Positions 1-64,000 of a stretch of DNA of 64,000 nucleotides are shown here, one piece after another. The notes below the pieces were generated by a model, which did no database searches, had not been told where the DNA came from, and saw only the letters and a list, made by a program, of their open reading frames with translations. A program made the position numbers and the translations under genes. Source of the stretch: Bacteroidia bacterium. Lineage in GTDB: Bacteria > Bacteroidota > Bacteroidia > SpSt-205. Numbering within the stretch: the first letter of the stretch is position 1; the number at the start of each line of letters is the position of its first letter. The stretch spans positions 36,167 through 100,166 of the forward strand of contig JANXAJ010000001.1 in the NCBI GenBank assembly GCA_025062295.1, in the 5' to 3' direction.

Positions 1-1394
1 GGATAGTTGAGAATATAATGACCAATCCCGCGCCAGAGCAGATATAAGGCTGCATAAGAGCGCTGATACTTCTCTTGTATGAAAGCTCGACCGAGTTCTA
101 AAGCGGGATGAATTTCTTGAAAGAGACGAGGTCTGATATGAAAGAGGGAGTAGATATATAGCCCACGCAGCCCTCTCGTGCGGATAATCTCATCACATCG
201 TCCAATACGATAAGCCCCAGCGATGCATTGGTCTGCCTTGTTATAGAGAATAATGTGGTCATACCAGGTATCGTACGCATCTATATCTTTAGGTTTTCCT
301 GTACCTTCTCCCACGGCACGGAAGCTGAGTTCTCGGAGGCGTCCTATTTCTTCAAGGAGGAGAGGCTGCTGGCTGCCCCGGAAGAAATACAAGCTCCACT
401 CCCCTTGACTTAGGAGGTGGTGAGAAGTAGGGAGTCGGTCAAGTTCGGCTTGAATTTTCTCGGGAGGCAAGGGGGGAATAAGGGGGGCTGGCGAAGAGCT
501 GGTACGAGGCAAAAATTTACGCATGCGCCGCAAACGGAGACGACGCCGCCGACTCTCTACACTCTCGCCCAAAAGATAAGTTCGACTGCGAAGGTAGGCT
601 GTAATCCGTTCAGCAGAACCGAGGCTCTGCAGTTTGTCGTAGGGCAGGAGTTTGCCCATTCGATAATGGACCTTACGAGCTGAGGGACTTACAAACTCCC
701 GAATGAGAAGACCCGTTCGCAGGCGAGGATTGACAATCCCCGCTAAATGAAAAATAAGGCTATTGGTCCCATGAAAGTAAAGGGGAAGAGCGGCTGCCCC
801 ACTCTGCTGAATGAGTCGTCCAACAAGGGGATTCCACTCAGGCTCCCGAATTCGCCCTGTACGCAGATTTAGACTCGCCACTTCCCCGGAGGGGAATATG
901 CCTAGCAAACCTCCCCCTTTCAAATACTGAATGGCTTGCTTGATAGGCTGAAGATTGAACTGCTTTGCGGCACTCCCGCCGAAAGGATCTACCAGCAGAA
1001 GGCTTTCGCGCACCTCCTCTATTCTCTCCAAAAAGAGGTTGGCAATGATTCGGAAGTCTGACCGCAACTCGCTCAGGAAAAGGACAAGGAACACTGCCTC
1101 TATCCCTCCGAAAGGATGGTTACATACCACCACGAGGGGTCCGTGATAAGTGCGGAGAGCTTCTATTTGAGCTTGTGGAGGAAGGCTGTACTGGACACCA
1201 ATGAGCTCTAAGGCTCGGCGAGCGAATTCCCCCGGAGAGCGTCCGCTTTCCTCACACAGAGCGTAAAATCGATTGAGTTTCTCTATTCCCATCACCTTTT
1301 CCACCCATGGACCCACCAGCCGATACACCACTCGCTGCCATGGCGTTCTCAGAAGCTCACTCAGCTCTAAGAGCGGACGCTCATACCTCGCCAT
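1..1394 (-). CDS. Bifunctional acyltransferase, OlsF-like; 3' end runs off the window start (partial). N-terminal domain is PlsC-type lysophospholipid O-acyltransferase, C-terminal domain is OlsB/GNAT-like N-acyltransferase
   Basis: Manual reverse-complement translation from ATG at 1394..1392 gives more than 464 codons with no stop down to position 1. It is absent from the ORF track because no stop lies in the window. N-terminal VVVCNHPFGGIEA (HX4D/E-type) and FPSGEV motifs are PlsC-like. The C-terminal ...YNKADQCIAGAYRIGRCDEIIRTRGLRGLYIYSLF... resembles OlsB/hemolysin-like N-acyltransferases. Confidence 0.6.
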   Translation of the reverse strand, partial: MARYERPLLELSELLRTPWQRVVYRLVGPWVEKVMGIEKLNRFYALCEESGRSPGEFARRALELIGVQYSLPPQAQIEALRTYHGPLVVVCNHPFGGIEAVFLVLFLSELRSDFRIIANLFLERIEEVRESLLLVDPFGGSAAKQFNLQPIKQAIQYLKGGGLLGIFPSGEVASLNLRTGRIREPEWNPLVGRLIQQSGAAALPLYFHGTNSLIFHLAGIVNPRLRTGLLIREFVSPSARKVHYRMGKLLPYDKLQSLGSAERITAYLRSRTYLLGESVESRRRRLRLRRMRKFLPRTSSSPAPLIPPLPPEKIQAELDRLPTSHHLLSQGEWSLYFFRGSQQPLLLEEIGRLRELSFRAVGEGTGKPKDIDAYDTWYDHIILYNKADQCIAGAYRIGRCDEIIRTRGLRGLYIYSLFHIRPRLFQEIHPALELGRAFIQEKYQRSYAALYLLWRGIGHYILNY

Positions 1395-1450
1395 GAAGCA
1401 AAGGTATAAGATGCCCTTGCATTTGAGAAAAGTGTGTATATTTGGGTGAT

Positions 1451-2350
1451 ATGCGGTACCTACTTATCTACCTTGGGATGAGCGTGGGGCTGTGGCTCCA
1501 TGCACAGTGTTTGGCTTGTACGCCAGATTCAGATCAAAGTCCTAGACCCTTCGGGTTTAATCCACCAGAGCTTGTCCTTCCACCTAACAAGGACACAACT
1601 CTTGTGATTTATTTTACTTTCCCAGATTCCATTACTCGTCCGCCGACGGTGTATCCAAATTACGCCATTTGGGTGGATAGCCTACGCTTAGATGTAGGTC
1701 TCGTAACCTCACGCAACGGCAGCCCTTTTGCGTACAATACCAGCGATCCCGCTGCGGGTGCGATTCATTTCGACCAAATGCATCGTTTCAAATCATACGA
1801 TCCAAACGACCCAAACAAGAAAGCGAATTTCGTTGTGTATCAGAATCCAGGGGGTACGCCAGGAGCTACGCCGCCAATTGGCTGCGCCCGAGTCTGTCTC
1901 AAGTCAGGAGCTCAAGAGGGAAGCGATACACTCAGAGTAAAAGTGCGTGTATTTGTCCCTGCTTTAGGCGATGGAGCTAATAAGGACACTACTAATCTGG
2001 CTCCTTCTCTGCTTGGAAGTCCTTCATTTTTAGACACGACCTTTAGATATAGGGTGAGAGTAGTATCTGATCCAAGTTTATCTATTGTCTCTCGGCATTC
2101 TTCTGTCTCTCGGCTTTCGGTAGCGCCGAACCCTGCCTGGGGGCCTGCTGAGGTTCGTTTTACTCTGACTCATGCTACGAAGCTTAGCATTCGTGCTTTT
2201 TCATTAGATGGACGTGAAGTCTATTCCTCCTCGCAGCTGTATGAGGCTGGGGATCACGTCTATGTCCTCCACCTACCCGCTGGCATGTATGTAGTATCGC
2301 TGGAAGATGGAAAGAGCCGCCTGACCCACCGTCTGGTTATTTTGGAGTGA
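1451..2350 (+). CDS. Secreted protein with T9SS type-A C-terminal sorting domain (function unknown)
   Basis: Signal peptide MRYLLIYLGMSVGLWLHAQ. The C-terminal ~80 aa LSVAPNPAWGPAEVRFTL...GMYVVSLEDGKSRLTHRLVILE fits the Por/T9SS CTD pattern. The track start at 1442 is TTG; ATG at 1451 is preferred. Confidence 0.6.
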   Translation: MRYLLIYLGMSVGLWLHAQCLACTPDSDQSPRPFGFNPPELVLPPNKDTTLVIYFTFPDSITRPPTVYPNYAIWVDSLRLDVGLVTSRNGSPFAYNTSDPAAGAIHFDQMHRFKSYDPNDPNKKANFVVYQNPGGTPGATPPIGCARVCLKSGAQEGSDTLRVKVRVFVPALGDGANKDTTNLAPSLLGSPSFLDTTFRYRVRVVSDPSLSIVSRHSSVSRLSVAPNPAWGPAEVRFTLTHATKLSIRAFSLDGREVYSSSQLYEAGDHVYVLHLPAGMYVVSLEDGKSRLTHRLVILE

Positions 2351-2377
2351 GACAAGCTCACTCTCTATATAGTCTAT

Positions 2378-2410
2378 GGGGGGCTCTCTCACGAGCCCCC
2401 CATTTCATTG
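2378..2410 (+). terminator. Putative intrinsic terminator after the T9SS-CTD gene
   Basis: GC hairpin GGGGGGCTC-tctcac-GAGCCCCCC (9-bp stem) followed by ATTTCATTG. Confidence 0.45.
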
Positions 2411-2459
2411 AGTAGGGAAAGGTCTAAAATAAAGAGAGGAGCGCCGTACTTTTGCGAGA

Positions 2460-4109
2460 GTGGCTGGGGAAAAAATCATTTACACCATGGTTCGGGTCTC
2501 TAAGGTGGTCCCCCCGAACCGTACAGTGCTAAAAGATATCTCTCTTTCGTACTTCTATGGAGCAAAGATTGGAGTGGTAGGTCCAAATGGCTCTGGAAAG
2601 AGTACTCTTCTTCGGATTATGGCAGGTGAAGACAAAGATTTTTTCGGTGAGGCTCATCTCTCTCCGGGATATACTTTGGGGTATCTTCCTCAAGAGCCCT
2701 ACTTAGACCCTTCTAAGAAAGCCATAGATATCGTAAGAGAAGGAGCTCAAGAGGTATATCAGCTCCTTCACGAATATGAAGCGGTGAGTCTGCGCTTTGG
2801 AGAGTCTCTGAGTGATGAAGAAATGCAATCTCTCTTAGAGTATCAAGCTCAGCTTCAAGAGCGTATAGAGGCGTTAGATGGCTGGAATATAGAAACCTAC
2901 ATCCAACAAGCGATGGAGGCGCTTCACTGTCCTGAGCCAGAGGTGCCTGTGAAGGTACTGTCTGGAGGAGAGAAGCGTCGCCTCGCTCTTGCTCGTCTGC
3001 TTATTCAAGAGCCAGACATCTTACTCTTAGATGAACCCACGAATCATTTAGATGCGGAGTCAGTGGCATGGCTGGAGGCTCACCTCCAGCATTATCAGGG
3101 CACTGTAATCGCAGTAACCCATGATCGGTATTTCTTAGAGAAAGTGGCTGAGTGGATCTTAGAGTTAGAACATGGGCGCGGAATACCTTGGAAAGGGAAT
3201 TACTCCAGCTGGCTCAAGCAGAAGGAGGTTCAACTCAAGCAGCAGAATTTGCCCCCTGAGCGCCAGCGAGCTCTTCGGCGAGAAATAGAATGGATACAAA
3301 TGACGCCTAAGGAGCGGGAGGCCCAACGCAAATCTCGTCTTACTTCCTCTGAGCGGGAGGAGAAAGATATCTTTATTGCACCGGCGCCCCCTCTCGGTGA
3401 GTGGGCTCTGCGAGTGGAGAATCTAACTCTCCGCTATGGAGAACGGACTCTTTTTGAGAATCTCTCCTTTGCTGTGCCTCGAGGTGCTATCGTCGGCGTT
3501 ATTGGTCCGAACGGCTCAGGTAAAACCTCTCTATTTCGCCTGATTGTCGGGGAGGAAAAACCTACAGCTGGCACTATTACCCTTTCCCCTAAAGCAGTCA
3601 TAGCTTATGTAGATCAAGAACATAAAGCTTTAGACCCTCAAAAAAAGCTTTTAGAACAGTTATCGGGGGGAGTTGAGTACCTGCAAATAGGGGGGAAATC
3701 GCTGCATGTGCGCTCCTACTTGGCACGTTTTGGCTTTACGGGGAATGATCAGGAAAAGCGAGTCGGTGACCTCTCAGGAGGAGAAAAAATGCGCTTTCAT
3801 CTTGCCTATAGTTTTCAGCAGGGCGCTAATCTCCTCCTTCTAGATGAGCCTACAAATGACTTAGATATTCACACCATCCGGGCTCTTGAAGAGGCCCTTG
3901 AAAGCTTTACTGGTTGTGCTCTCATTATTTCCCATGATCGATGGTTTTTAGATAGGGTTGCGACTCACATTTTGGCCTTCGAGCCAAATGAAGGGGTCTT
4001 TTATGTGGAGGGAAGCTGGACGGATTATGAGGAGAGGTGGCGCCCTCATTTCATCAAGCGTCCTCGTCCTAAGCACTTATATCGGCGCTTGCGTGCGGTT
4101 GGAGGCTAA
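2460..4109 (+). CDS. ettA: ABC-F ATPase, energy-dependent translational throttle EttA
   Basis: Two ABC cassettes (GPNGSGKST ... LSGGEKRR; GPNGSGKTS ... LSGGEKMR), 549 aa. N-terminus [19 protein letters not shown] parallels E. coli EttA. GTG start. Confidence 0.9.
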
Positions 4110-4164
4110 GTCAGAGAAAAGCGGGAAGTTCCTCTTTTCAGTAGAGCTTACTCTATAAAAATCT

Positions 4165-5043
4165 TCAGCCAAGATATTGCCTCAATGGTTCTAATACCGC
4201 TGGATTACTCCGCAGCTTGCGAATAGCTTTTTCCTTGATCTGACGGACGCGTTCCCGAGTGAGCCCGAGTTTTTCGGCTATTTCATCCAGCGTCATTGGA
4301 TAGCGTTGATCTATCCCAAAGTGCATTCGTAGGATCTGAGCTTCTCGGTCTTCTAAGGTAGCTAACGCTTTGGCTATCTCCTGGCGCAAGCTCTCATACA
4401 TTAAGACCTGATCCGGCTGAGGTAGATCCGGATTCTCAAGGACATCTATAAAGCGAGTCTCTTCACCGGGTGCAATTGGCGAGTCTAAAGAAACATGGCG
4501 ACCAGACTGCCGCATGATTTCTGCAACCTCTTCCGCCGATAGAGTCCCTTGCATTGCCTCTGCTATTTCCTCGGGAGAAGGCTCTCGTTCGTATTCCTGT
4601 TCAAGGCGAGCGAAAACCTTATTGATCTTATTGAGAGCACCGACGCGATTGAGAGGGAGGCGGACGATCCGGCTCTGTTCAGCTAAAGCCTGAAGGATAC
4701 TCTGCCGAATCCACCATACGGCATATGAGATGAATTTGAAGCCGCGTGTTTCATCAAATCGCTTAGCAGCTTTGATTAAGCCAAGATTTCCTTCACTGAT
4801 GAGGTCAGTCAAAGGCAAGCCTTGATTTTGGTATTGCTTGGCGACTGAAACGACAAAACGGAGGTTTGCTTTGACCAGCTTTTCCAGAGCTTCTTCGTCA
4901 CCTTGACGAATTCGACGCGCCAGCTCAGCCTCTTCATCTACAGAGAGAAGCGGGACTTTCCCAATCTCTTGGAGGTATTTATCAAGAGACTGGGATTCTC
5001 GATTGGTAATCTGTTTCTGAATCTTGAGTTGCCGCATGCCCAT
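4165..5043 (-). CDS. rpoD: RNA polymerase primary sigma factor (Bacteroidota-type short sigma-70)
   Basis: Regions 2-4 present ([58 protein letters not shown]). 292 aa without region 1.1. Confidence 0.9.
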
Positions 5044-5090
5044 AGCTCCAAAAAGGATTATACGATTTTATGAAGGAAAAAGTTGCGTAC

Positions 5091-6260
5091 TCAAGGACGC
5101 GGGGGCCTTACTGGCTGAATCAACTTGCCCTCAGGTGAGGATATAAAATCCCGAATTGTGTCCAGCTTGAGAGGGCGCTGGTCTGTCCCGCAGTCCACAT
5201 CTATTTTGAACTCGGTATAAAAGATGGTTGGAAGGGGGACAGGTTTGTACTTCATACCAGCAAGAACCTGTGGGGTAGCCACTTCCACGTCTGGACGATT
5301 AGCCCGAAGAATGCGATAGCCTTTGATATTCCCTTGAGCATCAATCCCTATCTCGAGCAGAACATGAACCAGCCCACAAACTCCACGCTTCCGATATTCC
5401 TGCTTGAGGTAGAGCGCTTTAGCGACAGGTCCGTTTATATATTCCGGCTCTGGATAGCGAGGACCGCTGGTGTTGACATAAGAGTTGAGATGATCAGCGG
5501 GAGGACGCTTTTCTCCCGTACTAGCATACCTCTTTGGTACTTGAACTCGGAGGGTGGAGAGGGAGTCTGGGAGGCGTCCAACCACAGCAGGTGGATTAGG
5601 AGGCTGAGATTCCTTGGGAGGCTCTTGACCAGGCTGATACCCTTTTCGGGCAGGTTCGGTTGAAAGAGGAGGAGAGGGCTTCGATTTCTGGGTGGGCTTA
5701 GGAGCTGGCACCTCCGCAGGCTCTTCCGCTACGGGAGAGGGAGGTGAAGGAGGAGTAGGTGGTGTTTCTGAAGGCTTCTCTTGAGAGGGAGGGGGAGGAG
5801 GAGCTTTTGGCTCCTCAGAAGGGGAAGTCGGATTTGCAGCTACCGTCGGTGAAGTAGGGGCGGGAATCGGCTTATACACATTGTCCTCGGCTGTGCCTTT
5901 ACACTCTTCGCTGAGGCGAAATTCATAGTAAAAGGGACGACTAGCCCGTAACTCAGAGACCTTCCATCGGGTGGGCAGAATGATATCTCGGAGAGACTGC
6001 TTGTAACAGTTGTTGCGTCCAGTGATGGCTCGAGCACTTTCTACACTCCCATCAGGAGCTATCCGAATCTCCATGTAGATATTATCCACGCCGCAGCAGT
6101 TAGAGTGTTGGCGAAGCTGATAAAGCGCATACTCCGAAAGGGTAGTACGGCCATCCTCAAAGGTGCAGTTGGCTTCAGGGTCTATCCGGTAACGGGTGAT
6201 GTCCACGGGCTGGGCGGTGCTTAGAGTTAAAAATAATACACCGCCATAAAAAGCTCGCAT
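5091..6260 (-). CDS. TonB-like periplasmic protein: signal peptide, Cys-containing TonB-C-like domain, Pro-rich linker, C-terminal TonB-C domain
   Basis: ~120-residue proline-rich spacer (PPPPPSQEKPSETPPTPPSPPSP...). C-terminal GLVHVLLEIGIDAQGNIKGYRILR... matches the TonB_C fold pattern. The N-terminal region IYMEIRIAPDGSVESARAI shows the same pattern. The N-terminal hydrophobic stretch is only ~11 residues, so it is a signal peptide rather than a TM anchor. Confidence 0.55.
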   Translation of the reverse strand: MRAFYGGVLFLTLSTAQPVDITRYRIDPEANCTFEDGRTTLSEYALYQLRQHSNCCGVDNIYMEIRIAPDGSVESARAITGRNNCYKQSLRDIILPTRWKVSELRASRPFYYEFRLSEECKGTAEDNVYKPIPAPTSPTVAANPTSPSEEPKAPPPPPSQEKPSETPPTPPSPPSPVAEEPAEVPAPKPTQKSKPSPPLSTEPARKGYQPGQEPPKESQPPNPPAVVGRLPDSLSTLRVQVPKRYASTGEKRPPADHLNSYVNTSGPRYPEPEYINGPVAKALYLKQEYRKRGVCGLVHVLLEIGIDAQGNIKGYRILRANRPDVEVATPQVLAGMKYKPVPLPTIFYTEFKIDVDCGTDQRPLKLDTIRDFISSPEGKLIQPVRPPRP

Positions 6261-6296
6261 AACACAAAGATACAGGATTTACTCTATCTTCGCTCT

Positions 6297-6674
6297 ATGC
6301 TTGTGAGTCGGCAATTCTGGGATGGAATTGGAGGATTGGTATATGCTTTCGCTAAAGCAGATGGAACTATAGGAGAAGAGGAAATCAAAGCCTTCGCCGA
6401 ACGAGTAGAAGCTGGCTTTGAGCGCATTCCGACAAACTTTCCTCACCGAGCCCAAGCGGTTTATGAACTTTTTTCCAGCCTTGGCTATACCCCTGAGCAG
6501 GCTTATCAAGAAGCAATTAAGCACCTTGCAGCAGTTCGAGATGAGGTCAGAAGATACCGATTTGACATCTTGACCATATTCCGAGAGGTTATTCGGGCAG
6601 ATGGGAAGGTACATCCCTACGAGGAGATCTTTCTCAGAAAGCTGGATGAGGATTTAGCTAAGATAGCTGAATAG
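6297..6674 (+). CDS. TerB-like (tellurite-resistance TerB / DjlA N-terminal domain family) small protein
   Basis: 125 aa, all-helical profile with acidic patches (FAKADGTIGEEEIKAF...IRADGKVHPYEEIFL) typical of the TerB fold. Confidence 0.45.
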   Translation: MLVSRQFWDGIGGLVYAFAKADGTIGEEEIKAFAERVEAGFERIPTNFPHRAQAVYELFSSLGYTPEQAYQEAIKHLAAVRDEVRRYRFDILTIFREVIRADGKVHPYEEIFLRKLDEDLAKIAE

Positions 6675-6680
6675 AGGGAG

Positions 6681-7142
6681 ATGTCCATGTCGTATCGCTT
6701 TTTTATTTCTCGACTTCCACTTGGAGAGAGTAGGTGGGAGTGGCATATAGGAAAGGAGCTCTTTACCCAAATCGGTGCGAATTATTATGGAGTGGAGGAC
6801 TTAGCGGTTCAAGTACGAGTCACTACTTCTAAAGATCATCAGCATTTGCGTCTGAGGCTTGAGCTGCAGGGCTGGATAGAGGTTTTATGCGACCGTGGGC
6901 TTGAACCTATTCGTCTTCCAATTCAAACTTCTCATGAGCAAATCTATGGGTGGGATGAGTACTATCTTCCCCCTGACAATACGGAAGAGTTTTTTGTTAT
7001 AGGTCCGAGAGAAGATACGATTGACCTGGCTCAGTCTCTATATGACTACATTGGATTAGCTATACCACGGCGGCGGGTGCGTCCAAGCTGTCCTGATCAT
7101 ATCTGCCCCTCTCACGTATGGGCATATCTCCAAGAAAGTTGA
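6681..7142 (+). CDS. yceD: YceD/DUF177 family protein (large-subunit rRNA processing/accumulation)
   Basis: Sits immediately upstream of rpmF-plsX-fabH as in the canonical operon. C-terminal Cys cluster (RPSCPDHICPSH). Confidence 0.65.
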   Translation: MSMSYRFFISRLPLGESRWEWHIGKELFTQIGANYYGVEDLAVQVRVTTSKDHQHLRLRLELQGWIEVLCDRGLEPIRLPIQTSHEQIYGWDEYYLPPDNTEEFFVIGPREDTIDLAQSLYDYIGLAIPRRRVRPSCPDHICPSHVWAYLQES

Positions 7143-7166
7143 TATTTTCCATACCTTTGTCCCGTC

Positions 7167-7355
7167 ATGGCTAATCCTAAGCGGAAGCATTCTAAAAGTC
7201 GGCGAGACAAGCGACGAACTCATCATAAACTGCCTATTCCCGCCTACTACATAGACCCTCAGAGTGGGGAGCCGACCCTTTTCCATCGGGTGAATCTAAT
7301 AAGTGGATACTATAGAGGTAAAAAAGTTCTGCGGACTGAAGAAGACGAAGGCTGA
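7167..7355 (+). CDS. rpmF: 50S ribosomal protein L32
   Basis: MANPKRKHSKSRRDKRRTHHKLP... 62 aa. Stop overlaps the plsX ATG. Confidence 0.9.
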   Translation: MANPKRKHSKSRRDKRRTHHKLPIPAYYIDPQSGEPTLFHRVNLISGYYRGKKVLRTEEDEG

Positions 7356-8305
7356 TGCGGATAGCAATAGACGCCTTCGGTGGAGATTTTGCTCCGCAAA
7401 ACCCCTTGGAGGGGGTCCTTTCAGTCCTAGATGAGTTGCCTGCAGAAGTAGAACTATGGTTAGTGGGTCAGGTGTCTGAAATAGAGAAAACTGCTCGTCG
7501 GATTGGTCTTCCTCTCACAGGTACGATTCAAGTGCTTCCTGCAAGTGAAGTCATAGGAATGCATGAAAATCCTGCTCGCTCCATTGTCCAGAAGCCAGAT
7601 TCTTCTATTGCAGTTGGTATTCAGGCTCTTAAGGAAGGCAAGGTGGATGCCTTTATCAGTGCGGGCAATACAGGCGCTATTGTTGCTGCGTCGGTCCTCA
7701 AGTTGGGGAACCTGCCTGGCGTCTCTCGTCCAACTCTCGGCGCTTTTTATCCTTATGAAGAAAACAGGTATTCTCTTATCTGCGATGTTGGGGCGAATAT
7801 AGATTGCAAGCCCGAACACCTTGTGCAATTTGCTCAATTGGGGACGGTCTATATGCGAGAGGTGATGGGGATCCCTACCCCACGTGTTGCCTTGCTAAAC
7901 ATTGGAGAAGAGCCGAGCAAGGGGAATATCCTCGCTCAGCAGTCGTACGCTCTTCTTCAACAGCATCCTGATATTTACTTTGTAGGGAATGCTGAGGGAC
8001 GCGTCCTGACGCGCGGATTTGCTGATGTCTATGTAACTGATGGGTTCGTAGGGAATATTCTTCTCAAGTTTGGTGAATCTTTATATGAACTTTTACGAGA
8101 ACAAGTACCGCCCACGCCTATTTTAGAGCGGCTAAACTACGAGAACATTGGGGGGCTGCCTTTTATTGGGACCCAAGGCCATGTAATTATTGGGCATGGC
8201 ATTTCTTCACCGAAGGCCTTCAAGAATATGATTCGCACAGCGATTTCTGTAGTCAGGGCTCATCTAACGGAGAAGATAGCTTCTGCTTTTCGGGCTCATG
8301 TATAG
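7355..8305 (+). CDS. plsX: Phosphate acyltransferase PlsX
   Basis: MRIAIDAFGGDFAPQNPLEGV... 316 aa. Operon position between rpmF and fabH. Confidence 0.9.
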   Translation: MRIAIDAFGGDFAPQNPLEGVLSVLDELPAEVELWLVGQVSEIEKTARRIGLPLTGTIQVLPASEVIGMHENPARSIVQKPDSSIAVGIQALKEGKVDAFISAGNTGAIVAASVLKLGNLPGVSRPTLGAFYPYEENRYSLICDVGANIDCKPEHLVQFAQLGTVYMREVMGIPTPRVALLNIGEEPSKGNILAQQSYALLQQHPDIYFVGNAEGRVLTRGFADVYVTDGFVGNILLKFGESLYELLREQVPPTPILERLNYENIGGLPFIGTQGHVIIGHGISSPKAFKNMIRTAISVVRAHLTEKIASAFRAHV

Positions 8306-9278
8306 AGCTGCCATTACAGCGGTAGGGGCTTTTCTCCCTGAGCGGCGCCTCACGAATGCTGACTTGGAACGGCTTGTAGAAACCTCAGATGAGTGGATTG
8401 TAGAAAGAACAGGCATTCGTGAGCGACGGATCTTAGAACGGGGTAAGGGCAGTGCCTACATGGCGATTAAGGCTGCGGAAATGGCCCTTCAAAAGCGAGG
8501 GTTTCCACCAGAGGAGTTAGACTTAGTGATTGTAGCTACGGTAACGCCTGAGCATCCCTTTCCTGCCACAGCGAATCTTGTCTCCTCGGCGATCGGCGCC
8601 TCCCGAGCGTGGGGATTTGACTTAGAGGCAGCCTGTAGTGGTTTCATCTATGCCTTGAGTATAGGTGCCGATAGCATTGCGAGCGGTCGCGTCAAAAGTG
8701 CTCTGATTATTGGGAGCGACAAAATGTCCTCCATTATAGACTATCGCGATCGCACAACTTGCGTGATATTTGGCGACGGTGCAGGAGCTGTCTTGCTGGA
8801 GCCGACCCAGGAAGAAGTAGGCATCATGGACTACCTTCACCAGGCGGATGGGAACGGTTGCGTGCATCTGTGCATGAAAGCAGGGGGTAGCGTACTGCCT
8901 CCTTCTGTGCGAACTGTGCGGAATCGCCTGCACTACGTGTATCAAGAAGGGCGGCAAGTCTTCAAGCATGCAGTAGTTCAGATGGCAGCCGTGTCGGAGG
9001 CCCTAATGCACAGACATGGACTTTCATCGGAAGATGTAGCGTTCTTTGTTCCCCATCAAGCTAATCGTCGTATCATAGAGGCAGTGGCTCAGCGACTGGG
9101 CTTTCCTTTAGAGCGGGTGATGATTAACATTGATCGGTATGGGAATACTACCTGTGCGACCTTACCTTTATGCCTATACGATTACGAGAATCAGCTCAAA
9201 AAGGGAGACAATCTCATTTTAGCTACGTTCGGTGGGGGTTTTACTTGGGGAGCTTTGTGGCTACGATGGGCTTATTAA
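8298..9278 (+). CDS. fabH: 3-oxoacyl-ACP synthase III
   Basis: N-terminal AITAVGAFLPERRLTNADLERLVETSDEWIVERTGIRERR and catalytic-Cys context LEAACSGFIYAL. 326 aa. Confidence 0.9.
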   Translation: MYRAAITAVGAFLPERRLTNADLERLVETSDEWIVERTGIRERRILERGKGSAYMAIKAAEMALQKRGFPPEELDLVIVATVTPEHPFPATANLVSSAIGASRAWGFDLEAACSGFIYALSIGADSIASGRVKSALIIGSDKMSSIIDYRDRTTCVIFGDGAGAVLLEPTQEEVGIMDYLHQADGNGCVHLCMKAGGSVLPPSVRTVRNRLHYVYQEGRQVFKHAVVQMAAVSEALMHRHGLSSEDVAFFVPHQANRRIIEAVAQRLGFPLERVMINIDRYGNTTCATLPLCLYDYENQLKKGDNLILATFGGGFTWGALWLRWAY

Positions 9279-10183
9279 GCGCTTGTGGCTGGGATGAAGA
9301 CGAAGAGTATATCCCCACCTACACGGGTACCTACATACGAGTGGGGGATGCACTTTACTGGAGGTCTTCTGCAGGGGAGGTAGTTCGGCTCTCGCTTGCA
9401 GTTCGCTCTATTGCAAGCACGCCGTGGGGATTAGCGGCACTATCGGCGGATGGACAGACTCTATATCTTTTTGAGGCAGGCAAGCTTGAACCGAAACAGC
9501 GGTTTGATTTAGGGGAAGCCTGCTCGAGGGTTACAGCTTTTTTTGAAAAACCAACCCTTTGTCTTGCTTGTCCAAAAGGGATTCGCTTAGGGCGTAGTTC
9601 AGAGAAATCTTTCAATCCCCGTTGGGAATCTCTCCCACAGAGCGGGCTATTTTCTCATATTGCTACGGCTTCAAGCTTTATTATCGCTGCAGGGGGGGGC
9701 AAAGTTGCTGTATATGAACCCCAACGCTTTGCCCAAGTAGCTGCTGCCTCCTTTTCTGGGACCCCAGTAGGACTCTGGATAGAACATCCCACGAGTGCAG
9801 CTCTCAGTTGGCGCGATGAAACAGGGACTTTGCGTATCCTTTCCTATTTCCATCCTGGGCGGCTTTTCACTTATGATAGCATAGGGAAGTATATAAGCCG
9901 TCAGACCTCTCCTTATCTCAAACCTGCTATTGGTACAGAGTATAGGGGAAGCATAAGCCTTATGTCGGACAGTGTCCTTCTGCCTGGGGGGCATCGGCAT
10001 GTGAGCGGATTTACCGCAGATCTCCTCAGAGGTGAGGTCTTCTTTTTGCGAAAGGATACTGTATGGCGATATCAAGTCACTCTTCCGTCTTCTCTTGGGC
10101 AGGTAGGGATCTTCTCTGTCTCGGGTGAAATGGAAGGAGTGTGGGTATATCGTTACGGTTCGGCAGAGGTTACAATCAGATAG
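9170..10183 (+). CDS. Hypothetical lipoprotein (beta-rich), last gene of the rpmF-plsX-fabH string
   Basis: Lipobox LLSAC after a hydrophobic stretch. The start is uncertain: candidates at 9170 or near 9251-9260 all overlap the fabH 3' end. Contains a G8 tract at 9692..9699. Confidence 0.5.
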   Translation: MPIRLRESAQKGRQSHFSYVRWGFYLGSFVATMGLLSACGWDEDEEYIPTYTGTYIRVGDALYWRSSAGEVVRLSLAVRSIASTPWGLAALSADGQTLYLFEAGKLEPKQRFDLGEACSRVTAFFEKPTLCLACPKGIRLGRSSEKSFNPRWESLPQSGLFSHIATASSFIIAAGGGKVAVYEPQRFAQVAAASFSGTPVGLWIEHPTSAALSWRDETGTLRILSYFHPGRLFTYDSIGKYISRQTSPYLKPAIGTEYRGSISLMSDSVLLPGGHRHVSGFTADLLRGEVFFLRKDTVWRYQVTLPSSLGQVGIFSVSGEMEGVWVYRYGSAEVTIR

Positions 10184-11391
10184 GGGGGAGTAGAGGAGCT
10201 TTCACCAGCTGCGAGCCAGCGCTGGAGGGTATAGGCTCGTCCGGAGAGCCATACATAGAAGGAAGCAGGCTTAGGACGGCGTCCTAGGGCTATCTCCTGA
10301 ATGGGTTGAGTTAGCTCCCAAATCACTCGCTCACCACTAAATTCCCCAAATCCCCAACTGGCACTTGCCACTTCGCCTGTGGTATCTGCATAAAGAGCGA
10401 GGCTCGCAGGACGAGGATAAAAAGGATTGTAGCTAAAAGCTGTAGCCGAATCGCTGAACCAGAAGAGGCGAGCGGATAGGATGGGGCGCCTATAAAGCCT
10501 TTCCCATCCCTCTATGTGAAAGCGAATACCTACCGGCAGTCCACCCGCTACAAGGAGAGTATGGCGCCATAGTAGGCTGTCTTGTAGAAGTCTATCTCGC
10601 AGAGTATGCCCACCTTCTCGTACAAGGCTGAATGCCCATGTGCAGGAGTCTGTGATGAAGAAATCATACCGCTGAGGAGCTTCACCCGTTTGAATTTTCT
10701 CCCGATAATATACTCGTAGAACAGTGGAAACACTGCGAGGAAAGACAGTATAGATAGCAGCTTTGCGGTCAGAATTTAGGGGCTCAGCAGAGAGGTATAA
10801 GCCGGGAAAAGCGGTTTGAAAGGCTTTGTCTCCACTAAGAGCGGTAGGGGGCAAGCTAAGAATCTGTCGACCAAGTGAGGTGTCTAATGGAAACCGGTAG
10901 CCTCCAGGTCGGACAGTTGTGAAGTAAAGACTATCACGCCCGGGTAAGACAAGGTTCTGACCTTCAGTGAGGAAGGTAGATTCGGTGGTATAGGTCTGCT
11001 CTGCGGAGAGAGGATGAAGGAGCTTCTCTACTCGGAGACGCATAGGCGCAGAGAAGTCCCCATAACTGCTTGCAATAAAGAGCTCCAGAATAACTGAATC
11101 CACAGCTATCAGCTCTTGAGTAACGAACTGGACCCCATTTCCTCCTAAGGCAAAGTTAGTTGCCCACCCAGCTTTCCATCGCCCTGTAAAAGTGTCTTCG
11201 GTTTGTCCCATGAAGACAAAAGGCAGATTATTTGTGACAGGAGGGGGGAGGAATACTTGCTGAATGTGAGTCAGGTAAAATGTATCCTGACGGAGGGGAG
11301 GTGGCGGGAAAACTTCCTCTCCTATGCGCCGGGGGTTTCTACACTCATTCCCACACAGCGCTAAGAGAAGGAAAAGAGTCTTCTTTCTCAA
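10153..11391 (-). CDS. Hypothetical lipoprotein, DUF4270-like
   Basis: Lipoprotein signal MRKKTLFLLLALCGNEC, 412 aa. It lies immediately downstream of the short glycogen-synthase-like gene, a pairing I recall as conserved in Bacteroidota. Confidence 0.4.
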   Translation of the reverse strand: MRKKTLFLLLALCGNECRNPRRIGEEVFPPPPLRQDTFYLTHIQQVFLPPPVTNNLPFVFMGQTEDTFTGRWKAGWATNFALGGNGVQFVTQELIAVDSVILELFIASSYGDFSAPMRLRVEKLLHPLSAEQTYTTESTFLTEGQNLVLPGRDSLYFTTVRPGGYRFPLDTSLGRQILSLPPTALSGDKAFQTAFPGLYLSAEPLNSDRKAAIYTVFPRSVSTVLRVYYREKIQTGEAPQRYDFFITDSCTWAFSLVREGGHTLRDRLLQDSLLWRHTLLVAGGLPVGIRFHIEGWERLYRRPILSARLFWFSDSATAFSYNPFYPRPASLALYADTTGEVASASWGFGEFSGERVIWELTQPIQEIALGRRPKPASFYVWLSGRAYTLQRWLAAGESSSTPPYLIVTSAEP

Positions 11392-12155
11392 ACTGGAGCC
11401 CGAGTGAGAAGCTGCTGGTAAAAATCCAGCCAGGTTTCTAAGGTGGGGTCCCCCTGATGTACATCTACACTTCTTCGCATTTCCATCAAAAGTTTGTCAT
11501 AAAAATTCCCTGCTAATCGTTGGAAAACCTCTAATACCTGTCCATCCATTCGGGCCTTTTCTGCCAGGGAAGAGGAGAAGCGCAGGCCTGGAATTTGATT
11601 CTCGTAATGAGTGAAGAAGAGCTTAGCGCCACCTAAGAAGGGATCATTCTGAAGGTGATACCGAAGGTAGAGGGTAAGAAGCGCTGTCATCCATCCATTG
11701 CAGTGAATGATGTGAGGAGCCCACTTAAGGGTTTTTATCATTGCTATGACTCCCTTGCTGAAGAAGATGATTCTTTCATCATTATCTGCATAGGGCTGCT
11801 GAGTGTCTGGGTCTATGAATATGCCTTTGCGAGCCCAAAATTCATGATTGTCTAAGAAATAGACTTGAGTGCGGGTGCCGGGGATGCTGGCTACTTTTAC
11901 ATTGAGGGAGTAGTCCATATTCCCAACTCGAATAGTAATGCCTGAGAGTCGTTTCACTTCATGGAGTCGCCATCGCCGATCATCAATAATACCATACTTG
12001 GGCATGAGAATGCGTACTTCATAATTTTCAGGGGCCCGTTGAGGCAGCTGAGCGACATATTGGGCTGCAATACTTTCTCCCCAAAAAGGCTCACATTCTG
12101 TCGTCACAAGGAGTACCCGCTGTCGTTCCTGCCAGTACCCTATCATAATACGCAA
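11388..12155 (-). CDS. Glycogen/starch-synthase-like protein, N-terminal GT5 domain only (truncated GlgA homologue)
   Basis: Collinear similarity to the GlgA N-terminal half (ILMPKYGIID / VYFLDNHEFWAR / APHIIHCNGWMTALL / KLFFTHYENQ). The KTGGL motif is degenerate (WGESIA) and the C-terminal GT1 domain is absent. 255 aa. Confidence 0.5.
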   Translation of the reverse strand: MRIMIGYWQERQRVLLVTTECEPFWGESIAAQYVAQLPQRAPENYEVRILMPKYGIIDDRRWRLHEVKRLSGITIRVGNMDYSLNVKVASIPGTRTQVYFLDNHEFWARKGIFIDPDTQQPYADNDERIIFFSKGVIAMIKTLKWAPHIIHCNGWMTALLTLYLRYHLQNDPFLGGAKLFFTHYENQIPGLRFSSSLAEKARMDGQVLEVFQRLAGNFYDKLLMEMRRSVDVHQGDPTLETWLDFYQQLLTRAPV

Positions 12156-12184
12156 AGTTAGGCAAAAATCGTCAAATTTGGCTT

Positions 12185-14224
12185 ATGGTGAGGACACTCT
12201 CGCCGACTCTTCTGAGTGAGGCCTATCAGCTTATGTGCTACACTGCTCATATGGCTCGGATCTATGATGAGCATCGGGAGTTGGCTCGGTATGTACATTC
12301 TACCTCACGGGGTCATGAAGCGATTCAGATTGCTGTAGGACTGTGTCTGCGTCCGATAGATTATGTCTATCCTTATTATCGGGATGAAGCAATGCTCTTA
12401 GCGATGGGATTTAGCCCCTATGAGCTTATGCTTCAGCTTCTTGCAAAAGCCGAAGATCCTTTTTCTGGGGGCAGGAGCTACTATAATCATGCAAGTGCTC
12501 GGCGGCCTGATCGTCCGAAGATTCCTCATCAATCCTCTGCCACGGGCATGCAGGCAATTCCAGCCACAGGAGCGGCTCATGGGCTACTCTATCTGCGGCA
12601 GCAGGGACTGCGCAGTGATGATGCGATTGTGGTATGTAGCTTAGGAGATGGGGCCCTGACTGAGGGAGAGGTCTCGGAGGCTTTTCAAATGGCAGTTTTG
12701 AAGAAGCTGCCCATTCTTTACCTTGTGCAAGATAACGGATGGGCTATCTCAGCAACTGAAGAAGAAATACGCGCAATGAGTGCGATAGAGTATGCGCGAG
12801 GATTTCCTGGTCTTGAGGTCTTCAGTGTATCAGAAGGGTATGATTTTTTGAGCTGTTATGCAGTGGCAGAGGAGGCGTTTGCATATGTTCGTAATTGGGG
12901 AGGTCCTGCCCTTCTATATGCTCGGGTTCCACTGATAGGACATCATACCTCAGGAGTGCGGCGAGAATGGTATCGTTCTCAAGAAGAGTATAAGGAAGCC
13001 CTTGCAAATGACCCCCGTCTCCTCTTGAAAGCCTACATAGAGACTCATCACCCTGATATAGACTTAGCACGAATAGAGAAGGAGGCACAAGAAGAGATTG
13101 AAACTGCATTTAGCCGGGCAGCTCAGGCGGCTGATCCAGACTCGGCGACTCTAAGAGAACATGTACTGGCTCCGACTCCTATCAAAGTGGAGGAAGGGGA
13201 GCGTTGTCCTGCTGGGGCACCTGAAGTGCTTATGGTTGATGCTGCTCTGCATGCTCTGGAAGAAATCTTGGCTCGCCATCCTGAAGCGCTCTTTTACGGG
13301 CAAGATGTCGGGCGACGCTTAGGAGGGGTATTCCGAGAAGCCGCTACCTTGGCAGAGAAATTTGGCGATCATCGCGTTTTCAATACCCCCATCCAAGAGG
13401 CCTACATCATTGGGAGCTGTGCGGGTATGGCAGCAGTTGGATGCCGACCGATTGTAGAGATTCAATTTGCGGACTACATCTGGCCGGGTCTCAATCAGCT
13501 CTTTACCGAACTCAGTCGGTCTTATTACCTTTCAAATGGAAAGTGGTCTATTCCTGCAGTGATTCGGGTACCTTGTGGGGCTTATTTAGGTGGTGGCCCC
13601 TACCATTCCTCCAGCATTGAGAGCATTCTTACTTCTATCCGAGGCATTAAGGTTGTTTATCCCTCTAATGCAGCCGATATGAAGGGACTCTTCAAAGCTG
13701 CCTTCTATGATCCTAATCCTGTTGTTATTTTGGAACACAAAGGGCTCTACTGGTCAAAGGTCCCGGGAACTCGGGCGGCAAAAACGCCTGAACCCAGTGC
13801 AGACTATGTGGTCCCGATTGGCAGAGCGCGCTGGTGGCTTCATGCCGAGGAAGAGCCCTCTGTCGCTATTATTAGCTATGGTATGGGGGTACACTGGGGG
13901 CTTAGTATAGCGGCTCAGTTTCCTAAGAGAGTGGGTATTTTGGATTTGCGAAGTCTTTCACCTCTTGATTACGAAGCTCTACACGAAGCGGCGCGCCGCT
14001 ATCATCGTCTTCTGCTTTTGACCGAGGAGCCACCAGCTCATAGCTTTATGCAGGCAGTCGCTGGATGGATAGCAGAGAATGCCTTTGAGTGGCTGGATGC
14101 TCCTTTGCGCGTGCTTGGAAGTGCTGAGGTACCAGCAGTTCCACTTAGCCTTTCGCTGGAAAAAGCCTATCTCCCTTCTTTAGAAGAGATAAGTCGCGCA
14201 GTAGAATTTCTCCTCTCCTATTGA
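12185..14224 (+). CDS. 2-oxoacid dehydrogenase E1 component, fused alpha/beta subunits (TPP-dependent)
   Basis: TPP motif GDGALTEGEV...LVQDNGWAIS in the N-terminal half and a transketolase-like beta half. 679 aa, typical Bacteroidota fusion. An internal Met start (MARIYDEH) is possible. Confidence 0.8.
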   Translation: MVRTLSPTLLSEAYQLMCYTAHMARIYDEHRELARYVHSTSRGHEAIQIAVGLCLRPIDYVYPYYRDEAMLLAMGFSPYELMLQLLAKAEDPFSGGRSYYNHASARRPDRPKIPHQSSATGMQAIPATGAAHGLLYLRQQGLRSDDAIVVCSLGDGALTEGEVSEAFQMAVLKKLPILYLVQDNGWAISATEEEIRAMSAIEYARGFPGLEVFSVSEGYDFLSCYAVAEEAFAYVRNWGGPALLYARVPLIGHHTSGVRREWYRSQEEYKEALANDPRLLLKAYIETHHPDIDLARIEKEAQEEIETAFSRAAQAADPDSATLREHVLAPTPIKVEEGERCPAGAPEVLMVDAALHALEEILARHPEALFYGQDVGRRLGGVFREAATLAEKFGDHRVFNTPIQEAYIIGSCAGMAAVGCRPIVEIQFADYIWPGLNQLFTELSRSYYLSNGKWSIPAVIRVPCGAYLGGGPYHSSSIESILTSIRGIKVVYPSNAADMKGLFKAAFYDPNPVVILEHKGLYWSKVPGTRAAKTPEPSADYVVPIGRARWWLHAEEEPSVAIISYGMGVHWGLSIAAQFPKRVGILDLRSLSPLDYEALHEAARRYHRLLLLTEEPPAHSFMQAVAGWIAENAFEWLDAPLRVLGSAEVPAVPLSLSLEKAYLPSLEEISRAVEFLLSY

Positions 14225-15606
14225 GTCTTTTTCCTGCAAAGTCTCTTCATCGGTGGTATCTGAAAGCTTTTCTTTGGCTTGTGTGTGGGGGGTGTGCCTC
14301 TATTTACCCTCCTGATGGCGGGCCTCCTGATACTGAGCCGCCCTCTCTCCGAAAGATTCGTCAATCATCCCGCGGGAAAACCCTTCACCTGTATTGGAAT
14401 GAGCACCTTTCTCTCACTTCTGACTTATCTGGCACAGGACTCTGGATGAACCCTTCCCTTCCTTTTGAAGCTGTGCTCAGAGGGAGGCGTATTCAGCTGC
14501 GGCTACTATTTGAGCCTAATTCTCAGAGGTGTATTAGTTTGTGGGGAGGACCAGGGCTGAAAGACTTTACTGAGCAGAATCCTCTTCCTCCTCAGCTTCT
14601 TTGGAAGAGCTGCTTAGAGGATACTTTTGCTTTCAAGGTTCCTCTTGAGCAAACGAATGGGGAGGCGCCTATATGGGCTCTTTTTTCCTGTAGCGAGCAA
14701 GCCTATCGGTTTTTAGGATGGCAGGGTTGGGTATATGCCGCAGGCCTGCCTTCTGATAGCTGCACGGGGTGGGCATGGCAAGACCAAGATAGAAATCAGC
14801 GATGGGACATCCATGAACCGGTGTGGCTACCCCCCTATGACCTTTTCCATGCAGCCCAAGATTCTTTTCCTCCTTGGCAACGTTTCTTCGTAGATACTTT
14901 CCCCCCAGCTTCTCCAAAGGTTCAGCTTCTGGATTCAATCTGGGCTGTTCTCTTTTTTCAAGAAGAGGTTTTCCCCAAGGGAGAGTATGTTTTCCCGCTC
15001 TCCGAAAGAGTCCTTTTGGTTCGGCAGGGGATGTCGTTTGCGGTTCAAGATTCCTTAGGGTTAGAAAGGGTGATACAAGTTCCCTTCAGTAGTGATACAC
15101 AGGGTTATGGAGTGAATGTTTTCTGGCCTTTAGATGTCAATGCTCGTACCCCCCTTATAGTTTTGCGCTGGACAGAGGAACTCACTTGTACAGATGCTTT
15201 TTGGGCTGCTCGGAGTGGGGATTCTCTTTTTGCCGCAGATGCATGTTTTGAAAGCAGGCAGATATGGCTTTCTCCCCTTCATCTTTCGACTGAGGTAGAG
15301 GCCTTTTTACATAAGGCGAACGGAGAGGTGTTACGCTTCCGGGTCCCTGGGAGGAAATATGCTGTGACCCTTCCAACTGTGAGTGGCGTCGCTCGATGGC
15401 GAGTATATGGACCCTCTCGTCTTTTCAGCGGCACCTGGGTAGAGGCTTTGCCCGAAGAGACCATATGGCTCCCAGCGGGAGATTATGCCATGATAGGGCT
15501 TGGCGTGAAAGAGGGAGCTTGGCATCCCGTTGTAATTAAGGAAGGTCGTCCATATCTGATTGCTCCTGTCGCTTCACCTCTCCAACGATTCAGGGTAGGC
15601 GAGTAG
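14221..15606 (+). CDS. Hypothetical lipoprotein
   Basis: TTG start overlaps the E1 stop (TTGA). Signal/lipobox FLWLVCGGCAS. 461 aa, no recognisable domain. Confidence 0.45.
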   Translation: MSLFPAKSLHRWYLKAFLWLVCGGCASIYPPDGGPPDTEPPSLRKIRQSSRGKTLHLYWNEHLSLTSDLSGTGLWMNPSLPFEAVLRGRRIQLRLLFEPNSQRCISLWGGPGLKDFTEQNPLPPQLLWKSCLEDTFAFKVPLEQTNGEAPIWALFSCSEQAYRFLGWQGWVYAAGLPSDSCTGWAWQDQDRNQRWDIHEPVWLPPYDLFHAAQDSFPPWQRFFVDTFPPASPKVQLLDSIWAVLFFQEEVFPKGEYVFPLSERVLLVRQGMSFAVQDSLGLERVIQVPFSSDTQGYGVNVFWPLDVNARTPLIVLRWTEELTCTDAFWAARSGDSLFAADACFESRQIWLSPLHLSTEVEAFLHKANGEVLRFRVPGRKYAVTLPTVSGVARWRVYGPSRLFSGTWVEALPEETIWLPAGDYAMIGLGVKEGAWHPVVIKEGRPYLIAPVASPLQRFRVGE

Positions 15607-15819
15607 GGGCTATTTACCTGCAGGTAAGGGAGCCCTTGCTTTGAGAGACCCCTTCGTATTCCTAAAAGAAGACTTTTCCTCACCCAAGGGTCAAGAGAGA
15701 GAAGCAAGCTATGCCCACAGAGGAAACGAATCGTGAGTGCGTAAAGTATAAGGAGAGCTATTTGCAACCTTATGTTGGGAATAAAAAGGGCGAAGTCTTG
15801 GATTATTCATAGATTTGAT

Positions 15820-16515
15820 TTATGGAAGAAACGATATCTGAAGCCGAAGTTCTATCCAGCTCGGTGAAAGGGAGTAGGAACGACGCTCCGACTGGAGCTG
15901 AAGGGTATCTCGTAAAAGTGAGTAGGTGAAGAAAGAAGGCTTACCCCACAGGAGTGGATAGCTCATGCTAATCCCAAATAGAGTTTTCTTGTTTTGAAGA
16001 AGGTCTACCCAGAGCGTAGGAGAGACCGCACACCCAATATAACTATTGCTTTCTATAAGGATTCGCAAAACTTCCCCTGATTTGAGGAGCAATTCCCAGG
16101 ATGGATAACTTACATAAGCAATGCGAAGATCCCCTGAGAATGCGCACCATAAGCCTGTCTTGAGAGGGAAGCGATATACAACACCTAACCCTCCTATATT
16201 TGAGAGGGGAGAACGGCTTCTCAGAGAGGAAATGGTTTCTTGAGACACAAAGCTGGAAAAAAAGCTCTGTTGGTTCAAAGACCATTGGATAAGCTGAAAA
16301 AATGGAAACCATCCAAGCCTGCCTTGACGATTGTAGTATTCTTTCGCTCCATACAGACCGACAGCATATCGGATGTGCCCCCCAGCAGGAAAGGGATGCC
16401 TCTTTTCCTGCCAAGCCCCCATTGGATATAGACCACTTCCTCCTATTACGAAAGGACGATACAGCTTTTGGGCAAAGATTAGGCTTAGACCTGCCAGAAA
16501 AGCTCTGCTTGCCAT
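15820..16515 (-). CDS. Hypothetical protein (beta-rich, possible outer-membrane protein)
   Basis: 231 aa with alternating aromatic/hydrophobic pattern. Slightly lower GC than neighbours by eye. Confidence 0.35.
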   Translation of the reverse strand: MASRAFLAGLSLIFAQKLYRPFVIGGSGLYPMGAWQEKRHPFPAGGHIRYAVGLYGAKEYYNRQGRLGWFPFFQLIQWSLNQQSFFSSFVSQETISSLRSRSPLSNIGGLGVVYRFPLKTGLWCAFSGDLRIAYVSYPSWELLLKSGEVLRILIESNSYIGCAVSPTLWVDLLQNKKTLFGISMSYPLLWGKPSFFTYSLLRDTLQLQSERRSYSLSPSWIELRLQISFLP

Positions 16516-16573
16516 AAAGAATTTAGATAAATCTATGCATTTTCCTGTAGCTCCGCTTCAGTGGAATCATCTG

Positions 16574-17494
16574 CTATCGGTGAAAAAGAAGCATGCCTCC
16601 TGTTGTCAAGGCTGCAGCCCCAGCTAACTGCCATGTGAGCGGTTCTTGTCCGAAGGCAGCAGCCAGGAGGGCTGTCCCGATTGGCTGAAAGCTAATGTAC
16701 AGTGCAGTCTGGGTAGGAGTGAGATAGCGAAGACCTGCATTCAGAAGAAGGTAAGCCATAACGGACATCCCTACAATAAGATAAGCTAAACTCCACCATG
16801 GCCCTGGGCTCTCTGGGAAGGTAGCTTGACGTAGAAGACCAGCACAAAGTGTCGGGGTATGAAGAACTCCGCCGATAATCATCACCACGGTAGTAACCTC
16901 CATCGCTCCCATCCGACTCACGATAGGTGGAGAGTAGTTGAGGTACCATGCCCAAAATCCTACTGCCATAAGGATGAGTGTCCATCCCCAACCGTGACTG
17001 GCATGGAGGAGATTGTGCCAGAGAGCCAAAACGACCCCTCCATAAGCTAAGAGGAGAGCTCCGGCTTTTTGCCAGCGCCAGCTTTCCCTGCGAAAAATCC
17101 ATATACTTAGCCAGTAGACGACCGACGGCGTGAGGGCATAGATTAGGGCGGTCGTAGCAGCAGTTGTGTATCGGAGCCCCCAGTTAAAAAGCATTTGATT
17201 GAATAAAATGCCAACTATGGATAAAACAAATAATCTTTTCTTCCATTCTGTAGGAATATCATGCCATCTTGCTTTTATCCATTTTGCTTTCAAAAAGAAG
17301 GGCAGAAGAAGGCAGTAGAGGAGAGCACTGCCCCAAGCTCGTACTCCAGTCAAAAACAGGGGGTCAAAGGTTTGAGCTGCTTCGCGCCCGACGACATATC
17401 CTCCGCAAATGATCAGCGTCTGTCCTGTAAGAGCGAGGTGTCCTTTCCACCGCTCAATCCGCCTCTGTGAGGGGGTCAGGAGAGACGGTCGCAT
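16574..17494 (-). CDS. DMT superfamily transporter (EamA family)
   Basis: Ten predicted TM helices in two EamA repeats. The start was moved to MRPSLL (ATG 17494) because the longer ORF overlaps the upstream gene. Confidence 0.7.
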   Translation of the reverse strand: MRPSLLTPSQRRIERWKGHLALTGQTLIICGGYVVGREAAQTFDPLFLTGVRAWGSALLYCLLLPFFLKAKWIKARWHDIPTEWKKRLFVLSIVGILFNQMLFNWGLRYTTAATTALIYALTPSVVYWLSIWIFRRESWRWQKAGALLLAYGGVVLALWHNLLHASHGWGWTLILMAVGFWAWYLNYSPPIVSRMGAMEVTTVVMIIGGVLHTPTLCAGLLRQATFPESPGPWWSLAYLIVGMSVMAYLLLNAGLRYLTPTQTALYISFQPIGTALLAAAFGQEPLTWQLAGAAALTTGGMLLFHR

Positions 17495-19986
17495 AAGAGA
17501 GCAAAGTCGCAGGAATGGCAAGCCTGAAGGTCTTTTGTCATGGGGAATGCTGAACTGCCCTTCGGCAGTCCCTGGGCTATGTAAGAGCGGATTGTCTCCC
17601 ATACTTGGGCTATGCAGGGAAGCACCTCTTGAATCTCTGTCATCTGATAACTTTCATAAGGGAGGCGTTCTATTTGTGTGGGTCGGCGCGCTGGTCGCCA
17701 CCAGAGAGAAACTAAAGCGATTTTGTCGGGGGCTCTTCCCTTTGCATGGAGCATCCAAGCATAAAGAAGGATTTGGAAAAGTGAGTCTCGGTATGCCTCC
17801 CCAGCTTGGTAAGCTGAGTTCTGTAGGGTCCTACAGGAGGATTGGAGAGCCTCTGTTAGCTTTTTAGGGTCAGAAGCCTCTTTGGAAATGGCGGTCTTGA
17901 AGTCCAGCAATACTCGCTTCTCTTCACATACGCCTGAAAAGGGGTCTATACACTTTGCCTCTATAAGAAGGTCAACTCGTCCTTCAAATCCACAAGACTT
18001 GTCAGAAATGGTCATCTCAGGAAAAACTTGACAGTAGGTGTGTCGGTAAAGTCTAAGGAGATGCTGGCGTAAGGGTGAAAGTGAGGTCCTATCATAGAGA
18101 AGAGCGAGGAGTGTGTGAAGCAAAGGCTGACCTGCTCCTGCAAGTAAGGGGCGCAAGAGATGATAGCGACGATTCCACTTGAGAGGGAGATGAGAAAGAC
18201 GGTAGTATAGTCGCCTTTTGCTGAGACGATGAGCAAGGCGATAGAGAGAAAAGGAAGAGGATGGACGACGGAAAGCACTTCCAATCAGCTCATGAAGGAG
18301 TCGCCCAAGATAAGGAGCCTCCTTTAGAGAGCGGTCTTTCAATACCTGAGACCAATAGAAGCGGCGAGGACACACAAGAAACTGAGCTGCGTAAGAAGGA
18401 GAAAGCAGGGCAGGTGGCGATTCTATTCTTTCTCCCTCTATTGGATGGGAGGAAGGGAGTCGTACAGGTGTCCCTTGAGATATGTGGGGCTTCTCAAAGG
18501 TAGTTTCCAATCCAAAATAGTCCTTGTAAATGAGGAACTCCTCCACGGCAGAGATGTAGGCAGGGTCGCTGCGGCGCCAGATATGAATTTCTTTGCTTCC
18601 CCAGAGGAGCAAGCTCAAGAGACGCCAAGCCAGCTGGTGATGACGCTGAGGGGGATAAAAAAGCCGACGGACTGACGGAATCCAAAAGCTTGGACGATGC
18701 CATGAACCTAATGGCTCGGTAGGAGGTTCTATGATAAAAAGAGCATCATAGCATCCACCCGCTAACTGGGTCAGCCTTCCAATATAGACCTGTACCTCTG
18801 CTGGAAATAAAAGCTCCGACATGCTTTGGCTCTGAAGGAGGTGAAGGAGGATCTGCCACGCCTCCTGCTGAGGGGCTGCAAGTCGCTTTTGAACTACCTT
18901 ATACAGGTGCATAACCCACTGTTCAGCTGGGCTCTCAAGTGTGGCATCAATCTCAGGCCACTCAGTAAGAGTGCCCGCAAGTCCAGCTGGCATGAAATTC
19001 CGAAGGAATTGTCCGACTTGCGTAGTTTCCCAGAGGGAGGAAGATTCAGGAGAGAGTTTTTCTTTTCCTATAGCGGCTAAAAAGAACCGAAGTAGAGGCG
19101 CTCCTTCTCCTTCACACCAGACGCCAATACGCCCATCGGGATGCGCTTGGAAGTAGTTGATTATCGCTTCAGCGGCTTCCTTTATGACCTCTAAGAAGGT
19201 GCTTTGGGATTGAATAGAAACCTTTCTCTCACAAGAAGGCCAGCAGAAGGTCTTATGAGGCAAAGGGCTGCTTTCCCATACCTCAGGCAAAGCCTTGCGA
19301 AGGGGATGAAGGTCCCATCCCCACACTTCGGCGCCTCGTTCAGGGGCAAGGCGTAGAACCGCCTCCATCAGAGGAAAGGAGCTGTACAAGTGAATGAAGA
19401 TGGTTTTCTCCCACCGCATGGGGTGGGTAAGGAGACGATGGAGAGCCTCTTCAGCGAAAGCCAAGTCATGTCTTTTCAAATAGTCTTCGTAGGCTCTCAA
19501 AAAGGAGGTAAAGCTTTTCCAGAAAGTACGGGTATAACGAGGAGACTTGTAGGGAAAAGGCAGAAGACGAAGCCAGGTAGGTAGAGAATCACCCTCGTAG
19601 AGATGAAAAGCAGCCTGAATAAGCCGATGCTCTGATAAAAGCGACCAGTATCTATAAGCTTCCTGTATAGAAAGGCTTCCTTGGAGGACCTCCTCCCAAT
19701 CTCGTCCAAAGCGCTGGGCGGCCTCCCACTCTTCAGAAAAGCTTCCCTCAACGGTAATCCCAATTGCTCTCAAGCCTGCCTCATATCCTTCCAGAAGGTC
19801 TATAGGGTTCGGTTGGCGAAGGGAGCACCGCTGCAGTGCCCAAGTATAGATGTCCATGAAAGCAGAGCTTCCTGTTTCTGCGCCGAAGGCCCGAGCTAAA
19901 AATGGATCGGCAGTAACAAATACATACCCTTGGGAGAGGAGCGGTTCTATCCTCTCTCGAGCTTCCGTAGGTAGAATGCCCTTCAT
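17476..19986 (-). CDS. AddB-like PD-(D/E)XK nuclease family protein with C-terminal 4-Cys Fe-S nuclease domain
   Basis: C-terminal motifs in order: VCPRRFY (Cys-1), GRVDLLIEA (motif II Asp), LLDFKTA (D/E-x-K), QILLYAW (QxxxY), CHSCDFALLC (Cys-2/3/4). The N-terminal ~550 aa has no Walker A. 836 aa. Confidence 0.6.
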   Translation of the reverse strand: MKGILPTEARERIEPLLSQGYVFVTADPFLARAFGAETGSSAFMDIYTWALQRCSLRQPNPIDLLEGYEAGLRAIGITVEGSFSEEWEAAQRFGRDWEEVLQGSLSIQEAYRYWSLLSEHRLIQAAFHLYEGDSLPTWLRLLPFPYKSPRYTRTFWKSFTSFLRAYEDYLKRHDLAFAEEALHRLLTHPMRWEKTIFIHLYSSFPLMEAVLRLAPERGAEVWGWDLHPLRKALPEVWESSPLPHKTFCWPSCERKVSIQSQSTFLEVIKEAAEAIINYFQAHPDGRIGVWCEGEGAPLLRFFLAAIGKEKLSPESSSLWETTQVGQFLRNFMPAGLAGTLTEWPEIDATLESPAEQWVMHLYKVVQKRLAAPQQEAWQILLHLLQSQSMSELLFPAEVQVYIGRLTQLAGGCYDALFIIEPPTEPLGSWHRPSFWIPSVRRLFYPPQRHHQLAWRLLSLLLWGSKEIHIWRRSDPAYISAVEEFLIYKDYFGLETTFEKPHISQGTPVRLPSSHPIEGERIESPPALLSPSYAAQFLVCPRRFYWSQVLKDRSLKEAPYLGRLLHELIGSAFRRPSSSFSLYRLAHRLSKRRLYYRLSHLPLKWNRRYHLLRPLLAGAGQPLLHTLLALLYDRTSLSPLRQHLLRLYRHTYCQVFPEMTISDKSCGFEGRVDLLIEAKCIDPFSGVCEEKRVLLDFKTAISKEASDPKKLTEALQSSCRTLQNSAYQAGEAYRDSLFQILLYAWMLHAKGRAPDKIALVSLWWRPARRPTQIERLPYESYQMTEIQEVLPCIAQVWETIRSYIAQGLPKGSSAFPMTKDLQACHSCDFALLCDRLS

Positions 19987-20891
19987 TTCACTTGGAACTG
20001 ACCCCGCCCAATTTCTATCCCCTCACAGAAGACAGCAACTTGGTAGACTCCTTTATGAAGTTCTTGGTCGGTCGGTCGGTCATAAATTGCACATACTTCT
20101 TGGCTAATTCTATTGTAGTTGAATGAAACTTTGGCTGAAAAAGGCTGTTCTGTATCCATAAGCGTGAAATACCCGCTTGATTGAGCGAAGTTAGTGAGCG
20201 TTTTATTTGTCGGATCCGAGATAACGAGATATGCGGTGCGCTCGCCGGGTTCCGCCACTTCATTTTCTAATACCGTAAAGCAGATTTTGAGCCGCTGGAT
20301 TCGCCGAGCACGAAATTCTGTATCCCAGTCTTCTTTTCCGTTTTCCCGGATAGCAGCGAAACGAAAGCCAATGGCTTTGAGATAAGAAGCAGCTTTGACC
20401 TTGATTTCTAAGCGTTCTTTTTCTTGGAGGACTTGACGAGTCTCGCTTTCTTTACGCTCAATCTGCCTTTCCAGCTCAGCAGTCCGAGCCCTTAGGCGTT
20501 CATTTTCTTCTTCAAGCTGGCGGATACGCTCTTGATACTTCTGAATGTAGTAGGCCATCTGCTCGGTCTTATAACGCATTTCTTCTGCTTGTCGGGCAGA
20601 AATGCGTCCCTGTTCTTCGTACTGGCGGATTTTTGCCTTGGCTCGCTCTAACTCCTTAGCCAGCTCTTCGACTTTTCGGCTTTTCTCTGAAAGCTCTAAG
20701 TCTTTACGCTCAAGCTCCTGCTGCATTGCCAAGATGCGCTCGTCTAAAGCCTGGATGTTCGCTTCTAACTCGGTCTTCTCCTGTTCTAAAGCTGAGGTTT
20801 GCTTTTGCGCTTTCCGAAGCTGCCAGTATAGTACCCCGGCCGTGATAGAAAGCAGGACGATTAGAATGCCTGCGATGAGCCCTTGACGCAC
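19983..20891 (-). CDS. Membrane-anchored coiled-coil protein with globular C-terminal domain (unknown function)
   Basis: One N-terminal TM (IAGILIVLLSITAGVLYW), ~130 residues of heptad-rich E/K/R/Q coiled coil, then a ~140-aa globular domain. The stop overlaps the start of the nuclease gene (ATGA). Confidence 0.5.
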   Translation of the reverse strand: MRQGLIAGILIVLLSITAGVLYWQLRKAQKQTSALEQEKTELEANIQALDERILAMQQELERKDLELSEKSRKVEELAKELERAKAKIRQYEEQGRISARQAEEMRYKTEQMAYYIQKYQERIRQLEEENERLRARTAELERQIERKESETRQVLQEKERLEIKVKAASYLKAIGFRFAAIRENGKEDWDTEFRARRIQRLKICFTVLENEVAEPGERTAYLVISDPTNKTLTNFAQSSGYFTLMDTEQPFSAKVSFNYNRISQEVCAIYDRPTDQELHKGVYQVAVFCEGIEIGRGQFQVK

Positions 20892-20908
20892 ACAGCAAAG
20901 TTAGGACT

Positions 20909-21475
20909 TTGGAAGGGCGTCTCTTTTTTGTTAGGATAGATGTGCCTATCGCCATTCTATCAGCTACCCATCGTCCTCACAGTTATACTCGTCGGATTGC
21001 CCTCTATGTAGCGCGCCGATTGGAGGCAAAAGATTATACCTACCAATTTATTGATTTCCAAGCTCTCCCTCGAGAGTTTCTCTTCTCAGACCTTTTTGGT
21101 GAGCGTTCCGAGCGTTTTTTGCCTATGATAGAAGCCCTGGCCCAGTGTTCTTCCTGGATATGGGTGGTTCCAGAATACAATGGAAGCTTTCCTGGAGTGG
21201 TGAAAGTCTTTATTGATGCGCTGCCTCGCGAGGTTTTCAGAGGTAAACGAGCAGGGCTAATTGGGGTATCAGATGGTCGTTTTGGGAATCTTCGAGGTTT
21301 GGAGCATTTGATGGGTATCTTGCATTACTGTGGGATGGAGGTTGCTCCTTTTCGGGCTCATTTGATGCGTATCCAGTCTCACTGGAATGAAGAGGAAGGT
21401 CGTCCCGCCTCGGTGCTTGAAGAGGAGATTGAGACGTTTTTGGAACGGTTTCTCCCTGCGCCTATTACTGCTTGA
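20909..21475 (+). CDS. NAD(P)H-dependent FMN reductase family (flavodoxin-like fold)
   Basis: IAILSATHRPHSYTRRIA...WIWVVPEYNGSFPGVVKVFIDAL pattern. A GTG near 20940 is an alternative start. Confidence 0.6.
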   Translation: MEGRLFFVRIDVPIAILSATHRPHSYTRRIALYVARRLEAKDYTYQFIDFQALPREFLFSDLFGERSERFLPMIEALAQCSSWIWVVPEYNGSFPGVVKVFIDALPREVFRGKRAGLIGVSDGRFGNLRGLEHLMGILHYCGMEVAPFRAHLMRIQSHWNEEEGRPASVLEEEIETFLERFLPAPITA

Positions 21476-21496
21476 GATTCTTTACATTTGCGTAGC

Positions 21497-21578
21497 GCCG
21501 AAGTGGCGGAACTGGTAGACGCGCACGTTTCAGGGGCGTGTGGGGTTTCCCGTGTGGGTTCGAATCCCACCTTCGGCA
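21497..21578 (+). tRNA. tRNA-Leu (anticodon CAG), type II with long variable arm
   Basis: Acceptor GCCGAAG/CTTCGGC. Anticodon stem CACGT/GCGTG with loop TTCAGGG (U33, CAG, G37). T arm GTGGG-TTCGAAT-CCCAC. Discriminator A. CCA not encoded. Confidence 0.85.
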
Positions 21579-21602
21579 CTCAATCCCCCCTATCTTTGTC
21601 CA

Positions 21603-22115
21603 GTGATTCCCCCTCTGTATGTTGAGTGGCAGCACAAGGCTTTGAGCATCTTTCTTCAGAAAAAGGCTCTATATGGAGAAAGCTGGCGTGAGCTCTCCCT
21701 TCCCTCTTTTACAGACCTTCTATATATCAAAGCAAGTCGGATCCGAACTCTCCTGCAGGGGGACAGCCCCTCAGCTACGGGAGAGTCGCCTACAGCTGAC
21801 TGGCTGGCTTTGGTAAATTATGCGGCTTTGGCTCTGGCGAAACTGCGAGATTTAGAACCCCAAACCGCGCTCCCCCAATTGTATGAAGAGGCTCAAGCAC
21901 TCCTTGAAAAGAAAAATGCAGACTATGGCGATGCTTGGCAGCACCTTCGTCCCCTTGCCTTTATTGAATTCATCCTCATGAAGCTGGCACGCATTCGCCA
22001 AATGGATAGCAATCCCCAGAGTCATGCCCTTGCAATCACTGACAATCTGTTTGATGTTGTTAACTACGCCCTTCTTTACCTGAGTCGATATGGAGATCCG
22101 CTTGCTGCCCCTTAA
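21603..22115 (+). CDS. Conserved hypothetical protein (DUF1599-like?)
   Basis: The ORF-track start (21540) lies inside the tRNA; the in-frame GTG at 21603 is the first plausible start. Helical protein with no confident domain call. Confidence 0.35.
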
Positions 22116-22722
22116 GGTGTGGGTGCGGATGGGGATATGGGCTGTTGTGCTTCATACCATCGGAGCACTTTTGATTGATTTTATAATGTGGAAAAGTGGA
22201 GTTGTGTATGAAGTAATGGCGGGCCAGCTCCTTCTTTTAGCTGGAGGGGTCTGGCTTCTAATCGTACTCTTTGTGATTTTAGTACGATTGCGACGATCAG
22301 GATATTTAGACCCTTTGCGGATTATTCTCTGGAGCATAGGTGTGAGTGTGAGCAGTGCCCCTCTCAAGGCGCTGGGAGAGAAGGGTATAGAACCTCTCCT
22401 CCAGGCAGAATATGAAGCCTATCCTCTTCAGCGGGCGCGTGCTCTGCGAGCCTATTTCCAAGCTCAGTCTGAAAGCGGACGTGCCCACCTCTCCCCTGAG
22501 AAGCAAGAGGAAATCATCCAAATGCAAACTCAACTCTATTTAGCTTATCGGGAGCGTCAGCAGCACCTTGGCTCTGTGATTATGGACCGCCTTAAGGTTT
22601 TAGGGATACTCGGTACTGTCTATGGACTCATTTTAGGGCTTCTCTTGCGCGGGGGTGGAAGCGTAGAACTACCTGCGAAAGCTCTTCAGGCAAAATCTGA
22701 AGGTAATGCTGCGTCGTCGTGA
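22090..22722 (+). CDS. Hypothetical membrane protein
   Basis: Three to four predicted TM segments. Its 3' end overlaps the convergent xerD 3' end. Confidence 0.35.
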   Translation: MEIRLLPLKVWVRMGIWAVVLHTIGALLIDFIMWKSGVVYEVMAGQLLLLAGGVWLLIVLFVILVRLRRSGYLDPLRIILWSIGVSVSSAPLKALGEKGIEPLLQAEYEAYPLQRARALRAYFQAQSESGRAHLSPEKQEEIIQMQTQLYLAYRERQQHLGSVIMDRLKVLGILGTVYGLILGLLLRGGGSVELPAKALQAKSEGNAASS

Positions 22723-23527
22723 GTGAGGCGTGCCCTAAGAGTCGCTGAAGGTAGGCAATATCCATCCCTGCTAAAAGTAGATGAGTTGCGTAACTGTGGC
22801 GAAGGGCATGGGGACTAATTGGGCGTCCTAAGCCTGTAAGGTGGGCTGCTTCACGAACAATCATAAAAGCCTGTACTCGTGTCAGTGCCCCTCCTTTCTG
22901 GCTAAGAAGAAGGTAATTTGATTCCCTTTTATTCGGGGAAGCGGTGCGCAGAGGCAGATATGCCTGCAGAGCAGCCTCTACTGAGCGTCCATAGGGCACC
23001 CAACGAACTTTTCCGCCTTTGCCCCGAATCATGAGCATTTGCTGAGAGGCATCTATGTCTTCCAGCGTAAGCGCGCAGGCTTCGCTGACTCGGAGTCCGC
23101 TCCCATATAGCAGCTCTAATAGCAGTTTATTTCGCCAGCCATGTCGTCGCTCTGTGGGGTAGTTATCTAACAATTGTCGCACTTCTTCCGGAGTGAGGTA
23201 AGTAGGTACCTTCCGCCAGAAGCGTGGATTTTCCCAAAAATTAGACCAATCCTCTGAGAGATATCCGAAATCATAGAGATAGCGGAGGAGACTTCGGAGG
23301 GATGCCAGTTTCCGAGCGAGAGTGATAGTTTGCCATTCTTGCATCTTACTTAGGAGAGCTAGCTTTGCTTCTAAGGCCGTGCGCGTGAGCGCCTCTCCTA
23401 TGAATGGAGCCATATCACGAGCGTAGGCTTCACAGGTGGCTGCTCTAAGGCCTCTCTCCACGCGCAGATACTGAACCCACTCATTCACAATACTTTTGGA
23501 AAGATGAAGCGCATCCGCATTCTCCAT
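22628..23527 (-). CDS. xerD: Site-specific tyrosine recombinase XerD
   Basis: Motifs LLYGSGLRVSEACAL, HALRHSYATHLL, LLGHASLTTTQHYLQ. Start placed at MENADALHL (ATG 23527); 300 aa. Confidence 0.8.
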   Translation of the reverse strand: MENADALHLSKSIVNEWVQYLRVERGLRAATCEAYARDMAPFIGEALTRTALEAKLALLSKMQEWQTITLARKLASLRSLLRYLYDFGYLSEDWSNFWENPRFWRKVPTYLTPEEVRQLLDNYPTERRHGWRNKLLLELLYGSGLRVSEACALTLEDIDASQQMLMIRGKGGKVRWVPYGRSVEAALQAYLPLRTASPNKRESNYLLLSQKGGALTRVQAFMIVREAAHLTGLGRPISPHALRHSYATHLLLAGMDIAYLQRLLGHASLTTTQHYLQILPEELSQVVLRFHPRAREALK

Positions 23528-23962
23528 GGTCCAAATATACCTTATATCGGAAGAGGGCGAGAGCCGCAGTGGTATGGCACCTCTCCATGGGATGAGTTTC
23601 AGAGTAAGCTTCAGGCGAAATATGCTCATGTTGCTATCCTTGAGGCTCTTGAAAGTCCCTACGAAGGGCGACTCATAGAATGGGTCTGGGAAATAGACAA
23701 GTATGATGGATTGATTATTAATCCCGGAGCCTTAGCTCATACCAGTTATGCTCTGTATGATGCCCTCCGAGGCTGTGGAAAGCCGTGTATTGAGGTCCAT
23801 TACAGTCAAGTTTATCGGCGGGAGCGCTTTAGGCAGCGCCTTCTCACCGCTAAGGCTTGCATGGGGGTCATTAGCGGACTGGGGTGGTTAGGCTATGAAC
23901 TTGCCCTTGTTGCCCTTTTGCGTCAGGAGGGGATCACTTCTATCTCTCTTGATTGGGATTGA
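23504..23962 (+). CDS. aroQ: 3-dehydroquinate dehydratase, type II
   Basis: MKRIRILHGPNIPYIGRGREPQWYG... LIINPGALAHTSYALYDAL... IEVHYSQ pattern. The 5' end overlaps the xerD 5' end by 24 bp on the opposite strand. Confidence 0.75.
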   Translation: MKRIRILHGPNIPYIGRGREPQWYGTSPWDEFQSKLQAKYAHVAILEALESPYEGRLIEWVWEIDKYDGLIINPGALAHTSYALYDALRGCGKPCIEVHYSQVYRRERFRQRLLTAKACMGVISGLGWLGYELALVALLRQEGITSISLDWD

Positions 23963-24897
23963 GGGGCTTTCAGAAGCCCAAGAAAGTGCAAGTAATATGC
24001 GACTCCCATCGCTATTAGGCAGCTTCCCATGAGTCCCAGCCCAATCAGCAAATAAGGATTGAGAGTATCAGGGTATACAGGCTCATATGGAGGTTGAATC
24101 ACAAAGATCGGTGTGGGATAAATGCGAATAAAATCTTCCCGACGGACTTTTTCCTCCATCAGGTTTGTGTAGATGTGCTGAAGCCTTACAAGGCGGGTCT
24201 CCATACTGAGGACCTTATCGTAATGGGCAAAGGCCTCCAGGGTAGGTATCAAGGGAGAGCGAACAGATTGCTCACTACCCCCAGTTATGATTTTATATTG
24301 AGTGCGCAGACGCGAAAGCTCTTCTTCAATGCGCCGAACTTCCCTGAGAAGCTCTTCAAGTTGCCGCTGAGTCTCAGCCAAGGCTTTCTCCATCCCAATG
24401 ATTTGTCGGCAAAAATTTTCGGTTCGTCTCAGAAGGAAAAGGGTAATCTCATACGCCATGCGTGGTACCCTATCATATACTTGAACCAGAATAGTCGCAT
24501 TTCTCGTGATGCGGACCTGTATATTCTGCTCCAGAATCCGTTGGATTTTCTTTGATCTTTTTTGCTCATCGGTCAGATGACTGATCTCATAGTGTGAATA
24601 AAGGTTGAATGTATCTATGAGCTCTCTGTACAGGGAGAAAGAATGGAGATAGCTATATATTCGCTCTAAATCACTTGCGCTTCCTGGTACTAAGGCTGCT
24701 TTCTCAAGCAGGGGGGAGGCCAGCTTGAAGTCTGGAGGTACAAATTCCATTTCGCATTTATAAACTTTTGGGAATGAGAAGACGGCATACGATAGGATGG
24801 CGGTTGATACGAGGATGAAAAGGGCTATTCCCTTCCAATACAGGATAACAACGCGAAAAAAGTGAGTTATAGAAGAGAAGGGAGGTTTGTCTTTCAT
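23923..24897 (-). CDS. Polysaccharide chain-length-determinant-like (Wzz/PCP-like) membrane protein, paralogue 1
   Basis: N-terminal TM, central coiled-coil region, C-terminal TM (LLIGLGLMGSCLIAMGVAYYL). Shares the CEMEFVPP... block with the adjacent paralogue. Confidence 0.4.
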   Translation of the reverse strand: MKDKPPFSSITHFFRVVILYWKGIALFILVSTAILSYAVFSFPKVYKCEMEFVPPDFKLASPLLEKAALVPGSASDLERIYSYLHSFSLYRELIDTFNLYSHYEISHLTDEQKRSKKIQRILEQNIQVRITRNATILVQVYDRVPRMAYEITLFLLRRTENFCRQIIGMEKALAETQRQLEELLREVRRIEEELSRLRTQYKIITGGSEQSVRSPLIPTLEAFAHYDKVLSMETRLVRLQHIYTNLMEEKVRREDFIRIYPTPIFVIQPPYEPVYPDTLNPYLLIGLGLMGSCLIAMGVAYYLHFLGLLKAPQSQSREIEVIPS

Positions 24898-25940
24898 AAG
24901 TTTGTGAATGCTGCAATGGATGCCGGGGAATCCATGTGTTTTTTTAGATAATGAAGGTAGAAGCTAAGGAGAGAAAGAAGAAGGAAAGTTACCGTAGCGC
25001 TGAGAGCTATCCATAGACTGGGACGAGGATAAGCTGGGATTTTAGGAGGGGTAGGAGGCTGAATGACCCACAATTTATCTCTATAGATGAGAAAGTGATG
25101 CGCTCTTTCCAAGCGGTATGAGGTCAGCTTAGATTTTAGTTCAATTAGGTGGGCGAGTGTGCGTTCTAAAGAAGCGACCTCATCATAGTGAGAGAGGGCT
25201 TCGGGAGTGCGCGAATCCCGAAAGCTAAGGTTCAATCGCCCAGCATCTGTCTGCATCAAGGTTACAATCCCATAGGAGCGACGAAGGGCAGAGAGTTTTC
25301 TATTAATCCCTTCTATTTCTTTATCCAAGAGCATTTCTGCTTCTGTAACCTGAACCGATATGGAACGGTCTTTGGTAAAAAACTCTATTTGCTCACGAAT
25401 CTTATCCAGCACAAATAGAGCCATACGATACGCATACATGGGGTCTTGGTCAAGAATGGAGAAGTGGAGGGTTGAGTTCCGAGTGATGCGAAAGCTGGTT
25501 CGGGACTTGAGCTCGGCGGCGAGGGCTCTGAGGAGACGAGTAGAGTCAGCTATATGGTTGAGCTTATAGTGTTCAGCCAAACGAAAACTGTCTATGACTG
25601 CTGACCAGAGAGCAGAGGACTGAAGATAGCTAAAAAACCGCTCCATGTCCGTAGGAGTGGCTGGAGCAAGCATAGGAGGAAGGTAAGATAGCCGTTCCAG
25701 CGATGGAGGCACGAACTCTACTTCACAGCGATACTCTTTAGGCTGTAGAAATTGCCAAAGCCCCACGGCGAGGCTTACCCCTAATGTTCCACCTATGATC
25801 CACTTCCACGAAGTGAGCCAACTTCTTAGATAGGGGTGTAGTAGGGGGGGAAGCCAAAGGCTCAGTTTATCCCACACCCTACAAAGGTAAGAGCACGAGT
25901 GAATAGGGAAAAAGTAGTTATTTTGATTTGTGCGTCGCAT
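24894..25940 (-). CDS. Polysaccharide chain-length-determinant-like (Wzz/PCP-like) membrane protein, paralogue 2
   Basis: Same architecture and collinear similarity to paralogue 1 (CEVEFVPPSLERLS..., C-terminal TM). Start placed at MRRTNQNN. Confidence 0.4.
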   Translation of the reverse strand: MRRTNQNNYFFPIHSCSYLCRVWDKLSLWLPPLLHPYLRSWLTSWKWIIGGTLGVSLAVGLWQFLQPKEYRCEVEFVPPSLERLSYLPPMLAPATPTDMERFFSYLQSSALWSAVIDSFRLAEHYKLNHIADSTRLLRALAAELKSRTSFRITRNSTLHFSILDQDPMYAYRMALFVLDKIREQIEFFTKDRSISVQVTEAEMLLDKEIEGINRKLSALRRSYGIVTLMQTDAGRLNLSFRDSRTPEALSHYDEVASLERTLAHLIELKSKLTSYRLERAHHFLIYRDKLWVIQPPTPPKIPAYPRPSLWIALSATVTFLLLSLLSFYLHYLKKHMDSPASIAAFTNL

Positions 25941-26625
25941 TGTGATTGCGATAGATGGATATGCAGCGACAGGGAAAAGCACAACGGCTCGGGGAGTGGC
26001 AGATGTATTAGGGTATCTCTATATTGATTCTGGAGCGATGTATCGTGCGGCAGCGTGGTACCTCTGGCAAAAGGGCATACGCTGCTTGGAGCAAATGGAA
26101 GAGAAGACTCTTATAGGACTTTTTCAGGACTTCAGCTTAGAGATGCGGCAAGAGGGGAGAGGGGTCAAGCTTTCTTTACAGGGGCGACCCTTAGGGGAGG
26201 AGCTTCGCAGGCCTGAGATTGGTCAGCTTGCTAGCTTAGTCGGTACAGTAGCATGGCTTCGAGAACGGCTTGTTGCAGAGCAGCGGCGGCTGGGGGAAAA
26301 GGGGGGAATTGTCATGGATGGGCGGGACATTGGTACGGTGGTCTTTCCTGAAGCCCCTCTCAAAGTCTTCATGAAAGCTGCTTTAGAGACGCGTGTAGAG
26401 CGTCGCTATCAAGAGTTAGCGGCGCAAGGGCTTCAAGTTAGCCGCTCTCATATTCAAGCCGAGCTATTGGAGCGGGACTACCGAGATGAACATCGTCCGT
26501 TAAGTCCCCTTCGTCCAGCACCCGATGCTCGGCTATTAGACACCACCTCTCTCACCATCCCCGAGCAAATCGCAATTGTTCTTCGTTGGGCTGAGGAGCT
26601 TATCTACGCGCCTCTAACCTCCTAA
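25930..26625 (+). CDS. cmk: Cytidylate kinase
   Basis: P-loop IAIDGYAATGKST and CMP/dCMP kinase collinearity. GTG start at 25930, or at 25942. Confidence 0.85.
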   Translation: MRRIVIAIDGYAATGKSTTARGVADVLGYLYIDSGAMYRAAAWYLWQKGIRCLEQMEEKTLIGLFQDFSLEMRQEGRGVKLSLQGRPLGEELRRPEIGQLASLVGTVAWLRERLVAEQRRLGEKGGIVMDGRDIGTVVFPEAPLKVFMKAALETRVERRYQELAAQGLQVSRSHIQAELLERDYRDEHRPLSPLRPAPDARLLDTTSLTIPEQIAIVLRWAEELIYAPLTS

Positions 26626-26647
26626 AAAGTTTATATCTTCGTCTTTC

Positions 26648-27514
26648 ATGCCTATTGTTAGAATCAGCGCCAACTCAGGCTTTTGTTTCGGTGTCGTATA
26701 TGCGGTAGAAATGGCTGAATTATACCTCTCTGAACATCCGTATTTATACTGCTTGGGAGATATTGTGCATAATGAGGAGGAGATTCAGCGTCTGAAGGAG
26801 AAAGGACTCCGGATCATTTCTCATGCTGACCTTCCAAAGCTGAAGGGCGAGACTGTTTTGATCCGAGCGCATGGTGAGCCTCCCGAAACATATGAGATGG
26901 CTCTACGTTATGGGATTCACCTTTTAGATGCTTCCTGTCCTGTAGTTCTCAAGCTTCAAAATCGGCTAAGGGCCATTGATCAGCCAAATGTGCAGATTGT
27001 CCTTTTGGGCAAGCTTGGTCATCCTGAAGTGGTGGGGTTGGTGGGGCAATTGCAGCATGCCAAGCTTTTTATTGTCTCCTCTGCAGAAGAAGTAGATACG
27101 CTACCTTTAGACCCGATACAGCCTACCTACCTCTTCAGTCAAACGACGAAGGCTCCTGCGCTTTTTGCTGCAGTAGCTGACCGCCTAAGACAACGGATTC
27201 CCCATGCTGTGATTGCGGATACCCTCTGTCGGCAGGTCTCCAATCGGGAACCGCATCTCATAGAATTTGCTCGCAATCATGATGTAGTGCTTTTCGTAGC
27301 AGGTAAAAAGAGCTCTAATGGAAGATCACTTTTTTCTATCTGCGAGGCGGTCAATCCTCGCAGCTATTACATCTCTTCGCCAGAGGAGATTCAATGGGAA
27401 TGGCTGGAAGGAGCTGAAACCATAGGGATTGCAGGGGCTACTTCTACTCCCCAGTGGCTGATGGAAAAAGTCAAGATGCACATAGAAACACACCTTGCGA
27501 CGGTATTGGCTTAA
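26648..27514 (+). CDS. ispH: 4-hydroxy-3-methylbut-2-enyl diphosphate reductase
   Basis: NSGFCFGVVYAVE ... HNEEEIQRLKEKGLRII ... conserved Cys residues. 288 aa. Confidence 0.85.
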   Translation: MPIVRISANSGFCFGVVYAVEMAELYLSEHPYLYCLGDIVHNEEEIQRLKEKGLRIISHADLPKLKGETVLIRAHGEPPETYEMALRYGIHLLDASCPVVLKLQNRLRAIDQPNVQIVLLGKLGHPEVVGLVGQLQHAKLFIVSSAEEVDTLPLDPIQPTYLFSQTTKAPALFAAVADRLRQRIPHAVIADTLCRQVSNREPHLIEFARNHDVVLFVAGKKSSNGRSLFSICEAVNPRSYYISSPEEIQWEWLEGAETIGIAGATSTPQWLMEKVKMHIETHLATVLA

Positions 27515-28529
27515 GGGGATAGGGTTGAGCATAGGATGGGCGCAGTTTGCAGGAGGCTGGAGCTATGATTTTCTCTGCACCCCTCCTTCAGCTCGTAGTG
27601 CCGGCTTGGGAGGAGTGGCATGGGGTGGCGATGTAGATCCAGGGGCTGTAGCTCAGAATCCTGCTCTCCTGCGCCCTGCTTATCACCGGTACTTTCATTT
27701 AGGGCTTCAGCCCTACTTAGCGGGAATTTTCATAAGCAGCTTCTCTTACTTTCATCATTGGCGAGAGGTCGGTACTTTCTGGAGTGGGCTGCTCTATCTC
27801 AACTATGGAGAATTTCAGCAAACAGATGAGATAGGGAATGCCCTTGGTACCTTTTCTGCTTATGAAGGTGCTTGGATGGGAGGGGCTGCTCGTCACTTTG
27901 GGCGCTGGCATGCAGGCATGAACCTCAAGCTGCCCTTCTCAGTGGTATCCCTGGATAGGTATCGCCGTTGGGGTCTGTGTGCCGATATCGCTATTTCATA
28001 TGAAGACACAGCTCGGGGATTATCCCTATCTCTACTTTTGCGGAATGTTGGTACAGAGCTCTATCGCCCAGGCGGTCGGGCTTTTGCCCAGCCTTTTCCA
28101 ACATCCCTTCAGATGACTGTAAGCTATCGGCTACCGCATGCTCCCTTTCGATTTCATGTAGGTGCTATTCACCTTCAGCGCTGGCGAATGGCGTATAACG
28201 ATCCTCTACAGCCTGTTCAGTATGACCTTTTAGGAAATCCTATTCCCTTGCCACCGCCGCCTTGGACGGAACATCTTTTTCGCCATGTGGTTGGTGGTGT
28301 AGAGCTTTTTCCAGAAGGGGTATTGCGAGCTCGTCTTGGCTATCATGTACAGCGCCGACGAGAATTGAATCCAATCGGCAGTTCGGCATTGGGTGGAGTT
28401 AGCTTCGGTCTGGGCATTGGCGGAAGACGCTGGCGGCTGGATTACGGGTATAGTTTGTTTTTTAGGCGGGCAGCTCTTCATAGCTTCTCTATTAGTGTAG
28501 AGCCTTTAGGAAGGTGGAAGAAGAACTGA
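27495..28529 (+). CDS. FadL/PorV-superfamily outer-membrane beta-barrel, PorQ-like (T9SS-associated)
   Basis: N-terminal hallmark ARSAGLGGVAWGGDVDPGAVAQNPALL after a signal peptide. ~340 aa, the PorQ size. Confidence 0.45.
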   Translation: MRRYWLKGIGLSIGWAQFAGGWSYDFLCTPPSARSAGLGGVAWGGDVDPGAVAQNPALLRPAYHRYFHLGLQPYLAGIFISSFSYFHHWREVGTFWSGLLYLNYGEFQQTDEIGNALGTFSAYEGAWMGGAARHFGRWHAGMNLKLPFSVVSLDRYRRWGLCADIAISYEDTARGLSLSLLLRNVGTELYRPGGRAFAQPFPTSLQMTVSYRLPHAPFRFHVGAIHLQRWRMAYNDPLQPVQYDLLGNPIPLPPPPWTEHLFRHVVGGVELFPEGVLRARLGYHVQRRRELNPIGSSALGGVSFGLGIGGRRWRLDYGYSLFFRRAALHSFSISVEPLGRWKKN

Positions 28530-29623
28530 TAGCTTTACTCACTCTCTTGCAGATGGAGGGATTAGGTGGGCGACAGATTCGTAAGCTGCGGCGGCAGTGG
28601 GGTAGTTTGGAAGAGCTCTGGAGTCCCTTCGCTTCCTCTACTCTACCTCCTTCCCTGCAAATGCGCCTTTCAGCCCTTAGTGAGCTTCGGAAACAAGCTG
28701 AAACTATCCTCTCCACCTGCGACAGGCTGGGAATTGCCGTTATACCTTACTATGATAACCGATTCCCTCCCCTCTTAGAGGAGATTCCCTCACCCCCTGC
28801 TGTACTTTATAAGAAAGGTCCTCATTCTCTCACAGAGCAGCCCCTTGTAGCGGTGGTCGGCACTCGTAAGCCCAGCGCTTATGGGATGAAAGCCACGGAG
28901 ACTTTCGTAGAGGCGCTGGTAGCAGCTGGGGTCGGAATTGTCAGTGGGCTGGCATATGGCATAGATGCTCATGCTCATCGGGTTACTTTAGAGAAAAAAG
29001 GCAAGACTATTGCAGTCTTGGCTCATGGGCTAGACCGAATATATCCCTCTATTCATCGTCGCTTAGCCGATGCAATTTTAGCTGAAGGTGCCTGGGTCAG
29101 TGAGTATCCACCGGGTACAAAGCTTCATCCCCTCCTTTTCCCTTACAGAAATCGGATTATCGGGGGCCTGGCTCATCTGACTTTGATTGTAGAGTCTCGT
29201 GAAAAGGGAGGAGCCCTATTTACAGCTCGTGCTGCTTTTGAAGCCAATCGACCCGTTTTTGCTGTACCAGGTTCTATTTTTTCGCCTGTGTCTCAGGGGC
29301 CTCACCTTCTCATTGCTGAACAGATTGCTCATATCGCTTCCTCTCCTACGGCTCTTATTGAGGAGCTCAAAGTTCAGACTCAACGTTTGCCCCTTCCCCC
29401 TTCATCTTCTGAAAAGCAGAAGGTCCCTCTTCATCCGCTTCATGCGGAGATATATGCACTGCTCCTACAGGGACAGAAGCATATAGATGAGATTTGTATT
29501 GCATTGGGACGCTCTGTAGTGGAGCTTATTCCCCATCTGCTTCAAATGGAAATAGAAGGATGGATTCAGCAAAAGCCAGGCGGCTTCATTTGTCGGGAAG
29601 CTCCTCCAGATGCCAAATTTTGA
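28514..29623 (+). CDS. dprA: DNA-processing protein DprA (Smf)
   Basis: Rossmann-like core VAVVGTRKPSAYG ... GIVSGLAYGIDAHAHR ... AVLAHGLDRIYP ... FAVPGSIFSP. 369 aa. Confidence 0.8.
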   Translation: MEEELIALLTLLQMEGLGGRQIRKLRRQWGSLEELWSPFASSTLPPSLQMRLSALSELRKQAETILSTCDRLGIAVIPYYDNRFPPLLEEIPSPPAVLYKKGPHSLTEQPLVAVVGTRKPSAYGMKATETFVEALVAAGVGIVSGLAYGIDAHAHRVTLEKKGKTIAVLAHGLDRIYPSIHRRLADAILAEGAWVSEYPPGTKLHPLLFPYRNRIIGGLAHLTLIVESREKGGALFTARAAFEANRPVFAVPGSIFSPVSQGPHLLIAEQIAHIASSPTALIEELKVQTQRLPLPPSSSEKQKVPLHPLHAEIYALLLQGQKHIDEICIALGRSVVELIPHLLQMEIEGWIQQKPGGFICREAPPDAKF

Positions 29624-30482
29624 TAAGTCCATCATCCCCTGCGGAAGCGAGAGTGTCTGTGCTTATCCAAAGCAGGGCATTCACACTGCGTAGGTGGCCT
29701 TGGAGAGTCAAGAGCTTTTCTCCCGTGAAAGGGTTCCATAGGTGGATGAGTTTGTCTCGTCCGCCTGTAGCTAAGATCTTCTCTGATGGATGCCAGGCAA
29801 TCGCGTTCAGTGCATAGGTATGAGCTGGTCTCTCAAGGAGGAGGATTAAGTCTTTATTCCAGATTCGGAGGAGGCCGGATTTTCCACCTGTAGCGATGAG
29901 TCCTTGACGAGGAGCGCTTTGGATAGTCATGAGGAAGGAAGGGTCAGCTTGAATGCGCCGCGTTACTTGGCGAGCCGACCGTTGGATCTCGTAAATCCAT
30001 CCATCGCGGCCTGCACAGAGAAAGTCAGTGCCTGTGGGTGAGAGGACAAAGCTTCGCAGGCCTGCTGGAGTGACGTGAATGCCTACAAAAGGTTGGCTCT
30101 GCTCTATGTCCCAGTATAGGAATTGCCCGTCTCTTCCTGAGCTCCATCCTTCAGCATCGGTCGGATGGGAGGCTAGACCAAATACACTACTTTGATGAGC
30201 GCGAATGGAGCGTCTAAGGACCTTGGAATCCAAATCCAGTACATATATGGTGCCTGAGCTCTCACCTACGTAGAGGTGATGAAGAGCTGGCACCCAGTGG
30301 AGGGCATATACTGCATTGGGTGTGCGTGCTAAGGCCCGAGCTTGCTTACCTGTAGTGCAGCGCCACTCTGCTATACAGCCGTCTGCCCCAGCCGAAAAGA
30401 GCACATGCTGCTCGTAATCACATGCTAGGGCATACACGGGCCCCGCATGTCCTGGCAAATCCCATTCTCCTATAAGACGCAC
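29586..30482 (-). CDS. WD40-repeat beta-propeller protein
   Basis: Seven WD-like repeats (GHAGPVYALA, SAGADGCIAEW, ATGGKSGLLRIWN, ATGGRDKLIHLWN, SAGDDGLIKIWH). Confidence 0.7.
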   Translation of the reverse strand: MRLIGEWDLPGHAGPVYALACDYEQHVLFSAGADGCIAEWRCTTGKQARALARTPNAVYALHWVPALHHLYVGESSGTIYVLDLDSKVLRRSIRAHQSSVFGLASHPTDAEGWSSGRDGQFLYWDIEQSQPFVGIHVTPAGLRSFVLSPTGTDFLCAGRDGWIYEIQRSARQVTRRIQADPSFLMTIQSAPRQGLIATGGKSGLLRIWNKDLILLLERPAHTYALNAIAWHPSEKILATGGRDKLIHLWNPFTGEKLLTLQGHLRSVNALLWISTDTLASAGDDGLIKIWHLEELPDK

Positions 30483-30488
30483 ATACCA

Positions 30489-31124
30489 CTAAACAATATC
30501 AATGAATAGGTTCTCCGCTAAGGTAGGTGGGATGACCATTTCTCGTTCCCCACAACGCACCCATAGAGCACTGTCTAAAGGAAAGGAGCCTAACACTTCT
30601 ATTACATCTCCCTCTTGTAGTCTGAGAAGGTGAAGGGCAGTGGCTAAGCCGGGATGAGTACCATAGCCACAGATTCTTCCTTTTTGTCCGACTTGGAGCC
30701 GACTCAAAGGATAAGCTACGGGGCCTGCCGATGGAATCTCATCGCCGTGAGGATCGGCTGCAGGATATCCTAAATATGCATAGAGCCGCTCCGTGAATTC
30801 ATCATCGCATAAGTGCTCCAAGTGTTCGGCAAGCTCATGAACCTTCTCGCCCGTATAGCCGAGTTTCTCTGAGATGAAAGTCTCCCAGATACGATGCCGG
30901 CGAATTACCCGAAGGGCAATGTTGCGTCCTTTCTCTGTCAGAGTTACCCCATAATATGGACGGTAGTAAATGTAGCCTTTGTCTGCTAGCTTTTTGACCA
31001 TGATGGTAACGGCACCAGGAGTAGCCCCGACCCGATGAGCCAATGCCTGAAGAGAAACTTCTCTTGAGATGGCTTCCAAGTACCAGAGAGCTTTGAGGTA
31101 GTTTTCTTCAGCCGGCGTTTGCAT
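30489..31124 (-). CDS. Metal-dependent transcriptional regulator, DtxR/MntR family with C-terminal FeoA-like domain
   Basis: N-terminal wHTH EENYLKALWYLE...GAVTIMVKKLADKGY, metal-site His/Glu/Cys residues, C-terminal SH3-like FeoA domain. Start placed at MQTPAEEN. Confidence 0.7.
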   Translation of the reverse strand: MQTPAEENYLKALWYLEAISREVSLQALAHRVGATPGAVTIMVKKLADKGYIYYRPYYGVTLTEKGRNIALRVIRRHRIWETFISEKLGYTGEKVHELAEHLEHLCDDEFTERLYAYLGYPAADPHGDEIPSAGPVAYPLSRLQVGQKGRICGYGTHPGLATALHLLRLQEGDVIEVLGSFPLDSALWVRCGEREMVIPPTLAENLFIDIV

Positions 31125-31237
31125 CAAGCAAATATACACTCTGATATTTTTCTTTTCTCCTTGCTTCCCGAAAAATGCCTAAGAAAGGTTAGCATCATAC
31201 GGTTCTGATTCATGCCTTCCTCCATCATATATTTGTC

Positions 31238-31807
31238 ATGATGAGTGATGCGACCGATTACTTGAAGCAGAGTTGGCGCTTGAGCGAGGAGGGGCTTTTG
31301 CGCGAAGCGCTTACGCCGATCCATGTTGGATTAAGCCTTTTTCCGCAGAGCCCTGAGCTCTGGTATGAGAAATACCGCTTACTTAAGAAGTTGGGGGATC
31401 AGGAAGCCTATGCCGCTCTTATTCAATGTCGCCGAGTAGCCTCCAGCTATTTGCCAGCGCTTCGGGCACACTATGAGGAACTGATTCATCAGCATCGCAT
31501 TCGGGAGGCTTACCATCTTCTGAACGAACTTTTGACTCATGATTCGGAGAATCCACGCTGGTGGGCTCATAAGGCATTTTGGGCGATGCACTTTGGTGAG
31601 TTGGAGGTAGCCAGTGAAGCCCTTCAGCGAGCCAGCGAACTGCCTTTTCAGACTCCTGAAGTATTGTACTATCAGGCGCTTTTCCTTGCTCGGTTAGGGC
31701 GTCATAGAGAAGCGGCGGAGGTGCTGCAGAAGTGTGTCAAGCAAGATCCTTCTCTCCTTGCCGATGCCCAAGAAGAGCCCCTTCTTCATGCCCTCTTATC
31801 CAAATAG
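31238..31807 (+). CDS. TPR-like helical repeat protein (hypothetical)
   Basis: Helical hairpin repeats with W/Y/L periodicity. 189 aa. Confidence 0.4.
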   Translation: MMSDATDYLKQSWRLSEEGLLREALTPIHVGLSLFPQSPELWYEKYRLLKKLGDQEAYAALIQCRRVASSYLPALRAHYEELIHQHRIREAYHLLNELLTHDSENPRWWAHKAFWAMHFGELEVASEALQRASELPFQTPEVLYYQALFLARLGRHREAAEVLQKCVKQDPSLLADAQEEPLLHALLSK

Positions 31808-33031
31808 TCTCATCCGCCGCTCCCGATAGAAACTTTGAAGTATCCCCACTCCCCATCCGATTGCCACCCACGAGGAGCCGCCGTAGCTAATCAAGGCCAG
31901 AGGTATTCCTACTATAGGAAAGAGTCCAAGTATCATAGCCAGATTGATAAGAAGGTGAATCCATAGGAAGCCAGCCAATCCGTATCCAAAAAGTACAGCA
32001 AAGTAAGCATTCGACTTCTCTGCTACATAAGTCAGACGGAGCAGAAAAAAAAGATATACCATGAGGACACTCGTAGAACCCACCCATCCCCACTCCTCTG
32101 CTATACCACAAAAAGCGAAGTCTGTGTGCCGCTGGGGAATAAAGTCCAGCTTACTCTGAAGACCCTTGCCATACCCTCGTCCCATCAGTCCGCCAGCGAC
32201 GATAGCCACTCGCGCCTGAATGGTGTTCCAGCCTGCTCCAAGAGGATCTTTATAGGGGTCTAAAAGAACTTGAATCCGCTGACGCTGGTGGGGAGCTAAG
32301 ATCTTATCGTGTAAAAACTTAGATGTCCCAAGCCATATCCATAAAAAAGCTGTAGTTCCTAAGTGTATCCACAAATGCTGACGGCGAAAGATGAAGAAGT
32401 AGCTCGTAAGTATTACGACTGTGCCTACTATTCCTATCAGTATCCAGTCGTACAAAAGGACTAAAAAGGCGATTCCTCCGAGTAGAAGCGGCAAGAGGAT
32501 GATCCAAACTGCAAGGCCGCCACGATACAAGGGTACTAAGAGAGCGGCATAGGTCAAAGCAGTTCCCGTATCTTGCTGAAGCAGTGTCAGTCCTACGGGG
32601 AGGCTGATAAGCCCAGCTAAAGCCATCCTATCTATCCAGCGTTCCCATCGGAACTCATACCGATTTAGGTAAGCTGCTACGGCTAAGGCTGTGGCTATCT
32701 TCATAAACTCAGAGGGCTGAAAACGGATGGGGCCTATCTCTAACCAAGCCCGAGCCCCATGGATTTCTCGACCAATCAGGGCTGTCAAGAGCATGACCGC
32801 AGCTCCTCCAGCGTAAATGGCATATGTGAAGTAGCGCCAAATGTAAGCTTCCGTCAGGGTGGTGAAGGTGGCAATCCCCACGGCTATTCCTGCCCATACA
32901 AGTTGGCGAGCATAGGCATATTTCCAGTTCCATGGCGGAAAGCTCTCAATAGAGTAGAGATTTGCAATCCCAATCCCCATGAGGAGGGTCATCAGACCAT
33001 ACAAGAGCCAATCCGGAGCTACTCGTTTCAT
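31796..33031 (-). CDS. rodA: SEDS-family peptidoglycan glycosyltransferase (RodA/FtsW family), probably RodA
   Basis: Ten TM helices and conserved SEDS blocks. 411 aa. Not in a dcw cluster, so RodA is favoured. Confidence 0.75.
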   Translation of the reverse strand: MKRVAPDWLLYGLMTLLMGIGIANLYSIESFPPWNWKYAYARQLVWAGIAVGIATFTTLTEAYIWRYFTYAIYAGGAAVMLLTALIGREIHGARAWLEIGPIRFQPSEFMKIATALAVAAYLNRYEFRWERWIDRMALAGLISLPVGLTLLQQDTGTALTYAALLVPLYRGGLAVWIILLPLLLGGIAFLVLLYDWILIGIVGTVVILTSYFFIFRRQHLWIHLGTTAFLWIWLGTSKFLHDKILAPHQRQRIQVLLDPYKDPLGAGWNTIQARVAIVAGGLMGRGYGKGLQSKLDFIPQRHTDFAFCGIAEEWGWVGSTSVLMVYLFFLLRLTYVAEKSNAYFAVLFGYGLAGFLWIHLLINLAMILGLFPIVGIPLALISYGGSSWVAIGWGVGILQSFYRERRMRLFG

Positions 33032-33040
33032 CTTTCCCGT

Positions 33041-33979
33041 TCAATAGGGAATGTGGTTCAAGACCACCTGAATAAAGGTATCGGTTCGGAGGCCTTCAGC
33101 TAAGGCAGTGTAAGAAAAGATAATGCGATGACGTAAAACAGCTGGTGCCACAGCCTTGATATCTTCTGGAAGAACTATTGAGCGTTCATGAAGGAAAGCA
33201 CGGGCTCGGGCTGCCCGATGCAAAGCCAAAGCTGCTCTGGGGGAAGCTCCATACGCTATCTTCTCATCCCATCCTTTGATACCGAAGCGCTGAGGATGAC
33301 GAGTGGCTCGTACCAGCCGGACTATGTAGGTCTCTAAGCGAGAGGGCACCTCTATTTGATTCACTTCTGCTTGATAATCTAAGATTTTTTTGGGTGAAAG
33401 AAGGGGAGGGGGAGGGGGAGGATACTGCTGCCGAGCCCATCGCCGCAATATTTCCTCTTCCTCTGTTTCTGTAGGATAGCCTACTTCTACTCGGAAAAGA
33501 AATCTATCTATTTGTGCTTCTGGAAGTGCATAGGTGCCTTCTTGTTCAATCGGATTCTGCGTAGCCAGCACCCAGAAAGGTCGGGGCAAGGGATAGGTTT
33601 CTTCTCCTAAGGTAACCTGTCCTTCTTGCATGCATTCTAAGAGGGCGCTTTGAACTTTGGCAGGAGCCCGATTCACTTCATCCGCTAAGAGGACTTGTGT
33701 GAAGATAGGCCCCTTCCGAGTGGAGAATCGGCCTGAACCCTCATACACGAGGCCTCCTGTCAAGTCGGAAGGCAGCATATCGGGTGTAAATTGCACTCGT
33801 CTAAACTCCAGACCGGAGAGATGAGCTAAAGTGCTTGCCATGAGAGTTTTAGCCACGCCTGGAACGCCTTCTAATAGCACGTGTCCGCCAGCCATTAGAG
33901 CGGTCCATAGCTGCTCCAGAGGCTCTCGCTGCCCAATCACGATGCGCTGGGCTGCCCCTACAAGTTGGTCTAATAGCAC
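33041..33979 (-). CDS. MoxR-family AAA+ ATPase
   Basis: Walker A LLEGVPGVAKT, Walker B LLADEVNRA, sensor and Arg-finger regions. 312 aa. Confidence 0.8.
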   Translation of the reverse strand: MLLDQLVGAAQRIVIGQREPLEQLWTALMAGGHVLLEGVPGVAKTLMASTLAHLSGLEFRRVQFTPDMLPSDLTGGLVYEGSGRFSTRKGPIFTQVLLADEVNRAPAKVQSALLECMQEGQVTLGEETYPLPRPFWVLATQNPIEQEGTYALPEAQIDRFLFRVEVGYPTETEEEEILRRWARQQYPPPPPPLLSPKKILDYQAEVNQIEVPSRLETYIVRLVRATRHPQRFGIKGWDEKIAYGASPRAALALHRAARARAFLHERSIVLPEDIKAVAPAVLRHRIIFSYTALAEGLRTDTFIQVVLNHIPY

Positions 33980-34019
33980 TGGGCAAATATGTTTATTTTG
34001 CCATACTTTATTTTTTCAG

Positions 34020-36689
34020 ATGCGTCTCCTCCTTTCCCTTCTTCTTCTTTCCTTCCTTCAAGCGACTCACGGGCTGGCGGGACAAATCACCTACGATTAT
34101 TTAGGTCCCAATCGCTACCGTATTCAAATCACTTACTACTCTGACTCTGCGGCGGCAGGGGTGGATCGATGTTTCATAGACTTGGAAGTATGGAGTGTAA
34201 TAGGAGGGACTCGGACCTTCATCTCGGCATATAGAAATATTCCACGAACCAATGGTCCAAGTGGGAGTGGATGCAATCCACCCGCTCGTATCGGCGTGAA
34301 TTTGCGCCCTCGTGTCAAGCGTAGCGATTATATTGTAGAGATTACTCTCCCTGGCCCAGGGCTGTATGAACTGCGTTACACAGACTTTGCCCGAGTCGAG
34401 AATGTCCGCAATATGGCTAACTCTGGGGCGACCTCCTTTTATGTAGAAACGCTCCTCAACAACAATCCTTTCATAGGTACTAACCGTTCCCCTATCTTAC
34501 TGAATGATCCCATAGACGATGCTTGTACAGGGCGGATCTGGACGCACAATCCAGGTGCCTATGATCCTGATGGGGACTCTCTTGTGTACAGTCTTATTCC
34601 CTGTCGCCAGTATGACCCGAGTGTCATGCAAAATCCGGTGCCTGTGGCAAATTACCGCTTTCCTAATGCATTCGGGGGCTCTTTCGGTATAGATCCATTG
34701 ACTGGACTAATCACATGGGATACCCCTCAGCAAGCGGGGGTGTATAATATTGCTATCTTGATAGAAGAATATCGGAATGGGCGTCGTATTGGATATGTAG
34801 TGCGCGACATGGCGATTTTTGTGCTGCCATGTCAGAATCGCCCTCCACAGATAGAGGCTCCAGCTGAAACCTGCATCACGGCTGGGCAGCGATTGTCTTT
34901 CCCCGTGCGAGCCTATGACCCCGATACGGGGGATAGTCTTTACTTTTACCTCAATAATGCCGGTCTTGGATTCAATGGACCTTTTCAAGCGCAGCCTCCA
35001 GCTACCATTTCTCCTTCTTCATTTCCTCTGAGGGGATACAATCCCCCTGCTGTGGAAGCCCTATTCAATTGGCAAACGACTTGTAGTCACATTCGTTCTC
35101 ACTTTTATCAAGTAGATTGGTATGCTCACGATAACTTACGCTATCGTCCTCCATTAGCTGCCCATCGCGTGACGAAGATCTATGTAATCGGTCCTTCTCC
35201 GTCAGGGCTCACATTGACCCCTGGTCCTCGCCAAGTAACGCTAAATTGGGTTCCTCCTCCGTGTCCTCCAGATGCATATGAGATTTATCGTTCGCCTGCG
35301 TCTCAGGCTTATATAGACACACCTTGTTGTAGAGCTCCACTGAGCGGATATGTCTTAGTTGCCACAGTGCCGGGCTCAGCTACCAGCTATGTAGATGCGA
35401 ACTTAGAATTCAGCCCTCGCTACTGCTATCGGCTTCGGGCACGATATAATGGCACTTTGAGTTGTCCCAGTGAGGAGGTATGTATAGAGCTTCCCTTAAA
35501 TTTCCCAATTATGACTCAGGATAGTGTGCATACTACGGATGGGGGAAATGGGGCGATTTGGGTCTCATGGCAAGCCCCCTTAGTATGGGATACCACCTTT
35601 TTTCCTCCTCCTTATACCTACGTACTGGAACGAGCCGAAGGTTTTAGTGGGGGTTCTTTTCAAACTGTAGCGACGGGTATTGTAGGCGAGGGCTACTTAG
35701 ACCAAGGGGGACTTTTCACGGCTACCCTGCCCTATCGGTATAGAGTTCGGCTAATTGATGGGACTGGACGAGAGGCTGCTTCTAGTAACACTGCTGCCAG
35801 CCTTTTTTTGCGCCTTCACCCTTTAGATGCAGCCCTTAGATTAGAATGGGAGCAGAGTGTGCCTTGGATAAATGACACTTTCTTTATTTATCGGGCGGAT
35901 CCTCCTCAATCCAGCTCATTTAGGTTGATTGCAGCCATTCCTGTCCAAGCTACTGGACGACAGAGCTTTACATATGTGGACTATGGGCTTCTGAATGACC
36001 AAACCTATTGCTATTATGTTTTGAGTCGCGGGGCATATGCGGTAAGTGGGGTGCGCCAGCCATTATGGAATGCCTCCAATATCGCTTGTGCAGCTCCCCG
36101 AGACACTATTCCTCCCTGTCTGCCAGACCCAGCTGCGTATGAGAGCGAAGTGGACTGTGAGACCTACCTTGTAGAGGTTCGTTGGACGGCTCCCGATAGC
36201 ATTTGTGGGGGCGATATAGGAGAGTATGGGATTTATGTGGCATCGGAGCCAGCAGGACCATACACCCTTCTAAGTTTTGTTCAGGAGCCTCAGCGGAGAT
36301 TCCGATGGCGGGCTCCAGGTACCCTACGCCTCTGTTTAGCGCTAACCGCTCGGGATACCACAGGAAATGAGAGTGCCTTGGGGCCGCCCCTCTGCTTTGA
36401 CAATTGCCCTGTCCTCATGTTGCCCAATACTTTTACCCCAAATGGCGATGGAATAAATGATGTATTTCGTCCTTTTATCTACCGGAATATACGGCAGGTC
36501 AGGTGCTGGATTTATGATCGGTGGGGCACTCTTATTACCGAGAGTCGCAACATTGATGAGCTATGGGATGGAACTTACCGAGGGAGCCCCGCACCGGAAG
36601 GCACCTACTTCTATATTATAGAAGCTACACTGGATACCCGCTCCAATCAGATCTTTCGCAAAGGCGGCTCTATCACTCTTCTGCGCTGA
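34020..36689 (+). CDS. Large secreted adhesin-like protein with T9SS type-B (gliding-motility-associated) C-terminal domain
   Basis: Signal peptide MRLLLSLLLLSFLQATHGLAG, multiple Ig/FN3-like beta repeats, C-terminal PNTFTPNGDGINDVFRP...WGTLI...GTYFYII. Start re-called to 34020. Confidence 0.7.
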   Translation: MRLLLSLLLLSFLQATHGLAGQITYDYLGPNRYRIQITYYSDSAAAGVDRCFIDLEVWSVIGGTRTFISAYRNIPRTNGPSGSGCNPPARIGVNLRPRVKRSDYIVEITLPGPGLYELRYTDFARVENVRNMANSGATSFYVETLLNNNPFIGTNRSPILLNDPIDDACTGRIWTHNPGAYDPDGDSLVYSLIPCRQYDPSVMQNPVPVANYRFPNAFGGSFGIDPLTGLITWDTPQQAGVYNIAILIEEYRNGRRIGYVVRDMAIFVLPCQNRPPQIEAPAETCITAGQRLSFPVRAYDPDTGDSLYFYLNNAGLGFNGPFQAQPPATISPSSFPLRGYNPPAVEALFNWQTTCSHIRSHFYQVDWYAHDNLRYRPPLAAHRVTKIYVIGPSPSGLTLTPGPRQVTLNWVPPPCPPDAYEIYRSPASQAYIDTPCCRAPLSGYVLVATVPGSATSYVDANLEFSPRYCYRLRARYNGTLSCPSEEVCIELPLNFPIMTQDSVHTTDGGNGAIWVSWQAPLVWDTTFFPPPYTYVLERAEGFSGGSFQTVATGIVGEGYLDQGGLFTATLPYRYRVRLIDGTGREAASSNTAASLFLRLHPLDAALRLEWEQSVPWINDTFFIYRADPPQSSSFRLIAAIPVQATGRQSFTYVDYGLLNDQTYCYYVLSRGAYAVSGVRQPLWNASNIACAAPRDTIPPCLPDPAAYESEVDCETYLVEVRWTAPDSICGGDIGEYGIYVASEPAGPYTLLSFVQEPQRRFRWRAPGTLRLCLALTARDTTGNESALGPPLCFDNCPVLMLPNTFTPNGDGINDVFRPFIYRNIRQVRCWIYDRWGTLITESRNIDELWDGTYRGSPAPEGTYFYIIEATLDTRSNQIFRKGGSITLLR

Positions 36690-36691
36690 CT

Positions 36692-37312
36692 ATGTTTTCA
36701 GGGATCATAGAAGCAATCGGTACGGTGCAAGCCATAGAGACAGTAACGGAGGGTCGTCGATTCTGGATTCAGGCTCCTTTTGTTGAAGCTCTGTCCTTAG
36801 GCAGCAGTATCGCCCACAACGGTGCTTGCCTATCTGTCGTAGCTATTAAGCATCGCTTCTATTGTGTGGAGGCAGTTCATGAGACGCTCAATCGAACCAA
36901 TCTAAACGAGCTGGAACTGGGAGATCCTGTCAATTTGGAGCGAGCTTTGCCTGTTACTGCTCGCATAGAAGGACATTTCGTCCAAGGACATGTAGATACT
37001 ACGATAGAACTCGTTGAAATTGTGAGGGTGGGAGGTGATACATACTATTTCAGCTTTGCCATTTCAGAGCCTTGGCGTCCTTATGTAGTTGAGAAAGGTT
37101 CTATTGCTATAGATGGAGTAAGTTTGACTGTGGCTGCTGTGGAAGAGGAGTCGTTTCGCGTAGCCATAATTCCATGGACTTACCACCATACCACTTTTTC
37201 TCAGCGCAAGGTAGGAGACCGCTTGAATGTAGAGTTTGATATTTTAGCGAAGTACCTTTGGCGCTGGGCTCAGCGGTATGGGATTTCTTCCCCTTTTTCT
37301 CAATCAGGCTAA
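36692..37312 (+). CDS. ribE: Riboflavin synthase alpha chain
   Basis: MFSGIIEAIGTV... with duplicated Lum-binding repeats. 206 aa. Start is 3 nt after the adhesin stop. Confidence 0.85.
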   Translation: MFSGIIEAIGTVQAIETVTEGRRFWIQAPFVEALSLGSSIAHNGACLSVVAIKHRFYCVEAVHETLNRTNLNELELGDPVNLERALPVTARIEGHFVQGHVDTTIELVEIVRVGGDTYYFSFAISEPWRPYVVEKGSIAIDGVSLTVAAVEEESFRVAIIPWTYHHTTFSQRKVGDRLNVEFDILAKYLWRWAQRYGISSPFSQSG

Positions 37313-37320
37313 ATTGCTTC

Positions 37321-38136
37321 ATGCCCCGAATGCGCACTTATTATGATTTGTTGGGTCTGCCTTTCGGTGCTTCTGAGGCCCAAGTCAGGCAGCGCTATCG
37401 GGAGCTAGCGAAACGATTCCATCCTGATGTGAATCCTTCCCCTGAGGCGAAGCTTCATATGCAGAGGCTTAATGAAGCTTACCGAGTCCTTACAACGCCT
37501 CATCTCCGACGAGCGTATCACTGGCGAATAGCTATGTTATTGGCTCGCCGTTCCGTTCGCTCTCCTATCTCGCCTGCCCCCTCTCTTACTCCCCCACTTG
37601 GGCATTTATCTCACCTTTTTGCCGCACTTATTCTGCTTCTTTTTCTCATTGCTGTGTTTTACCATTGGACACATCCTTTCCCTTTCCGTCGCCTCCATCT
37701 CTCTGGGTTTGGCTGGCATTCCCTCCCCCCCTACTTGCATTTACCCCCTTCTATTCAGCGAATAGATTTGTCTAGAAACCGACTGAAGGAGATCCCGAAG
37801 GAGCTGTGGCGGATGTCCTCCCTAACACACCTAGACCTTTCTTATAATCAGCTTACCACCCTTTCCTCACAGATTTTTCTCTTCAGCCATCTGGAGGAGC
37901 TCAATCTGAGCTATAATCAGCTTTCCATCCTGCCTTTAGGTATAGGAGAGTTACGTCGCCTTCGCCGACTTGAGCTTCAGGGGAATCGGCTTCAAGAGGT
38001 ACCAGAAGAGATTTTTACTCTTCCTCACTTAGAGGTGTTGGATGTGCGTCAGAATCCCCTTGCCCCAGAAGCTCAAATCCGTCTCCGACAATTTCAAGAA
38101 AGATGCGGGTGCCAAGTCCTCTGGACCCTACCCTAA
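37321..38136 (+). CDS. J-domain / single TM / leucine-rich-repeat fusion protein
   Basis: J domain YYDLLGL...RYRELAKRFHPDVNP...LNEAYRVL with HPD. TM LFAALILLLFLIAVFYHW. Five LxxLxLxxNxL repeats (LDLSYNQLTTL, LNLSYNQLSIL, LELQGNRLQEV, LDVRQNPL). Confidence 0.65.
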   Translation: MPRMRTYYDLLGLPFGASEAQVRQRYRELAKRFHPDVNPSPEAKLHMQRLNEAYRVLTTPHLRRAYHWRIAMLLARRSVRSPISPAPSLTPPLGHLSHLFAALILLLFLIAVFYHWTHPFPFRRLHLSGFGWHSLPPYLHLPPSIQRIDLSRNRLKEIPKELWRMSSLTHLDLSYNQLTTLSSQIFLFSHLEELNLSYNQLSILPLGIGELRRLRRLELQGNRLQEVPEEIFTLPHLEVLDVRQNPLAPEAQIRLRQFQERCGCQVLWTLP

Positions 38137-38166
38137 GATCCAAAGAAGAGCTTTATTTTTGTAATC

Positions 38167-40380
38167 ATGTACTACCTTTTCCTACTAATAGCTTTTGGGT
38201 GGGCCCAGACGAAGGTGTGTGGCACTGACCTCTACATGCAAGAAGAAGAGCGACATCATCCTTTTCTCCCTCAGCTTCGGGCTCAATTGGATCAAGCTAT
38301 CGCTGAATGGATTCAGGCACACTCTTCCAGCTTACAGAGAGGGGCTGAGGAAGAGTGTATAGAGTCGGAATTTGTGATTCCTGTCGTCGTTCATATCATT
38401 CACTCCGGGAATGGACAGCCAGATAGTATTCCTCTCTCTCGTGTGTTTCGCCAAATGGATCAGCTCTTTGATGATTATCGTAGGCGTCCTTATAGTAAGG
38501 GGTATAGCTCTGGTGTAGATACCCGCATAGAATTGTCCTTAGCCACTAAAGACCCTCAGGGAAATCCTCATATTGGGGTCACTTACACCCGCTTCACTGA
38601 AGCCGGCCTTTCTTCAGCCCGAGTTCAAATGTTTTCGGATGAAGAGCTTACAATGAAAAACTCTACGGGATGGGATCGGGATAAATACTTAAATGTGTGG
38701 GTAATTAGAGAGATATGTCCAGCCACCGGATGTCAGCCTGGAGATGTAGTGCTTGGTTTTGCCCCCTTGCCTGGGGGTGAGAGGGCTCGGGAGGGGGTGG
38801 TAGTCATCTCAGACTTTTTCGGTCGCGCTAGTGGCGGTCAGACAATGACTCATGAAGTTGGACACTACCTTAACTTGTATCATCCCTTTCAAGGGGGGTG
38901 TACAGGCATGCGGGATAATAACTGTGCCACAGGGGGGGATCGGGTATGTGATACACCTCCCACTGCTGCGGCAAACTATGACAATGCCCGCAGGCAAAAT
39001 AGTTGTGCTGAGAATATCTCTATCCTTGGAGGCGATAAACCTGACCTTTTGCGAAGCTACATGGAGTACCTAAATGACGCTTCCTTAGACCTTTTCTCGG
39101 AGGGGCAAGCGGTTCGTATGCAGGCCACGCTTAGGAATCCAAGCGTTCTGGACCGAAAGCAATGGCAGTTTCTCCAGCAGACGGGTACAGGTCCATGGGG
39201 GCGAGTCAAAGCAAACTTCGCTCTGAAGGGATGTGAGCAGCCACCCTGCGTCGTCTGTCCAAATCAACCTCTTGTTCTGACTAGCTATAGCATGGGTAAG
39301 CCCCACCTTTTTCAGTGGGAAATTCGGCGAGGCTCTCAAGTAGTTGTCGCTTCCTCAGAAGGTCCATGCGCTACGATTGTAGCTCCCTCTATACCAGACA
39401 CTTACAGCGTCTTCTTGAGAGTAGAAAATTATGCTGCCAGCGCTGAGACTACTTATACTGACTTCCTCATCGTGCGAGATCTGAATGAAGTCTCGTCTTA
39501 TCCATTCATAGAAGATTTTGAAGGCACATTCCCTCCCCGGGGATGGGTGATTGTCAATCCAGATTTTGCCACCAGGAATAGTCAAAATATCACATGGGAA
39601 AGGTATAGGAGCACCGGGGGTGGAAGCTATGGAGGAAGCAATGCTGCCCTGCGAGTCCGAAATCACCGCTACTATAACTATAGCCAGCGAGACCATCTGA
39701 TTACGCCACTCATTCGGATTCCAGAATCGTCTATTGACCCTACCCTTGCGTTTGACATATACTACAGAGCTGTTCGTTGGAGCGATGCAAGTAATCAGCC
39801 TCTTCTTTATCAGGATACGCTTTCAGTGTATATTTCCCAGGATTGCGGTAGCACATGGAGACTTCTATATGAAGAAAATGGTGAGTCACTGGATATAGAG
39901 GGGGTGCCGATTCAGGCGCTCAACTCGTCCTATCCTGCAGAGCTGGTACCACCGCAAGGACCAAATGGAAAATGGCGTCGCAAGAAGGTGCGCATACCTG
40001 ACGAATATAAGGGCTCTACGGTGCTGATCCGTTTTGAAAATAGAACAGGAATGGGGAATACTCTCTACTTGGATAGTGTCCATATCAACGATGCTCAGTT
40101 GATTCCCGCTACCCTTTCCACAGAGTCAGCTGTAATCCGTTTTATTCCAAATCCGGTTCAAGGCGATATAGGGTGGCTTTCTATCCAAGGGGTACAGGCA
40201 TCGGTTCTCTCGTATGAGCTCTTAGAGCCAACGGGTCGGCTGTTGCGATCGGGTTCTTTAGAAGTGGGAACTGAAGCTATCCCAATTCCTCTTCATGGGA
40301 TTCCGTCGGGGGTATATCTCTTGGTCGTGCGTCAGCCTTCAGCTTCGCCCCTTTTCCATCGGATAGTAGTAGTTGATTGA
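38167..40380 (+). CDS. M43-family (cytophagalysin/pappalysin-like) zinc metalloprotease with T9SS type-A C-terminal sorting domain
   Basis: HEVGHYLNLYHPF...DRVCDTPP metzincin motif. C-terminal IRFIPNPVQGDIGWLSI...GVYLLVV... CTD. Confidence 0.7.
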   Translation: MYYLFLLIAFGWAQTKVCGTDLYMQEEERHHPFLPQLRAQLDQAIAEWIQAHSSSLQRGAEEECIESEFVIPVVVHIIHSGNGQPDSIPLSRVFRQMDQLFDDYRRRPYSKGYSSGVDTRIELSLATKDPQGNPHIGVTYTRFTEAGLSSARVQMFSDEELTMKNSTGWDRDKYLNVWVIREICPATGCQPGDVVLGFAPLPGGERAREGVVVISDFFGRASGGQTMTHEVGHYLNLYHPFQGGCTGMRDNNCATGGDRVCDTPPTAAANYDNARRQNSCAENISILGGDKPDLLRSYMEYLNDASLDLFSEGQAVRMQATLRNPSVLDRKQWQFLQQTGTGPWGRVKANFALKGCEQPPCVVCPNQPLVLTSYSMGKPHLFQWEIRRGSQVVVASSEGPCATIVAPSIPDTYSVFLRVENYAASAETTYTDFLIVRDLNEVSSYPFIEDFEGTFPPRGWVIVNPDFATRNSQNITWERYRSTGGGSYGGSNAALRVRNHRYYNYSQRDHLITPLIRIPESSIDPTLAFDIYYRAVRWSDASNQPLLYQDTLSVYISQDCGSTWRLLYEENGESLDIEGVPIQALNSSYPAELVPPQGPNGKWRRKKVRIPDEYKGSTVLIRFENRTGMGNTLYLDSVHINDAQLIPATLSTESAVIRFIPNPVQGDIGWLSIQGVQASVLSYELLEPTGRLLRSGSLEVGTEAIPIPLHGIPSGVYLLVVRQPSASPLFHRIVVVD

Positions 40381-40395
40381 GTGGGTTCTGACTAC

Positions 40396-41160
40396 CTAAG
40401 GACTCCGAGAGTTCTGTGCGCTGCGAGGTGGGGGAGTGTGCCTCAGTGCGCTCCATATCATTTGCCATGCTCGCTGCTTTTCCTCAGGTGAGACTGCTTT
40501 CCTCCAAAACTCCGTCTGATATTCTATTCTCCATAAGTCCTCTAAGGCTTGCTTGAGTGAAAAGTTTAGAGTCTCAAGGGTGTGAAGCTCCTCTAATGTG
40601 AGACTGCCTGGGTGCATCGGTAGGTAAAATAGAAGGAGAGACTTGAGGGATTGAATAAAGGCAGGAAATTGACCCAACTCAGGCTTGCGCCAGCGAATTA
40701 GCCATATCCCCCACCTTAGGAAAAGGAGAGCCGATTCAATCCTTCTCTGAAGAGGCCTCCGGAAGAGCGGAAAAAGAGCCACGGTAGCTAAAAGTAGGGC
40801 AATCATCAGCCAAACTACCCAGAGCTGTCTCTCAAAACCCGGCTGTGCCTCCTCCTTGAGAGAAGGGACGGAAAAATCAGCTAAAGGCATTAGGGTATCA
40901 CTTGGCAAAGGGGGAACTTTGATCTGAACCGTGCTGGTTTCACTCCCCCATACAATCCGAACCCCATCTTCTACCAGATCCCAAATCCGAAGAAGGGCAA
41001 AGACGGTGTCCCCTCGTTGGTAGGTCGCTATTTTCTCAGCACCGAGAGGCAAATCTCGGGCTTTCACGCGCCACACGAGAAAAGGCTCTGCTAACCATAC
41101 GGTATCAGGCATGTTACAGACTTTAGCAAAGAGTACCCCTAAAAAGAGCAAAACTTTCAT
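40396..41160 (-). CDS. Hypothetical membrane protein (signal peptide plus one internal TM)
   Basis: MKVLLFLGVLFAKVC signal and a mid-protein TM LWVVWLMIALLLATVALFPLF. Confidence 0.35.
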   Translation of the reverse strand: MKVLLFLGVLFAKVCNMPDTVWLAEPFLVWRVKARDLPLGAEKIATYQRGDTVFALLRIWDLVEDGVRIVWGSETSTVQIKVPPLPSDTLMPLADFSVPSLKEEAQPGFERQLWVVWLMIALLLATVALFPLFRRPLQRRIESALLFLRWGIWLIRWRKPELGQFPAFIQSLKSLLLFYLPMHPGSLTLEELHTLETLNFSLKQALEDLWRIEYQTEFWRKAVSPEEKQRAWQMIWSALRHTPPPRSAQNSRSP

Positions 41161-41223
41161 CCTTCAGCTGATTTAATGTAGTCTTATCCCTTACATAGGA
41201 GGGAGAAGAAGGTGCTTTGGAGT

Positions 41224-41439
41224 TTATGGATTAGGGCAGCTTTTCTGGATGGGGCGAGGAGATTTGCCGACCTTACCTCGGCTTCGAGTTTCCTTCGCTA
41301 ACCGTGCAGCTTGCTGCTGGCGCACATACTCCTCATGACGAGGGTGATTGCAATTCGCTCTGGGGTCTCGAAATATACTGCATCCTCCCACTACTATCAA
41401 GCCAGTCAGAATCCACCTATTCAGCATCGCTTTTTCCAT
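41224..41439 (-). CDS. Possible small lipoprotein (67-71 aa)
   Basis: MLNRWILTGLIVVGGCSIF signal/lipobox then a basic tail. Overlaps the 3' end of the upstream gene by 11-23 nt. No homology support. Confidence 0.3.
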   Translation of the reverse strand: MEKAMLNRWILTGLIVVGGCSIFRDPRANCNHPRHEEYVRQQQAARLAKETRSRGKVGKSPRPIQKSCPNP

Positions 41440-41953
41440 TTTCTGATGGAGATCCTTCCACCATTTGGAAATTGCCTTGCTCTGCGAGGAGACTTCTCAA
41501 TTTTTCTATCTTTTGAGGAAGCTCAGGGGGGCAGCCCATGCGACAGAGGATCCTCTTTGAAGTGGAGCCTATTCTGTACTGCAAAATAAGTGAGGGCAAG
41601 TCAGTTACATAAGGGTTATCGTATTCCTCCTGATAAGATTCAAATTGAGATTGAATCAGCAAATGTCGGATTTCCTCTAATTCTTTTTCAGAGAGCTGAC
41701 GAGTATAACGCCCAAGCCGAGGCACGAACCGCTTGCCATAATACCGGACAGTCCCATCGGCTGTAAGCTCTACCTCATCAATCGGGCATCTACCGTAGCA
41801 TGCTGTGCGAGCAATAAAAATCTCAATCGTATCACGAGCGGATGAGGGTACTTTTTTTCTACCTTCACTGCACTGCTCAAGGGAGCCAACCACAAGCCAC
41901 AAGCAGCCAGCTAAAATTTTGCTCACTCTGCAAAGATAGAATCTCTTATGCAC
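41417..41953 (-). CDS. Hypothetical lipoprotein with TACYGRCP Cys motif (DUF6438-like?)
   Basis: Signal/lipobox ILAGCLWLVVGSLEQC; Cys motifs ARTACYGRCP and CRMGCP. 178 aa. Confidence 0.35.
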   Translation of the reverse strand: MHKRFYLCRVSKILAGCLWLVVGSLEQCSEGRKKVPSSARDTIEIFIARTACYGRCPIDEVELTADGTVRYYGKRFVPRLGRYTRQLSEKELEEIRHLLIQSQFESYQEEYDNPYVTDLPSLILQYRIGSTSKRILCRMGCPPELPQKIEKLRSLLAEQGNFQMVEGSPSENGKSDAE

Positions 41954-41957
41954 ACTT

Positions 41958-44312
41958 GTGAGAGAGCGTCAAATCTGGGAATTTTTTTGTTTTTGTAGTG
42001 TGCGCGGGATCGTCCTTTTTGGATGGGGTGCTTTAGGAGCTCAGACCCTTTTTAGCGTAAGCGGCTATGTGAAAGATGCGGTAAATCGAGAGCCTTTATC
42101 GGGGGCAAAAGTATACGTCATAGAGCGAAATACGGGGGTAATAACTAATCCTTATGGTTACTATGCGCTCCGAGTGCCCCCTGGGCGATACCGGATCGTG
42201 GCTCAGTTTATGGGCTATCGGAGTGAGACTTTGACAGTAGCAGTCAAGGGCGACCTCAAGCAGGACTTTCTCCTTCAGGAAGAAGGGGTAGAATTGCGCA
42301 CAGTAGAAATCGTAGAGACTTACGAAAAGCAGCGGTTTGAAAGCGCAGCAATGAGCCAAAATCGCATAGATATTCAGCAACTGAAGAAGCTGCCAGCTTT
42401 CTTTGGAGAGGTGGACATCCTTCGTTCTCTTTCTTTCCTTCCTGGTGTGGCGACCGCTGGGGATGGAAGTGGTTCATTTTTTGTACGGGGAGGGTCTTTT
42501 GACCAGAATCTTATTCTTCTGGATGAAGCAGTGGTGTATAATCCTGGGCATTTAGGGGGCATTTTTGCTGCATTTAACTCTGATGCACTACAAGAGGCGA
42601 AGATTTACAAGGGATACATGCCGCCAGAGTATGGGGGTCGTCTCTCCTCTGTCCTCGATGTCAGACTAAGAGAAGGTTCAAGCCCTCGCTGGACAGCCGC
42701 TGGCGGAATCGGTCTCATCTCTTCTAGGCTCAATGTAGAAGGACCTTTGCTCAAGGATCGAGCAGGATTCCTTCTTACAGCTCGGCGCAGCTATGCTGAT
42801 CTTTTCCTTCTTTTTGCGAGGGACCCAGACCTTCGTAATACTGCTCTCTACTTTTACGATTTTACCACCAAGCTCAACTATCGCCTCAGCGACAAACACA
42901 GACTCTATCTCTCAGGCTATTTCGGACGAGATGTATTCCGTAATGTGTTTTTTGACTTCAACTGGGGCAATGCTACCACTACTCTTCGATGGAACTTCAT
43001 TCCATCGCCTAGACTTTTCATAAATACTCTGGTATTTTATAGCAAGTATGACTATGCTTTTCTAGTTGAGTCAGGTCGAAATCAAGCACGCTTTAGTTCG
43101 GGCATTGAAGACATAGGATGGCGGACGGATGGAGATTATTACCTTTCTGAAAAGATCAAGCTCCGCTTCGGCATGAGTCTGACTCGGCATACTTTTCTAC
43201 CTGGGCAACTCAAGCCTACCAGCGATACCTCTAATGTTCGTCCCTTCCGTGTCCCCTCTCTACGGGGAGTAGAAGCTGCGACATATATTCAGACCGATTA
43301 CAAGTTTGGAAGCCGATGGCTGATAGAAGGGGGAATGCGGTGGGCTGGATTTGGGCTTTTCGGACCAGCGACGCTGTATGCCTTTTCACCGGAACTAAGA
43401 GTTCGAGACACCCTTATCTATAACAGTGGAAATTTGATAGATGCATGGGGGGGGATAGAGCCTCGGGTAAGCATACGCTATGCTCTTTCTGAGCGATGGG
43501 CTCTCAAGGCTTCTTCTGGTCGCGTCCAGCAATTCCTTCATGTAGCTACTCTCTCCCCTGTGGGTCTTCCTACCGATATTTGGTGGCCCACGACTCTCAA
43601 TATTCGGCGGCAAGATGGCTACCAAATCGCTCTGGCTCTTCAAGGAACCCCTCGCTGGAAAGGACACGCATGGGATATCTCGTGGGAACTGTTCTACAGA
43701 GGAATGCAAAATGTCTTGGACTTTCGCTCTGGTACTGATATTTTTCTCAATCTTCAACTAGAGCGGGACCTCGTTCAAGGCCGTGCTTGGGCATATGGGG
43801 CGGAGTGGATGATTCAAAAGCTGACAGGTAAGCTCACAGGTTGGCTATCTTATACTTATAGTCGGAGCTTTCGTCTCATCCCCGCTATTAGTCCTAATCC
43901 CTTCCCAAATTATATAGATCGTCCGCATCAAGCCACGCTTGTGCTGCAGTATCCCCTCTCTCCCCGGTGGGACTTGGGAATTACTGGAATCTATGGTACA
44001 GGCCGTCCTATTACTCTCCCCGTGGCTAAGTATGTGTATGATGGACAGGTGATCGGCGTCTATAATCAGCGCAATAACCGTCGGATGCCCGACTATCACC
44101 GAGTGGATGTCTCCCTCACTTGGACGGCACCGCCAAGAGAAGGGAAGCGCTGGCAGTCAAGCTGGAACTTCTCAGTGTATAACGTCTATGGGCGGCGAAA
44201 TATGTGGGCTCTTCGTCTGCGTCAAGACGAAAATAATCCAGATCTCCAGCGGGCTTATAACTTTTACTTTTTCAGATGGGTGCCAGCTATCACCTATAAC
44301 TTCAAGTTCTGA
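41958..44312 (+). CDS. TonB-dependent outer-membrane receptor with N-terminal carboxypeptidase-regulatory-like domain
   Basis: CarbopepD_reg (GYVKDAVNREPLSGAKVYVIE...GYYALRVPPGRYRI), plug, 22-strand barrel. C-terminal ...ITYNFKF. Confidence 0.8.
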   Translation: MRERQIWEFFCFCSVRGIVLFGWGALGAQTLFSVSGYVKDAVNREPLSGAKVYVIERNTGVITNPYGYYALRVPPGRYRIVAQFMGYRSETLTVAVKGDLKQDFLLQEEGVELRTVEIVETYEKQRFESAAMSQNRIDIQQLKKLPAFFGEVDILRSLSFLPGVATAGDGSGSFFVRGGSFDQNLILLDEAVVYNPGHLGGIFAAFNSDALQEAKIYKGYMPPEYGGRLSSVLDVRLREGSSPRWTAAGGIGLISSRLNVEGPLLKDRAGFLLTARRSYADLFLLFARDPDLRNTALYFYDFTTKLNYRLSDKHRLYLSGYFGRDVFRNVFFDFNWGNATTTLRWNFIPSPRLFINTLVFYSKYDYAFLVESGRNQARFSSGIEDIGWRTDGDYYLSEKIKLRFGMSLTRHTFLPGQLKPTSDTSNVRPFRVPSLRGVEAATYIQTDYKFGSRWLIEGGMRWAGFGLFGPATLYAFSPELRVRDTLIYNSGNLIDAWGGIEPRVSIRYALSERWALKASSGRVQQFLHVATLSPVGLPTDIWWPTTLNIRRQDGYQIALALQGTPRWKGHAWDISWELFYRGMQNVLDFRSGTDIFLNLQLERDLVQGRAWAYGAEWMIQKLTGKLTGWLSYTYSRSFRLIPAISPNPFPNYIDRPHQATLVLQYPLSPRWDLGITGIYGTGRPITLPVAKYVYDGQVIGVYNQRNNRRMPDYHRVDVSLTWTAPPREGKRWQSSWNFSVYNVYGRRNMWALRLRQDENNPDLQRAYNFYFFRWVPAITYNFKF

Positions 44313-44521
44313 TAGAGCTCAGGAGTATGTCTCTGAGAGAGGTTTCCCCTTAGCAAAACTCTGCAAGATAGCACACTTTGGGCTGGATTAGTTTGATAAA
44401 AGAGAAGGAAAACTTGGGGAAACTGAATACCCTCATTTGAGCCAGTGTCAGACCGACCATCTGCTTTGCAGAAAGGGAAAAGAGCTTCCTACACCTTGAT
44501 CCTAGGGCTCTTGAGGAAAAT

Positions 44522-47500
44522 TTAATCCCTTAGGTACTTGTATCGTAGCCGGCGCATCCATCGCCAGGTCGTTACCTGCCCCACATGTAGGAGGTAATAC
44601 AGAACGGGAACTACTACTAAGGTGATCACTGTAGCAAAGCTCAGACCGAAGATGATGGCGCTTGCCAAGGGAAGCCAGAAAAAGGCTGTATCTCCTCCGA
44701 AGAAGATTTTAGGGTCTCCAGTCGTAAAAAGAGAAGCAAAGTCTATATTGAATCCCACTGCCAAGGGGATAAGTCCTAAAACGGTAGAAGCGGCTGTGAG
44801 AAGAACAGGCTTGAGCCGGATGGAGGCGCCCTCTATGATAGCAGGTCGCGTGCGATATCCTCGCCGACGCAATTCTTCTATGAATTCAACAAGCAGAATT
44901 CCATTTTTGACCACTACCCCTAATAAAGCCACGACTCCAACACCTGCAAGCACCACAGAAAACTCTATTCGGCTAAGGGCAAATCCCCATATTACTCCTA
45001 TCAAGCTAAACAGCACCTGGGAGATAATGATAAGCGGAATGCCTATGGAATTGAACTGAGCTATCAGAATGAGAAAGATGCCGCCTGTAGCTAAAAGGAA
45101 GGCCCTTTGAAGGAAGGCAGCTGCTTTTGCTTGCTCCTCTTGCTCTCCTCCGATGCGAATAGAAACCTCTTTAGGCAGGACTATTCCTTTGAGCGCCTGC
45201 TGAATCTGGTTATTGATCTCCGTAGCATTGTATCCTGGTAACACATCGGAAGAGAGCGTGATGGTGCGCTTGAGGTTTTTTCGGCGGATAATGCCTTGTC
45301 CTGAGCCATAAGAGAGAGCAGCAAAGCTTGCTAAGGGGTATTGCTTGAGGCGTCCATCACTCAAGTCCCGAAAAACTATTCGGTGAGCCAGTAGCAGTTC
45401 AGGCTGGCGCTGATAGTCCTCTTTGTAGCGAATCTGAATAGGATATTCATCCTCTTTATTGCGAAACTTTGAAGCTTCTTTTCCATAGAGAGCTGTCCGC
45501 AATTCTCCTCCCAATTGAGCGGAGGAGAGTCCTGCTCGCTGAGCGCGTTCTCTATCCACGACGAGCCGAATCTCTGGTCGTCCCAGGACGAGATCGCTAT
45601 TGAGCTCCTGAATCCCGGGGATGCGCAAAGAGTCTAAATATCTCTTGACAATCTGAGAAGCCCTTATAGCCAAGGTGGGGTCTTCGCTACTGATTTCTAT
45701 TTGAATAGGCTTTCCTGCTGGTGGGCCTGTGCGATCAGGTTCTACTTGAAGGGTAACGCCAGGCAGATCCCGGAGTGCAGTGTAGATAGCATCCAGGTAA
45801 GGACGGGTACTTTGTCCTTTCCGATTCCGAAACTCTACGAAGGCAACAGTAATCTTTGCGCGATTAGGGGCATTACTGGCACTTCTATCAAATGGGTCAC
45901 CAGAGCCAACTCCCACATTGACGAGGATAGAAGTAACGAGGGGATTCTCTTCACCTAAGGCTGCTTTGACTCGCTGATAAGCGAGTTGGGCAATCTGATA
46001 GGTGTAGTCAGGAGAAGTACCTTCAGGCAGTTTGAGATAAGCATAGATATAATTGGGGTCACGAGTAGGAAAAAAGGAAACCTTCGGGGGGTAGAGGGCA
46101 AATACAAGGCCTCCCCCTATCATAAGAAGGATGAGGACCAGGAGGACCCATTTAGGGTGTCCAGGGGCGATAGCCCAACGCAGAATGCGTCGGTGAGCCT
46201 CCATGAAGCGAGGGAGGGCTTTTGTTTGGAATTGAAGAATCAGCCATCGCAGCACCGTTCGAGCTGCGATAAAGAGGAGGGCTAAGATAAGCGTCAGATT
46301 GCCCAGTCCCACGCTTCCAGCTACATAAAAGACTCCTGCTAAAAGAATCATCAGCCCTAAAGTCAGCAGAAAGCCCTTTGACCACACTCGGCGCTGTCCC
46401 TCACGGACAGGACGCATGAAGTCAACCGCAAAGACTGGATTGATAATGTAAGCCACAAAAAGGGAAGCAAAAAGCGTGATAAGAAAGGTAACTGGTAGGT
46501 AGTATAAGAACTTTCCAGGGATGCTCTGCCAGAAAAGGAGCGGTACAAAAGGGGCTGCCGTGATTAAGGTCCCCGATAGTACAGGAATAAAGACCTCAGT
46601 CGCAGCGATCTGGGCCGCTTGTAGAATGGGTACCCGTCCATTGTCAAATATCCGATAGGTATTTTCCACCACCACAATTGCATCGTCTACAACTATACCT
46701 AAAGCTAAAAGAAAGGTGAAGAGAACAACAAGGTTGAGGCTATACCCTAACGTAGGGAAAAGAAGGAATGCTACGAATGAAGAAAGGGGTACTGAAAGCC
46801 CTACAAAGAGGGCATTTTCTAGTCCGATGAAGAACATCATCACGACTGTTACAAGGATGAATCCAATGATAATGGTGTTGATCAAGTCATCCAGTTGGAC
46901 TCGGGTGCGTTCAGACTGGTCATTTGTGATGACGATACGAAGGTCAGGTGGGAGGAAGTCCCGCTGAGCTTGTGCGACCAGGGCGAAGATAGCATCAGCT
47001 GCTTCAACGAGATTTTCTCCTCCCTTCTTAATAACGCTAAGGGTAATCACAGGCTTGCCATCTAAAAGCGCATAACTTTCTCGCTTTTTATATCCGTCAT
47101 AGACTTCTGCCACTTCTCTCAGGTAGACGGGGGCGCCAAAGCCAGAGCGCACGATGAGATTGCGAATCTCTTCCACTGAACGGAAGCGAGCATCTAGTCT
47201 AAGTGTTCGTTTTTGGCGTCCTAAGTCCGCTTCACCTGCAGAGATCAGCACATTTTCGCGGGAAATGGCGTTTTCTATATCACTAAAGGCTAAGTTGTGA
47301 GCTTGCAGCTTGGTCATGTCTACATCTATGCGGATTTCTCGCTCTAAGGCTCCAATAATATCCACTCTTCGGATGAAGGGAAGGGTCTCTATACGATCCT
47401 TCAGTTCATCAGCGTATCTTTTGAGTTGGGAAGGGGAGTAATTCCCCGCTATGTTGATAGCCATGATAGGAAATTCCGAGAAATCCACATCTGTAATCGT

Positions 47501-47890
47501 AGGTTCCTGAGGAAGGTCGCTTGGCAGATCAGCTCGGGCCTTATCTACTGCATCTTTGACTCGGTCTTTGCATTCCTTCGGATCCAGATTCACGGCAAAT
47601 TCTATGACTATAGTTGAGACATCCTGCTGGGAATAGCTATTGATCTTTTGCACGCCCGAGAGCCCTTTGAGACGCTTTTCAATCGGACGAGTGATAAGAT
47701 TCTCAATGTCAGTGGGAGAAGAGCCTGGATAAACCGTATTGACCACAATCGTAGGGATTACTAAGTCAGGGAAAAGCTCCTTCGGAAGGGTAATGAAAGA
47801 AGTAATGCCGAAAACAGTGATGAGGGCAGTCAGGGCATAGACAGTGATGCGATTTTGAGTCGCCCAGCGGGTCGGACCGAAAAGCCGCAT
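44522..47890 (-). CDS. RND-family efflux transporter permease (AcrB/CzcA-like)
   Basis: 1122 aa, 12 TM helices with two large periplasmic loops, typical N-terminus. No MFP or OMF gene adjacent. Confidence 0.85.
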   Translation of the reverse strand: MRLFGPTRWATQNRITVYALTALITVFGITSFITLPKELFPDLVIPTIVVNTVYPGSSPTDIENLITRPIEKRLKGLSGVQKINSYSQQDVSTIVIEFAVNLDPKECKDRVKDAVDKARADLPSDLPQEPTITDVDFSEFPIMAINIAGNYSPSQLKRYADELKDRIETLPFIRRVDIIGALEREIRIDVDMTKLQAHNLAFSDIENAISRENVLISAGEADLGRQKRTLRLDARFRSVEEIRNLIVRSGFGAPVYLREVAEVYDGYKKRESYALLDGKPVITLSVIKKGGENLVEAADAIFALVAQAQRDFLPPDLRIVITNDQSERTRVQLDDLINTIIIGFILVTVVMMFFIGLENALFVGLSVPLSSFVAFLLFPTLGYSLNLVVLFTFLLALGIVVDDAIVVVENTYRIFDNGRVPILQAAQIAATEVFIPVLSGTLITAAPFVPLLFWQSIPGKFLYYLPVTFLITLFASLFVAYIINPVFAVDFMRPVREGQRRVWSKGFLLTLGLMILLAGVFYVAGSVGLGNLTLILALLFIAARTVLRWLILQFQTKALPRFMEAHRRILRWAIAPGHPKWVLLVLILLMIGGGLVFALYPPKVSFFPTRDPNYIYAYLKLPEGTSPDYTYQIAQLAYQRVKAALGEENPLVTSILVNVGVGSGDPFDRSASNAPNRAKITVAFVEFRNRKGQSTRPYLDAIYTALRDLPGVTLQVEPDRTGPPAGKPIQIEISSEDPTLAIRASQIVKRYLDSLRIPGIQELNSDLVLGRPEIRLVVDRERAQRAGLSSAQLGGELRTALYGKEASKFRNKEDEYPIQIRYKEDYQRQPELLLAHRIVFRDLSDGRLKQYPLASFAALSYGSGQGIIRRKNLKRTITLSSDVLPGYNATEINNQIQQALKGIVLPKEVSIRIGGEQEEQAKAAAFLQRAFLLATGGIFLILIAQFNSIGIPLIIISQVLFSLIGVIWGFALSRIEFSVVLAGVGVVALLGVVVKNGILLVEFIEELRRRGYRTRPAIIEGASIRLKPVLLTAASTVLGLIPLAVGFNIDFASLFTTGDPKIFFGGDTAFFWLPLASAIIFGLSFATVITLVVVPVLYYLLHVGQVTTWRWMRRLRYKYLRD

Positions 47891-47985
47891 TAGCTCAGGA
47901 AACGCAATAAACTCTCCGAAAGTTCCGAGTTTTCAATAGTCTCAATCCTCTTTTTTGATTTTAAATTCTCCGTACTTTTACACTC

Positions 47986-50844
47986 ATGAGATATCTCACC
48001 CCCTACCTTATCGGAGTCATCTTATGCGCTCAACAGCCAAATGGCCTTCTGGATACACTGACAGATTTAGTCCAGCATCGTGAATATCTGGTTCGCATGC
48101 GGGACAGCGTACCGTTAGCGACAAGTGTGAATCTTCCGATTTTCAGTGATACTGCTCAGGTAGAAATAGACCTTGGTTCCATACTACCAGGTCTTGGACG
48201 ACAGCGACTTCGGTTTGCTTATCCTGGAACCCAGTATTTCGTCTATCCTGATCAGCCTGATCCGTATGCGCTGCCGGTCATTTTCACAAGAACCCCCTAC
48301 AATAAGGGAGGGACTGAACTCAGCAAAGGGTACGCCCTTCTTGGATACGCTGGTATAGAGCAGGACATGCGAGGACGATATCGTTCATGGGGCGTTTATC
48401 TCCCTATGTATAGCGATAGCTGGGAAAAGACGGCATATGTCCAGCATATCAGTCCAAATGCCGGCCACCCGTTGGATATCACCCCAGATAAAAAAGCCAA
48501 CCTGCACGAGGATGGATGGGATTCATATCAATGGATTCTGAATGATCTGCGGTATGACCGCGATGGGGATGGGTCTGAAGAGTCTCTGCGATGTAATGGA
48601 AAGATCGGTATGTTTGGAGGCTCCGCGCTGGGCAATACCCAGTATCAGTTAGCGGCAGCTCATCGGATTGACCCTCAATCGCCGGGGCTCAAATGCTTGA
48701 TGCCTGTTGTCGCTTCCGCTGAATTCTATCATAGTGCAGGACATCACAATGGTGTCTACAGAGAACGACTTATAGACGGCTGGCTACGCGGGCAAGTGGA
48801 ATTCTATTCCCTCTGGACCGATGGACCAGCAAATCCCTACGACTCTATTCACACGGTGGCAGATTATGGTCCGAGAATCCAAAATCCGCTTCAAGCAGCT
48901 GAGGCTTGCATAGACTTCTGGACTGTCCAAGATGGGGCTCACTATCCAAACTCACCCGCTCGAGCTATCATGGATATGAGCCATGCAACTCTGGATGAAA
49001 ACGGCAATCCCCAGTGGCGAGGACCGCGAAGCCGATATGAAAATATTCAGGTACCCGTTTATAACCTAACAGGATGGTGGGATATCTTTATAGATGGGCA
49101 GATACAGACTTGGCAAAACTTAATGAAGCATTTACCCCCGTCTCTGAAGAAGTATCAGAAGCTCGTTATTGGACCTTGGGCCCATCAAACTATGGGTCAG
49201 CGGAGTACAGGAGATATGCGGATTTTGCCTGATGGACGTGATCATCGCTATCCACCCAACGTAACAGAGGAATTCAATGTCCCAGATATTTCGGAGCTTC
49301 GCTTGGAAACAGCTTCTGAATTACTTCAATCGGAAGTAGTAGGATGGTTTCGCTACTTTCTCGGCACGCCTACTTTTCAATTGCCGCCAGACACCGCTTG
49401 GCAAGTAGTCCGGGGAAGTATAGGGGATGTCTTCCTTCGTATCCCTGCAGATACTTTCCGAGCAGGGTTTTATGACTTTTTCAACTTTCTCAACGGCACG
49501 GCAGGCTTAGCAAATTTCCCTATAGAATTCAAGATAGGTGCGAGCGGAACCCCCCAGCGTCTCAATATTACGCTTCCTCCGCTCGGAACTTCCCTCTTTG
49601 GGGATACTACTCGTCAAGTGCTCTCCCCTCCTTCTTATGAGTTTGATGCTACGAAGCCAGGTGGTCGTCCGAATGTGCGATTCTATGTCGTGGGCCCTGT
49701 AGCTGATACTCTCAACCCAGCTGTGGGGAATTACTGGTATAAAGCTGACACTTTTCCTCTTCCTTCTTTGCCGACAGTGAGACTGTATCTTCATGGAGAT
49801 GGGCGGCTCTCTGAAATTCCGCCACAAACGGAAGAGCCTCCTCGCTCCTTCGTTGCAGACCCTGACGACCCCGTTCCTACCCATGGCGGACCGAATATGA
49901 TTGAATACACCCCTGATCGTTCCCGTCTGAGCCAAGGACAGATGGATTTCACTGATCCACTCTACCGAAATTTAGTGTTAGACCGCCCTGCTCGCTACGT
50001 CGTTGATGGTCAAAGCTACTCTGACCTTATCGCATATGTCTCTGATTACATTCCTGATTCCTTCTGCATTGCCGGGTTCCCCACAGCTCAGCTGTATGTT
50101 GCGCTGAGGGCTTTATGGGGTGCTTTCCCAGATTCCGTGAATGGAGATATCATCCTGCGAGTCTTAGATGTGTATCCAGATGGGCGTGAGTACTATGTAT
50201 TTGAAGGAGCCTGCAATGCAAGGGCTCGGGAGTATGCAGAAAGCTGGGCTGATGGCTCTGAAGACACCTCTAAGCCATGGTATAACTTAGCTGCTGATAG
50301 TATCTATAAGTGGCGCTTTCGGATGCTTCCGATTGCTTACTGCTGGGGCAAAGGGCATCGTATCAAGGTCCTCGTGAGTGCCACGAACTACCCCCGTTTT
50401 CAGCCATGTCCAAATGTCCCCCTCATGCCTTATGAATTCTATCGGCGGCGTCCCTTTGGTAATACCCCCTACACTTTTCGCGGGGTTGAAATGTATCCTC
50501 GACGAAACCTGCAAACCATTTATTCTGGCCCAGATAAGCTTTCCTTTATTGAATTTCCTGTCTTAGGAGGGCGCTTTGTTTCTCAGCTAGAGACCTATTC
50601 CTCACCTTATCCTCTCCAAACTTCCCTCTATCCCAATCCTGCCGACGAGGCTGCCTCTGTAGAAGTAAATCAGCCTGGCGTGTATGAGGTAGCTGTTTAT
50701 ACTCTGACAGGAGAGCGGATTTTCTTGGCTCACTTTTGTGGTAAGATTGTCCTTCCCGTTTCCGAGTGGTCGCCGGGTCTATATCTTGTTCGGGTGGAGA
50801 GTGGGGGGAAAACAGTTGGATACCATAAATTGGTCGTTCACTAA
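47986..50844 (+). CDS. CocE/NonD-family (peptidase S15, X-Pro dipeptidyl-peptidase-like) hydrolase with T9SS type-A C-terminal sorting domain
   Basis: FTRTPYNKGG...GYAGIEQDMRGRYRSWG core. C-terminal LYPNPADEAASVEVNQPGVYEVAVYTLTGE...GLYLVRVESGGKTVGYHKLVV CTD. Confidence 0.65.
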   Translation: MRYLTPYLIGVILCAQQPNGLLDTLTDLVQHREYLVRMRDSVPLATSVNLPIFSDTAQVEIDLGSILPGLGRQRLRFAYPGTQYFVYPDQPDPYALPVIFTRTPYNKGGTELSKGYALLGYAGIEQDMRGRYRSWGVYLPMYSDSWEKTAYVQHISPNAGHPLDITPDKKANLHEDGWDSYQWILNDLRYDRDGDGSEESLRCNGKIGMFGGSALGNTQYQLAAAHRIDPQSPGLKCLMPVVASAEFYHSAGHHNGVYRERLIDGWLRGQVEFYSLWTDGPANPYDSIHTVADYGPRIQNPLQAAEACIDFWTVQDGAHYPNSPARAIMDMSHATLDENGNPQWRGPRSRYENIQVPVYNLTGWWDIFIDGQIQTWQNLMKHLPPSLKKYQKLVIGPWAHQTMGQRSTGDMRILPDGRDHRYPPNVTEEFNVPDISELRLETASELLQSEVVGWFRYFLGTPTFQLPPDTAWQVVRGSIGDVFLRIPADTFRAGFYDFFNFLNGTAGLANFPIEFKIGASGTPQRLNITLPPLGTSLFGDTTRQVLSPPSYEFDATKPGGRPNVRFYVVGPVADTLNPAVGNYWYKADTFPLPSLPTVRLYLHGDGRLSEIPPQTEEPPRSFVADPDDPVPTHGGPNMIEYTPDRSRLSQGQMDFTDPLYRNLVLDRPARYVVDGQSYSDLIAYVSDYIPDSFCIAGFPTAQLYVALRALWGAFPDSVNGDIILRVLDVYPDGREYYVFEGACNARAREYAESWADGSEDTSKPWYNLAADSIYKWRFRMLPIAYCWGKGHRIKVLVSATNYPRFQPCPNVPLMPYEFYRRRPFGNTPYTFRGVEMYPRRNLQTIYSGPDKLSFIEFPVLGGRFVSQLETYSSPYPLQTSLYPNPADEAASVEVNQPGVYEVAVYTLTGERIFLAHFCGKIVLPVSEWSPGLYLVRVESGGKTVGYHKLVVH

Positions 50845-51037
50845 GAGAAAAGACTCAGAGGGATAAGACTCGGCCATGTAAAGGATAGCCTTCCTTTTTG
50901 AAACTGAGGAGGGGAGAGGTTAATCACAAGGCTTTTCTCTCATCTTGAGGGGTTAGTTGTTTTAGTAGGTTTTTCTTACTTGGGCAAGTAAGAGTAGCCC
51001 CTCTTAGATGCAGGGAGAGCCTTTAGGTGGGAGTGCC

Positions 51038-52099
51038 TCAGCCCATAGGTTCTTCAAGCTCTTTTATCTGATGTGGAAAGGTGTAAAGCTTTTTTTCAAG
51101 GAGTGCTAAGAGACTCGGACGGAAGTGTATAAAGCCAATTGATATGCCCATAAAGGCGATAACAGCTATTAAGAGTAGGGACTCAAGCTGGTATTTCACA
51201 TCTAAGAATGCTAAGAGGGAGGCGATGCCCTGACTACCTGCGATAATCCCTGCTACAGCTGAGGCAGGCAGATGGAGTCGAGCCAAGCAATGAGTGAGAT
51301 GGTCTGTCCCGCCATGAAAAGGGCTACGTCCTTCCCACAGGCGTACGAGAATCACCCAGAAAGTATCTCCAGCTAAGAGAGCGAAGATTGCCACCAGGAA
51401 GAGAACCTTCTCCCATGCTGAGAGGGAAAAAAGAGTGGGTGAGTGCCATACCTCTGTACCCCAATATGCTAAGGTGAACCCTAAGAACTGACTTCCATTG
51501 TCGCCCATGTATAGATGAGATGGATGCCAGTTGCGCAGGAGGAATGCTCCCAATGCTCCTATAAGCCCGCAGTAGAGGTAGAAGTGGGCACTCTGAGGGA
51601 GAAGCCAGAAAGAGTTCAGCAGTAGAACAAGTGAAAGGCTACCCGCGATTCCGTCCATGTTATCCATCATGTTGAGAGCATTCATGACGGCTACATACCA
51701 GAAGAGAGTGAAGAAGACAGAGAGAAGAGGCATGGATGGGATACTCAAGAGGTTGCCTCCCAGAAGGATGCAAGCCCCAGCAGCTGTGAGCTGGCCAAGC
51801 AGCTTCATGTAAGGGAGAGATACAAAGGCATCGTCTGCCAGTCCTGTCAGGAATGCTATAGCCCCTCCAGCAATGAAGGCGCGGCTTATCTCTATTCCCA
51901 TGGGACGCCATGCGGCAATCCCAAGTAAAACGATAAAGAAGGCTATTCCTCCAATAATTGGTTTTCTACGACTGTCCCAGCGACGCTGGTGGGAAATCCC
52001 TTGGCTGAGGGCACCCAACCTTCGAGCAAACCTCAGAAAAATCTCGTTCCACGCCCACGCAGAGATGAATCCAAAGAGAATAATCCCTATACTCTTCAT
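51038..52099 (-). CDS. Glycosyltransferase family 4 polyprenyl-phosphate sugar-1-phosphate transferase (WecA/MraY-like)
   Basis: ALNMMDNMDGIAG (NxxNxxDGIDGL-type) motif, ~10 TM helices. 353 aa. Confidence 0.7.
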   Translation of the reverse strand: MKSIGIILFGFISAWAWNEIFLRFARRLGALSQGISHQRRWDSRRKPIIGGIAFFIVLLGIAAWRPMGIEISRAFIAGGAIAFLTGLADDAFVSLPYMKLLGQLTAAGACILLGGNLLSIPSMPLLSVFFTLFWYVAVMNALNMMDNMDGIAGSLSLVLLLNSFWLLPQSAHFYLYCGLIGALGAFLLRNWHPSHLYMGDNGSQFLGFTLAYWGTEVWHSPTLFSLSAWEKVLFLVAIFALLAGDTFWVILVRLWEGRSPFHGGTDHLTHCLARLHLPASAVAGIIAGSQGIASLLAFLDVKYQLESLLLIAVIAFMGISIGFIHFRPSLLALLEKKLYTFPHQIKELEEPMG

Positions 52100-52150
52100 G
52101 GCGGATATCTCGCTTCATATTGCAAAGATAGGCATTTGTATCTTTGCCCA

Positions 52151-53269
52151 ATGCTCAAAAAGACTCCCTTGAGTTCGATCCATACTAAGCTTGGTGCCAC
52201 TTTCACTGCCTTCGGAGGCTGGGAAATGCCTCTCCGATACAAAAGCGAACTTGCAGAGCATCAGGCGGTGAGAGGTTTCGCAGGTTTATTTGATCTTTCT
52301 CACATGGGGGAGTTTTTAGTGAGAGGGCCGAAGGCTGCTTCATGGCTCAATACAATTCTCACAAATGATATTTCCAAACTAAGGCCAGGCAAAGCCCAAT
52401 ACACTTTGATGGTGAATCAGCAGGGGGGGGTCATAGATGATCTTATTGTATATCAGCTTGAGGCAGAGCTTTTTATGCTGGTGGTGAATGCAGCTACTAC
52501 CCAGAAAGACTGGGAGTGGCTGCAATCTCATCTCCCTCAGAGTGGTGTCTCGTTGGAAAACATCTCTGATCAAACGGTTCTTTTAGCTATCTCAGGGCCG
52601 CAGAGTGAGTCTATTTTGAGTACCCTTACGAGCCTTCCTGTTAGCGAAATGGGCTATTATACTTGTACAAAGGGGACTGTCGCAAAAATCAGCGGCGTGC
52701 TTGTTTCTACGACAGGCTACACGGGCGAATGGACCTATGAGCTTTTTGTTCGTCAGGAGGAGGGAGCTGCTCTATGGGAAGCCCTTCAAGCGGGAGGGCG
52801 AGTGTCGCCAGCGGGCTTAGCTGCCCGCAATACCCTTCGGCTGGAAATGGGCTACCTCCTCTATGGAGCAGACATGGATGAAGAAACTACCCCTTTAGAG
52901 GTAGGATTAGAGTGGGTGGTCAAGCTTGAGAAAGGGGAGTTTATAGGACGGGATGCGCTTCGCCTTCAGAAGCAAAAGGGAGGACCCAATCGGCGACTCG
53001 TTGGGCTGATAAGTGAATCAAACCGGATTATCCCTCGTGCCGGAATGCCACTGCTTGATGAGGCAGGTCAGGTGATTGGACGAATTACTTCAGGGTCCAT
53101 TGGCCCTTCGGTGGGACGAGGCATCGCCCTTGGGTTCGTCCCTGCAACCTACTCCGTCGGAGAGCAGGTGTATTTCATGGTACGAGAGCAGCGTATGTCC
53201 CTAAACATTACCCGTCCTCCCTTCTTGCAGGAGACTTCTCTTCTTCAGCGTCAAAGAGCAAAACTATGA
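52151..53269 (+). CDS. gcvT: Glycine cleavage system T protein (aminomethyltransferase)
   Basis: PLSSIHTKLGATFTAFGGWEMPLRYKS...FDLSHMGEFLVRG collinear with GcvT. Start re-called to ATG 52151. Confidence 0.85.
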   Translation: MLKKTPLSSIHTKLGATFTAFGGWEMPLRYKSELAEHQAVRGFAGLFDLSHMGEFLVRGPKAASWLNTILTNDISKLRPGKAQYTLMVNQQGGVIDDLIVYQLEAELFMLVVNAATTQKDWEWLQSHLPQSGVSLENISDQTVLLAISGPQSESILSTLTSLPVSEMGYYTCTKGTVAKISGVLVSTTGYTGEWTYELFVRQEEGAALWEALQAGGRVSPAGLAARNTLRLEMGYLLYGADMDEETTPLEVGLEWVVKLEKGEFIGRDALRLQKQKGGPNRRLVGLISESNRIIPRAGMPLLDEAGQVIGRITSGSIGPSVGRGIALGFVPATYSVGEQVYFMVREQRMSLNITRPPFLQETSLLQRQRAKL

Positions 53270-53994
53270 GACTGCGCCCACTTGTGCGGGTGTGCCTATC
53301 TACAGCTCTCATTCCTCAATTTCGGGTAGAGGAGTATATTACAGTAGTCATAGATATTCTGCGAGCCACGACGAGTTTTGCCGTAGCGCTGGATAGAGGG
53401 GCGAGCGAAATCCGTCCCGTGCGTTCCCTACGAGCATGTAGAGCATACAAACGATTAGGCTATCTCACCGCTGCTGAGAGAGGAGCCCAAAAGGTGCCTG
53501 GGTTTGACTTTGGCAATTCTCCTTATGATTTTCTCGCAGCTGATCTTCAGGGCAAAAAGATTGCATTTACCACTACCAATGGTACTCGGGCGCTATGGGC
53601 AGTGCGCCATGCGAGAAAGGTCGTTACAGGGGCATTTGTAAATATGTCCGTTCTCTTGAATTGGCTGCGTCAGCAGGATCAGCCAGTACTTCTCCTTTGT
53701 TCTGGGTGGAAAGACCAAGTGAATTTGGAAGACACGCTTTTTGCAGGAGCTGTGGCTACGGAGTTAGAGGGAGATTTTCGCGTCAATGATGATGCTACTC
53801 TGATTGCCATGAGTCTGTATCAGATGGCAGACCATCGTAAGAAATACTACCTTGAGCACTCAGCTCACTTTGAGCGGCTTGTGGAGCTTGGTATGCAAAA
53901 TGATGTCAAATACTCTCTGAGGAGGGACCTTCATCCTGTTCTACCTTATTATCAAGAAGGGCGACTGGTGAATGCGCTCTCTGTGCCTGTATGA
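53266..53994 (+). CDS. 2-phosphosulfolactate phosphatase (ComB) family protein
   Basis: VVIDILRATTSF ... GFDFGNSPYDF hallmarks. Overlaps gcvT and rlmI by 4 nt each. Confidence 0.65.
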   Translation: MRLRPLVRVCLSTALIPQFRVEEYITVVIDILRATTSFAVALDRGASEIRPVRSLRACRAYKRLGYLTAAERGAQKVPGFDFGNSPYDFLAADLQGKKIAFTTTNGTRALWAVRHARKVVTGAFVNMSVLLNWLRQQDQPVLLLCSGWKDQVNLEDTLFAGAVATELEGDFRVNDDATLIAMSLYQMADHRKKYYLEHSAHFERLVELGMQNDVKYSLRRDLHPVLPYYQEGRLVNALSVPV

Positions 53995-55160
53995 GGGGTG
54001 GGCTTCGCCGGGTCCGTTTGCGAGCGGGGAAAGCCGAAAAAATTCGTCTTCAGCGTCATCCTTGGCTTTTTTCGGGCGCATTTGCCCCTGATGCACTTGC
54101 CGACTCAGGCGATACGGTCTGTGTCTGTGATGAACATGGACATCCAATTGCATATGGACACTGGGATGCTCAAAGCCCTATCCGATGTAGAGTATTTGCA
54201 TGGGAAAGGATAAAGCTCACGCCAAACGAGGCTTTCTGGCAAAATCGGTTCGCTCAAGCCCTTGCTTTGCGCCGAAGCTTGCCTGACCTGACCGTAACGA
54301 ATGCTTATCGCCTGCTCAATAGCGAAGGAGACGGAGTGCCAGGCGTGATTGTGGATATATACGATCAGGTGGCTGTGGTTCAACTGCGAACTCCCGGCAG
54401 CGAACGCCTTCGTCCCTCCCTTCTTCGTTTCCTTACCCAACAACTTCAGCTCCAGGGAATTTATCTCCGAAGAGAAACTCCCTCTGAGTCAGAGTGGATA
54501 TGGGGAACTCCATTACCTGAGGTTTTTATCAAAGAGTATGGTCTTGAATTCAAAGTATCTATAGAGAAAGGACAAAAGACTGGCTTCTTTTTGGATCAAC
54601 GTCACAATCGTCAGCTTCTGCGCTCTTATGCAAGTGGTAAGCGAGTGGCGAACTTTTTCGCCTATACGGGGGGCTTTACCCTTTATGCAGGAGCGGGTGG
54701 GGCAGTAGAGCTCCTATCTGTAGAGATTATGTCGGAGCCTGCTTCGCTGATTCACGAAAATCTTGAGCGAAATCAGCTTGCCCATGTTCCTCATACCCTG
54801 TGGATAGAGGATGCCTTTGAAGCTCTCCAGAAGTTAGAAAAAGGGTATTGGGATATCATCATATTAGACCCTCCTGCTTTTACTCATCACCAAGAGACTG
54901 TACCTCAAGCTCTGCGTGGCTACAAAGAGATTAATCGGCGGGCTTTGCGGCTACTGCCAGCTGGTGGGCTTCTTTTTACCTTTTCATGTTCGGCTCATGT
55001 TACGCCTCAAATTTTTAGGGATATGCTTCTGGAGGCGGCGATGGAGGCAGACCGACCTGTCCAAATCCTCCATTTTATGCACGCACCGCCTGACCACCCC
55101 ATAGATTTATTTCATCCTCAGGGAGAATACCTCAAGGGATTTGTTTTATTAGTTCGCTAA
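53991..55160 (+). CDS. rlmI: Class I SAM-dependent rRNA methyltransferase with PUA domain (RlmI-like)
   Basis: N-terminal RVRLRAGKAEKIRLQRHPWLFSGAF PUA-like region, then a Rossmann MTase (ILDPPAF). 389 aa. Confidence 0.65.
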   Translation: MRGGLRRVRLRAGKAEKIRLQRHPWLFSGAFAPDALADSGDTVCVCDEHGHPIAYGHWDAQSPIRCRVFAWERIKLTPNEAFWQNRFAQALALRRSLPDLTVTNAYRLLNSEGDGVPGVIVDIYDQVAVVQLRTPGSERLRPSLLRFLTQQLQLQGIYLRRETPSESEWIWGTPLPEVFIKEYGLEFKVSIEKGQKTGFFLDQRHNRQLLRSYASGKRVANFFAYTGGFTLYAGAGGAVELLSVEIMSEPASLIHENLERNQLAHVPHTLWIEDAFEALQKLEKGYWDIIILDPPAFTHHQETVPQALRGYKEINRRALRLLPAGGLLFTFSCSAHVTPQIFRDMLLEAAMEADRPVQILHFMHAPPDHPIDLFHPQGEYLKGFVLLVR

Positions 55161-55191
55161 GGAAGACCTGCTTGAGTAGGGCATAATATCA

Positions 55192-55228
55192 GGGGGTGCC
55201 AGCAGCTGGAAAGCACTGGCACCCCTTT
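55192..55228. terminator. Bidirectional intrinsic terminator between convergent rlmI and yceI
   Basis: GGGGGTGCCAG - 13-nt loop - CTGGCACCCC, followed by TTT. Confidence 0.7.
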
Positions 55229-55239
55229 AGAAATGCATT

Positions 55240-55860
55240 TCAGCGAGCGTAAATGTCTAATGTGATATTGACTTCATCCCGAATCAGATCATCGGCTCGC
55301 CCGCGATAAGCAATCCCCCACTCTTGACGATTGATGTTGAAGGAGGCTTTTGCATTGAGCCCGCCTTCACTTGGCTTCAAGACTACAGGGAAGGTGATAT
55401 TTTTCGTCTGACCTCGTAGTGTCAGATTTCCTGAGAGAAGGAGGGTGTCTCCATTTCCCTTTTGGCAGTTTGTAATCTCAAAAATTCCTTTGGGATGTTG
55501 GTCCGTCATGAAGAAGTCTGCGCTCCGAAGGTGCTTCTCTAACTTTTGCTTTAGCTCTCCCTCTAAATCTAAAACTTGAAGGTTTTGAAGGTTTAGAAGA
55601 ATCTTACCACTTGTGATGCATCCATTCTCGGCAAAACTGATCTCTCCTTCTTCAATCGGGAAGGAGATTTCATGTCTTCCTGTTACCTTTGTTCCAATAG
55701 CGATGACTTTACTTTCTTGGAGGGAAAGTTTGAGAGGCTTGCCTGTGAGCTGGGTAGGAGCGGCTTGAGGTTCTTGTGTTTTTGCTTCGGGTGCTTGAGG
55801 TGCTTGTGTACAGGCACTCCATAAAATGATAGTGATAAAAAGCCGGCTAAAGTGCTTCAT
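55240..55860 (-). CDS. YceI-like periplasmic polyisoprenoid-binding lipoprotein
   Basis: Lipoprotein signal LWSACTQA and YceI-like beta-barrel pattern. 206 aa. Confidence 0.6.
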   Translation of the reverse strand: MKHFSRLFITIILWSACTQAPQAPEAKTQEPQAAPTQLTGKPLKLSLQESKVIAIGTKVTGRHEISFPIEEGEISFAENGCITSGKILLNLQNLQVLDLEGELKQKLEKHLRSADFFMTDQHPKGIFEITNCQKGNGDTLLLSGNLTLRGQTKNITFPVVLKPSEGGLNAKASFNINRQEWGIAYRGRADDLIRDEVNITLDIYAR

Positions 55861-55898
55861 ATGCCCCGTAAAACAAAAATATTCCAGTGAGAGTTCTC

Positions 55899-57011
55899 TT
55901 AGAGAGGATGTACTTCCACTTCAAGCAGGTGGCGGACTTCTCTCAGCTTCTTCTGAAGCTCTTTTTGAGTCTGGCTGAGGACGAGGATATGACCGAGCTT
56001 TCTGAAAGGAGTACTACGCCTCTTGCCGTAGAGATGGATTGAGACCCCTGGGATGCGGAGTAGAGCCGAAAGAGAAGGAAAAGAAGGAACTCCATGCTGA
56101 CCCGCTGGTCCTAAGATATTCACAAGCCCTCCATATGCATGCAGGCGAGTCTCACCAAGGGGAAGGTCTAAGAGAGCTCTCCAGTGCTGCTCAAACTGGC
56201 TTGTCCAGCAGGCTTTGAGCGTTACGTGACCTGTATTATGAGGACGAGGGGCAGACTCATTGATAAGCCACTGCCCTTCAGTAGTATAGAAAAATTCCAC
56301 TGTCAGAAGGCCTACTACCCCTAAGGCTTCTATCAGTTCCATCGCTATCTCTTGGGCTTTTGCTATTTCTGGGGGAGGGAGTTCAGCGGGAATTTGGAGA
56401 TATTCTACAATGTGAGCTTCCTCATGAAATACAGACTCGACTGGAGGGAAAGCTCGGACTTCACCCGATACAGAGCGAGCGGCAATTACACTCACCTCTT
56501 TCAGAATGGAGACTTTCTCTTCTAATAGGCTAGGCTCTTCCCGAAGTTCGGCCGGGCTCGGGACGGTATAGACCCCTCGTCCGTCATATCCGCCTTGCAA
56601 AGCCTTTTGGATGAGCGGGAAGGTCAGCTCAATCGGTTCGCCGGGTTTCCAAAGCTGGAATCGCGGTCCTGGAAATCCATGGGCCGCATACCAGAGCCGC
56701 TGCTTGCCTTTATTCTGAATAAGCGCTAAAATTTCCGGGGCTGGATGGACGCTTACTCCTCGCTCCCGAGCTCGCATTAGCCCCTCTACCGAAATAGCCT
56801 CCATTTCTATAGTGAGAATCTCCAGACCTTCACTGAAGCGCTGGATAGTTTCTGCTTCTCTCACAGAGCCGATCACAAATTCATGAGCTATCCCTGCGCA
56901 AGGGGAGTCTGGCGCGCTATCTAAGACTCGGATGCGCAAATCTAGGTCTATCCCCGCTTGAATGAGCATGCGTCCAAGCTGTCCCCCTCCGATAATACCA
57001 ACTCTACGCAT
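55899..57011 (-). CDS. purK: N5-carboxyaminoimidazole ribonucleotide synthase
   Basis: MRRVGIIGGGQLGRML... ATP-grasp. 370 aa. Confidence 0.85.
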   Translation of the reverse strand: MRRVGIIGGGQLGRMLIQAGIDLDLRIRVLDSAPDSPCAGIAHEFVIGSVREAETIQRFSEGLEILTIEMEAISVEGLMRARERGVSVHPAPEILALIQNKGKQRLWYAAHGFPGPRFQLWKPGEPIELTFPLIQKALQGGYDGRGVYTVPSPAELREEPSLLEEKVSILKEVSVIAARSVSGEVRAFPPVESVFHEEAHIVEYLQIPAELPPPEIAKAQEIAMELIEALGVVGLLTVEFFYTTEGQWLINESAPRPHNTGHVTLKACWTSQFEQHWRALLDLPLGETRLHAYGGLVNILGPAGQHGVPSFPSLSALLRIPGVSIHLYGKRRSTPFRKLGHILVLSQTQKELQKKLREVRHLLEVEVHPL

Positions 57012-57038
57012 GAGGGCAAAAATATCTATCTTTGTTTT

Positions 57039-57368
57039 GTGCCCCTCTTCCTCTTTCTAATCCTTATTCTTTGGCTGAACACCGCTTCAGCTCAAGTGGA
57101 TACTCTATTTGTTCAAAGCAAAAATATCGTCTGCCAAACTTGTCGGCGAACAATTATTCGAGGGCTCTCTACTCGGAAAGGCATCAGATTTGTAGAGGTG
57201 GATGTGCCTCAAAAGACAATTATGGTTCTTTATCGGCGTGAGAAGACACAGCCTGAACAGATTCGGAAAGCCATCACTCAGCTGGGATATGATGCAGATA
57301 CCCTTCCGAGGGACAGCCAAGCGTATGAGCGCCTTCCTGCGTGCTGTAAGCTCTCAAAGCCTCATTAG
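57039..57368 (+). CDS. Secreted heavy-metal-associated (HMA) domain protein
   Basis: Beta-alpha-beta-beta-alpha-beta pattern with a CQTC metal motif (VQSKNIVCQTCRRTI). Hydrophobic leader VPLFLFLILILWLNTASAQ. GTG start is uncertain; the longer ORF overlaps purK. Confidence 0.5.
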   Translation: MPLFLFLILILWLNTASAQVDTLFVQSKNIVCQTCRRTIIRGLSTRKGIRFVEVDVPQKTIMVLYRREKTQPEQIRKAITQLGYDADTLPRDSQAYERLPACCKLSKPH

Positions 57369-57436
57369 GTAAGCTCTCCTTTGACACAATTGCGGCTTTT
57401 ATCCTACAATAATGATGAACCGATATTTTTGACGAA

Positions 57437-59512
57437 GTGGGACGAAAGTGGTGGCTTCTGCTGGGATGGATATGGGCTCAGGTCCTCCCTGATACTTTGG
57501 ATGCAGGGCGGTGGGAGCTTCTCTTAGAAGATCAGGCAGAGCAGGCACCAGAAGGCATAGATTGGACTCAAGTCTCAGATATTTATGAAACTTTTGTTCG
57601 TCAGCCAGTCGACCTCAATCGGGCCTCAGATGAAATTCTTCTAAAGGTGCCAGGTATGACCTCGGCGCTTCTGAAAGCCCTACGAGCCCATCAGGCGCGC
57701 TACGGTCCTCTTCTTTCCATATACGAGCTGCAAGCGGTTCCTGGCTTTACGGAGTATGTCTATCAGACCATCCGTCCATATGTAACAGTCAGACCAGCGA
57801 CAGAACTTGACATTGGGGAGGGGCCGACCCAGCTTCCGAGTTTTTCTCAAGTTCGAGAAGTGGCTCGTTTGACAGTCATTCAGCGGGTCCAACGCACATG
57901 GCGGGCTTTCTATGAAGCTGGAACATGGAGAGCTGAAACCCTTCGCAGTGCTCTGGGTGACCCTTATCGCCTTTACAATCGGATTTGGCTTCAAGCAAAT
58001 CCCTATCTTTCTGTAGCGCTGATTTCTGAGAAAGACCCGTTTGAGGAACTGCGCTGGAGCCCAGAGAGGCGATACTATGGATATGACTACATCAGCGGCC
58101 ACATTGCAATAGGACAGGTAGGGAACCTTCGCCGCCTCATTCTTGGAGATTATATTCTTCAGGTTGGGCAAGGGCTGGTTTTTGCGCGCGGACTGGGCTT
58201 TGGGAAAGGAGGAGACCCGATTATTAGTCTCAAGCAGCCTTCCTATGGGCTTGTGCCTTACACCTCTGTCAATGAATACCAATTTTGGCGTGGAGCCGCC
58301 ACTACAGTGCGTCTCTCAGATAGGCTCAGTATAACGGGCATGGCGTCTCGTCTACGTCAAGACGGAACTTTGGCTACCTCTGCTGATACCACTGAGGAGG
58401 AAGGGCAGTTTGTGCAAACCCTTCTCACCTCTGGACTTCATCGCACACCCAGCGAGCTTGCTCGGCGAGGCACCCTCCTGCATGAAGCAGCAGGGGGCAT
58501 CCTTACTTGGCAGAAGCGCTGGAATAGCGCTGGGGCTACCTTTCTGTATCAGCGTTTTGCTCCTCCTCTTGACTTAGGTGGTAGGCAAGCTTATCGTTAC
58601 TTTGGATTCGCAGGGAGTGAAAATACTGTCGGAAGTCTTTTTTGGGATTTTACGATACGAAATCTCAATTTTTTCGGTGAGGCAGCCCAAAGTCGATCAG
58701 GTGGACGGGCTCTAACCGCATCTGTCATTACTCCTCTTCATACAACGCTGGATATTGCTGTTCAGGTTCGGCATTTTGATCCCGACTTTCACTCATTTTA
58801 TGCTTATACTTTTGCCGAGCGTCCTTTCTCTATTCAAAATGAGCAGGGAGTATATCTCGGCGTACGGGTTCGTCCTCACTCTCGCTGGGAAGTTACTGCC
58901 TTTCATGACTTGTATCGATTTCCATGGTATCGGTACCGAGCGAATAGCCCCACAGAAGGGCATGAAAGTCTGATACAGGTAACCTACACTATCCGTCGCC
59001 GTCTCCAAGCATATGTCCGTGTGAGACATGAAACAAAGCCCTACAATATCAGCTCGGCGTATGCTGAGGGTCTCTTTTATCAGCTTGTGCCTCATGTGAG
59101 AACCTACATTAGAGCACATACTTTGTATGAAATCAATCCTTTCTGGCGCTATCAGGCTCGGATAGAAGTGAGCCGGTACAGTCGAGAAACCAGAAGTGGC
59201 GGCTACCTTTTTTATCAAGATGTGCGGTGGCAGCCTGACTTTCGCTGGAGTGTGAGCCTGCGCTGGGTGATCTATCGGATCAGTAGCTATGATGCGCGGA
59301 TTTATACCTATGAGGCGATGCCTCCGACGACTTTCTTTATTCCAGGATATTATGGGGAGGGTCAACGAGCCTATATTCTAATTCGGACGCGATTGGGACG
59401 GCAATGGACGATATGGATGCGAGTAGGACAGAACCTCTTTCTCCCCCCTCAGTCGCGCCAGTTTAGGCGAAGCATAGAGGCGCTTCTTCAAGTTCGGTTT
59501 CAGATAGGGTAG
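57437..59512 (+). CDS. Helix-hairpin-helix (ComEA-like) domain fused to a large predicted outer-membrane beta-barrel
   Basis: Signal peptide. VDLNRASDEILLKVPGMTSALLKALRAHQARYGPLLSIYELQAVPGFTEYVYQTIRPYVTV is ComEA-like. Then ~550 aa with alternating aromatic beta-strand pattern. C-terminal ...VRFQIG. Confidence 0.55.
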   Translation: MGRKWWLLLGWIWAQVLPDTLDAGRWELLLEDQAEQAPEGIDWTQVSDIYETFVRQPVDLNRASDEILLKVPGMTSALLKALRAHQARYGPLLSIYELQAVPGFTEYVYQTIRPYVTVRPATELDIGEGPTQLPSFSQVREVARLTVIQRVQRTWRAFYEAGTWRAETLRSALGDPYRLYNRIWLQANPYLSVALISEKDPFEELRWSPERRYYGYDYISGHIAIGQVGNLRRLILGDYILQVGQGLVFARGLGFGKGGDPIISLKQPSYGLVPYTSVNEYQFWRGAATTVRLSDRLSITGMASRLRQDGTLATSADTTEEEGQFVQTLLTSGLHRTPSELARRGTLLHEAAGGILTWQKRWNSAGATFLYQRFAPPLDLGGRQAYRYFGFAGSENTVGSLFWDFTIRNLNFFGEAAQSRSGGRALTASVITPLHTTLDIAVQVRHFDPDFHSFYAYTFAERPFSIQNEQGVYLGVRVRPHSRWEVTAFHDLYRFPWYRYRANSPTEGHESLIQVTYTIRRRLQAYVRVRHETKPYNISSAYAEGLFYQLVPHVRTYIRAHTLYEINPFWRYQARIEVSRYSRETRSGGYLFYQDVRWQPDFRWSVSLRWVIYRISSYDARIYTYEAMPPTTFFIPGYYGEGQRAYILIRTRLGRQWTIWMRVGQNLFLPPQSRQFRRSIEALLQVRFQIG

Positions 59513-59623
59513 TAAGAGGGAATGGGTTGGCGTCTCGTGTGGCCTGGAGCGGTTCTAAGGGTGATTTCCTTTAGTCAAGTATCAACTTTCTAAGATGGCG
59601 AGGGAACTCAGTAGCAGAGGGAC

Positions 59624-60073
59624 TCACCATAAGCGATGAAGCCCATCCCCTGCTCCTGCAAAAAAAAGGCCCCAAAGTACCATTGAGATAGTCATCCGCA
59701 GTGTAATCAGATTTCTGGGGGTTCCGAAGGCAAGGGCGATGGCTGTACCGATGGGAGGGCTCAAGATGGGGGGTGTCAGTAAAGCTATGCCCCATAAGCC
59801 ATACTTTTCCCATAGTCGGGCCCAACGCTGAGAGGGAAAAGAAGGAGGGGGACGCCGGCGCCAGCGAGCAATCCAAGTACGGATGGTATCACCCAGATAG
59901 GTAAAAACTATTACTCCTGTAACTCCACCACTTGTCGTGACCGCAAGCTGTTCCCAAAAGCTCAGCCCCATAAGGACGCTCATACCTACACCTACCATGA
60001 ACTTAAAACCGCTCATGAGGAAGATGGGAAGGTATCGGAGGAGGGAGAGGCTTTCACTGACGAAGAGGTCCAT
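59624..60073 (-). CDS. Small integral membrane protein (YqaA/DedA-like?)
   Basis: Four TM segments, PPILSPPIGTAIALAFG proline/glycine motif. Overlaps upp by 20 nt. Confidence 0.35.
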   Translation of the reverse strand: MDLFVSESLSLLRYLPIFLMSGFKFMVGVGMSVLMGLSFWEQLAVTTSGGVTGVIVFTYLGDTIRTWIARWRRRPPPSFPSQRWARLWEKYGLWGIALLTPPILSPPIGTAIALAFGTPRNLITLRMTISMVLWGLFFAGAGDGLHRLW

Positions 60074-60704
60074 AGGCTAAGTCGCCTGCATCACCTAAGC
60101 CAGGAACAATATAAGCTCGGGCAGTGAGCTCTTTGTCAATCGCCCCTACATATAAGTGAGCATGAGGAAGTGCCGCTTGAACTGTTTTCACGCCTAGCTC
60201 CGACGCAATCAAAGCCATAATGAAGAGGGTCTGCGGGCGTCCCCTTAGCAGGAGTGCTTCATGAGAGACGATAATACTGCGTCCCGTAGCCAGCATCGGG
60301 TCCATCAAAACTACATGCCGCTTTTCCAGAGAGGGGATTGCCAGATAATCTACCTGAACCTGCATTTCTCTGTTCGTGAGTTCGGTGCGGTAAGCAGCGA
60401 CGAAACCTACGTCGGCAAAATCAAAAGCCTCCATTGCTCCCTCTAAAAAGGCGTTACCTGCTCGTAGAATGCTCACTAAAACAGGGGGCTCTGCTAACAC
60501 CTGTACCTGAGCCTGACCTAAGGGAGTAGTTACTTGAGCCTGCATGTACGGCAAAGACCGACTGATTTCATAAGCCAAAAGGAATCCGGCTCGCTTGAGA
60601 TTCCATCGGAAGCGATGACGGTCTTTTTGCAGCTTTTGATTGCGCAGTTCAGCAAGTATCTGAGTGAAGAGAGAAGGGGTTTCACTTAGCACCCGCAGTG
60701 GCAT
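60054..60704 (-). CDS. upp: Uracil phosphoribosyltransferase
   Basis: PRPP-binding VVLMDPMLATGRS, uracil-binding YIVPGLGDAGD. 216 aa. Confidence 0.85.
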   Translation of the reverse strand: MPLRVLSETPSLFTQILAELRNQKLQKDRHRFRWNLKRAGFLLAYEISRSLPYMQAQVTTPLGQAQVQVLAEPPVLVSILRAGNAFLEGAMEAFDFADVGFVAAYRTELTNREMQVQVDYLAIPSLEKRHVVLMDPMLATGRSIIVSHEALLLRGRPQTLFIMALIASELGVKTVQAALPHAHLYVGAIDKELTARAYIVPGLGDAGDLAYGPLRQ

Positions 60705-60713
60705 GCGACGAAG

Positions 60714-61580
60714 TTACCACACTCTCCACGCTGAGACAAAATAGCGACATTCCCACCTGCCGCCGTATTGTCTAAAGAAGCGCTCAACGCCAGGAAGAAT
60801 GGAGCCGCAAAAATCAAAGACTTTGCCTGAGTTTTGAGCAAAGAGGATGGCTTCGTAGAGTAATCGGGTCATGGCTTGAGGGGTGCGGCGTTGAGCCCCA
60901 GCCATGTACCATACGCGGTCTTTGCCTATGAGCAGGAGACAAACCGCCTCTAATGGCTCTCCAATCCCGAGAACTTGCCAGAGCCCTTCTATCTGGATGA
61001 GCTGTCTGAGTTGAGCAGCAAGCTGAGAAGACACACCAGGTGGGCGGTGAGCAGCCCACCACGTGAAGCCTTCGGCTGGAGCAAGAGAACGAAGGGGGAA
61101 GTGATGAGCCTGACGGACTTTTCGCAAAAGTTCTTGACTCGGCACAAAAGCACCAGGTTCTATGATAAAGCTACCACTCCCCCGAACTTGGAGGTGTCGT
61201 AGGGGAGGAAGATAGCTCCACTCAGGCGAAAGATGTCCCGCCACATAGCTGAGATGTCTCCTTCTAACCCATGCTGCTATAGCTGAAAGCACATGTGAAA
61301 TGAGTCGGTATCGTTCAGGTTTTGGTTCTGGCAGAGGTGCATGCAGACGAAAGGCACTCCAAGGCGAGCCGAGCGGCTGGCGATACAGGTGCAGAGGTCC
61401 TATTTGCCGATAGGCTAAGGGCAGACCTGCTATAAGCGTACCATTCGTCTCTATGAGGAGAGCCCCCCATGAAAGTCCTAATCGGCTCCACCACTCCCAT
61501 TCACTAAAGGGTTCTGAAGCATAAGGGAGCTGAGGCCAGTAAGCCTGAGCCTCAGAGGAAGAGACCCATTCTGCTCTCAC
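60714..61580 (-). CDS. Hypothetical protein (possibly a FemAB/GNAT-fold acyltransferase)
   Basis: 288 aa, mixed alpha/beta with Trp-rich N-terminus. No confident motif. Confidence 0.3.
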   Translation of the reverse strand: MRAEWVSSSEAQAYWPQLPYASEPFSEWEWWSRLGLSWGALLIETNGTLIAGLPLAYRQIGPLHLYRQPLGSPWSAFRLHAPLPEPKPERYRLISHVLSAIAAWVRRRHLSYVAGHLSPEWSYLPPLRHLQVRGSGSFIIEPGAFVPSQELLRKVRQAHHFPLRSLAPAEGFTWWAAHRPPGVSSQLAAQLRQLIQIEGLWQVLGIGEPLEAVCLLLIGKDRVWYMAGAQRRTPQAMTRLLYEAILFAQNSGKVFDFCGSILPGVERFFRQYGGRWECRYFVSAWRVW

Positions 61581-64000
61581 GAAGAGGGAGGTTTGAGGAG
61601 GGGAGGGGAAGTACCAAAGCTGCCCACTGCTAAAGTCAGCCGCAAAGTCTGTCTCTCTCCTCCAACATGAAGTCCAAAGCTAAGCGATGGTCCAATGCCC
61701 GTCTTTCGAAAGCGTAGATTCACCTCTGTCAGATAGAGGCTTCCCTCTAAATGCCACAGGCGAGCGGAGGCTGTGTAGAGGGCTCTTACCGTCACCACCT
61801 CTTTCCAACTTGTTCTTTTGAGAAGGGGGAAGAGTCGCAGGATTGCCCCTTCTGGTAGCCAAGAGAGGAAAAGGAAGCTAGCCCACCTGCCCATACTTTC
61901 ATAAGGTGTTCGCTCGGTAAACTGAAAAGCACCCCGATGAAAAAGGAGAGCTGTAGCAGGGATATACAGACCGTCAGCCCAGGGGGGCTGGAAACTTTGC
62001 CAGGCTCCACCCATAAAGAGTTCTACTCTCCCAAAGGGACTCACCGATAGCCGAGGGCCTCCCCCTACTGACAGAGAAGTCAGCAGTCTTTCTTTGATAC
62101 ATGCGGTTTCTACTCCTCCTTGAGCAAACCAAGTGAGTACTCTGTCTGGGGAAAGGAATCGAGTGCTCCGAGGAGTGGTGAAGGTTCGGGTGCCCGGACG
62201 CCATTCTATCCACAGGCGTCCTCGCAGTGCGGAATAAATAGGCTCTCGCTGCGGATTTTCAGCCCTTTCATCCCACCTGAGCTGAAGCTGAGCTTCAACT
62301 GTCCGATGGAGATATCGTCTTATTCCCACCTGAAGGAAGGGAGACGGGTAGCCTTGCCAACCCGTTTCTCGTCCAACGAGACGATATACGACATTCCAGA
62401 AAAAAGGAATTTGAACAAACTCTGTAGGCTCTTGGATCTGTATCCCGCCTGCAAGCTGCACCCTCCATAGGGGATAAGTCGTTGTTTGGCGCTCTATGCG
62501 GCATAAAGGAGCTATGCGTTGCCACCCCAGCCCATACCGGAGAAGGGCTGAGGTCTCCCAGATGATATTGTCCCTGCGTTGCTTCCATATAAGGTAAAGC
62601 GGCAAAGTCCATCCCTCTAAGGGCGTGTAGGAAATCCATTCTGCTTGGAGACCCATCTCTCTGTATCCCAAGGGGAAGGTCTGCCTGTGAGACCAGCGTA
62701 TGCCTGCAGGGGAGACTCTAAAGCTCCTTCCTCGTTGACGAGAAGCGGTGTCTTGCTCAGCAATCATCGTATCATGACGAGCAAGATATAAGAGCTGCTG
62801 CGTGTCTAAAGGGGCCTGTCGTATGCTATCCCAGAAGGCTGAGGAGCCTTTCTCAGCTTGAGGAAGGATACGTACCATCTCCCCAAAATCTAGTCGCTCC
62901 ACTTGTAGCGTTTCAGCACGGACTGAGGATGAGGAACGAGGGGGAGGAGTTCCTTGCTTGCGCCGAGGCTTTTTTGAAGAGGAGAGCACAAGCCTGTCAT
63001 ACCTCCGATAAGCAGCATATCCTTCTCCAATCAGGGCTATCTCTGCCAAGGGAAGAGAGACCCGAAAGTGCCCACGAAAACTGATCTCTCCAATCTGATA
63101 GCATCCCCCTAACGAGACGTAGGTTACACGAACTCCCAAACTATCTGCATATCGGATGGGCCTTCCTTTCCGCACTTGCCACTCTAGTCCTACCAAGGCG
63201 TAGCTTTCATCTGCCAGTAGAATATATCCTTCAACACAGGGAGAAGAGCGGCTTTGCGGTTCTATAGCGATCTTATAGAAGAGGTTATCCTCTTCCCAGT
63301 AGCTGCCAATAAGTCTGTAGCGGTAATAAAGAGGGGCATCTTTTGCTAAGGGCAGCACAAAGGGAGTTTCTGTTATCTCCTCCAGTGAGAGACGCTCACC
63401 ATATGGATCAAACCCCTGAAATATCCAGCCGCCAAGGAAGCTGTAGCTCCGAGTTCCTACAAAGCGAGAACGAAGTATTTCCTCTCGGTAATTGTCTGGC
63501 GCCACAAAGTAGATGTGAGAAAAAGTCTCACTCATCAGAAGTACATCTTGACGACCTATCGGCTGTTTGATGAGTTTTTGAAGAAGGGGACTAGGCGGCT
63601 CTAACCATCTTGCCGTAAAAAGGGTATAGGTTTCTACTCGGAAGGCGGGGAGGCAGCCTCTGTTCTGGGCTTTAGCAGCAATGGCTTTTCGGACTAAAAT
63701 CTCGGCAGGGTCTTTTCCGCCTTCTGTAATGATTACCCCGCCTAATCGTACCTCTTGGGGATAGAGTACAAAGGTGTAGAGAGAGGAGGCTTGACCACGA
63801 TATAGGGTGTCTCGGCGAGGACGATACCCTAAGTGCTTCAATTCTATAATGAGAGTCTCTGCTGCTACACTAAGGGTGAAACGACCCTCTGCATTTGAGA
63901 CAGTTTGAAAACCAGTTTGAGGCAATCGTACAATCGTATGGCTGAGGGGCTCTCCATCAGGAGTGCGAACTTCGCCTTGGAGAGAAAAGATTTGTGCCCA
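61577..64000 (-). CDS. DUF5686-like protein with N-terminal carboxypeptidase-regulatory-like domain; 5' end runs off the window
   Basis: The frame stays open upstream of the track start to position 64000 (…IFSLQGEVRTPDGEPLSHTIVRLPQTGFQTVSNAEGRFTL = CarbopepD_reg). EILVRKAIAAKAQN block as in DUF5686 proteins. Confidence 0.5.
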   Translation of the reverse strand, partial: WAQIFSLQGEVRTPDGEPLSHTIVRLPQTGFQTVSNAEGRFTLSVAAETLIIELKHLGYRPRRDTLYRGQASSLYTFVLYPQEVRLGGVIITEGGKDPAEILVRKAIAAKAQNRGCLPAFRVETYTLFTARWLEPPSPLLQKLIKQPIGRQDVLLMSETFSHIYFVAPDNYREEILRSRFVGTRSYSFLGGWIFQGFDPYGERLSLEEITETPFVLPLAKDAPLYYRYRLIGSYWEEDNLFYKIAIEPQSRSSPCVEGYILLADESYALVGLEWQVRKGRPIRYADSLGVRVTYVSLGGCYQIGEISFRGHFRVSLPLAEIALIGEGYAAYRRYDRLVLSSSKKPRRKQGTPPPRSSSSVRAETLQVERLDFGEMVRILPQAEKGSSAFWDSIRQAPLDTQQLLYLARHDTMIAEQDTASRQRGRSFRVSPAGIRWSHRQTFPLGYREMGLQAEWISYTPLEGWTLPLYLIWKQRRDNIIWETSALLRYGLGWQRIAPLCRIERQTTTYPLWRVQLAGGIQIQEPTEFVQIPFFWNVVYRLVGRETGWQGYPSPFLQVGIRRYLHRTVEAQLQLRWDERAENPQREPIYSALRGRLWIEWRPGTRTFTTPRSTRFLSPDRVLTWFAQGGVETACIKERLLTSLSVGGGPRLSVSPFGRVELFMGGAWQSFQPPWADGLYIPATALLFHRGAFQFTERTPYESMGRWASFLFLSWLPEGAILRLFPLLKRTSWKEVVTVRALYTASARLWHLEGSLYLTEVNLRFRKTGIGPSLSFGLHVGGERQTLRLTLAVGSFGTSPPLLKPPSS

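Follow-up and report, generated by a model that had tools for sequence, protein, structure and literature searches.

A divergent AddB-type nuclease gene overlaps two membrane-protein genes in a narrow lineage of Bacteroidia

Results

Three genes lie head to tail on the minus strand of the window, the whole 64-kb stretch of Bacteroidia DNA that was analyzed here. By the list of open reading frames (ORFs), they encode a coiled-coil protein of 302 amino acids (aa) with a GTG start (positions 19983-20891), an AddB-type nuclease of 836 aa (17476-19986) and an EamA/DMT transporter, listed at 16574-17602 but likeliest of 306 aa, starting with the ATG at 17494 (16574-17494). At the first junction, gtgaaATGAagg, the coiled-coil gene ends and the nuclease gene begins in a shared ATGA on the minus strand (19983-19986, read directly from the sequence). 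At the second, the 3' end of the nuclease gene (LLCDRLS and stop) overlaps the start of the EamA gene, by 19 nt in the likeliest arrangement (17476-17494, minus strand). The maximal EamA ORF, which begins at the first ATG at 17602, would overlap the nuclease gene by 127 nt, but this larger overlap is probably an artefact of choosing the first ATG. We place the start at 17494 because the EamA proteins of homologous loci are 299 to 306 aa long and overlap the nuclease gene by 16 to 22 nt, an arrangement that recurs at the related loci L001, L003, L004, L005, L009 and L020. The tight coupling of the three genes described in a preceding sequence-only reading of this DNA was thus confirmed at both junctions.

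The transporter matched the Pfam family EamA (PF00892, E = 2.8e-29) over two stretches that correspond to two EamA repeats. Upstream of the cassette, and divergent from it, lies an FMN reductase-like gene on the plus strand (20909-21475; Pfam FMN_red, E = 3.4e-26). It is a frequent syntenic neighbour that need not belong to the cassette in function.

Overlapping genes are common in this genome. A 4-nt overlap was found in 7 of the 25 same-strand adjacent ORF pairs of the window, several more same-strand pairs overlap by 8 to 20 nt, and the overlapping pairs include genes with apparently unrelated annotations. Because such overlaps are frequent, we regard the tight junctions of the cassette as the style of a compact genome and not as the mark of a special module. 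The ATGA overlap was therefore rejected as evidence of functional coupling, 7 of the 25 pairs being alike and some of them apparently unrelated in function. The surrounding genes are of a housekeeping kind (an E1 dehydrogenase, a xerD-like recombinase, aroQ, cmk, ispH and a tRNA-Leu gene), and GC content is flat across the region, with nothing pointing to a genomic island.

Inspection of all window ORFs of at least 549 aa revealed no helicase. A UvrD query sequence, validated with Pfam (PF00580, E = 1e-94), found no match in the 64-kb window by tblastn (best E = 3.3), nor in the window plus 383 kb of related loci, where the best E was 1.7. The claim made beforehand that the 64 kb hold no SF1 helicase therefore stands, and no helicase was found within 10 kb of any nuclease homologue either.

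The 836-aa protein has two parts. Its N-terminal approximately 505 residues (18472-19986, minus strand) form helicase-like alpha/beta domains that lack Walker A and B motifs, and its C-terminal residues 528-833 (17488-18405, minus strand) form a PD-(D/E)XK nuclease domain (Pfam PDDEXK_1, PF12705, E = 1.2e-11). All five motifs of the RecB-family/Cas4-like signature that had been read from the letters were present and in the order given: VCPRRFY at residue 538, GRVDLLIEA at 669, LLDFKTA at 693, QILLYAW at 738 and CHSCDFALLC at 823. The reported lack of a Walker motif likewise held up, with no Walker A anywhere in the protein or in any of 14 homologues from the lineage. All 14 homologues keep the catalytic residues D672, D695, K697 and Y742 and the cysteines C539, C823, C826 and C832 without exception, and Q738 is nearly invariant. 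The spacing of these cysteines, one upstream and three in a C-terminal CX2CX5C, predicts that they ligate an Fe-S cluster. Invariance extends to E657 and H565 and, altogether, to more than 70 columns of the 14-sequence alignment, many of them N-terminal.

Structure comparison had been proposed in the sequence-only reading for this protein and for its coiled-coil neighbour. The model of the nuclease was confident (pLDDT 85.9) and its best structural match was AddB. The N-terminal region is a UvrD-like helicase fold without the motor motifs.

Close relatives of the nuclease are few. The identical protein is listed at NCBI as a "PD-(D/E)XK nuclease family protein" of a Bacteroidia metagenome-assembled genome (MAG); a word-indexed protein search returned 15 close relatives, and an HMM search run exhaustively over 1.8 billion representatives returned 17 at E < 1e-30. 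Nine loci were found among 185,579 species genomes, all in MAGs labelled "Bacteroidia bacterium," whose isolate names suggest hot-spring sources. Below this close family, the HMM search brought up hundreds of proteins of 920 to 990 aa at E values of 1e-9 to 1e-16. Those with a named organism were mostly from Bacteroidota (Persicobacter, Bacteroidales, Lentimicrobium, Flavobacteriales and Cardinium), one came from a cyanobacterial MAG, and some are named "ATP-dependent helicase/nuclease subunit B" by their sources.

Profile-profile comparison (hhalign) of the nuclease family with an alignment of 17 members of the 920- to 990-aa family gave a probability of 99.6% (E = 7.8e-25) over 787 columns. 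The match ran end to end (columns 1-850 against 2-954), and the conserved N-terminal blocks of the two families paired one to one, at a consensus identity of only about 15%. The larger proteins carry an xDYK motif and a CX2CX5C 2 to 12 residues from the C-terminus, and an N-terminal Walker A was found in none of the 17 sampled, so that its absence characterizes the Bacteroidota branch at large and is nothing special to our nuclease. The 836-aa protein is approximately 100 residues shorter than this wider family, with most of the missing length falling between alignment positions ~280 and ~420. An NCBIfam scan of the nuclease gave no AddB model at E ≤ 0.1, the sole match being a Cas4 model far below its cutoff. 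The curated NCBIfam AddB models represent Gram-positive and alphaproteobacterial AddB and may or may not detect that of Bacteroidota. When either family profile was run against PDB sequences, the outcome was no more than marginal Cas4/AdnAB matches or an unrelated weak match.

The sequence-only reading had held that addA and addB are normally adjacent in Bacteroidota. This expectation failed at all five loci of the wider family that we sampled (from a Bacteroidales MAG, Persicobacter psychrovividus, a Bacteroidia MAG, a Flavobacteriales MAG and a JGI metagenome contig), none of which had a helicase within 7 to 8 kb of the AddB-type gene. A DUF8428 or EamA neighbour was also absent from all five. 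The pair is adjacent in Bacteroides fragilis (BF2192/BF2191; PMC2887965). Since the wider family goes without a neighbouring helicase as well (0/5), its lack beside our nuclease is unremarkable.

The 302-aa protein is a bitopic membrane protein composed of a transmembrane (TM) helix, a long coiled coil and an Ig-like beta-sandwich, in keeping with the N-terminal TM, coiled coil and globular C-terminal domain originally described. The TM segment covers residues 4-22 (20826-20882, minus strand; 19-residue Kyte-Doolittle mean 2.37). In the AlphaFold2 model (pLDDT 84.4), helices extend over residues 2-169 and the strands of the beta-sandwich over residues 173-301 (19989-20375, minus strand; pLDDT >90). 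Foldseek matched this domain to Ig-like folds, namely the Ig-like domain of AlkC (E = 4.6e-5), PA1606 and the Wzt CBD; it is thus a generic Ig-like beta-sandwich. A protein search with the C-terminal domain alone returned nothing, whereas the full-length query found a family of approximately 300-aa proteins with 43 matches (the identical protein and 42 homologues). These carry precomputed matches to PF28532, and many also to PF28533 (DUF8429/DUF8428, new Pfam models); no paper mentions DUF8428.

All 22 sequences compared keep two cysteines of this protein, C204 and C267, which lie on the third and eighth strands of the model (residues 200-207 and 264-271), which, going by the model, may be read as the Ig B and F strands. 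The canonical disulfide of Ig domains joins the B and F strands. The invariant pair hints that the Ig-like domain is periplasmic, and if the C204-C267 disulfide does form, the domain would be periplasmic and could not tether a cytoplasmic nuclease. The charges flanking the TM segment are ambiguous, members of the lineage being more basic on its C-terminal side (R26, K27 and K30) and distant members on its N-terminal side.

We surveyed the cassette in 12 related contigs besides the window. In 11 of the 12 the nuclease gene is immediately preceded by the coiled-coil gene, with a 4-nt overlap or direct abutment, and the EamA gene overlaps the 3' end of the nuclease gene in all 11 contigs that reach that far. 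The divergent FMN reductase-like gene stands upstream of the cassette in 8 of the 12. At one locus (L009) a SUF operon takes the place of the coiled-coil gene, while nuclease and EamA genes are kept. As the outer flanks vary among contigs, the three-gene core is steadier than its surroundings, and its persistence amid changing flanks also fits a functional operon. Conservation of the neighbourhood, proposed as a check on the original reading, was borne out within one narrow lineage of hot-spring Bacteroidia MAGs but not beyond it: the cassette is confined to this lineage, and outside it each of the genes occurs without the other two. Relatives of the coiled-coil protein at 36% and 31% identity, for example, adjoin glycosyltransferase or phosphofructokinase genes, with neither a nuclease nor an EamA gene nearby.

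The nuclease is much less conserved than its neighbours. Across the genomes of the lineage, nuclease identity is 24 to 44%, compared to 58 to 85% for the coiled-coil protein, 57 to 72% for the EamA protein and 64 to 71% for the FMN reductase. AddB and RecC proteins are poorly conserved in general; even so, the size of the contrast between the nuclease and its neighbours remains odd. It could reflect relaxed constraint or diversifying selection. All contigs that cover the nuclease gene have its ORF intact (L012 gave a two-segment match, and the L013 contig ends within the gene), and since its catalytic and structural core is invariant, the gene does not appear to be decaying.

A search of the three cassette proteins with PADLOC produced weak Cas4 matches and coiled-coil noise, such as LmuB and the coiled-coil regions of JetC, with no match for the EamA protein. 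No relative of the nuclease was encoded on viral contigs. We consequently rejected the reading of the cassette as a defence system, given that PADLOC returned nothing specific, viral relatives were absent and the genomic context is one of housekeeping genes.

Discussion

The 836-aa protein combines the fold and motifs of an AddB-type nuclease with end-to-end homology to the AddB-type family of Bacteroidota, in a gene context specific to one lineage. Among its closest characterized counterparts is B. fragilis AddB (BF2191), a protein of ~957 aa with a VDYK motif and the cysteines C674, C946, C949 and C955, for which Fe-S absorbance has been measured and which rescues an E. coli delta-recBCD mutant only together with AddA (PMC2887965). 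Length, the xDYK motif and the cysteine pattern, all taken from its published description, suggest that BF2191 belongs to the 920- to 990-aa family. In both proteins a RecB-family nuclease comes after a helicase-like N-terminal region that is inactivated, with one upstream cysteine and a CX2CX5C at the extreme C-terminus, and B. subtilis AddB is much longer than either. The differences are that our nuclease, with 836 aa to about 957, is smaller by approximately 120 residues, has DFK in place of DYK and has no helicase nearby, whereas BF2191 lies beside addA (BF2192).

B. subtilis AddB (PDB 3U44/3U4Q chain B; PMC3321194) has 1166 aa and a nucleotide-binding Walker A that the 836-aa protein lacks, and the two share ~10% sequence identity; a retained Walker A defines the Firmicutes branch of AddB and not the Bacteroidota branch. 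In RecC (PDB 1W36 chain C) the nuclease-like domain is catalytically dead and carries no Fe-S cluster, unlike in our protein, where all catalytic residues and the four cysteines are kept and invariant. The fold of the Fe-S PD-(D/E)XK nuclease and the arrangement of its cysteines are common to our protein, Cas4 and Dna2. However, Cas4 is a stand-alone protein of ~200 aa encoded in cas operons, which the 836-aa nuclease is not, and Dna2 carries an active SF1B helicase that has no equivalent here.

We consider it reasonably probable (about 60%) that the nuclease is a divergent AddB whose AddA is encoded elsewhere in the genome, and that its gene has come to lie in a lineage-specific operon with membrane proteins to which it is functionally unrelated. 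It would then be the AddB-type subunit, without motor function, of a helicase-nuclease of the AddAB class, which acts in the resection of double-strand DNA breaks. By analogy with characterized complexes, the N-terminal ~500 residues, with their UvrD-like fold devoid of ATPase motifs, may serve as a scaffold and single-strand-scanning domain. The PD-(D/E)XK domain, presumably active and stapled together by a four-cysteine Fe-S cluster, would bind the DNA end and cut the 5'-terminated strand, and the motor and the second nuclease would come from AddA. The existence of this partner is an assumption; no AddA was found in the 64-kb window or in 383 kb of related loci. The coiled-coil/Ig-like protein and the EamA transporter would be co-transcribed neighbours that became fixed in the lineage, and not parts of the enzyme. 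Some observations nevertheless run against an AddB assignment. The nuclease is some 100 residues short, its HMM match to the wider family is weak (E = 1e-9 to 1e-16), no NCBIfam AddB model matched it at E ≤ 0.1, and it is only 24 to 44% identical where the flanking genes are 57 to 85% identical.

The last of these observations, together with the missing ~100 residues, would also be expected of an AddB homologue whose constraint has relaxed or shifted and that is held in place mainly by its overlaps with both neighbours, since such two-sided overlaps make its excision costly. A redundant paralogue, a subunit of a different SF1 helicase or a gene heading for loss would all be examples. We hold this to be unlikely: 14 sequences share more than 70 invariant columns, among them all the catalytic and Fe-S positions, the ORF is unbroken wherever a contig covers the gene, the structure model is confident (pLDDT 85.9) and low conservation is usual for AddB and RecC. 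The AddB proteins of B. fragilis and B. subtilis, for instance, are just 16% identical (PMC2887965). The similarity to Cas4 invites a different identification altogether, namely a Cas4-like or other defence-associated nuclease, on the strength of a weak TIGR00372 match and of PADLOC Cas4 models at E = 7e-4 to 6e-3. That TIGR00372 match, however, reached 15.6 bits against a cutoff of 65, and the similarity is confined to the common nuclease fold, while our protein, four times as large as Cas4, has a helicase-like N-terminal region and lacks viral relatives, and the window contains no cas or other defence genes. Family scores and gene context effectively refute this identification.

The sequence-only reading had left a choice between an AddB with its partner encoded elsewhere and a helicase-independent nuclease module tethered to the membrane. 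In the second of these, an AddB-derived nuclease without AddA would belong to a lineage-specific membrane-associated module, with the coiled-coil/Ig-like protein tethering or regulating it at the inner membrane, the EamA transporter being co-expressed, and membrane-proximal repair or DNA surveillance as the function. The tightness of the cassette in 11 of 12 contigs, even at 24 to 28% nuclease identity and with differing flanks, speaks for such a module, as does the lack of a helicase, both in the window and up to 10 kb from any homologue, and the basic residues R26, K27 and K30 after the TM segment would put the coiled coil in the cytoplasm. In contrast, the coiled-coil and nuclease families are found apart outside the lineage, L009 has no coiled-coil gene at the locus, and the absence of an adjacent helicase is normal in the parent family. 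Furthermore, 4-nt overlaps are frequent in the genome (7/25 window pairs), C204 and C267 on the Ig B and F strands suggest a periplasmic disulfide, PADLOC yielded no match, and the retained inactive-helicase scaffold looks like the non-motor subunit of a helicase complex. A membrane module of this kind is, in our view, distinctly unlikely. A related and very doubtful proposal is that in this thermophilic lineage an AddB-derived Fe-S nuclease detached from AddA acts with the membrane coiled-coil/Ig-like protein, and perhaps with EamA, as a membrane-proximal DNA-processing or surveillance module, its unusually fast divergence being the product of an arms race. Structure, profile homology and traits common to the whole family thus favour an AddB with its partner elsewhere, and the membrane-tethered alternative is weakened.

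An "orphan" AddB is no signal of novelty in Bacteroidota, where addB is commonly unlinked from addA. Read as a divergent AddB, the 836-aa protein extends that family by a short and fast-evolving clade. Should the genomes of this lineage turn out to lack AddA, a motorless AddB scaffold that shares a conserved operon with a membrane protein would represent a new mode of action for enzymes of this class.

Divergence and surroundings of the nuclease cassette

The three overlapping genes of the cassette differ markedly in how far they have diverged. Across the lineage (loci L001-L014 and L020), the AddB-type nuclease (17476-19986) retained only 24-44% identity, whereas the genes that overlap it on either side, encoding the EamA transporter (16574-17494) and the coiled-coil membrane protein (19983-20891), retained 57-85%. 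The difference is a large rate contrast within a single operon.

In the coiled-coil protein, C204 and C267 were invariant among 22 homologues. Both cysteines lie in the Ig-like domain (residues 173-301, window 19989-20375), on strands that can be read as B and F, the usual site of the Ig disulfide. Their placement hints that this domain is periplasmic.

The surroundings of the cassette varied among relatives. The coiled-coil gene was absent from the locus in one lineage member, L009 (JANWZJ010000002.1, 8463-9920 and upstream), where an apparent SUF Fe-S assembly operon, as read from its products, sits upstream of the nuclease gene in divergent orientation. Four related contigs (L004, L005, L009, and L020) carry a tadA-like deaminase gene 3' of EamA; in three of the four, the two genes share a 4-nt overlap. 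In the window, by contrast, EamA is followed by a 231-aa open reading frame (ORF) (15820-16515) with no Pfam match.

In Persicobacter psychrovividus (AP025292.1; locus L016, 7418-10961), the canonical AddB-type gene lies directly 3' of gldH, a gliding-motility lipoprotein gene, and a PSP1 gene, with no helicase nearby.

Other genes and gene overlap in the window

The DUF1599 gene, taken as its maximal ORF (21540-22115), overlaps at its 5' end with a tRNA-Leu(CAG) gene (21497-21579); the true start of the DUF1599 gene must be further downstream. Two minus-strand tandem genes, encoding 324 aa (23923-24897) and 362 aa (24894-25982), overlap each other by 4 nt. The two genes look like paralogues, in that both products carry a C-E-x-E-F-V-P-P motif and a hydrophobic C-terminal tail; neither matched Pfam. 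Pfam matches were likewise lacking for ORFs of 337 aa (9170-10183) and 461 aa (14221-15606), the latter sharing 4 nt with the E1 dehydrogenase gene at that gene's 3' end. Two 952-aa proteins (33831-36689 and 47986-50844) bear C-terminal sorting domains of the type IX secretion system (CHU_C and Por_Secre_tail), which fits a Bacteroidota origin.

Exact 4-nt start/stop overlaps were found in 7 of the 25 same-strand adjacent ORF pairs in the window, and several further pairs among the 25 overlap by 8-20 nt. These counts indicate a compact genome in which gene overlap is pervasive.

Follow-up and report, generated by a model that had tools for sequence, protein, structure and literature searches.

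A short gene in a 64,000-nucleotide stretch of a Bacteroidia contig (JANXAJ010000001.1, forward-strand positions 36,167 to 100,166; hereafter the window) encodes a J-domain, one transmembrane (TM) helix and leucine-rich repeats (LRRs) in a single protein, here called J-LRR. It lies just behind ribE, among genes for cargo of the type IX secretion system (T9SS). The locus raises the question of what such a fusion would do, and whether it serves the secretion of the neighbouring cargo, as a sequence-only reading of the window had proposed.

A conserved fusion of J-domain, TM helix and LRRs

The open reading frame (Table 1) specifies 271 residues, including the first Met. Translation may begin at M1 (37321) or at M4 (37330); several homologues start at MRTYYD. 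The division of this protein into a J-domain, one TM helix and five LRRs, suggested by the sequence-only reading, was confirmed by Pfam, by Kyte-Doolittle analysis and by an AF2 model with a pLDDT of 92. The Pfam DnaJ match covers residues 6-66 with 62 bits (cutoff 27.8), and LRR_8 is matched with an E value of 2.3e-31 and 107.8 bits.

Table 1. Positions of genes and protein features at the J-LRR locus, numbered from the first nucleotide of the window.
Feature	Position	Strand	Remarks
T9SS type-B protein, 889 aa	34020..36689	+	TIGR04131 62.1 bits (cutoff 35); CHU_C E 8.8e-19
ribE, riboflavin synthase, 206 aa	36692..37312	+	NF006767 216 bits (cutoff 155); two Lum_binding domains
J-domain / TM / LRR protein	37321..38136	+	271 aa; alternative start 37330
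J-domain (aa 5-70)	37333..37530	+	Pfam DnaJ E 5.9e-17; HPD 37420-37428
Variable Pro/Ser-rich linker (aa 71-93)	37531..37599	+	pLDDT 54-84; 22% identity within close clade
Single TM helix (aa 94-117)	37600..37671	+	Kyte-Doolittle; AF2 helix
LRR domain	37684..38064	+	N-cap pseudo-repeat aa 122-144, then five 23-residue repeats from aa 145, 168, 191, 214, 237
C-terminal cap	38065..38133	+	helix aa 249-262, terminal strand with conserved V/I-L-W at end
Bacteroidota-type -7 box TATTTTTG	38154..38161	+	TAnnTTTG, 5 nt before M43 ATG
M43 metalloprotease (cytophagalysin-type), 737 aa	38167..40380	+	Peptidase_M43 47.9 bits (cutoff 23)

A first homologue search gave 31 full-length clusters with 40-61% identity. 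The breadth of the family was defined by a profile search with the J-domain and TM half of the protein, which added a few clusters to these 31. True members scored 198-236 bits and the next best match 107, a sharp gap. The J-LRR fusion is thus found in approximately 35 clusters at 90% identity in all, with 15 species-level MAGs carrying it. An exhaustive search of representative sequences with the full protein was discarded as a measure of breadth; giant multi-LRR proteins of 1,000-8,000 residues swamped its results, among which only two, P0008 and P0017, were true representatives of the family. In distant J-domain matches the combination of a J-domain, a TM helix and another small C-terminal domain recurs as a design.

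With full-length homologues in 15 species-level genomes and an overall dN/dS of 0.125 for the single close species pair L009/L012, the J-LRR gene is not a chance open reading frame. It is a real, conserved and small gene of a narrow group of uncultured Bacteroidia. The fusion as a whole is conserved and, by the dN/dS value of this one pair, subject to purifying selection.

The J-domain

In the AF2 model the N-terminal region adopts the J-domain fold, with helices at residues 7-11, 19-33, 41-58 and 60-80 and a pLDDT of 95 or higher across most of its length. The HPD tripeptide (H34-P35-D36) is intact, as previously noted, and is unchanged in 28 of 28 aligned sequences; the family alignment also shows conservation of Y26, R27, L29 and A30 in helix II. 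Against the J-domain of E. coli DnaJ, identity is 40%, and J-LRR has Glu where DnaJ helix II has R27. With a mean column majority of 77%, the J-domain is better conserved than any other part of the protein, and its dN/dS in the single pair L009/L012 is 0.019.

Searches of J-LRR against Pfam and NCBIfam gave no match to a G/F region, a zinc-finger or DnaJ_C (no PF01556 or PF00684), and the NCBIfam DnaJ equivalog models match the J portion only. Having the J fold and the HPD motif, and lacking the regions that mark classes A and B, J-LRR is most likely a class C J-protein. Conservation of its sequence supports HPD-dependent stimulation of an Hsp70 ATPase as its putative activity. When DnaK served as the tblastn probe, neither the window nor 17 homologous loci yielded an Hsp70 gene, and since no locus has a dedicated Hsp70 gene, the housekeeping DnaK would be the default partner.

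Predicted membrane topology and the LRR domain

No N-terminal signal peptide could be read from the J-LRR sequence. A basic extension of helix IV precedes the Pro/Ser-rich linker, and the hydrophobic stretch LSHLFAALILLLFLIAVFY that follows has a Kyte-Doolittle mean of 2.54 over 19 residues. The TM helix ends in a conserved interfacial motif, Y-H-x-x-H/N-P-F; in the family alignment Y114 and P119 show little or no variation.

Within 25 residues of the helix, Lys and Arg number on average 4.9 on the N-terminal side and 2.2 on the C-terminal side (27 sequences), and the net charge of the whole domains is +8.7 and +0.7, respectively. The N-terminal side is the more positive in 25 of the 27 sequences, in windows of 25-30 residues and over whole domains. 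Flanks of 15 residues, with Lys and Arg totals of 35 and 43 over 25 core-family sequences, give no signal by the positive-inside rule. The orientation proposed earlier, with the J-domain in the cytoplasm and the LRRs in the periplasm, is therefore favoured by the charge bias at 25-30 residues and over whole domains, the 15-residue window being uninformative. Counting against a periplasmic location are the absence of conserved cysteines from the LRR domain and the fact that typical 23-residue LRRs of this type, such as those of SHOC2, are mostly cytosolic in eukaryotes.

The LRR domain is modelled with six parallel strands, one every 23 residues (at residues 124, 147, 170, 193, 216 and 239; pLDDT >95), a pattern that corresponds to the N-cap pseudo-repeat and five canonical LxxLxLxxN repeats, followed by the C-cap helix. 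The solenoid starts approximately six residues past the TM helix. A fold search of the PDB with Foldseek returned LRR proteins only (E 2e-9), with Leptospira LIC12759/LIC11098 and SHOC2 as the nearest solved LRRs. On the concave face, repeats 3-5 carry the conserved charged residues E192, R215, D/E218, D241 and R243. Identity inside the close clade is 82% for the J-domain and 56% for the LRR domain; the neighbouring proteins are 67-86% identical to those of the window. By this comparison the LRR ectodomain evolves much faster than the J-domain, so that its partner is probably variable or loosely constraining.

Genomic context

The four genes are separated by gaps of 2 nt (T9SS type-B gene to ribE), 8 nt (ribE to J-LRR) and 30 nt (J-LRR to M43), which we checked on the sequence. 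The 889-residue protein, previously labelled a T9SS type-B adhesin, starts with a signal peptide, contains an fn3-like region and ends in a T9SS type-B sorting domain; it is 76-79% identical in L001-L005. Its sorting domain bears out the type-B assignment, while "adhesin" derives from the fn3 match alone. The downstream protein, described earlier as an M43 T9SS protease, does have the Peptidase_M43 domain, with an HEVGHYLNLYH motif and a choice-of-anchor J domain (NF038128 36.6 bits, cutoff 30); its T9SS type-A tail falls below threshold (TIGR04183 18.3 bits, cutoff 23; E 0.0017) and is plausible, not certified. PADLOC defence models gave no match for J-LRR or for four of its neighbours, and a reading as anti-phage defence was dropped on this result.

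In the window, 16 of the 47 TAnnTTTG boxes sit 4-6 nt before the start of an open reading frame of at least 100 residues, against 1.45 ± 1.2 for random positions. The box before the M43 gene is invariant in L001, L003 and L005, although the surrounding spacer is poorly conserved. Since the M43 gene has this conserved promoter box of its own, a transcription unit at this locus would hold three genes at most, and the M43 transcript is implied to be separate and probably leaderless. Comparison with relatives found no conserved box belonging to ribE or to the J-LRR gene, so a three-gene unit with the T9SS type-B gene first, followed by ribE and J-LRR, stays plausible. As regards the M43 gene, the single unit of four genes envisaged before is contradicted. 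A candidate internal promoter for J-LRR, TACCTTTG (37253-37260, inside ribE), was rejected, being kept in only one of five relatives. Scans for sigma-70 promoters and terminators performed at chance (7 found against 8.4 expected; 9 against 8.1).

Across the family, the order T9SS type-B gene, ribE, J-LRR occurs in the window and five close relatives only, and the clade with this context is nested inside the family tree. An M43 protease with a type-A-like tail follows the J-LRR gene in four of these six genomes. Seven others have it in a divergent pair with a gene for a Wzi-like outer-membrane protein, the outer neighbours of these seven loci all being different; the remaining genomes have other neighbours. 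Wzi-paired members are basal and widespread in the family tree, and neither the window's clade nor L007, L013 or L015 shows the pairing. The Wzi-like family extends far beyond the J-LRR family and is widespread without a J-LRR gene, and its Pfam Wzi match is borderline (29.8 bits, cutoff 30.1). Genes for dTDP-rhamnose synthesis (rmlB/C/A) lie downstream in L008, L011, L013 and L015. The ancestral genomic partner of the J-LRR gene appears to have been the gene for the Wzi-like outer-membrane beta-barrel, and these neighbours, with the dTDP-rhamnose genes, hint at the cell envelope in a general way, and not at type IX secretion in particular. A search of the literature found no link between Wzi and T9SS.

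Evidence for a T9SS linkage across the family is confined to the close clade and to L007, where a genuine porV (NF033710, 219 bits, 200 C-terminal residues) lies directly upstream of the J-LRR gene; the other loci have none. In L002 and L004 a porV is found approximately 10 kb downstream. Taking roughly 20 T9SS genes per genome as a general estimate, we put the chance of one such adjacency in about eight independent contexts at approximately 10%, and the porV of L007 is not compelling. Neither Pfam nor NCBIfam assigns J-LRR a T9SS type-A or type-B sorting domain or membership of the Por/Gld/Spr proteins. The place of the J-LRR gene among T9SS cargo genes is best read, from the tree, as a local and derived arrangement that implies no functional link.

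Proposed function and alternatives

We give a little better than even chances to J-LRR being an inner-membrane-anchored class C J-protein, with a cytoplasmic J-domain acting on DnaK and a periplasmic LRR domain giving specificity. The basic J-domain would remain in the cytoplasm, where, as we infer from its sequence, it would stimulate ATP hydrolysis by housekeeping DnaK at the membrane. The TM helix would serve as a type II signal anchor, through which the LRR domain would be exported to the periplasm to lie against the outer face of the inner membrane. There the LRRs may bind a periplasmic or envelope partner, or may position or oligomerise the J-LRR protein, and would thereby guide DnaK activity to one membrane site or client in particular. 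The gene was relocated behind ribE in the lineage of the window, where it is probably co-transcribed with ribE and the T9SS type-B gene, with no functional meaning implied.

The sequence-only reading had suggested that J-LRR recruits DnaK, as a membrane-spanning adaptor, possibly for the folding or export of T9SS cargo encoded next to it. The close spacing behind a cargo gene in six genomes, the M43 protease with its type-A-like tail in four of them and the porV genes of L007, L002 and L004 would all fit such a role, yet we hold it improbable, and the link should not be carried forward. The cargo context reflects a single evolutionary event in a nested clade, the J-LRR gene has no cargo neighbour in ten other species genomes, where the Wzi-like pairing is the usual context, and ribE is interposed between cargo gene and J-LRR gene. 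About 5% of the window's genes (3 of about 55) encode T9SS tails, which makes chance adjacency common; the M43 gene is preceded by a conserved promoter box that belongs to it alone; J-LRR is without a T9SS domain, and we know of no LRR-containing T9SS component. The conserved divergent Wzi-like pair in seven loci and the rml genes in four would fit trans-membrane signalling tied to envelope polysaccharide, in which a ligand of the periplasmic LRRs would change how the J-domain oligomerises or how accessible it is, and would thereby control a DnaK-dependent cytoplasmic regulator. The conserved charged patch on the concave LRR face and the analogy with the effect of E. coli DjlA on colanic-acid capsule synthesis (below) are consistent with such a role. 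We nevertheless think it unlikely, as the Wzi-like adjacency is not universal, Wzi-like genes are widespread without J-LRR, the Pfam match of the Wzi-like protein is borderline, no regulator gene is consistently nearby and the argument is wholly inferential. For the related proposal that J-LRR couples the periplasm to cytoplasmic Hsp70, so that occupancy of the LRRs by an envelope component controls where and when DnaK is activated, we also see rather little likelihood; if true, LRR-gated activation of DnaK would give prokaryotes an equivalent of the trans-membrane coupling of the ERdj1 type.

It is quite improbable, in our judgement, that the fusion is real while its J-domain is inactive towards Hsp70 and provides a structural or dimerising cytoplasmic module only. 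Direct support for this was not found, though Glu does stand in place of R27 of DnaJ helix II; against it are an HPD motif invariant across 28 sequences and the J-domain's standing as the most conserved part of the protein, with a dN/dS of 0.019 in one species pair. A role as an exported effector, with the J-domain hijacking the Hsp70 of a eukaryote or competitor and the LRRs providing targeting, in the manner of HopI1-type J and XopL/SspH-type LRR effectors, is barely credible. Partial NCBIfam similarity to XopAC, XopAE, XopL, SlrP and SspH2 involves the LRR portion only, at 21-81 bits against cutoffs of 450-1243 (80.7 against 450, for instance), and is generic to LRRs; the Fic or NEL/XL-box domains of the type III LRR effectors (XopAC, XopL, SspH/SlrP) were not matched. 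J-LRR has an internal TM helix without a secretion signal or T9SS tail, its gene lies on the chromosome amid housekeeping genes, in 15 species that belong to a single environmental clade, and purifying selection on its J-domain appears to be very strong.

Thousands of different domains occur fused to a J-domain, and one extra architecture is unsurprising in itself. Class C J-proteins decide the site of action of Hsp70, and few bacterial ones have a known client; a J-domain joined across the inner membrane to a protein-binding ectodomain would offer a handle on whether bacteria put DnaK to use in reacting to periplasmic or envelope cues. Its value is limited by the restriction of the family to a narrow clade of uncultured Bacteroidia.

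Comparison with known J-proteins and LRR proteins

The sequence-only reading was aware of no bacterial family with this architecture, and we likewise found no description of a J / TM / LRR protein in the searchable literature and no such structure in the PDB. The main text of a PNAS 2023 survey of J-proteins mentions neither LRRs nor transmembrane regions. J-LRR is an undescribed variant among known membrane-tethered J-proteins.

A preprint (bioRxiv 10.1101/2020.06.12.147645, citing Kelley and Georgopoulos 1997) describes E. coli DjlA as an inner-membrane J-protein linked to colanic-acid production. DjlA resembles J-LRR in being bacterial, with one TM helix in the inner membrane and a cytoplasmic J-domain that works with DnaK (predicted for J-LRR), and a role has been proposed for it at the membrane or envelope, in colanic-acid production and in the quality control of exported and membrane proteins. 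It differs in having its TM helix at the extreme N-terminus, a TerB-like domain in the middle and the J-domain at the C-terminus, with almost nothing in the periplasm, whereas J-LRR has the order J-domain, TM helix and 150-residue LRR ectodomain. Similarity is confined to the J-domain, and with its reversed domain order and no match to TerB or DjlA models, J-LRR falls outside the DjlA family. E. coli DjlB and DjlC (PMC8215388) have, like J-LRR, an N-terminal cytoplasmic J-domain and a membrane helix towards the C-terminus. They end at this tail anchor and are encoded beside a dedicated Hsp70 gene, hscC, whereas J-LRR continues for approximately 150 residues past its TM helix and, as described above, has no Hsp70 gene nearby.

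The eukaryotic organelle J-proteins ERdj1/Mtj1, Sec63 and Pam18/Tim14 are membrane proteins, single- or multi-pass, whose J-domain faces Hsp70 while a partner-binding domain lies across the membrane, so that events on the two sides are coupled. J-LRR would share this logic, but to our knowledge these proteins are unrelated to it outside the J-domain, have other partner domains and in no case carry LRRs. The Leptospira proteins LIC12759, LIC11098, LIC10831 and LSS01692, and SHOC2, share with J-LRR the 23-residue repeat LxxLxLxxNxLxxLPxxIxxL; they are LRR-only or much longer, without J-domain or TM helix, and the similarity is generic to the repeat class. Other uncharacterised proteins, such as P0294, P0302, P0307 and P0323, score at most about 107 bits with the profile of the J-domain and TM half, against 198-236 for the family, and their C-terminal modules are unrelated to LRRs, but like J-LRR they have a J-domain at the N-terminus, then a linker and a single TM helix, and at the C-terminus a module outside the cytoplasm.

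Domain architecture and predicted topology

The J-LRR protein contains a DnaJ J-domain (residues 6-66, Pfam E = 5.9e-17) followed by leucine-rich repeats matching LRR_8, LRR_4 and LRR_1 (residues 143-257, E = 2.3e-31). NCBIfam DnaJ models align to the J part only and LRR effector models to the LRR part only, both with scores far under the cutoffs. An AlphaFold2 model computed from a 28-sequence family alignment was confident, with a mean pLDDT of 92.4. The J-domain helices run to residue 80, residues 81-93 form a linker of low confidence, and the single long helix of residues 94-117 falls on the most hydrophobic stretch (Kyte-Doolittle 2.54). Six parallel strands with an exact 23-residue spacing start six residues past this transmembrane (TM) helix, and a capping helix and then a terminal strand close the LRR. 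The J/TM/LRR architecture proposed in the sequence-only reading is upheld by the Pfam domains, hydropathy, the model and conservation across the family.

No N-terminal signal peptide was found, so the J-domain is expected to stay in the cytoplasm, beside DnaK and ATP. The positive-inside rule gave no signal with 15-residue flanks of the TM helix, but with 25-30 residue flanks the mean count of Lys plus Arg was 4.9 on the N side versus 2.2 on the C side, and the net charge of the whole domains was +8.7 versus +0.7. The N side was the more positive in 25 of the 27 sequences compared. On the strength of this charge bias and the missing signal peptide we accept N-in/C-out as the likeliest topology, which makes the placement suggested earlier, with the J-domain in the cytoplasm and the LRR across the inner membrane, a likely one.

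Features of the J-LRR locus, the window and related loci
Feature	Position	Strand	Remarks
TAnnTTTG boxes near starts (final G)	1399, 1444, 2454, 6265, 12153, 20896, 21598, 23498, 23532, 25882, 38161, 41931, 52146, 57017, 57034, 57431		
tRNA	21497-21578		-7 box ends 6 nt before 5' end
MoxR-type AAA+ ATPase	33041-33979	-	divergent from T9SS-B gene; intergenic only 40 nt
T9SS type-B sorting-domain protein (T9SS-B)	34020-36689	+	domain models
Riboflavin synthase (ribE)	36692-37312	+	domain models
J-LRR ORF	37321-38136	+	816 nt, 271 aa
HPD codons of J-domain	37420-37428	+	read on sequence
-7 box before M43	38154-38161	+	within 30-nt J-LRR/M43 gap
M43 metalloprotease	38167-40380	+	domain models
254-aa membrane protein	40396-41160	-	no family match
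S15 X-Pro dipeptidyl-peptidase	47986-50844	+	T9SS type-A tail; third T9SS cargo gene of the window
porV	L007 3-605		directly upstream of J-LRR gene
porV	L002 20653-20805		about 10 kb downstream of J-LRR gene
porV	L004 20679-20813		about 10 kb downstream of J-LRR gene
Wzi-like gene (example)	L011 8317-9942	-	divergent from J-LRR gene
Split J-LRR gene	L006 10001-10825		two ORFs, 10001-10396 and 10487-10825
Distant J-TM-LRR locus	L077 663-1900		
Distant J-TM-LRR locus	L076 780-2832		

Family breadth and conservation

Judged by its conservation, J-LRR is a real, conserved gene. A search of 5.8 billion proteins returned 31 full-length clusters, 40-61% identical, in which J-domain, TM helix and LRR are arranged alike; where a source was named, it was a 'Bacteroidia bacterium' MAG. 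The hits also included a handful of J-LRR proteins at greater distance. A profile search with the J + TM + N-cap half contributed a few extra clusters, giving about 35 in total, and with a profile of that half only, family members (198-236 bits) separated cleanly from the next score (107 bits). Among species-representative genomes the gene is present in 15 species (loci L001-L015, of which L001-L005 are the window's close relatives).

The HPD motif is invariant and the J-domain is the best-conserved part of the family alignment. Also conserved are a Y-H-x-x-H/N-P-F motif closing the TM helix and the scaffold positions of the LRR, most of whose solvent positions vary. For the sole close species pair (L009/L012) dN/dS was 0.125 for the whole gene; by region it was 0.019 (J-domain), 0.12 (LRR) and 0.33 (linker and TM helix), with 0.04-0.06 for two neighbouring genes. 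In the window's own clade identity is 82% in the J-domain and only 56% in the LRR, and neighbouring proteins are 67-86% identical to those of the window, so it is the ectodomain that evolves fast. The split gene of L006 (MAG SKYG92), publicly annotated as a 131-aa DnaJ-domain protein (P0272), is frameshifted or a pseudogene, unless the split is an assembly artefact.

Relation to known J-proteins and proposed mechanism

The J-LRR protein shares the principle of a membrane J-protein with the known bacterial proteins DjlA and DjlB/DjlC (PMC8215388; bioRxiv 10.1101/2020.06.12.147645). It differs from DjlA in domain order and in having no TerB domain and, unlike DjlB/DjlC, is not tail-anchored and has no hscC gene close by. 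The repeats fall in the generic 23-residue class and most resemble those of Leptospira LRR proteins and SHOC2. Further proteins built as J + TM + small ectodomain occur among distant J-domain matches, so the design recurs and the novelty lies in the LRR module alone; the 2,712 class C architectures counted in surveys (PMC10410713) also make the fusion less surprising. Literature and structure searches turned up no publication and no solved structure combining J + TM + LRR, in keeping with the sequence-only reading, which was aware of no described bacterial family of this kind.

The best-supported reading is that of a membrane-tethered class C J-protein, in which the cytoplasmic J-domain would activate DnaK at the inner membrane and the periplasmic LRR, lying flush on the membrane, would supply partner specificity. 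No Hsp70 gene accompanies the J-LRR gene at any locus examined, which leaves the housekeeping DnaK as its default partner. Conserved charged residues cluster on the concave face of LRR repeats 3-5, a candidate binding site. Its gene neighbours hint at a partner among envelope components and not at T9SS in particular.

Genomic neighbourhood

The neighbours of the J-LRR gene, and the gaps of 2, 8 and 30 nt (T9SS-B/ribE, ribE/J-LRR and J-LRR/M43), were borne out on the window sequence. M43 had been called a T9SS protease; the metalloprotease assignment stands, while its type-A tail scores only 18.3 bits against a cutoff of 23. The tightly spaced T9SS-B/ribE/J-LRR order recurs in L001-L005, with M43 next in three of the five, and these neighbours are absent beside the J-LRR gene in the ten other species. 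At least three of about 55 window genes bear T9SS tails (that of the S15 peptidase scores 29.6 bits for Por_Secre_tail, cutoff 27), so finding a cargo gene next door is not remarkable. In L007 the gene immediately upstream of J-LRR is a genuine porV, a T9SS gene; no porV was found anywhere in the 64-kb window.

Seven of the ten other species (L006, L008-L012 and L014) carry, just upstream of J-LRR and divergently transcribed, a gene of about 540 codons for an outer-membrane-type, Wzi-like protein with a C-terminal LRF/LRW and a borderline Pfam Wzi match (29.8 bits, cutoff 30.1). The two start codons are some 10-90 nt apart, and the genes outside the pair differ among sub-lineages. In a neighbour-joining tree the window's clade falls inside the family, and Wzi-adjacent members are both basal and scattered through it. 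On this tree the Wzi-like pairing appears to be the ancestral state and the place behind T9SS-B and ribE a derived one. The proposed T9SS link is thus not sustained, its context being limited to the window's close relatives. The Wzi-like family is widespread in Bacteroidota (>1,000 matches), and in the L001 genome a Wzi-like gene shares the contig with J-LRR, not adjacent to it.

Genes for dTDP-rhamnose lie downstream of J-LRR in L008, L011, L013 and L015, with a VWA gene beyond them in all four and, after the dTDP-rhamnose genes in the first three, a homologue of the window's 254-aa membrane protein. In L008 and L011 these homologues (34-38% identity) stand between rhamnose-nucleotide and VWA-domain genes, a few kb downstream of J-LRR; in L013 a clustered homologue holds the equivalent position. 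The window gene may survive from the ancestral J-LRR neighbourhood. The two distant J-TM-LRR genes, from other organisms, seem to form operons with cell-envelope genes: one overlaps a SPOR-domain gene by 4 nt, and the other precedes a MurG-like glycosyltransferase gene.

Promoters and transcription units

Sigma-70-type scans of the window gave chance-level results. The Bacteroidota -7 box TAnnTTTG, by contrast with chance, occurs 47 times where 29.8 ± 5.4 copies are expected. Of these, 16 precede the start codon of an ORF of 100 aa or more by 4-6 nt, a placement expected 1.45 ± 1.2 times from random positions. Many window genes therefore appear leaderless, and this spacing points to frequent leaderless mRNAs in the organism.

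Around the M43 box the spacer varies, but the box itself is unchanged in L001, L003 and L005; this gives M43 a predicted promoter of its own and argues against the single four-gene transcription unit proposed before. No conserved -7 box precedes ribE or J-LRR, and transcription from the T9SS-B gene probably continues through both; that gene has no exact box itself, only TATTTTG, a near-match, 19 nt ahead of its start codon. Outside the window's clade, boxes or near-boxes occur in the intergenic region common to the Wzi-like and J-LRR genes. In L015 a -7 box stands at leaderless distance.

Box positions also suggest that several longest-ORF start codons are placed too far upstream. The DtxR-like gene (minus strand, start region 31129-31139) probably starts at Met 31124, not 31139, the DUF6438 gene (minus strand) at GTG 41926, not 41953, and the TPR gene (31235, plus strand) at its second Met, 31241.

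Follow-up and report, generated by a model that had tools for sequence, protein, structure and literature searches.

A degenerate ComEA-lineage helix-hairpin-helix module joined to a large outer-membrane barrel in a protein family of Bacteroidota

The helix-hairpin-helix (HhH) proteins of the ComEA type are exported, carry an HHH_3-type (HhH)2 domain with an LN.A cap and a G-P-[FL]...[ED]-L core (PDB 8dss, 8dfk and 2duy), and are small proteins that are either soluble or anchored in the inner membrane. ComEA itself is the DNA receptor in the periplasm during natural transformation. In V. cholerae ComEA, the changes G60V and G60E and changes of K63 abolish DNA uptake, and K62 and K63, two basic residues behind hairpin 1, make contact with DNA. 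Similar modules are also found in proteins that do not act on DNA: the first domain of GspK (T2SSK_1st) and other non-DNA HhH-like modules have hairpins that read P-G-hydrophobic-polar and lack the second Gly. As for large outer-membrane barrels, two are described with an accessory barrel of the FadL fold: PorV is a substrate-binding and shuttle protein of the T9SS and one of the chains in the solved structure of its translocon (PDB 6h3i), and BamG binds the BamA barrel (PMC12611786, PMC12578637).

The passage of DNA through the outer membrane of Bacteroidota lacks an established mechanism. Riemerella is the one member of the phylum with a transformation screen, which comprised only 3,000 mutants and revealed a DNA-uptake system without similarity to the well-known transformation machinery (PMC8459023). 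Two genes found there are genetically required for DNA uptake in R. anatipestifer, one for an HhH protein and one for a large outer-membrane barrel: the product of RA0C_RS02645 is described as periplasmic, with three HhH domains, of which the annotated one spans residues 236-301, and no barrel mentioned, and RA0C_RS04915 encodes a barrel with a CarboxypepD_reg domain (PMC8459023). Compared by description, both differ in architecture from the family treated here, which is itself a directly testable candidate for the outer-membrane step.

The gene that represents this family lies in the window, the whole stretch of 64,000 nt that was analysed. The features of the gene and of its upstream side are as follows.

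57039..57368, + strand: gene of a secreted HMA (CxxC) metal-binding protein (Pfam HMA, E 1.7e-9), not part of the conserved system
57369..57436, + strand: spacer of 68 nt, with the pattern matches TTGACA-18-TACAAT (57381-57410) and TATTTTTG (57424-57431)
57437..59512, + strand, stop codon included: open reading frame (ORF) of the HhH-plus-barrel outer-membrane protein, 691 aa
57437..57478, + strand: signal peptide MGRKWWLLLGWIWA, with predicted cleavage before the invariant Gln15
57482..57601, + strand: acidic N-terminal segment, aa 16-55, two helices in the model
57602..57787, + strand: aa 56-117, an (HhH)2 domain of the HHH_3/ComEA type whose hairpins are degenerate (Pfam HHH_3, E 1.3e-8)
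57788..57865, + strand: linker, aa 118-143; the confidence is low at 121-129, and 136-142 form a short helix
57866..59509, + strand: beta-barrel, aa 144-691, about 24-26 strands; its long loops are highly conserved and its interior is rich in arginine

The ORF begins with a GTG codon, and an independent gene call gave the same 691-aa protein, which is identical to NCBI MCS7296676.1. Two antisense ORFs (57680-58282 and 58793-59365) lie wholly within this conserved plus-strand gene and were taken as shadow ORFs. In Bacteroidota, Gln is preferred at position +1 of signal peptidase I substrates. Q15 is invariant in the 59-sequence alignment of the family, same-clade relatives show ...A|Q[VI]LPDT at the cleavage site, and the leaders of both the 691-aa and the HMA proteins end in A|Q; the leader and the ORF coordinates agree with an earlier reading of the sequence alone, which had placed a protein with a signal peptide 68 nt after the HMA ORF. 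Behind the leader lies the acidic segment (median net charge -9, range -2 to -15 among 59 members; helices at 23-36 and 44-55 in the AlphaFold2 model), an addition relative to ComEA.

A large outer-membrane barrel had been proposed to follow the HhH module, and the AlphaFold2 prediction bears this out: with the 59-sequence alignment, the mean pLDDT was 87.4 and the pTM 0.85, and about 25-27 beta elements were placed over residues 144-690. Residues 121-129 of the linker have a pLDDT below 50. The barrel has strongly conserved long loops as well as many invariant charged positions, and when lumen-facing positions are estimated by strand alternation, their median net charge is +10 and nine invariant arginines fall among them. 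No Pfam match to an Omp85 or POTRA domain was found in the protein, and neither was a match to a Plug domain or a TonB box, so that it lacks these marks of the TonB-dependent transporters, together with their 22-strand TonB_dep_Rec barrel. The single-chain 26-strand barrels MtrB (6r2q_B) and LptD (5iv8_C) gave TM-scores of 0.41-0.43 at 7-9% identity; this likeness is generic barrel similarity and no evidence of homology.

Three features of the module determine how it can be compared with ComEA. One is its lineage: residues 56-117 match Pfam HHH_3 (PF12836) with 35.2 bits against a gathering score of 27, and the module profile hits, among PDB chains, EEPD1 (1.4e-10), ComEA (8dss, 1.3e-7; 8dfk, 2.4e-6) and Tex (1.5e-5). 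Another is that the hairpins have changed. The protein has PGMT and PGFT in place of G-h-G, the family patterns are P-G(46/59)-[MLF]-[TNS] for hairpin 1 and P-G(55/59)-F-[TSDN] for hairpin 2, and the column counts show the second Gly in 0 of the 59 members at both hairpins. The last is that the basic pair is lost: at the position of V. cholerae Lys63 (column 78), 45 of the 59 members have Leu and two have Lys, and at that of K62 (column 77) I, L, Q or T is found. The comE model TIGR01259 scored 25.8 bits, below its cutoff of 152.35. Judged by sequence, the module is thus an exported (HhH)2 of the ComEA/HHH_3 lineage in degenerate form. The sequence-only reading had called it a clear ComEA-type DNA-binding module; the HhH type holds, whereas the Gly-hairpin signature is retained only in part and the Lys63 position is mostly Leu, so that one of the outcomes which that reading had named as refuting it has come about in part. 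Likewise, the name 'ComEA family DNA-binding protein' given in the database is based on a single domain without the known DNA-contact residues. The net charge of the domain (median -1) was dropped as a test of DNA binding, because a bona fide ComEA domain from the PDB match has -2.

The gene has nothing unusual within its family, which is very large, uncharacterised and seen only in Bacteroidota. At E<=1e-30, 4,965 clusters at 50% identity belong to it; because of this number, the joining of an HhH module to a barrel is far beyond chance. Among the best 150 cluster representatives, 148 are full length, and more than 650 full-length homologues of the 691-aa protein were found. The homology takes in the signal peptide, the acidic segment, the HhH domain and the barrel, with query coverage above 90% for most of the 120 homologues listed and identities of 31-75%. 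A genome scan found the family in at least 582 species, and among the matches listed, all 80 of 80 titles name Bacteroidota or unclassified metagenome-assembled genomes (MAGs). We found no solved homologue, and a full-text literature search gave no paper on the HhH-plus-barrel architecture.

The gene order among relatives reveals a partner that the sequence-only reading had missed. In 51 of 71 related loci, a gene for a PorV/FadL-fold barrel lies directly upstream on the same strand, and in 44 of these 51 cases the gap is between -25 and +10 nt, with a mode of -4. The product has about 270 aa and is modelled as a 14-strand barrel (AlphaFold2 pLDDT 93). When the PorV/PorQ family is taken as a 14-strand FadL fold plus the NF033709 threshold, the partner is predicted to have the fold, while its match to NCBIfam PorV_fam (E ~1e-17) scores below the cutoff and its scores are far below the PorV and PorQ equivalog cutoffs; its match to NCBIfam BamG (E 0.006) is negligible. 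This PorV-like barrel, normally co-transcribed, is the real conserved partner. The window is an exception: a six-frame search of all 64 kb with the partner HMM and filters off did not find the partner gene. The sole match, the ORF at 27495-28529, proved to be a genuine T9SS PorQ (238.8 bits against a cutoff of 220). Among the 20 close partner homologues looked up, none has an accession near MCS7296676.1 or is from sample SRR15826899, the window's own MAG being possibly incomplete. The MAG SKW77, a close relative, keeps the partner in unlinked form, contigs 5 and 9 carrying one of the two genes each. In three loci (L085-L087), the unlinked partner is followed by a 269-aa gene that resembles neither the barrel nor the partner nor any part of the window.

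The explanation that we favour, though with less than even confidence, is that two barrels form a complex in the outer membrane, in which the large barrel would be a gated conduit for a polyanionic polymer and the HhH module a handle on the periplasmic side. Judging from gene order and fold, the large barrel would be one half of this complex, and the PorV/FadL-fold barrel, usually encoded immediately upstream with a 4-nt overlap, would be the other. SprA is reported to be a barrel of 36 strands and about 2,400 aa and to have no HhH module. By analogy, the two halves may dock as PorV does on the SprA translocon and BamG on BamA, both accessory barrels being solved FadL-fold structures. The analogy has differences on each side: PorV in 6h3i has 345 aa against about 270 aa in the partner, and the contact proposed here is drawn by inference; as for BamA-BamG (9n2d, 9hj3, 9hjm), the large barrel here is not an Omp85 protein. 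The N-terminal module should be periplasmic, because the model places it on a flexible linker directly ahead of strand one; this argues against the surface location that had been suggested for DNA binding. It may act as a handle on the cargo or on a periplasmic partner. In the window, the partner gene is missing, and an unrelated secreted HMA gene is in its place.

DNA is proposed as the leading candidate cargo of this conduit because of the module's ancestry, and a role of the HhH-barrel protein in DNA handling is possible from what the sequences suggest. Counted against it are the degenerate hairpins, the Leu at the Lys63 position, the lack of competence-gene neighbours and the different genes of Riemerella. 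Since the DNA-contact residues known from ComEA are lost, DNA binding would need a different surface. In its most specific form, which we consider unlikely, the proposal makes the HhH-barrel protein and its PorV-like partner a translocon by which Bacteroidota take DNA across the outer membrane without a pilus: the arginine-lined barrel of about 26 strands would let double-stranded DNA through, and the tethered periplasmic module would catch the DNA as it emerges, work as a ratchet and deliver the DNA to ComEC. If true, this would fill the outer-membrane step of DNA uptake in the phylum. The family is an obvious candidate for that step because it combines a ComEA-lineage module on a very large barrel, an operonic PorV-like barrel and phylum-wide conservation.

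A serious competitor, for which we see a real but lesser chance, is that the HhH module is a protein-docking domain, as in GspK and PsbU, and that the two-barrel complex serves envelope biogenesis or protein secretion and not DNA; the complex would then be a specialised accessory or a translocon, related in logic to the T9SS or BAM. The degenerate hairpins and the lost lysine pair are consistent with docking, and a match to T2SSK_1st at residues 85-120 comes near the threshold (25.0 bits against 26.2); the HHH_3 match, however, is stronger and above threshold, and the pseudopilin context is absent. The 10-mer SIYELQAVPG within the module is the most conserved of the whole protein, and such conservation exceeds the need of non-specific backbone binding, yet the proteins that match the module best in sequence bind nucleic acids, and the PDB hits do not include PsbU. 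Both precedents of the PorV fold, PorV and BamG, act in protein-handling machines, and the partner's scores below the PorV_fam and equivalog cutoffs weaken this parallel. The genome has a T9SS, since the window encodes PorQ as well as two cargo proteins that carry a C-terminal sorting domain, and the barrel-partner pair of Cyclobacteriaceae has an Omp85/POTRA gene immediately upstream, but the neighbourhood survey found no T9SS or BAM gene consistently adjacent to the family. If the function is not DNA-related, the family would be a third case of a large barrel plus a FadL-fold accessory barrel after SprA-PorV and BamA-BamG, which is of interest for envelope biology.

It is improbable, in our estimate, that the barrel is a channel for small anions (phosphate, nucleotides or oligonucleotides) in which the acidic segment and the HhH module form an internal plug of the cationic lumen. 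The estimated arginine-rich lumen and the strongly acidic N-terminal segment of the whole family would suit such a channel, and genes of nucleotide metabolism (purK, purE, upp and a folC-like gene) adjoin the gene in several lineages, with purK and upp also in the window; these metabolic neighbours nevertheless vary among lineages and are housekeeping genes. Moreover, about 26 strands are many more than in the known specific porins, the low-confidence linker in the model suggests that the domain stands free and is not packed as a plug, and the Plug and TonB-box searches were negative.

The reading of the HMA and HhH-barrel proteins as a co-transcribed pair that belongs, with dprA, to the competence machinery and binds or takes up DNA at the cell surface is very improbable, and the pairing is largely refuted already, although the two genes share a strand, no terminator-like site was found between them in the scan, and both an HHH_3 domain and dprA are present. 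The dprA gene is genuine (28514..29623; TIGR00732, 222 bits against a cutoff of 191), so that its presence in the window stands, but its use as competence context is not supported: it lies 28 kb from the 691-aa gene, overlaps porQ and is downstream of cmk and ispH, among housekeeping genes. Linkage by neighbourhood was rejected as well. Clustering of 990 neighbouring ORFs, with Pfam run on the recurrent ones, gave no recurrent com, other competence or DNA-metabolism gene near the family; the recurrent neighbours are all housekeeping (Lgt, M3 and M24 peptidases, an AI-2E transporter, TPR, NAPRTase, RND and a Na+/H+ exchanger).

The HMA gene itself was rejected as a partner: within +/-8 kb of the homologue, tblastn found it in 0 of 80 related loci (best E 9.5), and in most genomes the PorV-like gene fills the upstream slot. 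The spacer has promoter-like elements of its own, a sigma-70-like match at 11 of 12 positions and a TAnnTTTG motif by pattern scan, the latter being the Bacteroidota -7 consensus. These results speak against the proposed pairing and co-transcription; the arrangement in the window is a local accident, and the HMA neighbour should not be counted in annotation as a member of the system. No P-type ATPase or mer gene was seen among the ORFs scanned, and the NCBIfam MerP and CopZ models all scored below their cutoffs (28-34 bits against 62-92). The description of the small protein was nonetheless accurate, with a leader, an HMA fold and the CQTC motif: it carries NIVCQTC and matches PF00403 with 38.4 bits against a cutoff of 24.8. 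Its ORF gives 109 aa from a GTG codon; with the TTG farther upstream, at 56958, as start, the protein would have 136 aa.

The barrel protein, in which a helix-hairpin-helix (HhH) module precedes an outer-membrane barrel, belongs to a family that is real, well conserved and undescribed within the literature searched. The features concerned in the window are as follows.

57437–59512, + strand: barrel gene (ORF, GTG start, 691 aa)
57482–57601: acidic segment, residues 16–55 of the barrel protein (family-wide charge count)
57039–57368, + strand: HMA gene (ORF scan), 109 aa from GTG; alternative TTG at 56958, 136 aa
41958–44312, + strand: TonB-dependent-like barrel gene with CarboxypepD_reg and a weak Plug match, 13 kb from the barrel gene

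NCBI lists the same 691-aa product as MCS7296676.1. A word-indexed search gave 650+ homologues of 690–790 aa, and an exhaustive profile search gave 4,965 matches at E ≤ 1e-30 and 27,293 at E ≤ 1e-3, the latter including HhH-only matches; 148 of the 150 best profile matches were full-length. At least 582 species carry the family in a one-genome-per-species scan. Among the matches listed (80 titles), all were from Bacteroidota or unclassified MAGs, including Algoriphagus, Belliella, Hymenobacter, Pontibacter, Thermonema, and Flavobacteriales and Bacteroidales MAGs; a 'Bacteroidia bacterium' MAG is also the source of the window.

The architecture proposed from the sequence alone, namely, a signal peptide, a ComEA-like HhH module and a barrel, was confirmed. 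In the Pfam scan, HHH_3 alone exceeded its cutoff (residues 56–117; 35.2 bits against 27), while T2SSK_1st reached 25.0 bits against 26.2. The leader, like that of the HMA protein, ends in A|Q, and Q15 is invariant across the family, which is consistent with signal peptidase I cleavage leaving Gln at +1, a habit of Bacteroidota. AlphaFold2, run on an alignment of 59 family members, predicted a barrel with a mean pLDDT of 87.4 and a pTM of 0.85: helices (23–36 and 44–55) are followed by the HhH helices (65–115), a low-confidence linker (121–129) and, in residues 144 to 690, 25 long and 2 short beta elements. The turns alternate between short (1–4 residues) and long (9–28 residues) ones, in keeping with a barrel of about 26 strands whose N- and C-termini are both periplasmic. 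Judged from the model, the barrel, which is without any solved relative, is real, and a strand count of 24–26 fits. An aromatic C-terminal residue, the usual barrel-assembly signal, was found in 37 of the 59 members (35 Phe); the C-terminus of the window's clade differs (...VR[YF]Q[IL]x). The lumen-facing positions, roughly estimated by splitting strand positions by family-averaged hydrophobicity, have a median net charge of +10, and nine arginines and seven acidic residues among them are invariant. Conservation is also among the highest in the long loops (FARGLGFGKG, GLVPYTSVNE and SGLHRTPSEL), which presumably are extracellular; this suggests that they fold into the barrel.

The reading best supported for the family is that of two outer-membrane barrels in complex, with the HhH module in the periplasm. 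Among the 80 related loci around barrel-gene homologues (L numbers), 71 have room upstream, and in 51 of these a gene for a ~275-aa protein cluster, the partner, lies directly upstream on the same strand. The gap between the two genes is −25 to +10 nt in 44 of the 51, the commonest value being −4 (an ATGA overlap). The partner has no Pfam match, scores E about 1e-17 (below cutoff) against NCBIfam PorV_fam, and is labelled 'hypothetical' or 'PorV/PorQ family protein' in the databases. Translational coupling to a PorV-fold gene speaks for a complex of two barrels, and the arrangement would be a variant of a known one, a large barrel with a FadL-fold accessory barrel. [quoted passage not shown] In three Pontibacter loci (L055, L057 and L074), one opposite-strand gene, for a Na+/H+ exchanger, separates the partner and barrel genes, which keep their orientation. 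In Cyclobacteriaceae (Algoriphagus, Belliella; L039–L061, L071, L075, L077 and L078), the pair is flanked on one strand by an Omp85/POTRA gene (~485 aa) directly upstream and a DUF4953 Met-zincin gene (~810 aa) directly downstream. Where the partner is unlinked in L085, L086 and L087, its next gene, overlapping by 13 nt, encodes a secreted protein without any Pfam or NCBIfam match and dissimilar to the barrel family:

L085:3756–4565, L086:3699–4508, L087:3699–4508: gene for the 269-aa secreted protein

Of what the putative complex may move or bind, DNA is the candidate with most appeal, though the evidence for it is weakened. The sequence-only reading took the module for a ComEA-type DNA binder. 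Its lineage stood: the fold is ComEA-like, an already known kind of module, and the top sequence matches are the nucleic-acid binders EEPD1, ComEA and Tex. However, the known DNA-contact residues of ComEA are absent. In V. cholerae ComEA, K63 and the hairpin Gly60 are required for DNA binding and uptake (PMC3879209), whereas the equivalents of K62/K63 in the family are hydrophobic (Leu in 45 and Lys in 2 of the 59 members). The second glycine of G-h-G occurs in none of the 59 diverse members in either motif, which goes half-way to the refutation that the sequence-only reading itself had set, a missing Gly-hairpin signature. Also unfavourable to DNA binding are the position of the best-conserved 10-mer of the entire protein, SIYELQAVPG, inside the module, and the 40 preceding residues, which are strongly acidic in nearly all members (over the 59, a median net charge of −9 within a range of −2 to −15; E31, D32 and D42 near-invariant); the module's own net charge gives no information either way. 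That the module is a protein-docking domain is almost as likely. For the acidic segment, roles as a DNA mimic, as an autoinhibitory tail or as a plug in the cationic lumen are conceivable.

The barrel gene in the window is an ordinary, partner-less family member. An HMM search found no partner in the 64-kb window; the only weak match, the ORF at 27495–28529 (+), is yet a genuine T9SS PorQ (NF033711, 238.8 bits against a cutoff of 220). Within the window's clade (60–75% identity), the pair is kept in L005, L006, L009 and L082, and is not kept in L002, L003, L004, L007, L008, L010 and L032. The partner can persist unlinked, as in MAG SKW77, where the two contigs differ, JAOAHZ010000005.1 carrying the barrel gene and JAOAHZ010000009.1 a homologue of the partner; none was found in the window's own genome, for which MAG incompleteness could account. 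In L082, the barrel gene is preceded by, in order, a TonB-dependent-like gene, DUF423 and the partner, and the first of these is 81% identical to window 41958–44312; the lineage of the window has evidently undergone rearrangement.

The L082 orthologue (1222–3534) lies two genes upstream. Full-length orthologues with 36–39% identity were also found within four genes of the barrel gene in L037 (2604–5246), L046 (11682–14090), L064 (11788–14160) and L073 (4371–6776), and a paralogue directly upstream of it in L010/L032 (5710–8004); the orthologues near the barrel gene span several distant lineages. A Riemerella transposon screen implicated a periplasmic multi-HhH protein, which differs from the barrel family, and a CarboxypepD_reg barrel essential for transformation (PMC8459023). 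The recurring proximity offers a lead only.

The competence link drawn from dprA was not supported: dprA (28514–29623, +) is 28 kb from the barrel gene and downstream of cmk and ispH, and no competence gene recurs in the 80 neighbourhoods. The start of dprA is overlapped by porQ by 16 nt, bringing the gene for a secretion-system barrel into translational adjacency with that for a recombination mediator, and its 3′ end by a convergent gene for a 298-aa WD40 beta-propeller protein (29586–30482, −). Two T9SS cargo proteins, a 952-aa CHU_C sorting-domain protein (33831–36689, +) and an S15 X-Pro dipeptidyl-peptidase with Por_Secre_tail (47986–50844, +), together with porQ, show the presence of a T9SS in the genome.

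The small HMA protein upstream of the barrel gene was verified (Pfam HMA, E 1.7e-9; NIVCQTC motif), every NCBIfam MerP and CopZ score being below cutoff. The two genes are on the same strand 68 nt apart, and an independent gene call on the public contig reproduced both. The spacer contains an 11/12 sigma-70-type match (57381–57410), a TATTTTTG motif (57424–57431) and no terminator-like site; the genes may be co-transcribed in the window. Their functional pairing was not upheld: among 990 ORFs clustered from the 80 loci and the window, the HMA ORF was a singleton, and tblastn found no match to it in the 80 loci. By these comparisons, the link appears accidental and local to the window.

Near the barrel gene, a DUF5686 protein (61577–63925, −) with a weak CarboxypepD_reg-like N-terminus is an uncharacterised Bacteroidota protein, probably of the outer membrane; the public gene call gives 808 aa, so its true start is upstream of the listed TTG. 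The barrel gene is flanked by purK (55899–57011, −) and upp (60054–60704, −), and purK-purE immediately precedes the pair in Flavobacteriales MAGs (L066–L068 and L076); nucleotide-metabolism genes beside the family in distant lineages may reflect old synteny or chance.
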